Assembly: GCA_951406725.2 (NCBI GenBank)
Contig: OX597816.1
Location: 140,306,001-140,370,000, forward strand
Origin: Octopus vulgaris
Lineage: Eukaryota
Length of the DNA: 64,000 nucleotides
Direction of reading: 5' to 3'
Shown: in pieces, positions 1-64,000 of the stretch
How positions within the stretch are numbered: the stretch's first letter is position 1
How the letters are laid out: every line of letters starts with the position of its first letter
Program-made: the position numbers and the translations under genes
The notes under the pieces: generated by a model
Database searches by the model: none
Told to the model about the DNA's origin: nothing
Seen by the model: the letters and a program-made list of their open reading frames with translations, nothing else

Positions 1-939
1 GGATTAAGAGAGTTCGAATTGGAGTGCATCAACATGATTGTTTTTGTTTTTTAGTGTTTTCCACAATTTTTGAAATTTATGTCTTATGAACTCTGTCATT
101 ACAAATTAAAACAAAATGACATTTAATTTATATTCGTCGAACTTTCAGAATAGCCGTCTTACATAAATAGAAATTTCTCGTTTTCTATTTGGCGTGCGGT
201 ACCGAGTTTTTTCCACATCTTATCGTATCCCACATTTCAAAATACTTGCGGGGGCGGACTTTCTTTAAAACTTTTTAATCTATGGATTTTTAAATGTTAC
301 CCGTCCCCTCATCGCAATTTGGAACACAAGCAACCACCCTTTTTTTTCTTTTTCACTTTTCATCATGTAGTATTCCATATCATGAAACACTTATAATCCG
401 TATGTTACAGATTAAATTTTGGTATCATACATAAATCGGATTTCTTTTCTTTTTTTTTTTGTGGAGGGTGCGAGATTTTAATCGTGAAAATTAAAATGAA
501 GAAGTGGTTATATGAATTTTTTTCACTAAAACTGTGCATTACAAATGTTTCAAAATGTGGAATACTATAACAGTGATGATGTATTGTGCAACATACATTG
601 AACAAGCAAATTTAACTTACAGTCAGTTGAGTCTCTTTTACCAAACAATAAAGTATTTTTCTTGTTTATATGTTTGCTTCGTCAAAGATTAATGTTTGGT
701 CCGCTCTATTATTGACAACTATAAGACTATAACTAGAAACAGATACAAAAGAAGAGTCAGTAATTCGTGTTTGAGCAATAGATGGTACACCATCGACAGT
801 AGATTGTCATCGCGGCTTCAACAGTTTATTGAAAATTTACACTTAGAGTGTTTACAGCGCACTCTATAATCCACATGCAAAATCTGGTTGCAAATAAATG
901 AAGTGGTGATTGCTTGCTTTTTGTTTCATGCTCTTGCTT

Positions 940-1380
940 GATGTCGCTGGTATCATTCCAAGTTATTGGTCCAGAGGCTTCAGCGTACGTAGAGCCGATC
1001 AGGCCACCTGTTCTGTGCCATCCCCTCTGCATCTTCCAAGCTGATGTCGAGCCTCTGGATGTCTTCCTTAATTACGTTCAGCTATTTGGATGTGGGAGGG
1101 AAGCGCCCACAGGGCCTGCCACGGGCCTCTTCCTGTCCGCAGCTGCTGCATCAAACGAGAGTAAGGCTCTGGTAGGAGGATCTGGCAGGAGGTAGAGGAT
1201 ATGTCCGTACCAGCCGTGGATAGCTATGAGGTGAGAGGCTGCGGGCCGATGCGTGCGCAGTTGTTTGTTGGGAACATGATGGTACCATCTGATGTTCTCG
1301 ATGGTTCACAGGGTTCTGTTATCAAAGCCGTCGTTCCTCTTCGCCAGGATGTTCGTGAGAAAAAAACTTGATCCAATGGC
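940..1380 (-). mobile_element. RTE-clade LINE, degenerate 3' end of ORF
   Basis: Minus-strand translation gives IRWYHHVPNKQLR...WYGHILYLLPDPPTRALL...KRP, resembling the RTE C-terminal region; contains stops and frameshifts. Confidence 0.6.
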
Positions 1381-1409
1381 TCAATCGTTTCATCAACCAT
1401 GTATGGGGT

Positions 1410-1650
1410 TAGAGGGGCTTCAAGTGACTAGACCTGGAGTGTCATCCTCCCCTTCTGGAAACGGAAGGGCGACAAACTCATCTGCAGAAACCACAGGGGC
1501 ATCACCCTCTTCTACATCCCGGAAAAGCTCTTCACAGGGATTATCTTCGGCCGTGCTCTTCCAGCCACTAGAAGCAGGCGCTGCCCACGACAAGCTGGGT
1601 TCATACCAAATCGATCTACTGCCATCATATTTTTGCCTTTCGTCTCATTA
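1410..1650 (+). mobile_element. RTE-clade LINE reverse-transcriptase fragment, inverted relative to 940-1380
   Basis: VILPFWKRKGDKLICRNHRGITL...KLFTGII...RQAGFIPNRST matches the RT N-terminal motifs NYRGITL and QAGF..RST. Confidence 0.75.
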
Positions 1651-1660
1651 TTGAAATTAA

Positions 1661-2530
1661 GTGAGCACTGTTATCACAGCAGTAAATAAAATAAAGATAC
1701 ATGCTCGCAATTCCTCGCTGTTTCAACACCTCTCTACTGGGAATGATGAAGATTATGAATGTTCGTTGCACATAGAAGTTCGATGGCTGTCAAAGGGAAA
1801 CTGCCAGAAAGCTTCTATTCCCTTTTTAAAACAGTTGTTGAATTATTGCAAGACTCTTGTTCCGTTCTTTGTGATGGACCAAGAAACATAAAGTATGGCA
1901 TTGCTTATATGGCGCATATATTCACAAAGTTCAGTGAAGTTCATTTGCAACCTCAAGGAAATTATGTTAAACATCAGCAAAGTAGAACCAATCCGCCCCA
2001 TGTTTCTGTCCCAGTTACAACTATTCAAATGTAACATAAGTTGTTGTTAGTTCTTCCAGTTTCCGAGCCCCTCTGAGTTGGAGGATGAAAAGCGCACACC
2101 CAATGACGTTTGTTCAAGGGTATTGTTCACACTGGGATGCGCTACACAGAGACATGTCTGACAGATTTCAGGATATTTAATTTTGATTGACATACCAATT
2201 TGTGTGATTCCTAGATATAAGTAATGAGGAAACAAGAACAGTGGAGGAAGAACTGACACTGAGCAGAGGCCAAAGTTCAAAAACTCATGTCAGGATTTTG
2301 ATTGCAGAAGAACATTTCTGACTGCTACCCTGCACAGTGGAACAATGTAAAGATGTTGCTTTCCCAATATCATATTTTGTAGAGCGGGCCTCAGTGCAGT
2401 TGCCTTGATTCCTTCAAAGCAAAGAAACAGACTGAAAATTATTGAACGGGGGAAACTAAGAACTTCTTTGTAACTTTCAGCCAGTTGTCGAAAAGTTGAT
2501 ATCGCTGCACAATGTACAGCTATCGCATTA
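1661..2530 (+). mobile_element. hAT (Buster/Charlie-like) transposase relic
   Basis: AVNKIK...NDEDYECSLHIEVRWLSKGNC (cf. HTEVRWLSKG), IAYMAHIFTKFSEVHLQ and the C-terminal FPISYFVER...KQRNRLKIIERG motif; multiple frameshifts. Confidence 0.8.
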
Positions 2531-2562
2531 AAAATATGAAAACAACGTAGTTACAGACGGGA

Positions 2563-2724
2563 TACTCTTTACTCTTTTACTTGTTTCAGTCATTTAACTA
2601 CGGCCATGCTGGGGCACCGCCTTTAGTCGAGCAAATCGACCCCGGGACTTATTATTTGTAAGCCCAGTACTTATTCTATCGGTCTCTTTTGCCGAACCGC
2701 TAAGTAACGGGGACGTAAACACAC
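2563..2724 (-). mobile_element. SINE 3' half, 5'-truncated
   Basis: Minus strand ends ...ggcggtgccccagcatggccgtagttaaatgactgaaacaagtaaaagagtaaagagta, a tail type I recognise from octopus SINEs. Confidence 0.75.
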
Positions 2725-2796
2725 AATGCCTTGTGAGTGGATTTGGTAGAGAGAAAGAGGGGGGACGAAAAAGAAAGAAAGCTCACCATCGCCACC

Positions 2797-2853
<57 letters not shown>
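2797..2853. repeat. (AGT)n microsatellite
   Basis: Perfect trinucleotide run; it explains the poly-Thr ORF 2671-2892. Confidence 0.95.
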
Positions 2854-2923
2854 CTGCATAATATGAGAAAGATTAGTTCCTATTGAATTCATTTTTCAAA
2901 CTTTCATAAGTAATATTACGTAT

Positions 2924-5846
2924 ATTATGTTACGTGAATAAATTTGAATAGAAAATTGACACGATTTTCAAATTTTTTCTCTGCAAAAAATAACAATTCC
3001 TGAATTGTATCTTGTATTTCAACAAATATCCAGCTGTTTTGAAAATGTCTGCCGTGTTTCTGGATTCCCTTTGTTAATTTTTACTACGTGAAAGGCGGCA
3101 CCACGTGAATTTGGGGTTGACAAAATTTGTTTTTTCAAATTGTGTAGGGAATACGATCGCACGTGGTCATATTCTTAACGAATTATTATAAGCTATAAGT
3201 ACAGTGCAGTACCAAAAGAACATAGGTGAATTGACGACAAAGCCGTTCCACTATTTGAGAGAAGATAAGATTTTATTTACAATTGGTGTTAAGGTTAGAA
3301 GGTTGTGAGTGCTAGCAAGTGCGTGTGTGCGCGCGTGCATGCAACACGCATTTGTGTCTGTGTGTTTGTGTGTGTGACAGATACAATAAGGGTGAAAGCG
3401 TGTGACATAGTAGGTACAGAGCATAGAGTTAATGATGGAAATTGATTTACTGTTCATGAGGTACACGAAGTGTAAGCGTTCAATATCAAGATGTTGTGTC
3501 TCGGAGCTGAGATTAGTTGAATCACTTGTGTTTATCTTTCTCTTGATATAGATATTCTTCCAGATATATATACTGCAACTGTTTTTCCGTGGTGAGATTT
3601 TCACACTAACAGCATGAGTTGAATCTGTGAAGTTGGTGTGTACATGTCTGAAGTGGACGATGTTGATGGCGACTTGAAGTTAGTACAATGATGGTGATAA
3701 ACAACAGGGATTACTTGGAAGAGTTACATGACATAGGATTTGCTTCTCAAAGCAAGAAAAGTTTTAACATATCTCTACATTTCGAAAGTTGCAAAGATTT
3801 TTCTTTTGCTTGGGATAGAAAAAATGTAAGTAGCTCTGACCAATGAATGTCTTCCCCGTTGGCCTAAATAGAAACAACAAAACTATACGAGAGATATTCG
3901 AAACCGAGAACGAAGTAGGTCAAGCTGTAGTGGAACACACCTTCTCAGAAACTCATAACACAATACTTGAAATGGTGTGATACAGAGGTTGCAGTAAAGA
4001 ATTTTGCTAACGACATTGTTCCTTGGGTTGAGTAATTTTTGTGTTGCAATACACACAGCTGGTTAACGCTAACGTATCCAATTGTGGTTTGTACTGTTAT
4101 AAAAATTTGAATGGTTTCATAATAACATAGACACTTCGAAGCAGTGCCTATTTCCATGTGTGTAGAAAGAAAGGCTATGGTAGAGAAGAAAACAGCAGCA
4201 AAGACTGTAGCACGAAATGTCACAGAAACTGATATTCTCAAGTCTGCCAGTCGAAACTCCCGAAACGACAGAAGAGATCATTTTGCTCTCGGAGCCAAGA
4301 GCTGATGAACATGAAACAAACCAGGAAGCCCCCAAGGAATCTAAAATCAAGGAAGTTGAGGACCAAGAAACTGAAGATCCATACCTCATTGATCGCATGA
4401 TGACTGAGATGAAATGGAGCCTGGGACAAGAATCAAGCAGTTGGAAGGATTAGAAAAAGACAACAAAGAAAGAGAGAAGAAAAACGCTAACAGGTGCACA
4501 CTTCCTTCCAGGACAGCATGAAATTCATGGATCCTGTGAATATGTAACATAACGCTTAAATCAGAAGTAGTTAGTCTGAAGTGTAATAATTAAAATGTGA
4601 GCTTGAAGAGGAAACAGTGGCAGGTATTTTAAACGATATTGTGGTTTATCACAACATAATAGTTGCATTCTTACACGACATCGCATGCTTTTGTCCATTA
4701 CAGAAAAGGCTCACGGGTACCTTCATGTTGCCCAATTCTCCAATATGTTTTAAAAAGAAACAGAATCACCAAGAATTTCAATGTTTATTTGTCAGTACGT
4801 TATAATAGCCAAAATGACTGCATGCTTCATTTCCTCTCAATGTGCAATGACTAGTTGAAAAATAACTGTGTTGAAGTCATTGTTAATGGGTCAGGGATAT
4901 AAACTTCCACGAGCATGTTTTGCTATTGTTGAACTGCATTGGACATAGGTGTTCTTTTTTCAATTCATCAATAAAACTTTGTTGGTGTGTCGAATGTCTG
5001 AGGTGAGTTTGAACGTACGATTTTATTATCTAAGTGACGTGGTGGGTTATTTGAACAATACTGTAGCGCAAAGATAACTTTTCTTCTAATCATCTGTAAG
5101 TTTTCCAGTAAACATTCGTAGTTCAATACTGTTTAATATATAATTGTTATAGATCTAACAAACATATTTAGAGGCCTATGTAGCGGGTGAGATTTTTACT
5201 CACTAGTATACAACTTAAGTCTTCATTTTACGTTGTTTTTGTCGAATGTGAATTAATTCATTCTGAGAGTTGAGTATGAGTTCATAGTTATACACTTGAC
5301 TTCCTCGATGCCGAAGCACAATCACGGGTTCTTCTTTAAACGTTAAACTGAATATTATCAGAGGTATAAATTGTCAATTCGCAGGATTCGTGTTTTCTTA
5401 TCAGTATTAATAATATAAAGGAAAGATGATTGCGTATCGTTCATCCCTCAAGCTACTACACCTTCCAAATTGCAGCTGATCCTTCTGGAGCCTTTTCAAA
5501 AGGATTTCCACCAACTCTGGAGAATTCATTTATTTTCTGTTTCACAGCAGTAATGTATCCACCCAGCGAAAGCCTCTACATTGTCTGCCTGGTATGCAAC
5601 CATATTTACTCTGCACCCCTCCATTCTTATCTCCTTCCAACCCCTAACTGGTCCAGCAAATTCACGTGGTGCCGCCTTTCACGTGGTAAAAATTAACAAA
5701 AGGAATCCGGAAACACGACAGACTTTTTCAAAACAGCTGGATATTTGTTTAAATACAAGATACAATTCAGGAATTGTTATTTTTTGCAGAGAAAAAATTT
5801 GAAAATCGTGTTAATTTTCTATTCAAATTTATTCACGTGACCTAAT
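2924..5846. mobile_element. ~190-bp inverted repeats (2924-3113 / 5657-5846) bracketing ~2.5 kb; probable decayed TIR transposon
   Basis: acgtgaataaatttgaatagaaaatt...ggcggcaccacgtgaatttg is the reverse complement of caaattcacgtggtgccgcc...ttcaaatttattcacgt with scattered mismatches. Confidence 0.7.
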
Positions 5847-5959
5847 GGTTTCCTTCCATTACCCTCAATGATTACAGTCCAGAGTTAGCCTCTGTACTCA
5901 CCAAAACTCATCAATCTCATTCCTCTCTCTCTCTTTCTCTCTCCCCTTTCTCTCTCTAT

Positions 5960-7260
5960 CCAAAAATATTGTCAAATCTTTGGAAACACGCATTAGTCTG
6001 TCCCTTTCTCAAGAAAGGCAACTTATCTGATCTTGTCAACTATCGCCTTATCGCACTCACTGTCAATGTCTCCAATGGTAATGGAGACAGCATTAAAACG
6101 ACGTCTTTCCGCGCTTTGAATTAGTCTGTCTCCTCAGTGACCATCAGTACGACTTTCGTTAAGTCAGATCTACTAGCCTACTAGTGACCCACAACTTTCC
6201 ATCACTCATCTGATGTCTCTTGGCTCGAGAGAATTTCATGAGAGTAATATCGTTGCTACCGACATCAGTTTTCAGTTTGTCTAGTATGCATATCTCCAAG
6301 CAAAACTGTCTGTCTTTGTCCTTCATTCGTCACTCATCCTTTGGATCGGTAGATTTCTATCAGATCGCAGTATTGCCGTGTGTATTGATGAAGCATTTTT
6401 GTCCCTTGTTCTTTTAACTCCGGTTTTGTCACCCACTTTATTGCTTCTATCCATCAATGACTTACTTGCCACCTACTTGCCACCATATCCAACAACATCC
6501 GCGCTTACGTAGATTATACTACTCTTTATTTCTGCCAAGCATTCACTAGATACCAAACCCTCAGAGACTCCACGAATAAGCGACCTCAAAAGCATCCTCC
6601 AATGGAGATATGCCAATCTTGTCGCTTTCAGCACCAAACAAGCAAAAACGCTGAAAAAAATAATCGTGCTCACCCTATTTAATTGTAAGCAGCACTCAGA
6701 ACCCGCAAACTCGCGCCAAATGTTGGGTCTAGCTCTCACAGAAGATCCCTTCTGGTGAAAGAACATTCATAACGCACCAAGGACCGCATCCCAAATAAAT
6801 GACTCTGCTCTTCAACTTCAGAAGATACTTCAGCTCCCAGCACATATTGATGTCCTACAAAACTCATGTTAGGCCTTTAATGGAGTACTACCCATACATC
6901 TGAGGAAGTGGTAATGTTGCTGCATACATAGACATTCTTGACTGCACCCAGAAAAGGGCCACCCAACTGAATAGTATGAAGTCACAAACAGACTGCAGCC
7001 AATGGCTCACTGTCCCTTCTCTTTACCTTTTCTACCGAAACTATAACCGCCTGTGCTCCGCGGAGCTGGCTGGTTGGCTAGTTAACTGGCTAGACTTATA
7101 TCACCTCTACTCAGGCATTGCCGTCTCACTCGTCCCTTTTTCCACCAGGTCCCTCACTAATCACTATCTCCAGTCCTCCCTTCTGGATTTTCCTCCCTTC
7201 TGGATTTTCCTCCCTTCTCATATTTTTGCTGCAGGTTTTGGCTTAGAGCGGTTCAAGGCA
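5960..7260 (+). mobile_element. Highly decayed L2/CR1-like LINE ORF2 3' portion
   Basis: Residual motifs NYRLIALT, DHQYDFR..RST, YK.HVRPLMEY and LYLFYRNY, with many disruptions. Confidence 0.65.
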
Positions 7261-8451
7261 TTAATCACCGGTCTACCAATTTTTGTAAACCCAGAAGGTG
7301 TGGGGGAACAGCATCTTTTTTGGAACAATTTCTTTAATTGTATAACAATGGTAAAGGCAGTGTGAAAATAAGAATCTTTTCAAATTTAGGCACCAATTTT
7401 GAACGAAGTAGTTACTTGGTTGTATTGACCACAGTATTACATTGCTTTCTAACTTTATTCACACTAGAAGGAAATATGAGTTGAACTCGGCAAGATACGA
7501 ACTAGAAACTAATGCTTTAACAGCACAGACCATCTGTCTACTGTAATTACACGCACACACATATCTAATAACAGTTTGATTCAGTGCCATATGACTTACA
7601 GTTCGTAAGCGCCTGAGACATAGATTTTTTTACATTATATCTCTTTGTTTATTCCTCTTGAATTAATTTTCGAAAATTCTTTTCTGTGATTGTTATTATC
7701 ACTTGACAGAACATGTGCTGCATTTACACATGTGCATATGTTGTCGATCACGGAAGTTTCACCTTGTTATATAATGTGCGTTGTAACATATCTTTTGTGA
7801 AATACTGTACAATAAGTAAAATTCATGTCGACTTGCATAACTTGTTAGTTAACAAAAAACACATTATTTCGGGGTTTTCTGAGGAAAACATTAATATTCA
7901 AAATGAACTTATTTTATGTATAACATTGGATACAAAGCTTGAATTTTGAGCTCAGAACTCTATTCTAATAGTATTTTGAGTTTAACTTTTACTTTAGCAA
8001 AACACTCATCTGACTGAAGTAAAAAAAACAACAAAAAAAACATCGTCTTTTAATACTTTCAATTTGTGTCTCCCTTCAATGACCACCAGTATGATTTTCA
8101 TAAAGCCAAATCTATTGGTGATCTACTCTCCTGTATTATTAACATGTGGGTACATGCTCGAAGGAATTTAGTGAAAGCGATGTTATTGTTCTTGATATCA
8201 GTTTTTCTAATGTATGTGTCTAGTGAGCGAACTTCTAATCGAAATGTCCATCTCTGGGTTCAACTGGTTGGTCATATCTTAGATCAGTAGATTTCGATTA
8301 GGTAGTCCCATTGCTCTTACTCCGATTTTGTCGAACACACTTTCAAAAATAACTGTTTGCTGTTTACAACATAACATTCAGTATGTATGCAAATCCCACC
8401 ATACGCATCCACACACATCATGCAGAAATGAAGTGGCATGTATATGAATAT

Positions 8452-8527
<76 letters not shown>

Positions 8528-10070
8528 GTATGTATGTATGTATACATGTATGTATGTATGTATGTATGTATGTATGTATGTATGTATGCATGTATGTATG
8601 TATAGGCGAATAAATGATAAAAAATACAGGAAGAACCAACAAGACTCAATTAAACGTACATTGTGAATATATTAGATTTAAAGTTTTAGATGAAAAATAG
8701 GAGTAGAAACGATGTTTCGAGCATGGCTCATCGTCGGATAAAGGGAGAATTCTAGAGAGGAGGGAAAACCTTTTTCCACCAGGTCCCTCACTAATCACTA
8801 TCTCCCGTCCCCCCTTCTGGATTTTCCTCCCTTCTCATATTTTTGCTGCAGGTCTTGGCTTAGAGCGGTTCAAGGCATTAATCACCGGTCTACCAATTTT
8901 TGTAAACCCAGAAGGTGTGGGGGAACAGCATCTTTTTTGGAACAATTTCTTTAATTGTATAACAATGGTAAAGGCAGTGTGAAAATAAGAATCTTTTCAA
9001 ATTTAGGCACCAATTTTGAACGAAGTAGTTACTTGGTTGTATTGACCACAGTATTACATTGCTATCTAACTTTATTCACACTAGAAGGAAATAGGAGTTG
9101 AACTCGGCAAGATACGAACTAGAAACTAATGCTTTAACAGCACAGACCATCTGTCTACTGTAATTACACGCACACACATATCTAATAACAGTTTGATTCA
9201 GTGCCATATGACTTAAAGTTCGTAAGCGCCTGAGACATAGATTTTTTTACATTATATCTCTTTGTTTATTCCTCTTGAATTAATTTTCGAAAATTCTTTT
9301 CTGTGATTGTTATTATCACTTGACAGAACATGTGCTGCATTTACACATGTGCATATGTTGTCGATCACAGAAGTTTCACCTTGTTATATAATGTGCGTTG
9401 TAACATATCTTTTGTGAAATACTGTACAATAAGTAAAATTCATGTCGACTTGCATAACTTGTTAGTTAACAAAAAACACATTATTTCGGGGTTTTCTGAG
9501 GAAAACATTAATATTCAAAATGAACTTATTTTATGTATAACATTGGATACAAAGCTTGAATTTTGAGCTCAGAACTCTATTCTAATAGTATTTTGAGTTT
9601 AACTTTTACTTTAGCAAAACACTCATCTGACTGAAGTAAAAAAACAACAAAAAAAACATCGTCTTTTAATACTTTCAATTTGTGTCTCCCTTCAATGACC
9701 ACCAGTATGATTTTCATAAAGCCAAATCTATTGGTGATCTACTCTCCTGTATTATTAACATGTGGGTACATGCTCGAAGGAATTTAGTGAAAGCGATGTT
9801 ATTGTTCTTGATATCAGTTTTTCTAATGTATGTGTCTAGTGAGCGAACTTCTAATCGAAATGTCCATCTCTGGGTTCAACTGGTTGGTCATATCTTAGAT
9901 CAGTAGATTTCGATTAGGTAGTCCCATTGCTCTTACTCCGATTTTGTCGAACACACTTTCAAAAATAACTGTTTGCTGTTTACAACATAACATTCAGTAT
10001 GTATGCAAATCCCACCATACGCATCCACACACATCATGCAGAAATGAAGTGGCATGTATATGAATATGTT

Positions 10071-10149
<79 letters not shown>

Positions 10150-10856
10150 GTATGTATGTATGTATGCATGTATGTATGTATGTATGTATGTATGTATGTA
10201 TGTATGCATGTATGTATGTATAGGCGAATAAATGATAAAAAATACAGGAAGAACCAACAAGACTCAATTAAACGTACATTGTGAATATATTAGATTTAAA
10301 GTTTTAGATGAAAAATAGGAGTAGAAACGATGTTTCGAGCATGGCTCATCGTCGGATAAAGGGAGAATTCTAGAGAGGAGGGAAAACCTTTTTCCACCAG
10401 GTTCCTCACTAATCACTATCTCCCGTCCCCCCTTCTGGATTTTCCTCCCTTCTCATATTTTTGCTGCAGGTCTTGGCTTAGAGCGGTTCAAGGCATTAAT
10501 CACCGGTCTACCAATTTTTGTAAACCCAGAAGGTGTGGGGGAACAGCATCTTTTTTGGAACAATTTCTTTAATTGTATAACAATGGTAAAGGCAGTGTGA
10601 AAATAAGAATCTTTTCAAATTTAGGCACCAATTTTGAACGAAGTAGTTACTTGGTTGTATTGACCACAGTATTACATTGCTATCTAACTTTATTCACACT
10701 AGAAGGAAATAGGAGTTGAACTCGGCAAGATACGAACTAGAAACTAATGCTTTAACAGCACAGACCATCTGTCTACTGTAATTACACGCACACACATATT
10801 TAATAACAGTTTGATTCAGTGCCATATGACTTAAAGTTCGTAAGCGCCTGAGACAT
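7135..10856. repeat. ~1.62-kb tandem array A-invB-A-invB-A
   Basis: A = 7135-7621, 8769-9238, 10387-10856; invB = 7623-8768, 9240-10386, the reverse complement of 14739-15796. The ORFs at 8066/9682 (+) and 15128-15352 (-) are identical. Confidence 0.95.
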
Positions 10857-11097
10857 GTCCATCTCATCAGATAATATTCTTCTAATATCTTCTTCGATGG
10901 ACTTGTTCTACGCGCCCACGAAGTATTTAAGCCATATGGAACTGAGTTAAAATTGTCTGATTCTTCAAAGACGCATCAAAATTAGTTTGTTGAAGCAGGA
11001 TTTCACATCAAGCGTCTTGCAAACCTAAAACAAGAATGAAATTTATATAACTTCTACCCAGTGTGCTGACTGTTACTTTCTTTCGTTTGTCTTCTCA

Positions 11098-11233
<136 letters not shown>

Positions 11234-11287
11234 AGAAAGTTGGTTTTGAAAAGCTAAACGCGAAACCGGTCTTTCTTCTAAACTATG

Positions 11288-14046
11288 ATTGATTGATTGA
11301 TTGATTCTAGTTTCAGCTTATGAGCTGTGGCCATGCTGGGGCACCGCCATTTGGTGTTGCTACTTCGTTTCACTTCATGAAGGCATTCTAGCAACTGCTA
11401 TTTGGTGCATGATAGAGTTCGATGCAGCTGCCCTCATCTGCCCCTCCTGCCGTGAAGTTGGTTCATCTGGGACACCTGACAGGAAGAGATCCAGCTTCAT
11501 TTTAAAGACCTCTGTATCCACCCCATGCAGGTCTCTCAGGTTCTTCGGGAGGATATTGAAGAGCTGTGGGCCTCGGAAGCCCAGGCTATCACAGAATCTT
11601 GTCCTACATCTTGATGGCAAGCTTGGAGTCCTAGGCACCACGCAGTGGCGCCCAGTTCTGGCATTTGCGTAACTCTCGATGCCAAAGTTCAGGACACTTC
11701 CCTCTAGGATCTTCCAGATGTATATTATGGCATATCTTTCCCGCCTACGTTCCAGGGAATATAATTTTAATCTCTTGAGTCTTTCCCAGTAGCTTACATT
11801 CTGCATAGAAGCTATCTTCTTCGTGTAGCTACGTTGGATCGCCTCGAGCTCTGTGATCAACTTGACACTGGATGGTGACCATAACTGAGAGCAGTAGTCA
11901 AAGTGGCTTAGGACAAGTGTCCTCCAGAGGACCATCATGGTTTCTTGTTCTCTTGTTCTAAAGGTTCTGAGGATCCATCCGGCCAGTCGTCTACATTTCA
12001 TTGCCAATTTAGCAACATGTACACGAAAGGTTGCGTCATCACTCATGTAAATACCTAGGTCACGCACTGATTGTGCCTCTGGGAGTGCTATTCCTCCGGG
12101 TCCAGTGTATTCATTGGGTATTGCATTTAGTTTTGCATGCTGATAGTATAGAGCTTGAAACTTTTCAGCATTAAACTGCATGCTATTCTTTTCGGCCCAC
12201 TTGTATATTTTGTCTAGCTCACATTGCAGGTGTTTAGTGTCCTCAGGGTTCTGTATTGCCTGTGAAACTTTTGTATCATCTGCATAACTTGTGATCGTGG
12301 CTCTCTGCGTGGCTGAGGGCATGTCTGAGAGGGCCATTATGAACAGTAGTGGTCCCAGAACAGTGCACTGCGGAACACCGCTCACTATTTGCGTGTTAAT
12401 GGAAGTGGTCCCATTGGCCACTACCACCTGACTTCTATCTTTCAGAAAGTCATGAAGCCATTCTCCCAGTTTTCCAACTATGTTGAGATCACGCAGTTTG
12501 TGACATATCATTCCATGATCGACTTTATCAAAGGCATTTGCAAAGTCGAGATATATCACTTCCACATTTGAGTGGTTGAGCAGCCGTTTCAGCACCCAGT
12601 CATAGTGTTGTAGGAGCTGAGTTAAACAGCTTCTCCCTGGTCGGAAACCATGTTGGGTGTCGGGCAGCAAGTCATTCTCTTCAAGGAAGGTGATCAGCTT
12701 CCTTCTGACTATTCGTTCCATGACCTTGCTGATGTGTGAGGTCAGAGAGATAGGTCTATAGTTCTTGGCTTCCGCTCTGCTACCTCCTTTATGAATGGGG
12801 CATATTTTACCTTCCTTCAGTTTTCTTGGAAGTTTGCCAGCCGCAAGGAAGCTCTGAAAGAGGAACTGCAGTGGTCTTGCTAGGACTCTCTTACATGCTT
12901 TTAGGAGGATTGCCGGGAATCCATCGGGGCCAGTAGCTGAGTCTGTTTTCATTTCATCTATAGCCTTGATTACATCGTCTTCCTTTATTTCGATGTAATC
13001 TATCGTCGCCGCCTCTGATTTTATATCTGCAGTGGTAAAAAAGTCAGTTGGATCGGTGATTTGGAGATGCCCAAGGGGTGGAGTGAAAACACTCTTGAAT
13101 TGCTCATTCAGTATTTCACTTACCCTCATTGGTTTTCCTGTAAGTGTGCCATCCTTTTCGAGGAGTGGCCCTATTCTACAGTGCACCGTAGCTGTTTCTT
13201 TGGCATACCTGTAGAAAGCTCTGGGGTTAGATTTTATGTTGTCTATAGCCCAGGCTTCTTTGTCTGCTCTTTCCTTTTCATGGGAGAGTTGCAGACATTT
13301 TTCGATTTCCAACAGTTTTATTTTTAGGCGGGACTTTTCACTGCTTTCAATCTGTTTGTTTAGGCGATTTGAAATTTTTGTACGCCGTCTCATTAAAATT
13401 TTCCTCTCTCTGGGGATTTTGTTCTTGTGTACAGTGGCCTTTCTCTCTGGGACGCATTTGTAGCATATGGCTTGCATTACAGACATGAATTGTTGAAGTT
13501 TCACGTCGATGTCTGGCGAGGAGAGACATTTAGGCCAGTTTTGTTTGAGGATCTCTTTCTCAATTTGTTTCCAGTTTGCCTTATGGTAGTTCAAGCTGGA
13601 AAGATTCTGAGGGTTTCTTGTAGGCTGCATGTCCGTGCTCTCTTTTGGCCCGTACATGGTCAGCTCTATCATGTTGTGATCCGAGAGTAGTGTCGGTGTC
13701 ACTTTCACATTATGGATGAGATCCATGTCATTTGTGAAGCAGAGATCCGGTGTGTTACCTGCCCTGGTTGGTTGGAGTATTACCTGCTCCATGTACAGAG
13801 TGTTGATGAGGTTCAGGAGGGACCTCGCCTGTCCTCGTTCACATCTTGTCATTCCTGGGAGAGAAAGGCCCTCGGGCCATCTGACATTTGGCAGATTGAA
13901 GTCTCCCATAAGAAGTACACTTATGTGTTGTTCTAATGTGGTTAGAACTTCTTCTATTTTTATAAGGCAGTCTTCAAACTTGCCCACATGGCTTGGGGCA
14001 TCTGGAGGGCGATATGTAGCACACACAACTACATCAAGTTGCCTAG
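11288..14046 (-). mobile_element. CR1-clade LINE, 5'-truncated, with short 3' UTR and (AATC)n tail
   Basis: Long ORF2, then 3' UTR stem-loop and aatcaatcaatc tail at 11288-11306; truncated inside the endonuclease domain. Confidence 0.92.
11375..14026 (-). CDS. LINE ORF2: partial APE endonuclease plus reverse transcriptase, 883 aa open frame
   Basis: YRPP, GDFN and SDH (APE); NYRPISLTS, QHGFR, YLDFANAFD, GVPQCTVLGP, YADD (RT). Endonuclease N-terminus is missing and PQG is changed to PQC, so probably inactive. Confidence 0.93.
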   Translation of the reverse strand: MCATYRPPDAPSHVGKFEDCLIKIEEVLTTLEQHISVLLMGDFNLPNVRWPEGLSLPGMTRCERGQARSLLNLINTLYMEQVILQPTRAGNTPDLCFTNDMDLIHNVKVTPTLLSDHNMIELTMYGPKESTDMQPTRNPQNLSSLNYHKANWKQIEKEILKQNWPKCLSSPDIDVKLQQFMSVMQAICYKCVPERKATVHKNKIPRERKILMRRRTKISNRLNKQIESSEKSRLKIKLLEIEKCLQLSHEKERADKEAWAIDNIKSNPRAFYRYAKETATVHCRIGPLLEKDGTLTGKPMRVSEILNEQFKSVFTPPLGHLQITDPTDFFTTADIKSEAATIDYIEIKEDDVIKAIDEMKTDSATGPDGFPAILLKACKRVLARPLQFLFQSFLAAGKLPRKLKEGKICPIHKGGSRAEAKNYRPISLTSHISKVMERIVRRKLITFLEENDLLPDTQHGFRPGRSCLTQLLQHYDWVLKRLLNHSNVEVIYLDFANAFDKVDHGMICHKLRDLNIVGKLGEWLHDFLKDRSQVVVANGTTSINTQIVSGVPQCTVLGPLLFIMALSDMPSATQRATITSYADDTKVSQAIQNPEDTKHLQCELDKIYKWAEKNSMQFNAEKFQALYYQHAKLNAIPNEYTGPGGIALPEAQSVRDLGIYMSDDATFRVHVAKLAMKCRRLAGWILRTFRTREQETMMVLWRTLVLSHFDYCSQLWSPSSVKLITELEAIQRSYTKKIASMQNVSYWERLKRLKLYSLERRRERYAIIYIWKILEGSVLNFGIESYANARTGRHCVVPRTPSLPSRCRTRFCDSLGFRGPQLFNILPKNLRDLHGVDTEVFKMKLDLFLSGVPDEPTSRQEGQMRAAASNSIMHQIAVARMPS

Positions 14047-14293
14047 CCCTTTTTTTTTAAAGCCTAGCCAGGCTCATGGGCCCGGTTTCCTGGTTTCTAT
14101 GGCGTATGTGCTCCCCAGCTGAATGGGACGCCAGTCCATCGCAGCGTTACTCGTTTTTGCCAGCTGAGTGGACAGGAGCAACGTGAAATGAAGTGTTTTG
14201 CTCAAGAACACAACGCGCCGCCCAGTCTAGGAATCGAAACCACAATCTTTCGATCACGATGCTGACACCCTAACCACTAAGCCACGCGCCTCC
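14047..14293 (-). mobile_element. Full-length tRNA-derived SINE with V-SINE-like core, fused to the LINE 5' end
   Basis: Head ggaggcgcgtggcttagtggttagg (A box) ... ggtttcgattcc (B box); core ttgtgttcttgagcaaaacactt and tgcgatggactggcgtccc; A-rich end abuts the LINE. Confidence 0.85.
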
Positions 14294-14397
14294 ATGTCAT
14301 TGTAAGGAAAAAAAATTGTTAATATTCTTCAGACATATTGACGCAAATATATATATTTTTTAACCTTTAAGCCTGCTGTAGTTTTTTCACTTTTTAC

Positions 14398-14469
<72 letters not shown>

Positions 14470-14561
14470 ACTTGTTTCAGTCTTTTGACTGCGGCCATAC
14501 TTATAACAGAACCAATTTTACATTAATCAGATTGGTTACACAATACTTTTGTGGAGCATAA

Positions 14562-14688
14562 ATTTATTATTCTTAAACAAAAATATTATTGACAGTGACT
14601 TCGAAATTTCGGTCATCGTCGAAGATGGCTTAGCTGCCCGAAACTTCGAAGACTCTACCAATAATATTTTTGTTTAAGAATAATAAAT
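14562..14688. repeat. ~127-bp imperfect hairpin (second copy ~32761-32887)
   Basis: atttattattcttaaacaaaaatattattg pairs with caataatatttttgtttaagaataataaat; inner arms cttcgaaatttcgg / ccgaaacttcgaag. Confidence 0.85.
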
Positions 14689-14918
14689 GTATATATATTA
14701 TATACATATACAGTCTCCGGACTACCTCCTCCTTTCTCTTTTCCCTCCTCTCTAGAATTCTCCCTTTATCCGACGATGAGCCATGCTCGAAACATCGTTT
14801 CTACTCCTATTTTTCATCTAAAACTTTAAATCTAATATATTCACAATGTACGTTTAATTGAGTCTTGTTGGTTCTTCCTGTATTTTTATCATTTATTCGC
14901 CTATACATACATACATAC

Positions 14919-14963
<45 letters not shown>

Positions 14964-15942
14964 AACATATTCATATACATGCCACTTCATTTCTGCATGA
15001 TGTGTGTGGATGCGTATGGTGGGATTTGCATACATACTGAATGTTATGTTGTAAACAGCAAACAGTTATTTTTGAAAGTGTGTTCGACAAAATCGGAGTA
15101 AGAGCAATGGGACTACCTAATCGAAATCTACTGATCTAAGATATGACCAACCAGTTGAACCCAGAGATGGACATTTCGATTAGAAGTTCGCTCACTAGAC
15201 ACATACATTAGAAAAACTGATATCAAGAACAATAACATCGCTTTCACTAAATTCCTTCGAGCATGTACCCACATGTTAATAATACAGGAGAGTAGATCAC
15301 CAATAGATTTGGCTTTATGAAAATCATACTGGTGGTCATTGAAGGGAGACACAAATTGAAAGTATTAAAAGACGATGTTTTTTTTGTTGTTTTTTTTTAC
15401 TTCAGTCAGATGAGTGTTTTGCTAAAGTAAAAGTTAAACTCAAAATACTATTAGAATAGAGTTCTGAGCTCAAAATTCAAGCTTTGTATCCAATGTTATA
15501 CATAAAATAAGCTCATTTTGAATATTAATGTTTTCCTCAGAAAACCCCGAAATAATGTGTTTTTTGTTAACTAACAAGTTATGCAAGTCGACATGAATTT
15601 TACTTATTGTACAGTATTTCACAAAAGATATGTTACAACGCACATTATATAACAAGGTGAAACTTCCGTGATCGACAACATATGCACATGTGTAAATGCA
15701 GCACGTGTTCTGTCAAGTGATAATAACAATCACAGAAAAGAATTTTCGAAAATTAATTCAAGAGGAATAAACAAAGAGATATAATGTAAAAAAATCGTAG
15801 GATTGGCCGCCTGGGTGGAGAAAAAACAGAAAATGTATATAATTAGACAGTTGCCTATAATTAGATACTGCATATAACAATAGTTGTTGAATAAATTAAA
15901 TCGATGTGCAATATATTCCCACCTTACGTTTCAAAAAATTTC

Positions 15943-16018
15943 TATATATACTGAGCTAACTCGATCACATACCACTCTCAGGTTAACTTATCCTGGAAGC
16001 ACACAGAAACAAGTGAAG
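15943..16018 (+). promoter_or_regulatory. Putative TATA-like box and non-coding first exon of tyrosinase copy 1
   Basis: tatatata at 15943-15950 and a perfect donor AAG|GTAAGT at 16018/16019. The ATG exon begins at an acceptor (ttttcag|AAATG), so an upstream exon is required. Confidence 0.5.
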
Positions 16019-16189
16019 GTAAGTGACTTACACTGTTATGACATTTCGATACAGCAGTAATACTTAAGGTGTAATTCAGGCATGGGCAACCTATTTCCAG
16101 AAGCAGACTGCATGAGATGGCTCATTTTCAGGCGGGCTGCACAATCAAAAATTCCAAGGTAATTTTTCGTTAAAAATCAGCGCCGAGAA

Positions 16190-16257
<68 letters not shown>

Positions 16258-17971
16258 GAAGATAATGTTACCAGAGTCTTATGAGACAATGTTTACCAAG
16301 ACTAACCAACATTTTCATTGAGAAGAACAGGCGTATAGTTATTACAGTAAACGTAATATTAATTTTCATCTCTTCAAAAGCTGCGTGGTATCTTCTTCGC
16401 CAAATTTATGGTGAAATATTTAAAATTTAATTAAATTAAACAGAAGTAATCAAATCATACGAAACTGGCGGTATATCCAACTGAATTAATTATTCTTTTA
16501 TGTTTCTTTAATCAGCCCACTTTAATTTCTTTCATGTTTATGTGTTTAAACTTCAGGTTAATCGACTTAAAAGATAAACAATAAATGAATACATATACAT
16601 TTATAGCATATAAAGTACAATATATATTGGTATCATTTCTCAAAATTTCCAACAGATTTCTCTTTGCATTGCCGCAAAGTTAGAAAAGGCTTTTTCAAAA
16701 AGATTATTGTCCACAACTCGAAAAATTTCTCTCCTACCGACAGATATTCATTTTATTTTCAAAAGTATGTCCTGATAAATGTTTCTACGTTAATGAATCA
16801 AGCAAAAATCATTTGGAACGACATCTCGCTCATATGACGAACACGAGAGCGAAGCAAAGCCAGAAAATTCAATTTTCGTATATGTATTGCCGAAATAGAG
16901 ACAGCAGCTGTTTCTGTTTCAATAATTCTTCTGTACACAATCATTAAAATAGCAAAGTGGAATGTTTCGAAATTTTGGACATTTTCCATACCTCACTGGA
17001 GTAGTCTGATTAGTTTATATTTTCATGGGAGATTATACTTTTAATGTATAGTCCATATTTGGCTGTATGCATATGCTTATGTGGTGGCCAGATGGCAGTC
17101 GTAAGAAAGTCGGATAATTTGACTGGCAGTATTCGTTCTGGATTCCTGCGCGATGAGTTCAAATACCAACGGTGTCAACTTTGTCTTTCACCATTTCTTT
17201 GTCGATGAACAAGGTCCCAGTCCCGTACTGATTTTGAATCTTCACTTTCTCTCTTTCTCTCTATTTCCCAATTTCTCTTTCTGGAAGAAAGCAGCTATTG
17301 TCAGACTCGGAGGTAGATAGGCCCCGCCAGGTCTAAAAGTGCCCACGACAAGCTCTATGTCACATTGTCGCTCCAAAGATTCAATTAGAAGTTGATGGGC
17401 CTACGGCACGGAATGGCGTATGCTTGTGTATCTTATTCTTATGGAATTCAAATAAGATGTCTGTCTATCTATGAATTTGAGATCTTGCAATAAAATGAAA
17501 GTAAACTGAATATTTACAAAGTTCTGGATCATTTAAAGAAAATTCTAAACTTCGCAGTAGAAACCAAAGTTTCTTCTTGAAATTCAGTTGTTTTGGATCT
17601 GGGACAGTGATGTACATATTTTGAAATTTCAAGAAATAATTTCTTCTGCGAAACATCCATTCTTCATGTCCACAATATGTCGCTAGACAAGGCATTTTAA
17701 TTAAACCAGCCCACTTCACTCATTAGTAAGCAGGTTGAGCTGGTATTATAATTCATAATTTATTGATGAAGTTAGTAATTCTTTGGTTAGCAGTGCCCAG
17801 CGTCTTAAAGCAGAAACTGCAAAGAAACACTCCTATTGATCTACAGGATTTGGAAAAAGATCAGTTGAATTAGTAGAGCTCCTACATTGCTAATTTCATT
17901 TTTTTTAAGTACCGATTTTTGAAAATTATCAGTTAATAATGTTTTCTCTTCGTTTTATTTGATTTTCAGAA

Positions 17972-18307
17972 ATGAATCGTCTGTACTTTGCATTCATTGT
18001 ACTGCTCAATATTGTCTATGCGAGTCCGCAGTCAGGAAGATTTGTTCAGGATTGTTATAATAAACTGTGCGATTCTAACAACCAGCAGCCTAAACAAAGT
18101 ATCCACCGATTGCAGTATTGCGTTTATAAATTGCAACTCACTAAGCCATGTTTTAAATGGCCAACAACGAATAAATATTCTGAAAGACCGCCTCCGTCAA
18201 GCTGGAGAACTCCTCAAGCGCAAAGAATAAGGAAGGAATATAGGTTGCTCAGTGAACGTGAAAGATATGATTTCCATCGTAGTGTTTATCTTTTAAAACG
18301 AGATACG
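17972..18307 (+). CDS. tyr: Tyrosinase-like protein copy 1, coding exon 1 (signal peptide to RIRKEYR...KRDT)
   Basis: Hydrophobic N-terminus MNRLYFAFIVLLNIVYA; RIRKEYRLLSERER motif that opens tyrosinase domains; donor acg|gtaaga, phase 0. Confidence 0.92.
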
Positions 18308-18349
18308 GTAAGAATATTTTGTTGCATATTTTGTTGTGTGTGACTGTGT

Positions 18350-18426
<77 letters not shown>

Positions 18427-18656
18427 CGCGTGTGTGTGTGTGTGCGTGTGTGTGTGTGTGTTTCACCTTCATATTTTTCACATTAACTTCATGTCTTAGA
18501 AAGAGAACTCTGAAGTAAATATATCGTATTAAAGCGGAGTTTTTATATGTGACTATAGCATTATGACTCCTTTTACTCCAACAATCATAGCTAACAGAGA
18601 TGAGCTTCTTCCAGCGAAACAGATATACATCTATGCCAATGATTTACACCCACCCA

Positions 18657-18702
<46 letters not shown>

Positions 18703-18791
18703 TGCATATATATATATATATATACATATATATACCACACAGACACACAGATACAGAGACACGGAGACACACACACACACACATACAGATA

Positions 18792-18872
<81 letters not shown>

Positions 18873-18958
18873 ATGGTTGTTTAATATATATATATTCATA
18901 TACTGTATCCCCATACCAAAGATGACATTGTTGAAGAATCGTCAACCATAACTTGATC

Positions 18959-19027
<69 letters not shown>

Positions 19028-19198
19028 CTTTAAAAAGAATCAGTGTCCTGGTCAAAGAAAAAGTGAAATATATTTGATGTGAAGGGAAAATATCAAAATC
19101 AAAGTAACTACAAAAATACATCATATATACTTTCGAATAAACCTCAATGAACGTTAGTTGCGCCCCAATCATTATTTTTCTTATTGTTTCACTTACAG

Positions 19199-19311
19199 AG
19201 ACTGTCACCAAATGTATACGATGCCACCGCCTTCCTGCACATTGGTGATACTGCAAGAAATGCCCACGGTGGACCTTCATTTCTTCTCTGGCACAGAATC
19301 TATTTGAAAAT
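19199..19311 (+). CDS. tyr: Tyrosinase-like protein copy 1, coding exon 2 (CuA site)
   Basis: Not in the ORF track. ttacag| then RLSPNVYDATAFLHIGDTARNAHGGPSFLLWHRIYLK(M), then |gtaagc. Three CuA histidines; phases 0 and 2 fit both neighbours. Confidence 0.93.
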
Positions 19312-20271
19312 GTAAGCCATGCAATCAAACATTACTTTCCATTTCTTTCTTTGTTTTCTCTCTTTCTTTATTTATTTATTTGTTTTCTTCTTCTTTTGCG
19401 TTTTTTTCTTGCTTTTCTTTTACTTTGCTATATTCTTCCATTCTCTGTCTTGTCCTTGAGTTGTTTTGTTTTACGGATATTTTATTTTATTATTTTCGTA
19501 CACTTAGTTTTCTTTCTTTTCTATTGTATTCTTTACCGATGTTTCCCTTTTTGTCTGAGTTCTCTATCATTAATTTCAACCACGCAAGTCGAAAAGGAAG
19601 CCTCTATGTAATTGTTGGACGTACACGAAATATTACCCAATTCTCCCTCAAAAAAACACCTACTGTTTTATTTTTTATAGAAAACAAAAGATGATAAATT
19701 CGAGCATGTATGATTAGATATAATTTATGAAAATAAAGTGGGATAGCATTGAAAATGCTTTTATTCAAGAAAACCATTCTCTATGTCTAACATTAAGGCA
19801 AAACTCTGTAAAGATTTATTACAGTATGATATGTCATCATTCTTTTGCTCACTGGCTTGGCTACTATAGCCTACCGCAATTCGTTATGTATTACTCCAAA
19901 AACAAATTTCGTAGCCTCCGAATTCACGTAATCCATCCTGGTTTACCAATTTTCCACTCTATTTCCCCAAACTCCGCCACATCTCAATCTTCCTTACAAA
20001 CTACCTATTAATATTTCGCATTTCACCGACGAAGGTATTCTGCCTGAAACGTTAAAATTGCTGCTGATAACAAAATGATTTCTTCTACTTCGCGAAATGT
20101 TTTAGAAATAAATGTTTTTCTATTCTTTAGTTTAAGAGTAATAGATCTGAAAATATTATGCAGTGCTCATCATTTATATTTTGAAGTAAGTAATGGACGG
20201 ATAGGTTGATATCTTGAATAGTTATTTAGATACAAGAATTAGTTATGCCACTTAGCTGTATATATTTAGAA

Positions 20272-21561
20272 CTAGGTGGTATCAAAAAGTTCCAAGATTA
20301 GTTCTGTAGGCGCCAACTGATGGCAGGATGGCAGACCACGGTTGCGTGCACAGTGAGAGCTAGCAGTGACTTTCATGAGGCAGTGTGCCGAGTGACATGA
20401 CTGTGTTTACTTTGCAAGTTGTAGAATTTATTCTTCTGTGATCACGTGTATGCTGTAGTCAGCGATTTTGTCATGGACAGGAAGTTGGAACCAGGAGCCA
20501 ACATGAAATTTTGCGTTAAACTTGGGAAGTCCGCTACAGAGACATTCAGCATGCTTCGGCAACCTTACGGCTACGAGGCAATGGGCCGTACGCAAAGATT
20601 CGAGTGACGCGAGCGCTTCAAAAGCGGGAAAATATCACTGGAAAACGATGAGCGATCTGGAAGACCTGTCACGAACGTCGACCCAGAAATGTGGAGAAAA
20701 TTCATTAGCTTGTGCTTGAGGATCGTCTGAAGACAGTCAACGATATTGCTGATGTTGTTGGCCTGTGGTATGCGTCCGTGCAGGCAATCCTAACATCTGA
20801 ATTGAACATGCAGCGTGTCTCTGCCAAGTCTGTGTACCGTCTGCTGATCACTGCGCAGAAAAGACATCACTTCGAAGTCTGTCAGGATCTCCGCCAGTGC
20901 ACCGCTGATGACCTATCCTTCATGTCAAGGGTCATCACCGGTGACGAGAGTTGGGTCTACGGGTGCATCCCTAAGCAAACGCGGCAGTCGCCGCGATGGA
21001 GCAGCCCTTCATATCCACGACCGAAGGCTCGACAGAGCCGAAGCTCAGTTAAGAACATGCTCATCGTTTTTTTTCTTGTTTTTTTTTTTACATCCGTGCT
21101 ATTGTGCATCGAGAATTCGTCCCACAGGGCCAGACCGTCAATCGAGAGTTTCACTGCGGCGTTTTGAAGCGGTTGAGGGAGAACATTTGACGAAAGCGAC
21201 GGATTTGTGGAGTTCGAAGAACTGGATTTTTCGTCCGAAACAGCGTGGTATCGCTTCCGCACCCGCCCTATTCGCCAGATTTAGCACAAGCAGACTTCCA
21301 TCTTTTCTCCAAAATGAAAAGACAGTCCAAAGGTTGCCGTTTTAACACCGTTGTTGAGATCCAGAGCGGATGGCAGAAGCTCTTCGACTCACTTACGGAA
21401 AACGACTTCCAGGCCGAATTACAAAAGTGATAGGAAAGCTAGGACCGATGTATTTCTGCGCAAGTGACTATTTCGAAGGAGATGATGTTAAAACTTAAGT
21501 AAATAAGTTATTTTTTTATTAAACATAATTAGTCGTCCGTGAACTTTTTGATACTACCTCG
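20272..21561 (+). mobile_element. Full-length (~1.29 kb) degenerate mariner transposon in the tyrosinase intron
   Basis: TIRs ctaggtggtatcaaaaagttc / gaactttttgatactacctcg followed by TA; motifs ITGDESWVYG and HPPYSPDLAQADFHLF; frameshifts and stops. Confidence 0.92.
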
Positions 21562-21795
21562 TAATCTAAGTAAATTCGACTGTTGAGAGCTAGAAATCTC
21601 AGAGTACGAGAATCTCAACCGTTAATCCTTGCTTGCCAAGAGACATCAGTATACTAAAAATTTAATCAAGTCCAGTGTTCGAACATTTTCTAAGAAATAT
21701 AGTTACTCGCTCGATTAAATATTGATCGATAAATGTAAATATGCATTGAAATATATTTTCTACGTATTAAATTGAGTTTACATTTTTTATTTTAG

Positions 21796-23293
21796 GATGG
21801 AAGATGCTCTTCGTGAAAAAGTACCAGGTGTAACAATTCCATTTTGGGATCCAACTCTTGACAGTCATCTTTCTAATCCTCGAGATTCCACTATGTGGTC
21901 AGATGAGTTAATGGGAACTATCAATGGTTTCGTCACCAAAGGGGCGTTTGCTAACTGGAAAACACCAGCTGGTACTCTAATAAGGAACGGGGGTTTCAGT
22001 ACAAGGTTACCGACAAGTAGTAACATCGAAGATGTTCTCACTCGAACGAAACTCGAAGAGATCTCTGAACCTAATGCGCAAGAACGATATAACTTGGAAT
22101 TCCTGCATAATTCTATGCATGTTGTTATTGGAGGTCACATGGGTTCGGTACCATCATCACCCATGGACCCAATTTTCTGGCTAGTCCACAGTTACATAGA
22201 ACTTGTCAACGCGCGTTTCAATGAAAACCAAAGGCGACACAACGTTAATCCCGCAACAGATTATCCTTCGGATTATGGTTTAAATGTTTACGCTCCCAAT
22301 CAAAGTATTGGTCTTATGAATTTAACCGTTTTAGAGGCATTAAGAGAAACTGAAAGTTACACTAATATTTACAAATATGACTATAGTTACTTGGGAAACT
22401 GTGCTCTCAATCCAAATTTATGTAATTCTCCATACCTAACCTGCAATAATGGTAGATGCGAGTCGAAATCTAAAAACTCAACTCGTTGCAGTACTTTAAT
22501 TCCCTATCAGAATATGTTTTGTATCAACCGTAGATGCGATGTAGATGAATGGGCATTTATTCCGGTTGAAATTATTTACGAACGACCTTTCGACACGATG
22601 AAATTTGGAAATTTTCCTATTAAAAATGGTCTGCCGAATTTGCTGAATGATCTGTACGATGATAATCAACCCCTAAATTCCTCGTCCGGTAACTCAACTG
22701 GAAATAATTGTCAAAACAGTAAGTGCTGTGGTCCAGCAGGAAGACTCAACGTGCAAGCTAGTGGTATAAATTATTTTGGAACCTATCAAGAAATGGTGGT
22801 ACTTGACCGTAGATTAGCTGTATCATCGGATATCACCTATATCGGTATCAGAAACCCCGAAAGAAACGCCAGTGTAGTTTTTATTACAGCTTCAGAACAA
22901 TGTGGAAGAATATGTCGTCCTTCTTGTTTAGTGCCGGGTTCAAATCCACCGAGATACACACCATGTATAGGACTGTTGAACGTAACACGTAACAATGCTA
23001 CTATGTACGGTAAAACACTCGCAGAAGCTTACATGAAAGTGTGGGATTATAGAAACCAGATACGACCGAAACTGAGACATGAAAATATTCCAATAGTGTT
23101 CCATTGTGATGACAGCCGGTGGCCATTTAACAACAACACCAATACAACAACAACTGCATCACCGTCGACAAGAGCAACGACTACAACAGCGACAACAACA
23201 ACGACAACAACAACAACCACAACACCATCTACCACTGCATCTACAACAACACGTGTGTATTGGCCAATTAGACCGTCACCTAAAAGTAAGTAA
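21796..23293 (+). CDS. tyr: Tyrosinase-like protein copy 1, coding exon 3 (CuB site, Cys-rich C-terminal region, Thr-rich tail)
   Basis: ttttag|G ATG; TIPFWD; LEFLHNSMHVVIGGHM...DPIFWLVHSY (CuB). Spliced CDS 336+113+1498 = 1947 nt = 648 aa plus stop. Confidence 0.95.
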
Positions 23294-23717
23294 TAATGGA
23301 CTTCGTTATCGTCTGTAATTGTCAGCATCTGCTCTTGTTACGGGGTTGAGGGTAGGCCAGTGTGGATCATATTAACATTTGTGTCTTTGTAAGTGTAGTT
23401 CTAATGTGCATATTGAGAGTAGTTGTGTAATACATATATAAAAATAGTTCTTGATTGTTTTGCACTATTTCAATATTTTGTTGCTCTTCAAGCCAAGAAA
23501 ATATTCGACAATTTCTCATACAGGCATTAAGCTCACCAGTAGGTGTGGGAAATAGCATCTTTTGGGGAGAATTTCTTTTAATTATATAACAACGGTAAAT
23601 GCAGTGTGAAAATAAGAATCGTTTCAAATTTTGAATGAAGTAGTTACTCGATTATATTGACCACAGTATTACACTGCTACTTATGAAGATATATAAGATA
23701 GAGCTCAATTCGGCAAA

Positions 23718-23759
<42 letters not shown>

Positions 23760-23760
<1 letters not shown>

Positions 23761-23880
23761 AAGTCGCGTGGTCTTGTGGTTTGGGTGTTGCCAGAACATG
23801 GGTTCGATTCCCGGATCGGATGGTGCGTTGTGTTCTTAAGCAAAACACTTCATCTCATGTCGCTTTGCGGCTGGAAGTGA
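23760..23880 (+). mobile_element. Degenerate SINE 5' part, same family as 14047-14293 (copy ~41980-42100)
   Basis: gcgtggtcttgtggtttggg...gggttcgattccc...ttgtgttcttaagcaaaacactt. Confidence 0.65.
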
Positions 23881-24095
23881 CAAAATCGTTGGTGCATCGG
23901 CATAAATGCTTTACGGTATATTCTGAGTTCAAATCCCACCTGCGTGGAGAAAGTAATAAGAAACCACACCAGTCCGCATCCCAAGCCTAGTCATGGTAGC
24001 TGAAGTTCCAGTAATCAACTTAACAGCAGCAAGGGACGATACGGTTCTTCACGGACCATATAGAGAGTGTTGAAGAAGCTCATATGCACAAGACC

Positions 24096-24323
24096 GGCGA
24101 GCTGGCAGAAACGTTAGCACGTCGGGCGAAATGCGTAACCGTATTTCGTCTGCCGTTACGTTCTGAGTTCAAATTCCGCCAAGGTCGACTTTGCCTTTCA
24201 TCCTTTCGGGGTCGATAAATTAAGTACCAGTTACGCACTGGGGTCGATATAATCGACTTAATCCGTTTGTCTGTCCTTATTTGTCCCCTCTGTGTTTAGC
24301 CCCTTGTGGGTAGTAAAGAAATA
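24096..24323 (+). mobile_element. tRNA-derived SINE, near full length (copy ~42316-42543)
   Basis: ggcgagctggcagaaacgttagc (A box), gagttcaaattcc (B box), core gcctttcatcctttcggggtcgataaattaagtacc; followed by (TA)n. Confidence 0.85.
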
Positions 24324-24366
24324 TATATATATACATGTATTGATGCATATATATATATATGCATAT

Positions 24367-24470
<104 letters not shown>

Positions 24471-25756
24471 AGGGGCCATATCTACCTACATATATATAGC
24501 TGTTAGATAATTGTCCTGACCATGGACATAATGAAGCACTAGTTACATACGGCACAACTCGCCAAACTCTCATCATTTTTCACGGAGTATATAAGTACTG
24601 AAAAAGAGGAAATGTACCTAGGGTCATTCGGAACTTCATATATTCTTGATAAACACGACTACCAAGGCAATGTTATTTCCTTGTACCTAGCCTATAATCG
24701 CCTATTCATTCATGCAGCTCACCAAGACATTTTGCTTTGTAATGAATTTCAGTTGCTAAGTTTGTCTTTTCTCCTAATGTTTTTACTTCTCTATTGCAGA
24801 ATGCTACATCAACCAGAATTGTGCCATTGCCAAAGGATGTGACTGTATATCGATGGACAAACAGCCTTGCATACAAAAGTGTTCCCATTACGCTTTATGT
24901 GTATATGGCTCTTACATAGTATCTTCCTGTGGCTACGGTAGAAGGTATGAACCCTATTTAAGAAGATGCATCCCGGGACGTTGTCAACATTAAATGTAAG
25001 GCTGCTGACACTCTTATTAAGCAATATTCCCAACGAAATAAAAGATGAATTTTCTTCCACGTTTGACTTTTACAGAGTAATATTTAGAGGAGGACATTCT
25101 CCAACAGCATTACCTGAGTTCATTTCTAGATGAATGAGCGGGACGATGGATAATGATGTGAAAGTGAATTTGGAAATGGAGAATGAATGAACGAATGACT
25201 GAACGAATTAACGAATGAACGAACGAACGAGCGAGCGAGGGATCTCTGTGGGATCTGGTACTAGTTTTAAATAGAAACCTGTTGAACGAGTTTCTGATTT
25301 GCTTACTATTTTTTTTGTCATCATTCATTTTTCACAACATTTATTTTTTGTGTAAATACATCTAATCTAATATCTAAATAAAATCATAATAAACTCATAA
25401 AATTTCTTCTGAGTTTTTAATTATCTTACATGGAAGTGGCGAAAGTGATAAAAAGAATTTGGAATTAAATAAAAATATTGCCTTCTGATTTCTAATCACT
25501 CATTTCGGAAATTACCCAAACAAGTTAATCAGGATTGAAGCGATAAAATATTTAGTTATTATAAACATCTGATCGACGTATTATGTCCTGTCTATATCGT
25601 TGATACAAGACAATATTTGTATGTAGCGAAAGCATTAAACCTAAGAAAATTGTGTAATATTGGATTAAGTGTGCTAAATATTTGTTTTTGTCCCTCAAAA
25701 TCAAAATTCTAAACCTGCCAAAATTGGTATCTTATTTTTGTACTTGATAAAATAAC

Positions 25757-26221
25757 GGTTTCAAATTTTGGCACAAGGCCAGCAATTTTAGAGGTGGCGG
25801 CAAGGCGATTACATCGACTTCCCCAGTGTTGAACTGGTATTTATTTCATCGGCCCCGAAAAGTTGATGTAAGACAAAGTCATCTGCGGCGGAATATGAAC
25901 TCAGAACGTAAGGCCAGACGAAATGCCGTGAAGCATTTAGTCCGGCGTGCTAACGATTCTGCCTGCTCGCCGCCTTCTTACATTATCAAATAATTCTTTC
26001 TATATTAGACACAAGGCCTGAAATTTTGAGGTGGGTGGGGATGGGGTGGTTAAGTCGATAAGATTGACCCCAGTACTCAACTGTTACTAAATTTATCAAC
26101 CCCGAAAGGACCCCGAAAGGCAAAGATGACCTCAGCGGAATTCAAACTCAGAATGTAAAGACGGACGAAATGCCGCGAAGCATTTTGTCCGGCGTGCTAA
26201 CGATTCGGCCAGCTCACCGCT
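25757..26221 (-). mobile_element. Two tandem SINE copies (~25757-25975, ~26005-26221); copies ~43975-44439
   Basis: Reverse complements of the ggcggcgagctggc...gagttcaaattccg SINE; both are followed on + by ttcttacattatcaaa. Confidence 0.8.
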
Positions 26222-26237
26222 TTCTTACATTATCAAA

Positions 26238-26631
26238 TCTTTATATTTTTATATATAAAAGTAAGGTTGTGTGCTGTCTGTCTCCTACGATTTAGATTCA
26301 TAACTACTCCCACATTTTGCAGTGCAGTTTAACCAAAAGCGGGTATCTTATAGTCGTGATTCATATCGAGCCCTTCTGGGTATTAGCGCGCGTCTACGAT
26401 GAGTAAAAAAAATTACCATCAATTTTTCCCATTTTTAATGCAGTTTTGGCATATATAAGGGAAGTAACTCTCTAAAAATGTATTATTAAATCTCAGAACG
26501 TAAAAAGCTACAGTAACACTCTCCCCTTTGTGGTTAGCCATATTGAGATGGCTATTATACTTTACATCTCTAAAAATGCTTATATAGTTATTTCCCTTAC
26601 AAACCCGAGCAACGCCGGGCGATACTGCTAG
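26238..26631 (+). mobile_element. Non-autonomous Helitron (copy 44456-44849)
   Basis: 5' TC, 3' hairpin cccgagcaacgccggg then CTAG; inserted between A and T with no target-site duplication. Confidence 0.85.
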
Positions 26632-26774
26632 TAATAACATGAAATAATAAACTAGGATCACCTACATGACTTACCTTACATTTTCGCGTTACAGATATAG
26701 AGAGACAGGGAGAGAGAAAATTATCTAGAAAAACAGACAAACAGACAAACAGACAGACAAGCGGAGAGCAAATA

Positions 26775-27135
26775 GAATGTCATGCGATATTTCTTCCGAC
26801 TCTTTACGTTCTGGATTCAGTCACGTTGAGTTTGATTTTGTCCTCCATCGTTTCAAGGTAGATAAAATAAGAACAAGTCAAGTACTGGGGTCGATGCAGT
26901 CGACTAACCCTCTCCCTCTAAAATTGCTGGCCTTGTGTCAAAATTTGAAGCAATTAAAGGCGGTGAGCAGGTAAAAATCATTAGAGCATCGAACCAAATG
27001 CTTAGTGGCATTTCTTCCGGGTCTTTACGTTTTAAGTTCAAATATCACCCAGATTATCTTTGCCTTTCATCCTTAAAATATAATCGACTAACCACTCCCT
27101 CTAAACTCACTTGCATTGTGCCAAAATGTGAAACC
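26775..27135 (+). mobile_element. Two degenerate SINE copies (copy ~44995-45355)
   Basis: Repeated ttcttccg.ctctttacgtt, gtactggggtcgat and aattgctggccttgtg.caaaatttgaa segments. Confidence 0.6.
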
Positions 27136-27420
27136 TAGATAGATAGATATATAGATAGATAGATAAGTTTCTTTATTGGCCACACAGGGCTGCACACAGA
27201 TGGGACAAGTTACAAGGTAGAGCTTTTCTTTTGGGGGATGAAAAAAACAAAAGAAAAAAAAAGGGGTGGCGTAGGTTTTCGATCAAGAGGGATCGTAAAA
27301 GGGAAGAAAAGAACAAAAAAAAAATAAATAAATAAATAAATAAATAAAATAAAAAATAAAAAGAATGAAAAGAAAAAAAAGAAAAGGAAAAGGAACAAAA
27401 GAAAAGAGAAATGAAAAAGA

Positions 27421-27421
<1 letters not shown>

Positions 27422-27511
<90 letters not shown>
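27422..27511. repeat. (GATA)n microsatellite (copy ~45639-45720, shorter)
   Basis: Perfect tetranucleotide run. Confidence 0.95.
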
Positions 27512-27512
<1 letters not shown>

Positions 27513-27853
27513 GCAAACAGGCAGGCAGATAGGGAGAGAGTTTAATTCAGTCAGATAATGTCATTAAGCTCAACATTCAAAGTTTCCACGTGTAAATGTA
27601 ACATGCGTTGTTAGTCAACCATGATGCAGCTAAGATTGTTGAAAATAAAAACAAAAAAGAGAAGATATTTCAGCAGATGGACGCATACTTTTTATTTGCT
27701 TGCACGATAATGTTTTGATACCGTGTGACTTTTAATCACTGATCAACGAAATGCAAACACTTTGTAAGGTTTGGTGAGGCAAGGGGGGAAAAAATTAAGG
27801 AGTCTGAGATAAAAGATATAATCTGATGTCAGCATACATATTCACGTTTACGA

Positions 27854-27886
<33 letters not shown>

Positions 27887-27890
<4 letters not shown>

Positions 27891-28256
27891 AAAGTGAGGC
27901 TGTGTGGTGTCTGTCTCCTATGATTTAGATTCATAACTACTCCCATATTTTGCGGTGCAGTTTAACCAAAAGCGGGTATCTTATAGTCGTGATTCATATC
28001 GAGCCCTTCTGGGTATTAGCGCGCGTCTACGATGAGTCTACGATTTAAAATTTAATTCCTTTTTTTTTTTTGCTATTATATAAGGGAAGTAACTCTCTAA
28101 AAATGTATTATTAAATCTCAGAACATAAAAAGCTACAGTAACACTCTCCCCTTTGTGGTTAGCCATATTGAGATGGCTATTATACTTTACATCTCTAAAA
28201 ATGCTTATATAGTTATTTCCCTTACAAATCCGAGCAACGCCGGGCGATACTGCTAG
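27887..28256 (+). mobile_element. Second non-autonomous Helitron of the same family (copy ~46094-46491)
   Basis: Near-identical to 26238-26631, ending ccgagcaacgccgggcgatactgCTAG|T. Confidence 0.8.
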
Positions 28257-29467
28257 TAATATATAAATCCCGTCCTGTCTGTCTGTTTTTTATGCGCTTA
28301 TAACTCGAGTATTGTTCATCCGATCACGCTGAAATTTTAAACATGAATACACGAGAGAGTGGGGCGTTCTGTAATCTAAAAAGATTTTCAAAATTGTCAG
28401 TTTCAAAGTGAGAATCGCTATTTTTGTAATATTTTTGTCCTGTTTCTTCCGCCATCCTGTTCATTAACCGACGTTCTAAACAATTCATTTCTACATTTTC
28501 ATATTTAAATGACAGTTATATTTAAATAAAGCTTGCTATTTGTTAATACAGTCTCATTTTGATTTAAATATTAGTCCACGAACAACGGTACTCATTTCTG
28601 CGTTTTCCCGTTTTTGTAAGCAGCTACAAAAAAATCGATATCACTCTAACTTTAATTAACTGTAATCAACCACGTGCATTCGCGGTCAAATGTGTTCTTA
28701 CAGTTGTTTTTCGTGCAATAAACCAGCTGACTTGATAAACTACTAGGAAAAGACATTACTTTAAGTGAGCAAAAAAAGTGAAACTAAAGCAAATAAATAA
28801 CTGGTGATTACTCAGTTTTCTGAAGATATTTTCGACAATATTCAATTGAAAATAGAAAAGACTAATTGATTGCTTATAAAACGTGAAAAATTTGATGGGG
28901 TTACATCTAAAACCTTGCCTAACATTTTTCACTCAACTTTTTGAGATGAAATTGATTTGCAAAGAATATGCCTTATGTTATTTTATTGCACATTGTGATA
29001 TTTCACCCCCGAGTTTCAACTCTTTTTTCGTTAGTTTTTGAGAGAAGAGAGACTTCCCTAAGCTTTTTTGCGCCTTTATTGAGTAGCAGTTTTTGACCGC
29101 GAATGCACATGGTTAATTACAGTTAATTAATTTGAACGCTTTGAGAACGGCGAGAGAGACAGGGAAAGCCGTTTACACTTGAAGGAAACCAGGCCAGAAG
29201 TGTTCTCAGAGTTTATGCACAATGTAAGATTCCAATAATATTTTTGAGTAAACACTATCTGGGAGATTTTTCTTATAGTAGAAGAAATGGCTAAAAAACT
29301 TTTTGGCTGCTATTTCTAAAAATTTCAGTATGTGGTGAAGTAAATTATTTTACTGAGCCCTAATTATATAACGTAATATTTTGAACATACCTTGAATGGT
29401 CCTTTTCCATACTGAACACTACTTGGTGAAATTAATTAATAATTAATTGATTTTACCCCTTTATTAT

Positions 29468-29543
<76 letters not shown>

Positions 29544-30101
29544 CCGTGTATAAATTCTGTACTTGGAACGACCAATTTTAAATACTGTTGATCTTATTCA
29601 TAAGGTATTGGAATCTTACATTGTGTATAAACTCTATATTTGGAATGAATAATTTTAAATGCTGTTGGATTTTTCTCATAAGGTATTGGAATCTTACATA
29701 TATACCATTCTGCCTAAAAAATGGATCTACAAATTCAACATCCCTACATATCTCACATCTATTTTCTTTCCTCCACCTCACTCTCTATTTTGTATCCCAT
29801 CTAAATTAATTATTAATTAACCATCATGTCACACCATCTCCGATTAAGGGATATAATTAATAAATACCCTGGAAACAGCTGTAATACTTTCTATCTATAA
29901 ATGTTCTAATATCTACACAGCCTTGTTTTTTTTTAATCACATTTCGCAAAAACTTTTATTTACACACGCTGACATATGACCAACGTTGAACCCCTTATTC
30001 GCAAAATCACCGAACCTGGAACTTAACTATGGTCTGTCTATACCACTTATTCAGCATTACCTGACACCTTTGGGTCTCAATGACACCATTACCTCTTATA
30101 A

Positions 30102-30137
<36 letters not shown>

Positions 30138-30619
30138 GGGACAAAGTACTAAAGGAAATCTAACCTCTCCTCAGTTGTTGGTTGTTAATAACTCCCTATT
30201 TCGAGCTTTCAGCAACAAGATAGAAAATCTTCATAAAACAGCAGCATCCAGAAATTTTAAAGATATATAATTTGTGGAGAGATAGGGCTTCGGACGAACA
30301 AACAGCATCAGAGTGGACGTACAGAGTAAATAATCGACGAAGACAAACATTAAGGGCCGTTAGGCCAATGCACATTGTGATGGGCAACGCTTGGGAGAAA
30401 TTTTGAAAGGATATAGAATAGATACAAGAGAAGAAAATAGTAGAAGGGAAAAAAAGAAAAAAAATTGTTGGGAGGCGCGAAAAATGAAGTGGAAGTCGCC
30501 ACCAAAAAAGGCAGAAGTGAGAGAAATCGCCTGTAGTCACGTGTGTGTATGTTTGCTTGTATGTGTGTGCGTGTGTGTGTGTGTGCATGTGTGTGCATGT
30601 TTGTGCGTACATGCATACA

Positions 30620-30665
<46 letters not shown>

Positions 30666-30696
30666 AATATATATATACATATATTTGCATATATAT

Positions 30697-30856
30697 ACGA
30701 CGGGCTTCTTTCAGTTCCCGTTTCCAAATCCACTCACAAGGCTTTTGTCGCCTAAGGTTACAATAGAAGACACTGGCTCTAGGTGCCACGCAGTGAGACT
30801 GAACCTGGAGCCATGTGGTTGGGAGGCAAGCTTCTTATCACACAACCAAGCCTATG

Positions 30857-30858
<2 letters not shown>
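30697..30858 (-). mobile_element. tRNA-derived SINE, third family (copies ~48957-49119 and ~60131-60297)
   Basis: Minus strand ggcataggcttggttgtgtgataagaagcttgc...ggttcagtctcac...gaaactgaaagaagcccgtcgtatata. Confidence 0.8.
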
Positions 30859-30954
<96 letters not shown>

Positions 30955-32080
30955 CATATATATGCATATATGGGTGCAGGGCGTTACCAATTGTAATCAA
31001 CATAAAGTAGGAAAACAAGAGTGTTAAATACGCAAACAACGAGAGAAACAATTGAAAACATGACAAGTAACACAAAGAATGACCCTTCATCAGTTGTCGG
31101 TTGTCTATTTACGCCTCGTTTCGAGCATTCAAAGATAATATGAGTCTTCGAAAACAGTTGCTCCCATAACTTCCAAAATAAATTTTGGATTTTATGTAGG
31201 GTCAAAGTTGGGAACAAAAACAGGACAGTGGAGACATACAAGGAAACCAAATAAAAACAAACATTGAGGGTCATTAGACCAGAACGAGGGGTAAAATAGT
31301 GAACGCTGGAAAAATATTTCCTTTGAAAAGAGAAGAAATAGAAGACTCCAGTCATCAGAACGTCGTGTAAGAAAAGAAAGATGGTCCAGAAAGATGGACG
31401 ATGGTCACGTATGAACAACGAGAGAGAGAGAGAGAGAAAAGGAGAAAGAGGGATGTGGATGTGTATGTTTTGCTTGTACGGTGTGGTGGAGGTCGGGCGG
31501 CTCTCAATTGACCAACCGTGCGGAAGATAATGATAATTTTAAATTCAAATCCAATAGTGTATTTATGTCATAAGTAAAATTACTAACTGGAACCCGGACA
31601 TATATCATTTTAAATTCAAATCCAACAGTGTATTTATGTCATAAGGAAAATTACTAACTGGAACCCAGACATAAATATATACTGCTCTGGATCCTAATGT
31701 AAGCGTTATTAATAATATTATGAATGATAATAATGATAACATTAATGATATTGACAACGATAATGATGTTAACTTTAATGACGCTTTAGAAATTAGTTTG
31801 AAGCAATATAATGTACTATTGACTATGTATATTTGCATCTAGGTACTAATTTGTGTATGTTTATTATCACAATATTGAGTCGAAAAACTGAGACATTGGA
31901 TGTAGAACACATATATATGTTTACTTATTTATATTATTTACTTATATCATTATGTATATGTATATTTTTATATGTATAAGAGTGTGAGTATATGCACTCA
32001 TATGTATATGTATATGTTGTATTATGGGTATGCACCCACACCCATGTGGGTATATATGTAGACTGATTTATATTACATAA

Positions 32081-32205
32081 TCTCCGAAGAGGCCTTATGA
32101 TATTTTTGTAAATGTCTCATTTATATATATATATTGACCTACCATAAAGAGCTAATATTGGTAAAATGAGACATACTTATCTACATGGCCGAAATAGCTG
32201 TAAGA
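32081..32205 (+). ncRNA. Hammerhead-like motif with ~100-nt stem II, copy 1
   Basis: tct-CCGAAGA-ggcc...ggcc-GAAA-tagctg-UA-aga; U4C core variant and a short stem I. Confidence 0.45.
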
Positions 32206-32630
32206 CGAAATTTATACTTATATTTATATTTACTTATATTTATATTCTCTTTTATATATATTCTACTTATTATACAACATTACTTTTTTATGTACACTTT
32301 TTTATGTACATTCATTTATGTACACTGATTTGTTCTGCTTTTATATCTAACCCTACAGTCTCTTATGTGGTGGTTTAATAAAGTATGAGATTGAGTATTA
32401 TATGGAGATTGAGTATTATATGAAGTGTTTTGCTCAAGAACACAACGCGCCGCCCAGTCTAGGAATCGAAACCACAATCTTTCGATCACGATGCTGACAC
32501 CCTAACCACTAAGCCACGCGCCTCCATGTCATTGTAAGGAAAAAAAAATTGTTAATATTCTTCAGACATATTGACGCAAATATATATATTTTTTAACCTT
32601 TAAGCCTGCTGTAGTTTTTTCACTTTTTAC

Positions 32631-32668
<38 letters not shown>

Positions 32669-33111
32669 ACTTGTTTCAGTCTTTTGACTGCGGCCATACT
32701 TTTAACAGAACCAATTTTACATTAATCAGATTGGTTACACAATACTTTTGTGGAGCATAAATTTATTATTCTTAAACAAAAATATTATTGACAGTGACTT
32801 CGAAATTTCGGTCATCGTCGAAGATGGCTTAGCTGCCCGAAACTTCGAAGACTCTACCAATAATATTTTTGTTTAAGAATAATAAATGTATATATATTAT
32901 ATACATATACAGTCTCCGGACTACCTCCTCCTTTCTCTTTTCCCTCCTCTCTAGAATTCTCCCTTTATCCGACGATGAGCCATGCTCGAAACATCGTTTC
33001 TACTCCTATTTTTCATCTAAAACTTTAAATCTAATATATTCACAATGTACGTTTAATTGAGTCTTGTTGGTTCTTCCTGTATTTTTTATCATTTATTCGC
33101 CTATACATACA

Positions 33112-33182
<71 letters not shown>

Positions 33183-34158
33183 ATATTCATATACATGCCA
33201 CTTCATTTCTGCATGATGTGTGTGGATGCGTATGGTGGGATTTGCATACATACTGAATGTTATGTTGTAAACAGCAAACAGTTATTTTTGAAAGTGTGTT
33301 CGACAAAATCGGAGTAAGAGCAATGGGACTACCTAATCGAAATCTACTGATCTAAGATATGACCAACCAGTTGAACCCAGAGATGGACATTTCGATTAGA
33401 AGTTCGCTCACTAGACACATACATTAGAAAAACTGATATCAAGAACAATAACATCGCTTTCACTAAATTCCTTCGAGCATGTACCCACATGTTAATAATA
33501 CAGGAGAGTAGATCACCAATAGATTTGGCTTTATGAAAATCATACTGGTGGTCATTGAAGGGAGACACAAATTGAAAGTATTAAAAGACGATGTTTTTTT
33601 TGTTGTTTTTTTTTACTTCAGTCAGATGAGTGTTTTGCTAAAGTAAAAGTTAAACTCAAAATACTATTAGAATAGAGTTCTGAGCTCAAAATTCAAACTT
33701 TGTATCCAATGTTATACATAAAATAAGCTCATTTTGAATATTAATGTTTTCCTCAGAAAACCCCGAAATAATGTGTTTTTTGTTAACTAACAAGTTATGC
33801 AAGTCGACATGAATTTTACTTATTGTACAGTATTTCACAAAAGATATGTTACAACGCACATTATATAACAAGGTGAAACTTCCGTGATCGACAACATATG
33901 CACATGTGTAAATGCAGCACGTGTTCTGTCAAGTGATAATAACAATCACAGAAAAGAATTTTCGAAAATTAATTCAAGAGGAATAAACAAAGAGATATAA
34001 TGTAAAAAAATCGTAGGATTGGCCGCCTGGGTGGAGAAAAAACAGAAAATGTATATAATTAGACAGTTGCCTATAATTAGATACTGCATATAACAATAGT
34101 TGTTGAATAAATTAAATCGATGTGCAATATATTCCCACCTTACGTTTCAAAAAATTTC

Positions 34159-34234
34159 TATATATACTGAGCTAACTCGATCACATACCACTCTCAGGTT
34201 AACTTATCCTGGAAGCACACAGAAACAAGTGAAG
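34159..34234 (+). promoter_or_regulatory. Putative TATA-like box and non-coding first exon of tyrosinase copy 2
   Basis: Same as copy 1; AAG|GTAAGT at 34234/34235. Confidence 0.5.
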
Positions 34235-34405
34235 GTAAGTGACTTACACTGTTATGACATTTCGATACAGCAGTAATACTTAAGGTGTAATTCAGGCATG
34301 GGCAACCTATTTCCAGAAGCAGACTGCATGAGATGGCTCATTTTCAGGCGGGCTGCACAATCAAAAATTCCAAGGTAATTTTTCGTTAAAAATCAGCGCC
34401 GAGAA

Positions 34406-34475
<70 letters not shown>

Positions 34476-36187
34476 GAAGATAATGTTACCAGAGTCTTAT
34501 GAGACAATGTTTACCAAGACTAACCAACATTTTCATTGAGAAGAACAGGCGTATAGTTATTACAGTAAACGTAATATTAATTTTCATCTCTTCAAAAGCT
34601 GCGTGGTATCTTCTTCGCCAAATTTATGGTGAAATATTTAAAATTTAATTAAATTAAACAGAAGTAATCAAATCATACGAAACTGGCGGTATATCCAACT
34701 GAATTAATTATTCTTTTATGTTTCTTTAATCAGCCCACTTTAATTTCTTTCATGTTTATGTGTTTAAACTTCAGGTTAATCGACTTAAAAGATAAACAAT
34801 AAATGAATACATATACATTTATAGCATATTAAGTACAATATATATTGGTATCATTTCTCAAAATTTCCAACAGATTTCTCTTTGCATTGCCGCAAAGTTA
34901 GAAAAGGCTTTTTCAAAAAGATTATTGTCCACAGCTCGAAAAATTTCTCTCCTACCGACAGATATTCATTTTATTTTCAAAAGTATGTCCTGATAAATGT
35001 TTCTACGTTAATGAATCAAGCAAAAATCATTTGGAACGACATCTCGCTCATGACGAACATGAGAGCGAAGCAAAGCCAGAAAATTCAATTTTCGTATATG
35101 TATTGCCGAAATAGAGACAGCAGCTGTTTCTGTTTCAATAATTCTTCTGTACACAATCATTAAAATAGCAAAGTGGAATGTTTCGAAATTTTGGACATTT
35201 TCCATACCTCACTGGAGTAGTCTGATTAGTTTATATTTTCATGGGAGATTATACTTTTAATGTATAGTCCATATTTGGCTGTATGCATATGCTTATGTGG
35301 TGGCCAGATGGCAGTCGTAAGAAAGTCGGATAATTTGACTGGCAGTATTCGTTCTGGATTCCTGCGCGATGAGTTCAAATACCAACGGTGTCAACTTTGT
35401 CTTTCAAAATTTCTTTGTCGATGAACAAGGTCCCAGTCCCGTACTGATTTTGAATCTTCACTTTCTCTCTTTCTCTCTATTTCCCAATTTCTCTTTCTGG
35501 AAGAAAGCAGCTATTGTCAGACTCGGAGGTAGATAGGCCCCGCCAGGTCTAAAAGTGCCCACGACAAGCTCTATGTCACATTGTCGCTCCAAAGATTCAA
35601 TTAGAAGTTGATGGGCCTACGGCACGGAATGGCGTATGCTTGTGTATCTTATTCTTATGGAATTCAAATAAGATGTCTGTCTATCTATGAATTTGAGATC
35701 TTGCAATAAAATGAAAGTAAACTGAATATTTACAAAGTTCTGGATCATTTAAAGAAAATTCTAAACTTCGCAGTAGAAACCAAAGTTTCTTCTTGAAATT
35801 CAGTTGTTTTGGATCTGGGACAGTGATGTACATATTTTGAAATTTCAAGAAATAATTTCTTCTGCGAAACATCCATTCTTCATGTCCACAATATGTCGCT
35901 AGACAAGGCATTTTAATTAAACCAGCCCACTTCACTCATTAGTAAGCAGGTTGAGCTGGTATTATAATTCATAATTTATTGATGAAGTTAGTAATTCTTT
36001 GGTTAGCAGTGCCCAGCGTCTTAAAGCAGAAACTGCAAAGAAACGCTCCTATTGATCTACAGGATTTGGAAAAAGATCAGTTGAATTAGTAGAGCTCCTA
36101 CATTGCTAATTTCATTTTTTTTAAGTACCGATTTTTGAAAATTATCAGTTAATAATGTTTTCTCTTCGTTTTATTTGATTTTCAGAA

Positions 36188-36523
36188 ATGAATCGTCTGT
36201 ACTTTGCATTCATTGTACTGCTCAATATTGTCTATGCGAGTCCGCAGTCAGGAAGATTTGTTCAGGATTGTTATAATAAACTGTGCGATTCTAACAACCA
36301 GCAGCCTAAACAAAGTATCCACCGATTGCAGTATTGCGTTTATAAATTGCAACTCACTAAGCCATGTTTTAAATGGCCAACAACGAATAAATATTCTGAA
36401 AGACCGCCTCCGTCAAGCTGGAGAACTCCTCAAGCGCAAAGAATAAGGAAGGAATATAGGTTGCTCAGTGAACGTGAAAGATATGATTTCCATCGTAGTG
36501 TTTATCTTTTAAAACGAGATACG
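36188..36523 (+). CDS. tyr: Tyrosinase-like protein copy 2, coding exon 1
   Basis: Translation identical to copy 1; donor acg|gtaaga. Confidence 0.92.
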
Positions 36524-36565
36524 GTAAGAATATTTTGTTGCATATTTTGTTGTGTGTGACTGTGT

Positions 36566-36657
<92 letters not shown>

Positions 36658-36869
36658 GTGTGTGTGTGTGTGTTTCACCTTCATATTTTTCACATTAACT
36701 TCATGTCTTAGAAAGAGAACTCTGAAGTAAATATATCGTATTAAAGCGGAGTTTTTATATGTGACTATAGCATTATGACTCCTTTTTACTCCAACAATCA
36801 TAGCTAACAGAGATGAGCTTCTTCCAGCGAAACAGATATACATCTATGCCAATGATTTACACCCACCCA

Positions 36870-36919
<50 letters not shown>

Positions 36920-37008
36920 TGCATATATATATATATATATACATATATATACCACACAGACACACAGATACAGAGACACGGAGACACACACACACACACA
37001 TACAGATA

Positions 37009-37080
<72 letters not shown>

Positions 37081-37179
37081 TGTGTGTGCGTGTATGGTTG
37101 TTTAATATATATATATTCATATACTGTATCCCCATACCAAAGATGACATTGTTGAAGAATCGTCAACCATAACTTGATC

Positions 37180-37248
<69 letters not shown>

Positions 37249-37419
37249 CTTTAAAAAGAATCAGTGTCCTGGTCAAAGAAAAAGTGAAATATATTTGATG
37301 TGAAGGGAAAATATCAAAATCAAAGTAACTACAAAAATACATCATATATACTTTCGAATAAACCTCAATGAACGTTAGTTGCGCCCCAATCATTATTTTT
37401 CTTATTGTTTCACTTACAG

Positions 37420-37532
37420 AGACTGTCACCAAATGTATACGATGCCACCGCCTTCCTGCACATTGGTGATACTGCAAGAAATGCCCACGGTGGACCTTCA
37501 TTTCTTCTCTGGCACAGAATCTATTTGAAAAT
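37420..37532 (+). CDS. tyr: Tyrosinase-like protein copy 2, coding exon 2 (CuA)
   Basis: ttacag| ...AFLH...AHGGPSFLLWHR... at|gtaagc. Confidence 0.93.
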
Positions 37533-38492
37533 GTAAGCCATGCAATCAAACATTACTTTCCATTTCTTTCTTTGTTTTCTCTCTTTCTTTATTTATTTAT
37601 TTGTTTTCTTCTTCTTTTGCGTTTTTTTCTTGCTTTTCTTTTACTTTGCTATATTCTTCCATTCTCTGTCTTGTCCTTGAGTTGTTTTGTTTTACGGATA
37701 TTTTATTTTATTATTTTCGTACACTTAGTTTTCTTTCTTTTCTATTGTATTCTTTACCGATGTTTCCCTTTTTGTCTGAGTTCTCTATCATTAATTTCAA
37801 CCACGCAAGTCGAAAAGGAAGCCTCTATGTAATTGTTGGACGTACACGAAATATTACCCAATTCTCCCTCAAAAAAACACCTACTGTTTTATTTTTTATA
37901 GAAAACAAAAGATGATAAATTCGAGCATGTATGATTAGATATAATTTATGAAAATAAAGTGGGATAGCATTGAAAATGCTTTTATTCAAGAAAACCATTC
38001 TCTATGTCTAACATTAAGGCAAAACTCTGTAAAGATTTATTACAGTATGATATGTCATCATTCTTTTGCTCACTGGCTTGGCTACTATAGCCTACCGCAA
38101 TTCGTTATGTATTACTCCAAAAACAAATTTCGTAGCCTCCGAATTCACGTAATCCATCCTGGTTTACCAATTTTCCACTCTATTTCCCCAAACTCCGCCA
38201 CATCTCAATCTTCCTTACAAACTACCTATTAATATTTCGCATTTCACCGACGAAGGTATTCTGCCTGAAACGTTAAAATTGCTGCTGATAACAAAATGAT
38301 TTCTTCTACTTCGCGAAATGTTTTAGAAATAAATGTTTTTCTATTCTTTAGTTTAAGAGTAATAGATCTGAAAATATTATGCAGTGCTCATCATTTATAT
38401 TTTGAAGTAAGTAATGGACGGATAGGTTGATATCTTGAATAGTTATTTAGATACAAGAATTAGTTATGCCACTTAGCTGTATATATTTAGAA

Positions 38493-39781
38493 CTAGGTGG
38501 TATCAAAAAGTTCCAAGATTAGTTCTGTAGGCGCCAACTGATGGCAGGATGGCAGACCACGGTTGCGTGCACAGTGAGAGCTAGCAGTGACTTTCATGAG
38601 GCAGTGTGCCGAGTGACATGACTGTGTTTACTTTGCAAGTTGTAGAATTTATTCTTCTGTGATCACGTGTATGCTGTAGTCAGCGATTTTGTCATGGACA
38701 GGAAGTTGGAACCAGGAGCCAACATGAAATTTTGCGTTAAACTTGGGAAGTCCGCTACAGAGACATTCAGCATGCTTCGGCAACCTTACGGCTACGAGGC
38801 AATGGGCCGTACGCAAAGATTCGAGTGACGCGAGCGCTTCAAAAGCGGGAAAATATCACTGGAAAACGATGAGCGATCTGGAAGACCTGTCACGAGCGTC
38901 GACCCAGAAATGTGGAGAAAATTCATTAGCTTGTGCTTGAGGATCGTCTGAAGACAGTCAACGATATTGCTGATGTTGTTGGCCTGTGGTATGCGTCCGT
39001 GCAGGCAATCCTAACATCTGAATTGAACATGCAGCGTGTCTCTGCCAAGTCTGTGTACCGTCTGCTGATCACTGCGCAGAAAAGACATCACTTCGAAGTC
39101 TGTCAGGATCTCCGCCAGTGCACCGCTGATGACCTATCCTTCATGTCAAGGGTCATCACCGGTGACGAGAGTTGGGTCTACGGGTGCATCCCTAAGCAAA
39201 CGCGGCAGTCGCCGCGATGGAGCAGCCCTTCATATCCACGACCGAAGGCTCGACAGAGCCGAAGCTCAGTTAAGAACATGCTCATCGTTTTTTTTCTTGT
39301 TTTTTTTTTACATCCGTGCTATTGTGCATCGAGAATTCGTCCCACAGGGCCAGACCGTCAATCGAGAGTTTCACTGCGGCGTTTTGAAGCGGTTGAGGGA
39401 GAACATTTGACGAAAGCGACGGATTTGTGGAGTTCGAAGAACTGGATTTTTCGTCCGAAACAGCGTGGTATCGCTTCCGCACCCGCCCTATTCGCCAGAT
39501 TTAGCACAAGCAGACTTCCATCTTTTCTCCAAAATGAAAAGACAGTCCAAAGGTTGCCGTTTTAACACCGTTGTTGAGATCCAGAGCGGATGGCAGAAGC
39601 TCTTCGACTCACTTACGGAAAACGACTTCCAGGCCGAATTACAAAAGTGATAGGAAAGCTAGGACCGATGTATTTCTGCGCAAGTGACTATTTCGAAGGA
39701 GATGATGTTAAAACTTAAGTAAATAAGTTATTTTTTTATTAAACATAATTAGTCGTCCGTGAACTTTTTGATACTACCTCG
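38493..39781 (+). mobile_element. Degenerate mariner transposon, duplicated copy
   Basis: Same TIRs and motifs as 20272-21561. Confidence 0.92.
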
Positions 39782-40015
39782 TAATCTAAGTAAATTCGAC
39801 TGTTGAGAGCTAGAAATCTCAGAGTACGAGAATCTCAACCGTTAATCCTTGCTTGCCAAGAGACATCAGTATACTAAAAATTTAATCAAGTCCAGTGTTC
39901 GAACATTTTCTAAGAAATATAGTTACTCGCTCGATTAAATATTGATCGATAAATGTAAATATGCATTGAAATATATTTTCTACGTATTAAATTGAGTTTA
40001 CATTTTTTATTTTAG

Positions 40016-41513
40016 GATGGAAGATGCTCTTCGTGAAAAAGTACCAGGTGTAACAATTCCATTTTGGGATCCAACTCTTGACAGTCATCTTTCTAATCCT
40101 CGAGATTCCACTATGTGGTCAGATGAGTTAATGGGAACTATCAATGGTTTCGTCACCAAAGGGGCGTTTGCTAACTGGAAAACACCAGCTGGTACTCTAA
40201 TAAGGAACGGGGGTTTCAGTACAAGGTTACCGACAAGTAGTAACATCGAAGATGTTCTCACTCGAACGAAACTCGAAGAGATCTCTGAACCTAATGCGCA
40301 AGAACGATATAACTTGGAATTCCTGCATAATTCTATGCATGTTGTTATTGGAGGTCACATGGGTTCGGTACCATCATCACCCATGGACCCAATTTTCTGG
40401 CTAGTCCACAGTTACATAGAACTTGTCAACGCGCGTTTCAATGAAAACCAAAGGCGACACAACGTTAATCCCGCAACAGATTATCCTTCGGATTATGGTT
40501 TAAATGTTTACGCTCCCAATCAAAGTATTGGTCTTATGAATTTAACCGTTTTAGAGGCATTAAGAGAAACTGAAAGTTACACTAATATTTACAAATATGA
40601 CTATAGTTACTTGGGAAACTGTGCTCTCAATCCAAATTTATGTAATTCTCCATACCTAACCTGCAATAATGGTAGATGCGAGTCGAAATCTAAAAACTCA
40701 ACTCGTTGCAGTACTTTAATTCCCTATCAGAATATGTTTTGTATCAACCGTAGATGCGATGTAGATGAATGGGCATTTATTCCGGTTGAAATTATTTACG
40801 AACGACCTTTCGACACGATGAAATTTGGAAATTTTCCTATTAAAAATGGTCTGCCGAATTTGCTGAATGATCTGTACGATGATAATCAACCCCTAAATTC
40901 CTCGTCCGGTAACTCAACTGGAAATAATTGTCAAAACAGTAAGTGCTGTGGTCCAGCAGGAAGACTCAACGTGCAAGCTAGTGGTATAAATTATTTTGGA
41001 ACCTATCAAGAAATGGTGGTACTTGACCGTAGATTAGCTGTATCATCGGATATCACCTATATCGGTATCAGAAACCCCGAAAGAAACGCCAGTGTAGTTT
41101 TTATTACAGCTTCAGAACAATGTGGAAGAATATGTCGTCCTTCTTGTTTAGTGCCGGGTTCAAATCCACCGAGATACACACCATGTATAGGACTGTTGAA
41201 CGTAACACGTAACAATGCTACTATGTACGGTAAAACACTCGCAGAAGCTTACATGAAAGTGTGGGATTATAGAAACCAGATACGACCGAAACTGAGACAT
41301 GAAAATATTCCAATAGTGTTCCATTGTGATGACAGCCGGTGGCCATTTAACAACAACACCAATACAACAACAACTGCATCACCGTCGACAAGAGCAACGA
41401 CTACAACAGCGACAACAACAACGACAACAACAACAACCACAACACCATCTACCACTGCATCTACAACAACACGTGTGTATTGGCCAATTAGACCGTCACC
41501 TAAAAGTAAGTAA
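40016..41513 (+). CDS. tyr: Tyrosinase-like protein copy 2, coding exon 3 (CuB)
   Basis: 498-aa ORF identical to copy 1 in the ORF track. Confidence 0.95.
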
Positions 41514-41937
41514 TAATGGACTTCGTTATCGTCTGTAATTGTCAGCATCTGCTCTTGTTACGGGGTTGAGGGTAGGCCAGTGTGGATCATATTAACATTT
41601 GTGTCTTTGTAAGTGTAGTTCTAATGTGCATATTGAGAGTAGTTGTGTAATACATATATAAAAATAGTTCTTGATTGTTTTGCACTATTTCAATATTTTG
41701 TTGCTCTTCAAGCCAAGAAAATATTCGACAATTTCTCATACAGGCATTAAGCTCACCAGTAGGTGTGGGAAATAGCATCTTTTGGGGAGAATTTCTTTTA
41801 ATTATATAACAACGGTAAATGCAGTGTGAAAATAAGAATCGTTTCAAATTTTGAATGAAGTAGTTACTCGATTATATTGACCACAGTATTACACTGCTAC
41901 TTATGAAGATATATAAGATAGAGCTCAATTCGGCAAA

Positions 41938-41980
<43 letters not shown>

Positions 41981-42586
41981 AAGTCGCGTGGTCTTGTGGT
42001 TTGGGTGTTGCCAGAACATGGGTTCGATTCCCGGATCGGATGGTGCGTTGTGTTCTTAAGCAAAACACTTCATCTCATGTCGCTTTGCGGCTGGAAGTGA
42101 CAAAATCGTTGGTGCATCGGCATAAATGCTTTACGGTATATTCTGAGTTCAAATCCCACCTGCGTGGAGAAAGTAATAAGAAACCACACCAGTCCGCATC
42201 CCAAGCCTAGTCATGGTAGCTGAAGTTCCAGTAATCAACTTAACAGCAGCAAGGGACGATACGGTTCTTCACGGACCATATAGAGAGTGTTGAAGAAGCT
42301 CATATGCACAAGACCGGCGAGCTGGCAGAAACGTTAGCACGTCGGGCGAAATGCGTAACCGTATTTCGTCTGCCGTTACGTTCTGAGTTCAAATTCCGCC
42401 AAGGTCGACTTTGCCTTTCATCCTTTCGGGGTCGATAAATTAAGTACCAGTTACGCACTGGGGTCGATATAATCGACTTAATCCGTTTGTCTGTCCTTAT
42501 TTGTCCCCTCTGTGTTTAGCCCCTTGTGGGTAGTAAAGAAATATATATATATACATGTATTGATGCATATATATATATATGCATAT

Positions 42587-42657
<71 letters not shown>

Positions 42658-45637
42658 TGTGTGTGTGTGTGTGTGTGTGTGTGAGTGTAGGGGCCATATC
42701 TACCTACATATATATAGCTGTTAGATAATTGTCCTGACCATGGACATAATGAAGCACTAGTTACATACGGCACAACTCGCCAAACTCTCATCATTTTTCA
42801 CGGAGTATATAAGTACTGAAAAAGAGGAAATGTACCTAGGGTCATTCGGAACTTCATATATTCTTGATAAACACGACTACCAAGGCAATGTTATTTCCTT
42901 GTACCTAGCCTATAATCGCCTATTCATTCATGCAGCTCACCAAGACATTTTGCTTTGTAATGAATTTCAGTTGCTAAGTTTGTCTTTTCTCCTAATGTTT
43001 TTACTTCTCTATTGCAGAATGCTACATCAACCAGAATTGTGCCATTGCCAAAGGATGTGACTGTATATCGATGGACAAACAGCCTTGCATACAAAAGTGT
43101 TCCCATTACGCTTTATGTGTATATGGCTCTTACATAGTATCTTCCTGTGGCTACGGTAGAAGGTATGAACCCTATTTAAGAAGATGCATCCCGGGACGTT
43201 GTCAACATTAAATGTAAGGCTGCTGACACTCTTATTAAGCAATATTCCCAACGAAATAAAAGATGAATTTTCTTCCACGTTTGACTTTTACAGAGTAATA
43301 TTTAGAGGAGGACATTCTCCAACAGCATTACCTGAGTTCATTTCTAGATGAATGAGCGGGACGATGGATAATGATGTGAAAGTGAATTTGGAAATGGAGA
43401 ATGAATGAACGAATGACTGAACGAATTAACGAATGAACGAACGAACGAGCGAGCGAGGGATCTCTGTGGGATCTGGTACTAGTTTTAAATAGAAACCTGT
43501 TGAACGAGTTTCTGATTTGCTTACTATTTTTTTTGTCATCATTCATTTTTCACAACATTTATTTTTTGTGTAAATACATCTAATCTAATATCTAAATAAA
43601 ATCATAATAAACTCATAAAATTTCTTCTGAGTTTTTAATTATCTTACATGGAAGTGGCGAAAGTGATAAAAAGAATTTGGAATTAAATAAAAATATTGCC
43701 TTCTGATTTCTAATCACTCATTTCGGAAATTACCCAAACAAGTTAATCAGGATTGAAGCGATAAAATATTTAGTTATTATAAACATCTGATCGACGTATT
43801 ATGTCCTGTCTATATCGTTGATACAAGACAATATTTGTATGTAGCGAAAGCATTAAACCTAAGAAAATTGTGTAATATTGGATTAAGTGTGCTAAATATT
43901 TGTTTTTGTCCCTCAAAATCAAAATTCTAAACCTGCCAAAATTGGTATCTTATTTTTGTACTTGATAAAATAACGGTTTCAAATTTTGGCACAAGGCCAG
44001 CAATTTTAGAGGTGGCGGCAAGGCGATTACATCGACTTCCCCAGTGTTGAACTGGTATTTATTTCATCGGCCCCGAAAAGTTGATGTAAGACAAAGTCAT
44101 CTGCGGCGGAATATGAACTCAGAACGTAAGGCCAGACGAAATGCCGTGAAGCATTTAGTCCGGCGTGCTAACGATTCTGCCTGCTCGCCGCCTTCTTACA
44201 TTATCAAATAATTCTTTCTATATTAGACACAAGGCCTGAAATTTTGAGGTGGGTGGGGATGGGGTGGTTAAGTCGATAAGATTGACCCCAGTACTCAACT
44301 GTTACTAAATTTATCAACCCCGAAAGGACCCCGAAAGGCAAAGATGACCTCAGCGGAATTCAAACTCAGAATGTAAAGACGGACGAAATGCCGCGAAGCA
44401 TTTTGTCCGGCGTGCTAACGATTCGGCCAGCTCACCGCTTTCTTACATTATCAAATCTTTATATTTTTATATATAAAAGTAAGGTTGTGTGCTGTCTGTC
44501 TCCTACGATTTAGATTCATAACTACTCCCACATTTTGCAGTGCAGTTTAACCAAAAGCGGGTATCTTATAGTCGTGATTCATATCGAGCCCTTCTGGGTA
44601 TTAGCGCGCGTCTACGATGAGTAAAAAAAATTACCATCAATTTTTCCCATTTTTAATGCAGTTTTGGCATATATAAGGGAAGTAACTCTCTAAAAATGTA
44701 TTATTAAATCTCAGAACGTAAAAAGCTACAGTAACACTCTCCCCTTTGTGGTTAGCCATATTGAGATGGCTATTATACTTTACATCTCTAAAAATGCTTA
44801 TATAGTTATTTCCCTTACAAACCCGAGCAACGCCGGGCGATACTGCTAGTAATAACATGAAATAATAAACTAGGATCACCTACATGACTTACCTTACATT
44901 TTCGCGTTACAGATATAGAGAGACAGGGGAGAGAGAAAATTATCTAGAAAAACAGACAAACAGACAAACAGACAGACAAGCGGAGAGCAAATAGAATGTC
45001 ATGCGATATTTCTTCCGACTCTTTACGTTCTGGATTCAGTCACGTTGAGTTTGATTTTGTCCTCCATCGTTTCAAGGTAGATAAAATAAGAACAAGTCAA
45101 GTACTGGGGTCGATGCAGTCGACTAACCCTCTCCCTCTAAAATTGCTGGCCTTGTGTCAAAATTTGAAGCAATTAAAGGCGGTGAGCAGGTAAAAATCAT
45201 TAGAGCATCGAACCAAATGCTTAGTGGCATTTCTTCCGGCTCTTTACGTTTTAAGTTCAAATATCACCCAGATTATCTTTGCCTTTCATCCTTAAAATAT
45301 AATCGACTAACCACTCCCTCTAAACTCACTTGCATTGTGCCAAAATGTGAAACCTAGATAGATAGATATATAGATAGATAGATAAGTTTCTTTATTGGCC
45401 ACACAGGGCTGCACACAGATGGGACAAGTTACAAGGTAGAGCTTTTCTTTTGGGGGATGAAAAAAACAAAAGAAAAAAAAAGGGTGGCGTAGGTTTTCGA
45501 TCAAGAGGGATCGTAAAAGGGAAGAAAAGAACAAAAAAATAAATAAATAAATAAATAAATAAAATAAAAAATAAAAAGAATAAAAAGAAAAAAAAAAGAA
45601 AAGGAAAAGGAACAAAAGAAAAGAGAAATGAAAAAGA

Positions 45638-45721
<84 letters not shown>

Positions 45722-47703
45722 GCAAACAGGCAGGCAGATAGGGAGAGAGTTTAATTCAGTCAGATAATGTCATTAAGCTCAACATTCAAAGTTTCCACGT
45801 GTAAATGTAACATGCGTTGTTAGTCAACCATGATGCAGCTAAGATTGTTGAAAATAAAAACAAAAAAGAGAAGATATTTCAGCAGATGGACGCATACTTT
45901 TTATTTGCTTGCACGATAATGTTTTGATACCGTGTGACTTTTAATCACTGATCAACGAAATGCAAACACTTTGTAAGGTTTGGTGAGGCAAGGGGGGAAA
46001 AAATTAAGGAGTCTGAGATAAAAGATATAATCTGATGTCAGCATACATATTCACGTTTACGAATACACACACACACACACACATACACACACATATAAAA
46101 GTGAGGCTGTGTGGTGTCTGTCTCCTATGATTTAGATTCATAACTACTCCCATATTTTGCGGTGCAGTTTAACCAAAAGCGGGTATCTTATAGTCGTGAT
46201 TCATATCGAGCCCTTCTGGGTATTAGCGCGCGTCTACGATGAGTCTACGATTTAAAAAAAAATTTACCATCATTTTTTTCCCATTTTTAATTCCTTTTTT
46301 TTTTTTGCTATTATATAAGGGAAGTAACTCTCTAAAAATGTATTATTAAATCTCAGAACATAAAAAGCTACAGTAACACTCTCCCCTTTGTGGTTAGCCA
46401 TATTGAGATGGCTATTATACTTTACATCTCTAAAAATGCTTATATAGTTATTTCCCTTACAAATCCGAGCAACGCCGGGCGATACTGCTAGTAATATATA
46501 AATCCCGTCCTGTCTGTCTGTTTTTTATGCGCTTATAACTCGAGTATTGTTCATCCGATCACGCTGAAATTTTAAACATGAATACACGAGAGAATGGGGC
46601 GTTCTGTAATCTAAAAAGATTTTCAAAATTGTCAGTTTCAAAGTGAGAATCGCTATTTTTGTAATATTTTTGTCCTGTTTCTTCCGCCATCCTGTTCATT
46701 AACCGACGTTCTAAACAATTCATTTCTACATTTTCATATTTAAATGACAGTTATATTTAAATAAAGCTTGCTATTTGTTAATACAGTCTCATTTTGATTT
46801 AAATATTAGTCCACGAACAACGGTACTCATTTCTGCGTTTTCCCGTTTTTGTAAGCAGCTACAAAAAAATCGATATCACTCTAACTTTAATTAACTGTAA
46901 TCAACCACGTGCATTCGCGGTCAAATGTGTTCTTACAGTTGTTTTTCGTGCAATAAACCAGCTGACTTGATAAACTACTAGGAAAAGACATTACTTTAAG
47001 TGAGCAAAAAAAGTGAAACTAAAGCAAATAAATAACTGGTGATTACTCAGTTTTCTGAAGATATTTTCGACAATATTCAATTGAAAATAGAAAAGACTAA
47101 TTGATTGCTTATAAAACGTGAAAAATTTGATGGGGTTACATCTAAAACCTTGCCTAACATTTTTCACTCAACTTTTTGAGATGAAATTGATTTGCAAAGA
47201 ATATGCCTTATGTTATTTTATTGCACATTGTGATATTTCACCCCCGAGTTTCAACTCTTTTTTCGTTAGTTTTTGAGAGAAGAGAGACTTCCCTAAGCTT
47301 TTTTGCGCCTTTATTGAGTAGCAGTTTTTGACCGCGAATGCACATGGTTAATTACAGTTAATTAATTTGAACGCTTTGAGAACGGCGAGAGAGACAGGGA
47401 AAGCCGTTTACACTTGAAGGAAACCAGGCCAGAAGTGTTCTCAGAGTTTATGCACAATGTAAGATTCCAATAATATTTTTGAGTAAACACTATCTGGGAG
47501 ATTTTTCTTATAGTAGAAGAAATGGCTAAAAAAACTTTTTGGCTGCTATTTCTAAAAATTTCAGTATGTGGTGAAGTAAATTATTTTACTGAGCCCTAAT
47601 TATATAACGTAATATTTTGAACATACCTTGAATGGTCCTTTTCCATACTGAACACTACTTGGTGAAATTAATTAATAATTAATTGATTTTACCCCTTTAT
47701 TAT

Positions 47704-47784
<81 letters not shown>

Positions 47785-48348
47785 AAACACCGTGTATAAA
47801 TTCTGTACTTGGAACGACCAATTTTAAATACTGTTGATCTTATTAATAAGGTATTGGAATCTTACATTGTGTATAAACTCTATATTTGGAATGAATAATT
47901 TTAAATGCTGTTGGATTTTTCTCATAAGGTATTGGAATCTTACATATATACCATTCTGCCTAAAAAATGGATCTACAAATTCAACATCCCTACATATCTC
48001 ACATCTATTTTCTTTCCTCCACCTCACTCTCTATTTTGTATCCCATCTAAATTAATTATTAATTAACCATCATGTCACACCATCTCCGATGAAGGGATAT
48101 AATTAATAAATACCCTGGAAACAGCTGTAATACTTTCTATCTATAAATGTTCTAATATCTACACAGCCTTGTTTTTTTTTTAATCACATTTCGCAAAAAC
48201 TTTTATTTACACACGCTGACATATGACCAACGTTGAACCCCTTATTCGCAAAATCACCGAACCTGGAACTTAACTATGGTCTGTCTATACCACTTATTCA
48301 GCATTACCTGACACCTTTGGGTCTCAATAACACCATTACCTCTTATAA

Positions 48349-48398
<50 letters not shown>

Positions 48399-48890
48399 GG
48401 GACAAAGTACTAAAGGAAATCTAACCTCTCCTCAGTTGTTGGTTGTTAATAACTCCCTATTTCGAGCTTTCAGCAACAAGATAGAAAATCTTCATAAAAC
48501 AGCAGCATCCAGAAATTTTAAAGATATATAATTTGTGGAGAGATAGGGCTTCGGACGAACAAACAGCATCAGAGTGGACGTACAGAGTAAATAATCGACG
48601 AAGACAAACATTAAGGGCCGTTAGGCCAATGCACATTGTGATGGGCAACGCTTGGGAGAAATTTTGAAAGGATATAGAATAGATACAAGAGAAGAAAATA
48701 GTAGAAGGGAAAAAAGAGAAAAAAAATTGTTGGGAGGCGCGAAAAATGAAGTGGAAGTCGCCACCAAAAAAGGCAGAAGTGAGAGAAATCGCCTGTAGTC
48801 ACGTGTGTGTATGTTTGCTTGTATGTGTGTGCGTGTGTGTGTGTGTGCATGTGTGTGCATGTTTGTGCGTACATGCATACACACACACAT

Positions 48891-48925
<35 letters not shown>

Positions 48926-49117
48926 AATATATATATACATATATTTGCATATATATACGACGGGCTTCTTTCAGTTCCCGTTTCCCAAATCCACTCACAA
49001 GGCTTTTGTCGCCTAAGGTTACAATAGAAGACACTGGCTCTAGGTGCCACGCAGTGAGACTGAACCTGGAGCCATGTGGTTGGGAGGCAAGCTTCTTATC
49101 ACACAACCAAGCCTATG

Positions 49118-49209
<92 letters not shown>

Positions 49210-50333
49210 CATATATATGCATATATGGGTGCAGGGCGTTACCAATTGTAATCAACATAAAGTAGGAAAACAAGAGAGTTAAATACGCAAACAACGAGAG
49301 AAACAATTGAAAACATGACAAGTAACACAAAGAATGACCCTTCATCAGTTGTCGGTTGTCTATTTACGCCTCGTTTCGAGCATTCAAAGATAATATGAGT
49401 CTTCGAAAACAGTTGCTCCCATAACTTCCAAAATAAATTTTGGATTTTATGTAGGGTCAAAGTTGGGAACAAAAACAGGACAGTGGAGACATACAAGGAA
49501 ACCAAATAAAAACAAACATTGAGGGTCATTAGACCAGAACGAGGGGTAAAATAGTGAACGCTGGAAAAATATTTCCTTTGAAAAGAGAAGAAATAGAAGA
49601 CTCCAGTCATCAGAACGTCGTGTAAGAAAAGAAAGATGGTCCAGAAAGATGGACGATGGTCACGTATGAACAACGAGAGAGAGAGAGAGAAAAGGAGAAA
49701 GAGGGATGTGGATGTGTATGTTTTGCTTGTACGGTGTGGTGGAGGTTGGGCGGCTCTCAATTGACCAACCGTGCGGAAGATAATGATAATTTTAAATTCA
49801 AATCCAATAGTGTATTTATGTCATAAGTAAAATTACTAACTGGAACCCGGACATATATCATTTTAAATTCAAATCCAACAGTGTATTTATGTCATAAGGA
49901 AAATTACTAACTGGAACCCAGACATAAATATATACTGCTCTGGATCCTAATGTAAGCGTTATTAATAATATTATGAATGATAATAATGATAACATTAATG
50001 ATATTGACAACGATAATGATGTTAACTTTAATGACGCTTTAGAAATTAGTTTGAAGCAATATAATGTACTATTGACTATGTATATTTGCATCTAGGTACT
50101 AATTTGTGTATGTTTATTATCACAATATTGAGTCGAAAAACTGAGACATTGGATGTAGAACACATATATATGTTTACTTATTTATATTATTTACTTATAT
50201 CATTATGTATATGTATATTTTTATATGTATAAGAGTGTGAGTATATGCACTCATATGTATATGTATATGTTGTATTATGGGTATGCACCCACACCCATGT
50301 GGGTATATATGTAGACTGATTTATATTACATAA

Positions 50334-50458
50334 TCTCCGAAGAGGCCTTATGATATTTTTGTAAATGTCTCATTTATATATATATATTGACCTACCATAA
50401 AGAGCTAATATTGGTAAAATGAGACATACTTATCTACATGGCCGAAACAGCTGTAAGA
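50334..50458 (+). ncRNA. Hammerhead-like motif with ~100-nt stem II, copy 2
   Basis: tct-CCGAAGA-ggcc...ggcc-GAAA-cagctg-UA-aga; perfect palindromic stem III acagctgt. Confidence 0.5.
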
Positions 50459-50701
50459 CGAAATTTATACTTATATTTATATTTACTTATATTTATATTC
50501 TCTTTTATATATATTCTACTTATTATACAACATTACTTTTTTATGTACACTTTTTTATGTACATTCATTTATGTACACTGATTTGTTCTGCTTTTATATC
50601 TAACCCTACAGTCTCTTATGTGGTGGTTTAATAAAGTATGAGATTGAGTATTATATGGTAATTGATATTTGATTTAGATGTATTTCTCTATTTTCTTATC
50701 T

Positions 50702-50751
<50 letters not shown>

Positions 50752-50768
50752 CACACACATATATATAT

Positions 50769-55353
<4,585 letters not shown>

Positions 55354-55366
55354 ATTATATAGAAGG

Positions 55367-55417
55367 AGCTTCTACAGGACTAGAACTGTTTCATTCAAGA
55401 GAAATCTTCAGGAAGCT
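55367..55417 (-). ncRNA. Type I hammerhead ribozyme
   Basis: Exact reverse complement of 57953-58003. Confidence 0.75.
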
Positions 55418-55561
55418 AGTTAACAAGAATTGTATTGGCATTTATACATTTAGGCAGGTTTAAAGGGGTGTTGGTGGGGGACTTTTTGGGGGTAGGCATA
55501 ACGCAAAATATCATACTTGGGGGAGTGGTCAAGGAGTCAGTGTTAAATTAGATAGAAGAAT

Positions 55562-55595
<34 letters not shown>

Positions 55596-56079
55596 AAATA
55601 AAAATATATATATATATATATATATATAAAAAAAAAAAAAAAAAAAGGGGATAGAGGTTTAGGTAAATAAGGATATTCTCACTTATACCTATGCACATAT
55701 GTATACATATATACACACGCATACAAACATATACATATACATACACACATACATACACACACATATATATATATACATATATATACACTTACACATACAT
55801 ATACATATCTACACATACACATATATGTATACATACACACACTCACATGCATACACGTATACACACATGTATATATACACACACACGACCACACATACAT
55901 ATACACACAGAAAAATATATATACACATACACACACATACTCACATACACGCATACACACACAAATCCACACACACACATGCACACCCAGCACACTAGTC
56001 CCTATATACACATATATACACATACACACATATATATATATATATATACATACACACACATACATATACATACACACAC

Positions 56080-56145
<66 letters not shown>

Positions 56146-56554
56146 GTGTACCCATGCATATCTACACATACACACATATATATATACACATACAAATACA
56201 GACCCATTCCCTAATTTTAATTTTATTATCTTCGTTTATTACTTTTGTTATCTTTGGCCGCTTGGTCACAAACATCTTGGCTATGACAGCCAGTCCATTT
56301 ATCTGTCTACTGGAAAACAAGCACTCATTCACTCACGCACACTCTTTAGCACGTACACTCACTCATTCGTACACTCATACACATACACGCACGCACGCGT
56401 TATATTCATACATACATACATCTACATACATTCACGTATATACACATACGTACGCGTACCTACAGATTCATGTCTACACTCTTAGAAGGCTAGTCTATAC
56501 ATATACACCAATAAATATAAATACACACACATACACGTACACCTACATACAAAT

Positions 56555-56635
<81 letters not shown>

Positions 56636-56864
56636 CATATTCACACATATATACACATATATACATACACACACATATATACATACACATATATACACAT
56701 ATACACACATATACACATATATACACACATACACATACATACATGTACACACATACACATACATACGTATACATACATACATACATCCATACATCCATAC
56801 ATACATACATTTATACACATACACACACCCACATACATACATATATATACGCGCATATATATAT

Positions 56865-56909
<45 letters not shown>

Positions 56910-57089
56910 CATATATACATATATATTCATACACACACCTACACATACATACATACATATACAAATATACGCACACACATACATACATACTCATATACTC
57001 ATACACACACATACACATGTACATGCGTCCCCTTACACGCACACACACACGCGCGCGTCCATATATACACATAAGTACACCCTGTACAT

Positions 57090-57136
57090 CTTCCTGAAGA
57101 TTTCTCTTGAATGAAACAGTACTAGTCCTGTAGAAG
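57090..57136 (+). ncRNA. Type I hammerhead ribozyme with 4-bp stem I
   Basis: cttc-CUGAAGA-tttc(tctt)gaat-GAAA-cag(tactagtc)ctg-UA-gaag; predicted cut after 57132. Confidence 0.65.
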
Positions 57137-57219
57137 CTCCTTCTATATAATAAATTAATTTTACTCTGCTATGTATTGAGTACCTTACTTACTGTGGTTA
57201 ACCCCGTATCAACCCGGGA

Positions 57220-57277
<58 letters not shown>

Positions 57278-57731
57278 TATACATGTATATATATATGTGT
57301 GTGTATGTATATGTATGTGTGTGTATGTATATATATATATATATGTGTGTATGTGTATATATGTGTATATAGGGACTAGTGTGCTGGGTGTGCATGTGTG
57401 TGTGTGGATTTGTGTGTGTATGCGTGTATGTGAGTATGTGTGTGTATGTGTATATATATTTTTCTGTGTGTATATGTATGTGTGGTCGTGTGTGTGTATA
57501 TATACATGTGTGTATACGTGTATGCATGTGAGTGTGTGTATGTATACATATATGTGTATGTGTAGATATGTATATGTATGTGTAAGTGTATATATATGTA
57601 TATATATATATGTGTGTGTATGTATGTGTGTATGTATATGTATATGTTTGTATGCGTGTGTATATATGTATACATATGTGCATAGGTATAAGTGAGAATC
57701 TCCTTATTTACCTAAAACTCTATCCCCCTTT

Positions 57732-57768
<37 letters not shown>

Positions 57769-57774
57769 TTTATT

Positions 57775-57808
<34 letters not shown>

Positions 57809-57952
57809 ATTCTTCTATCTAATTTAACACTGACTCCTTGACCACTCCCCCAAGTATGATATTTTGCGCTATGCCTACCCCCAAAAAGTCCCCCACCAAC
57901 ACCCCTTTAAACCTGCCTAAATGTATAAATGCCAATACAATTCTTGTTAACT

Positions 57953-58003
57953 AGCTTCCTGAAGATTTCTCTTGAATGAAACAGTTCTAGTCCTGTAGAA
58001 GCT
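57953..58003 (+). ncRNA. Type I hammerhead ribozyme
   Basis: Stem I agcttc/gaagct (6 bp), CUGAAGA, stem II ttc/gaa closed by U.U, GAAA, stem III acag/ctgt, GUA triplet; predicted cut after 57997. Confidence 0.75.
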
Positions 58004-58086
58004 CCTTCTATATAATAAATTAATTTTACTCTGCTATGTATTGAGTACCTTATTTACTGTGGTTAACCCCGAATCAACCCGGGACC

Positions 58087-58171
<85 letters not shown>

Positions 58172-58469
58172 CGAGAAAGAAGCAACAAGAATGGATAGGT
58201 TTTTAGTACAATCGTTTCATACAAGGACAGGCTTTATTAAAAGTTGCAAAAATTGCAGCATATAAACGTGTCCCGTACTCATCAGCTAAAATACATGTGA
58301 GTTCTCTAGACATCCTAGTGGTTGAGGCTATACTCATGAAGTAATGTAGATAATTAAGTAACATAAATAGATTTCCAAAGTTCATTAAAGTTCTTTAAAG
58401 ATGATGTACAATCTTATCACAGAATTTTAAAAAAGTTTTAATAGCATCACAGAGAAGGTGACCTAATCC

Positions 58470-58732
58470 ATAGTGTACATATGAATTTCCAGAGATATGA
58501 GGAGGGATTACATACTCACAGACGACAAATTTATCCATTGCTAATCACAACGAGGTGGGTCTCAATTCCTGCTTATTAGCATTACAGAGAGGGTGAATTA
58601 ATCCTTTGTATAGATGCACAATTTCCAATGGTGTAGATGTAAATTTCCAGAGAAATGAAGAGGAATTTCATATTCACAGGCGATAAATTTATCAATGGTT
58701 GAACACAATGAGGTAGGTATCAATTCTTGCTA
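58470..58732. repeat. Diverged ~105-bp direct repeat, period ~159 bp
   Basis: aatttccagaga.atga...cata.tcacag.cga.aaatttatc...caattc.tgct occurs twice. Confidence 0.7.
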
Positions 58733-58793
58733 TATGATTAGGTATTTGCCACATTAATCACATTACTGCTATTTTCAAGAGACTGTAGCTATT

Positions 58794-58903
<110 letters not shown>

Positions 58904-59369
58904 TTCAACCACGCTGGTGGTTCAATATATTCTTAAGTCCACCATTTCGTTAATCGCAGTAGCTTCCAAGCTTCCCACTAATTCAATTCTCAACAAAATT
59001 GCAAACTGTTAATAGTTTTAGAGAGGACATCTCTTCAGCTACATTTGGCATAAATAATTTGAAATTTGGTTCAGTAGAAAAAAGTCACATCAAAATATGT
59101 CAGACCTCAAGGTGGGCAGTAAGGCAGATATTCTTCTTCAATTAACATAACTTTTTTTTTAATTTTCAAATAAAAGTATACTTTTATTAAGCTTAAATGA
59201 AAGAAAAATGCATGAGGACTTCAGAATCGTTAGTCGCATTGAACAAAAATTAGTAGAAAAAGAGTTATGAGGTAAAACGTCACAAAATGTAATGTCAGTA
59301 AGTGAGGAAGTAAGAAGTAACGCCCCCAGTAATAAGAATATATTTCTAAAATGAATGCTTTCTTCCTAA

Positions 59370-59436
59370 GGCGGCGAGCTGGCGGAAACGTTATCCCTCC
59401 GAGCAGAATGCGTAACAGAATTTCGTCTGTCTTTAC
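59370..59436 (+). mobile_element. SINE 5' head fragment
   Basis: ggcggcgagctggcggaaacgtta...tttcgtctgtctttac, same family as 24096. Confidence 0.75.
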
Positions 59437-60027
59437 ATAATTTATGTCATAAAATGCTCGGGCTGCCACCAAGACTACGTGGGATCCACGGGACTATCAC
59501 TCAGACGTAGATGCACACTGCATCGACAACAGATTGCATTCCCAGAATACAGAATGATACCTTTTAGTGAGCACATTGAGAAATGCGCAAAGCAACTACT
59601 ACAACAATTTTTAATCTTTCCATTTTACCAATGTGCTATCGGATCATCAACACAAACTAGACTAAATAATGAAACATTCTTCATTGAAAAGTACAAGCCC
59701 AGACTTAACCATTCCAACATACTTATACAGAGAAATTCACCCCAAAGGAAAGGAAAAGAATTTTAAGCGATTATCTACCTTACACCGGAAGAAATCACTT
59801 ATTACCTCCCCTTATTTAGAACTCTTTTCAACATAAGCATAACGATAACTCTCCTCAACATAAACATAACGACGTAAGAAATTTGAAAAGCTAAACGCGA
59901 AACCGGTCTTTCTTCTAAATTATGTCATTGTAAGAAAAAAATTCATAATATTCTTCAGACATATTGACTTAAATATATATTCTTTAACCTTTTAAAACAA
60001 GCCTTCTGTAGTTTTTTCACTTTTTAC

Positions 60028-60033
<6 letters not shown>
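59437..60033 (+). mobile_element. Penelope-like element 3' fragment: GIY-YIG endonuclease plus pLTR
   Basis: Open frame IIYVIKCSGCHQDYVGSTGLSLRRRCTLHRQQI...EH...RLNNETFFIEKYKPRLN, stop at 59766; degenerate hammerhead at ~59876-59914. Confidence 0.85.
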
Positions 60034-60079
<46 letters not shown>

Positions 60080-60094
60080 GCACACAATACACAT

Positions 60095-60130
<36 letters not shown>

Positions 60131-60293
60131 GACGGGCTTCTTTCAGTTTCCGTTTTCCAAATACACTCACAAGGCTTTGGTTCCCTGAGATTATAGTAGA
60201 AGTCACCTACCCCAGGTTCCACGCAGTGAGGCTGAACCCTGAACCCGGAGCCATGTGGTTGGGGGGCAAGCCTCTTGTCACACAGCCAAGCCT

Positions 60294-60376
<83 letters not shown>

Positions 60377-60637
60377 GGACCAACTTACACAGAGTACAAA
60401 CGACAGAGAAAATTAAATGGGTGGAAGAAAGGTATTTTAAGTCCAACAGCTGTTTCTAGGGCTTCGGAGTTAGATAATAATGTTGTTAGATGTAGTCTCC
60501 ACTCTTTATTTTCTCTCGTTTTGCATGGATACATATATACTTATTTTGTATTTCATACCCTGGCTATTATATCGAATATATTTAATATTTGTCTATCCTC
60601 ATAATTGTCACTGCAATCTCTCTCTCTCACTCACTCA

Positions 60638-60720
<83 letters not shown>

Positions 60721-61192
60721 TTAGCCGTGGTTGGTCAGGCAACTTGCAATGGTTTCGCACCTACAAGGCTCCGAGGGGTGTAGGTGACATGTCAGACTTG
60801 ATAGCCGCGGGCACATTCCTTCGCTTCAACTGAAGATTGGAAAAATAGTGTTCGCCAGCCAGAGTTGTGAAAAACACAAAACAAAAACAATCCCGAGACA
60901 AAATTCTAACGAGCGACAACCTTTCGGAGTGAGGTGGAGTTATTTCCCTTCGACCGGCTTCAGTTGTGCCTCTTGAAACTAGTGAGCACATACACGCTTT
61001 TCGTTCTCTTTTCGGCAAACGGAGAATTTTATGTTCCCAACACAAATATCCTCTGATGAAGGCGGAATTCCCCGTTTGCCGACTATTCTCCAACATTCTA
61101 TATATTTTCAACATTTGTTTACACTCCCAGGGCTTTAAATTTTAATATTTCTACTATTCTTGATGTTATATATTTTATATCTAATATTTTGG
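60377..61192 (+). repeat. Third, partial and more diverged copy of the 50844/53101 unit
   Basis: Same ggaccaacttacacagag start, (CT)n block and MLKIYRML... pseudo-ORF; lacks the (GT)n and mariner half. Confidence 0.9.
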
Positions 61193-61367
61193 CTTCTTCA
61201 CCCTTAATCTGCAATACTTTGTGAATTCTATTTCAAAATTTCATTTCGACATGTATTTTTCTCTTAACAACTACTCTTTTAAATGACTTCGTTCACTTCC
61301 GACTACATGGAATATCAGTTTCTGCTTTTACGGTTTTGAACAACAAAAACAGAAACTTAAACCCCCT

Positions 61368-62123
61368 ATGTCTTCCTCCCCTATTGCTCTTGGACAACAA
61401 AAATTAATCATTCCAGCTGAAGTACATCAACAGGTACAAAAACCAACCATGCCCTCCTCTCCTGATGCTTCCCAACTAAAACAGAGATCGACCATCAGCA
61501 CAGAAGTTGCAGAAATTAGACGAATGATTTCCGCTTTGAGTCGTGAAGTAGCAGGACTCAGAACCAGTGTCTGTCCAAAAACTCGCAGCGAAGGGTCATA
61601 TAGGAGTGCCCTGCTCAGCAACTTACCTGTAGCTCGTACAGAACCTCAACGCATCGAGGGAGTTGCTGCGCCGGCCACTCATGAATTAATAGCCATCGGA
61701 GTGCCGGAAGATGTGGCAGATCTGCAGGCATTCATTGGAAACACAGCTAGGGATCTCAGCTGTGTCCCTCCAAAAAGTGCTTCCCGCCTTGGCCGACCGG
61801 GATCCAAACCCAGGCTGATCAGACTGTTGTTTACGGGCTCTATTGAGGCGCGGACATTCCATCTGGCTGCTGACAGAGCTCGGCGTGACAACATTATCAA
61901 CTTTAGAACGCGTCCTGGCCTACCACCCGATGTACGCCCAAAGATAAGATCCGTGGCTTCCCTAAATCGCAACTCTGTGCCACGGGAGAGTTTTAGCCTC
62001 CGCGATGATGGGCAGATCTGGAAATTCGTCAAGTCTGGTGAGTCGTGGATAAGGGATGCCAGTTGGACTGAACAGACTACACCCACAACAACAACTGGCA
62101 ATGCAAAAATCTTGGGAAACTAA
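61368..62123 (+). CDS. LINE ORF1, 251 aa
   Basis: Coiled-coil-like EVAEIRRMISALSREVAGLR, SYRSAL, LIAIGVPE and RLGRPGSKPRLIRLLF (RRM-like ORF1 motifs), directly upstream of ORF2. Confidence 0.85.
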   Translation: MSSSPIALGQQKLIIPAEVHQQVQKPTMPSSPDASQLKQRSTISTEVAEIRRMISALSREVAGLRTSVCPKTRSEGSYRSALLSNLPVARTEPQRIEGVAAPATHELIAIGVPEDVADLQAFIGNTARDLSCVPPKSASRLGRPGSKPRLIRLLFTGSIEARTFHLAADRARRDNIINFRTRPGLPPDVRPKIRSVASLNRNSVPRESFSLRDDGQIWKFVKSGESWIRDASWTEQTTPTTTTGNAKILGN

Positions 62124-64000
62124 CCAAGAACAATCAGCCATCCCCTGTATATCATCATCTGAAATCCAGATATAAACTGCTGTCCTTGAATGCCCGTAGT
62201 TTATGCAACAAGGTGCATCTTTTTGTCTCCTACGTCAAAAGTATCAACCCAGATTTCATCACAGTCACGGAAACGTGGGCACACTCTGCACTCTGTGATG
62301 GAGTTTTCAGCATAGCCGGCTACAACCTGTTCCGCAAAGACCGCATTAATCGCCGTGGAGGGGGTGTGATGATTTATGTTCGATCAAGTCTATCGGCAAT
62401 CCCCTGTGATGATTTGAACCAATCTCAGCAGGAGGTATTTTTCTGCAATGTACACATGACCATGTCAACACTTCTGCTCGGAGTCGTTTACCGTCCTCCA
62501 AATTATCGCCAAGATGCACAGCTTTTTGATATCCTCAGGGCGGCTGCCATGAAAACATCCACATATGTGTATGTTGCGGGGGACTTCAATTTCCCTGAGA
62601 TTGACTGGGAGGCCTTCCGTTGGCCGCAAAGTGCAGACGATTTCCTTGAACTGGTGCTGAATTCGAATTGGTCCCAAGTTGTTACCTCCCCCACAAGGGG
62701 TAACAACACTTTGGATCTGCTACTTACCGCTTCTCCTGAAACAATCATTAGTGTCGCTACCGAAGAACCTTTGGGTGACTCTGATCATTCCATGATCATG
62801 GCCGACTTGTCTCTGATTGGTTGTAACAAAAAACACAACCATCTTCAGACTGCCCGCTTTGACTGGAATAAAGCAAACTGGAGCTCTTATTGTACTGAGC
62901 TGCAACGCCCAAACTGGCGCGAATTTTATGCCTCTGGAGATGTGGACACTATACTCCAGAACATTCTGAATTCAATATGGGCAGCATGTGCAGCATCAGT
63001 ACTACGCAAGCACAAAAAACCACCCAATAGTGCAATTTGGGAGACTGCAGCAGTCCGACTTGCCAGGAAAGAACGCCGTAATGCTGAACGGGAATACAAG
63101 TTGCACAAATCAGAAAGCAACAGGAAAAAGCGCAATAGGTCAGCCAACCACCTCAAGCAGGTGACAAGAAAGGCAGTGCTTGAATTTGAACAACGCATTG
63201 CAGCTAACCCTGACAGCAAAGGGTTCTGGAAGTATGTGCACTCAAAGCAGAAACCCCCACTCTCCTGTTGGTCCCCTTCGCAATCCCCACACAGGACAGA
63301 TTACTGGCAATCCCGAAGAATGTGCAGAAATCATTGCTGGATGCTATGCCGGCATCTTTACTGTCGAAGACCAAAATGTTCCATCATCATCACCACTGAC
63401 ATCGGACTCTATATCTTCTATGCAATTTACACCAACAATGCTGCAACGCCACCTAAAGAATAAACGCAATTATGCCTCTCCTGGTCTCGATGGTGTTACA
63501 GACCTACTTCTCAAACGCGGTGGGTACTTTCTTCTAGGCCAACTTTCTCTATTCTTCCAATTCTGTCTTGACAGTGGTGTTACTCCAGAACAGTGGAAAA
63601 CTGCCAGTGTCATCCCTCTGTTCAAAAAAGGCGACCGCACATCGCCAGTCAACTATCGCCCCGTCAGTCTTACTAGCTGCATCGCCAAACTGATGGAATC
63701 CTGTATCAGAGAAACCCTCTGGAACTTCTGGAAGTCTCACAGCCTCATCCAGCCGTCACAATTCGGATTTATTCCTAACTCCAGCTGCTGTAATCAACTC
63801 ATCGAGTTTCTTGAGGACGTTACCCAAATCACTGATCGCGGATCCTGGGTGGATGTTGTTTACCTGGACTTTGCTAAGGCTTTTAACTCTGTGCCACACA
63901 AAAGACTTATGGTGAAGCTTTCTGCGATGGGTGTAAGAGACGAACTCTATAACTGGTTAAAGGTCCTTTATTTTCGGCCGAAAAGAGGTTGTCACAGTTC
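62120..64000 (+). mobile_element. CR1-clade LINE ORF2 (APE endonuclease + RT), runs off the window
   Basis: LNARSL, VTETW, GGGV, YRPP, GDFN, SDH; after a 1-nt shift in the C-run near 63255, SPGLDG, NYRPVSLTS, QFGF, YLDFAKAFN; a second probable shift in an A-run near 63960. Confidence 0.92.

What the first reader, a model, noticed from the sequence alone, without database searches (positions are those of the whole stretch)
11285..14296. SINE-LINE chimera at a single insertion site, with an empty-site homologue in the same window
Seen: on the minus strand a full-length SINE (14293 to ~14047) is joined through an A-run to a 5'-truncated CR1 LINE ending in (AATC)n at 11288. The flanks ...ttcttctaaactATG and ATGtcattgtaagg... 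rejoin to match an uninterrupted repeat at 59881-60033 (ttcttctaaattATGtcattgtaag), so one 3-bp ATG duplication brackets both elements. An 8-nt repeat gcctagcc (14041-14048, 14062-14069) marks the join. Established: LINE RT template switching makes U6-L1-type chimeras with this polarity. Inference: this is a CR1 template switch onto SINE RNA.
Basis: partly seen in the sequence, partly recalled or inferred. Interest (0 to 1): 0.72.

Follow-up and report, generated by a model that had tools for sequence, protein, structure and literature searches.

The report
One-off SINE–LINE fusion at one site
A short and a long jumping gene sit fused, head to tail, in one clean insertion site, likely because the long element's copying enzyme hopped onto the short element's RNA mid-copy; this is a single, likely dead copy of a kind of fusion already known from mammals.

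Summary
The structure is real. A SINE (14293-14046, minus strand) abuts a 5'-truncated APE-RT LINE (14045-11288) inside a young host repeat. The two flanks rejoin to the empty form in 66 paralogue alignments, with only a 2-3 nt overlap. Three corrections: the SINE lacks its 3' tail; the A-run is SINE-internal, not the joint; and the 'empty site' is a paralogue, not an allele. Evidence for one event: a LINE-type short footprint (23 of 32 lone SINEs have 11-25 nt duplications), matching ages (LINE 0.7% private changes, SINE about 1% once a sister copy is counted, host 1.3%), and a joint-spanning 8-mer repeat (chance 0.7-3%). The repeat fits a homology-guided jump followed by the back-slip seen at 5 of 128 other junctions of this LINE. 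SINE first, then LINE with a small deletion, is not excluded. No SINE-only allele was seen, but the contig test was inconclusive. The fusion is rare (0 of 128 other copies), single-copy and likely dead. It is an Alu/L1-type chimera in a probable octopus. The scan already noted similar RNA-retroposon fusions elsewhere in this genome.

The parts
11237..11284 (.). Left piece of the host repeat (end region of a young RT-encoding interspersed element, Penelope-like by recalled motifs)
   Evidence: 0 differences from the majority of 23 paralogues over the 43 nt next to the insertion
11285..11287 (+). ATG (CAT on the element strand): target overlap at the LINE 3' end; the C is shared with the AATC tail
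   Evidence: other copies of this LINE mostly end AATC followed by AT
11287..11306 (-). (AATC)5 tail of the LINE
11314..11349 (-). Two predicted hairpins at the LINE 3' end; many copies are truncated just 5' of them
   Evidence: z = -2.56; 30 of 128 copies are 47-75 nt long
11288..14045 (-). 5'-truncated LINE, 2758 nt of an element about 5.55 kb long; open ORF2 fragment that lacks about the first 110 aa of the endonuclease; at least 1,932 exact 3' ends in the genome
   Evidence: RVT_1 E=1e-28 and Exo_endo_phos_2 E=2e-11; 19 private changes in 2740 nt
14045..14046 (-). SINE|LINE joint, blunt
14041..14048 (-). Joint-spanning 8-mer: 3 nt of SINE plus 5 nt of LINE
14062..14069 (-). SINE-internal copy of the 8-mer, 21 nt upstream of the joint copy, in the SINE's predicted 3' hairpin
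14050..14058 (-). A9 run, expanded from the family's internal A4
14046..14293 (-). SINE with intact 5' end, A-box-like (14284-14274) and B-box-like (14241-14230) motifs (recalled consensus); 3' tail missing
   Evidence: 93-95% to the best family copies; no Rfam match; shares 8 of 10 comparable variants with L146
14294..14296 (+). ATG (CAT): target overlap at the SINE head; the last 1-2 nt could be the SINE's own first bases
14297..14402 (.). Right piece of the host repeat
   Evidence: 2 substitutions from the majority of 23 paralogues
32420..32635 (-). Copy of the SINE's first 106 nt and the host flank, carried by a later 18.2 kb tandem duplication
59860..60032 (.). Uninterrupted paralogue of the host repeat (not an empty allele)

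Best explanation
A SINE lacking its tail and a 5'-truncated LINE sit fused in one clean site, likely from one insertion in which the LINE's reverse transcriptase primed at a CAT target, copied 2.76 kb of its own RNA, and then likely jumped onto a SINE RNA and copied it to its 5' end. Shown: the anatomy, the 0-3 nt footprint, the matching ages and the single copy. Inferred: the jump, and its likely two steps. First the cDNA end paired with the 5-nt match inside the SINE's 3' hairpin and gained 3 nt. Then it re-primed 21 nt further 3' on the same RNA through a 3-nt match. That sequence of events would give exactly the missing tail, the blunt-looking joint and the 8-nt repeat. The donor RNA likely came from L146 or from a shared source copy.
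For: Footprint: 23 of 32 non-dimer SINE copies have an 11-25 nt duplication, whereas 26 hand-picked LINE copies in non-microsatellite targets show only 2-6 nt overlaps. The window site has 2-3 nt and keeps no trace of a SINE tail or a SINE duplication. Ages: LINE 19 of 2740 private changes (0.7%); the SINE differs at 11 sites from the majority of 83 other copies, but L146 shares 8 of the 10 it covers, leaving at most 3 (P=0.23 at the LINE's rate; 11 would be P=1.5e-6); host 2 of about 150. The host bounds the SINE's age, so the SINE's 4.7% divergence was mostly inherited. Joint: an 8-mer repeat spanning the joint occurs at 0.7% of LINE positions with this SINE end, and at 2.9% with the end also varied. 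5 clear cases of 128 junctions (8 flagged) carry 7-18 nt back-slip duplications with 1-3 nt matches. Chance: a rough 0.002-0.12 sequential look-alikes per genome, with assumed deletion rates. The same SINE is fused 5' of a sister CR1-type tail at 6 other loci, one (L150) at the same SINE base.
Against: No allele or orthologue was seen either way. 0 of 128 other LINE copies carry this SINE at the joint, and a pattern search of the shortest copies found 0, so the rate of such jumps is not shown for this family. This LINE can sit at a site with host DNA missing: L250 lacks about 61 bp, and it was the only other informative non-microsatellite case. The 8-mer fits DNA-level synthesis-dependent end joining equally well, and many real junctions of this family reach 8 or more, partly through low complexity. 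The pairing that would close the SINE's terminal stem at GGGC is not better than shuffles (z -0.05) and vanishes with more context. No near-identical donor (97% or more) is in the assembly.
Confidence: 0.68

Rival explanations
1. Sequential insertion. The SINE inserted first, with its normal tail and long duplication. The LINE later primed at the CAT that ends the downstream duplication, and its 5' joining deleted about 20-30 nt (tail plus duplication) and was sealed by synthesis-dependent end joining, leaving the 8-mer.
For: The LINE prefers AT/CAT targets and SINE tails are AT-rich. About 61 bp of host is missing at L250. The 8-mer fits a DNA loop-out join. Contigs show this LINE's tail inside a SINE elsewhere (joint 14248 to 11284 in run X4).
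Against: It needs two independent insertions at one base of a 160-bp fragment of a host about 1% old, within the same short interval. Rough expectation 0.002-0.12 per genome. No leftover tail or duplication.
Confidence: 0.17
2. RNA ligation before reverse transcription: a clipped SINE RNA was ligated to a LINE RNA fragment (as RtcB does for U6/L1), and the chimeric RNA was copied in one pass.
For: The joint is blunt with no direct microhomology. The footprint and ages fit any single event. RtcB ligation is shown for U6/L1 (PMC6789731, abstract and introduction start seen).
Against: Ligation gives no reason for the 8-mer repeat (chance 0.7-3%). The SINE does not end at its natural U-run. The family's junctions show polymerase re-priming.
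Confidence: 0.1
3. The LINE inserted first and SINE DNA was patched in later (break repair or gene conversion from an L146-like locus), or the fusion formed elsewhere and was copied here.
For: A related donor-like locus exists (L146).
Against: The SINE ends at its own first base with no donor flank. Only the window itself matches across the joint among the 40 scored candidates, and it is the only one of the 56 A>=7 loci that runs on into the LINE.
Confidence: 0.05

Closest known systems
Alu/LINE-1 chimeric insertions (10.1101/2025.02.02.635956, sections 20 and 23 read; 113 cases, 88.5% sense)
   Same: SINE 5' of a truncated LINE, same orientation, one target duplication around both; the paper also notes young LINEs paired with older-looking SINEs.
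   Different: Here the LINE ends in a tetranucleotide tail with a 0-3 nt footprint, not poly(A) with an 11-17 nt TSD. The SINE lacks its tail. The SINE seems to belong to a different LINE partner (long duplications, no shared tail).
U6 chimeras with L2, Mon-1, RTEX and AnolisSINE2, and one gapped U6-CR1 case in turkey (PMC4476161, passages)
   Same: A Pol III-type RNA captured at the 5' end by a LINE with a simple-repeat tail; small 1-9 bp TSDs as reported for platypus L2.
   Different: The captured RNA is a SINE and the LINE part is long (2.76 kb).
WEIRD/Mg-SINE/MGL chimeras of Magnaporthe (PMC2104539, abstract)
   Same: SINE and LINE transcripts fused within one insertion by inferred template jumps.
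   Different: A fungal element with 14-bp repeats and site-specific switching; no such recurrence was found for this LINE family.
SINE head or tail swapping by template switch: PittSINE (PMC5729268, passages) and MetaSINEs (PMC4824008, passages)
   Same: The same proposed step: a CR1-type RT moves from its own RNA to a small RNA or a foreign SINE.
   Different: This product did not amplify, and a Pol III transcript would likely stop at the first T4 run (13398), about 2.1 kb before the LINE tail.

Membership tests
SINE/LINE chimeric retrotranscript (Alu/L1, U6/L1 type) | Small RNA or SINE copy directly 5' of a 5'-truncated LINE, same orientation | tested here: met
SINE/LINE chimeric retrotranscript (Alu/L1, U6/L1 type) | One target footprint brackets both parts, none between them | tested here: met
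   flanks rejoin with a 2-3 nt overlap in 66 paralogue alignments; no SINE duplication at the joint; the overlap is too short to be diagnostic alone
SINE/LINE chimeric retrotranscript (Alu/L1, U6/L1 type) | Both parts arrive together (presence/absence across alleles or species) | tested here: inconclusive
   no contig bridging either joint and no SINE-only form among the listed rows of 5 runs; ages compatible
SINE/LINE chimeric retrotranscript (Alu/L1, U6/L1 type) | Unique joint, not amplified | tested here: met
CR1-clade LINE | ORF2 with AP endonuclease then RT | tested here: met
   (shared with L1, L2, RTE, Jockey)
CR1-clade LINE | 3' hairpin plus short tandem-repeat tail, no poly(A), short or no TSD | tested here: met
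   (shared with L2)
CR1-clade LINE | RT phylogeny groups with CR1 rather than L2 or CR1-Zenon | tested here: inconclusive
   homologue and atlas searches gave no clade names; motifs look CR1-like from recall only; no tree built
tRNA-derived SINE | About 250 nt, high copy number, A/T-rich tail, TSDs | tested here: met
   1,676 forward-strand exact matches of one 20-mer, so about 3,350 copies or more
tRNA-derived SINE | tRNA-related head | tested here: inconclusive
   A/B-box-like motifs by recalled consensus; Rfam 0 matches at E<=1
New SINE family with an acquired CR1 tail | Multiple copies with the same joint | tested here: not met

The most novel reading that the evidence does not exclude
CR1-type reverse transcriptases in this genome repeatedly capture a SINE that belongs to another LINE partner, entering through a short match in the SINE's 3' hairpin and back-slipping. 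The window copy and the six SINE-plus-CR1-tail fusions (L150-L155) are then snapshots of the SINE tail-swap step that has so far been inferred only from finished families. L150, which has no T-run before the new tail, has the layout of a would-be new SINE.
Probability: 0.3. Interest if true: 0.55.

Novelty: new member of a known kind. Interest (0 to 1): 0.3.

Why it matters
If it is a single event, it is a base-resolved invertebrate example of a stringent, CR1-type LINE copying a foreign SINE by template jumping. That is the step long proposed for how SINEs change LINE partners. The site is unusually well controlled: many empty paralogues, a young host and a traceable SINE lineage. The 8-mer gives a concrete in-vitro prediction. 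As a genome feature it is a single, likely dead copy, and the class is known.

Tried and rejected
Allele test. Contigs of runs X2, X4, X19, X20 and X2, X4, X19, X18 were laid on the site. No listed piece bridges host|SINE or SINE|LINE, no SINE-only or empty joint appears among the rows shown, and depth over the host part was zero at 98% likeness. Most rows were hidden (80 joints and 871 loose ends), so this proves nothing. Three further SINE-to-LINE-3'-end joints come from other loci that I could not place, so they may be insertions into SINEs.

SINE older than LINE (4.7% versus 0.9%). Rejected after the host age and L146.

A9 as a poly(A) linker, or as a mark of RT stutter at the jump. Rejected: about 1.7% of copies have A>=7 and nearly all keep their tails.

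Joint at the base of a terminal SINE stem. Weak: z -0.05, lost with more context.

A census of all 1,932 LINE copies was not possible; a sample of 130 was used instead.

The tandem duplicate does not date the SINE: 0 substitutions in its SINE and host piece, 35 of 16,599 overall.

Pfam did not name the host element (only a sub-threshold SIR2 hit) or ORF1 (sub-threshold Myb/SANT).

The SINE's own LINE partner was not found in the fetched loci.

Literature. A five-term search (CR1, target site, microhomology, extra nucleotides, template switching) gave 0 papers. 'Octopus, chimeric, SINE, LINE, template switch' gave 4, none describing an octopus SINE-CR1 chimera by title or abstract. Buzdin 2003 was not held. 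The bioRxiv supplement listing Alu/L1 chimeras was not seen.

Full report
Setting. The window lies in a 2.8 Gb genome. The only homologue of the LINE protein named to a species among the 120 listed is from Argonauta hians, at 64% identity, so the host is probably an octopus (inference).

Anatomy. On the minus strand a SINE starts at 14293 and runs to GGGC at 14046. The LINE starts at 14045: all 29 paralogues diverge from the window exactly there. SINE copies normally have A4, then GGGC, then a GCATTTA/T-rich tail. The window copy therefore has an expanded internal A-run and has lost its tail. A>=7 occurs at 56 distinct loci against about 3,350 A4 copies, and 54 of the 56 keep at least part of the tail (distinct loci counted by hand). 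The LINE part is 2758 nt of an element about 5.55 kb long. It holds an open ORF2 fragment with endonuclease and RT domains that lacks about the first 110 residues seen in a long copy. It ends in two predicted hairpins and (AATC)5. The CR1 label fits these features and recalled motifs but was not tested by a tree.

The site. The flanks belong to a young, abundant RT-encoding repeat (Penelope-like by recalled motifs, unconfirmed by Pfam). In 66 alignments to copies in the fetched loci the two flanks meet with a 2-nt overlap, 3 nt if the tail's last C is counted. No host DNA is lost and none is added. The copy at 59860-60032 is just one such paralogue. Lone SINEs leave a different mark: 23 of 32 non-dimer copies have an 11-25 nt duplication, one mismatch allowed (38 copies parsed, 6 set aside as dimers). 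In 26 LINE copies chosen by eye as lying outside microsatellites and indel regions, overlaps are 2-6 nt. The footprint is thus the LINE's.

Ages. At first the SINE looked five times older: 11 of 235 from its majority, against 15 of 1696 for the LINE. Two results reverse this. The host differs from the majority of 23 paralogues at only 2 of about 150 sites, and it must predate both inserts. L146, a normal SINE insertion with tail and a 14-nt duplication, shares 8 of the 10 window variants it covers; the next best of 83 copies shares 4. At most 3 SINE changes are private, which is compatible with the LINE's 19 of 2740 (P=0.23). L146 or a shared source is the likely donor; no donor at 97% or more was found.

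The joint. There is no direct microhomology. The 8-mer is 3 nt of SINE plus 5 nt of LINE and recurs 21 nt upstream inside the SINE. Such a repeat arises at 0.7-2.9% of random joins. At other 5' junctions of this LINE, 8 of 128 were flagged for a local repeat of the LINE's first bases. Five are clear (L186, L212, L240, L278, L280): 7-18 nt duplications, re-primed through 1-3 nt matches. The same habit explains the window. The cDNA end pairs with the 5-nt match in the SINE RNA, gains 3 nt, slips 21 nt 3'-ward onto the matching 3 nt of GGGC, and runs to the SINE's 5' end. This is inference, and a DNA loop-out join gives the same product.

Frequency. The LINE has at least 1,932 exact 3' ends. I examined 130 other copies: the first 100 on one contig plus the top hits, after dropping 27 short loci replaced by longer fetches and 2 apparent duplicates. 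Two were unresolved and about 8 'junctions' are probably internal indels. None of the 128 has this SINE at the joint (upper 95% bound 2.3%); 73 lie in (AT)n. A pattern for SINE end plus the shortest LINE copies found 0. A looser pattern found 6 loci where the same SINE is fused to the last ~60 nt of a sister tail, five at the SINE's T-run and one (L150) at the same GGGC. None shows a clear long duplication, and they were not proven single events.

Sequential alternative. It needs the LINE to prime at the end of a SINE duplication and delete 20-30 nt. With assumed deletion rates the expectation is 0.002-0.12 per genome. It stays possible because L250 shows about 61 bp of missing host, and because the allele test gave no usable result.

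Fate. The joint is single-copy. The endonuclease is cut, and a Pol III transcript would likely end at the T4 at 13398, far from the LINE tail, so it is unlikely to found a family.

Comparison. It works like Alu/L1 and U6/LINE chimeras (10.1101/2025.02.02.635956, sections 20 and 23; PMC4476161, passages; PMC2104539, abstract). CR1-type switching is already proposed for PittSINE (PMC5729268, passages) and for SINE tail exchange (PMC4824008, passages). Ligation is shown for U6/L1 (PMC6789731, abstract). Bivalve SINEs use several LINE partners (PMC11481361, passages). My searches listed no octopus SINE-CR1 chimera. Earlier notes of this scan report many U6, tRNA, 7SL and rRNA fusions in this genome (unchecked by me). 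Verdict: real, likely one event, a new member of a known kind.

Noticed in passing
window 14188-32417 and 32420-50669: An 18.2 kb tandem duplication (35 mismatches in 16,599 aligned nt) whose breakpoint lies inside the SINE; the joint carries a local repeat of about 17 nt, suggesting templated end joining.
   Followed up: partly
L150-L155 (centre about 1500): The same SINE fused directly to the last ~60 nt of a sister CR1-type tail. L150 joins at the same GGGC and has no T-run before the tail, but its B-box-like motif carries a change.
   Followed up: partly
L238, about 160 nt 5' of the LINE junction: A different SINE, cut mid-body, fused to another variant of the CR1-type tail.
   Followed up: no
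LINE family, L156-L285: Strong preference for (AT)n targets (73 of 128) and a truncation hot spot 47-75 nt from the 3' end, at the base of the predicted hairpin (30 of 128).
   Followed up: partly
L186, L212, L240, L278, L280: 7-18 nt duplications of the LINE's first bases at the 5' junction, one with (AT)n in between: signs of re-priming.
   Followed up: partly
L033, L034, L043, L051, L053, L058, L154: Head-to-tail SINE dimers and trimers are common (6 of 38 parsed copies; more), often with no duplication between units.
   Followed up: no
L092-L145: The host repeat often occurs as nearby inverted pairs and adjoins RT-like ORFs, as Penelope-like elements do by recall.
   Followed up: partly
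window 7135-10856, 14739-15796, 32938-34012: A 1.6 kb-period tandem duplication whose unit contains an inverted copy of a ~1.1 kb repeat also found at 14739-15796.
   Followed up: no
window 50844-55273: A second tandem duplication, period about 2.2 kb, about 98-99% identical.
   Followed up: no
L250: A 65-nt LINE copy inside a SINE with about 61 bp of that SINE missing at the site.
   Followed up: partly
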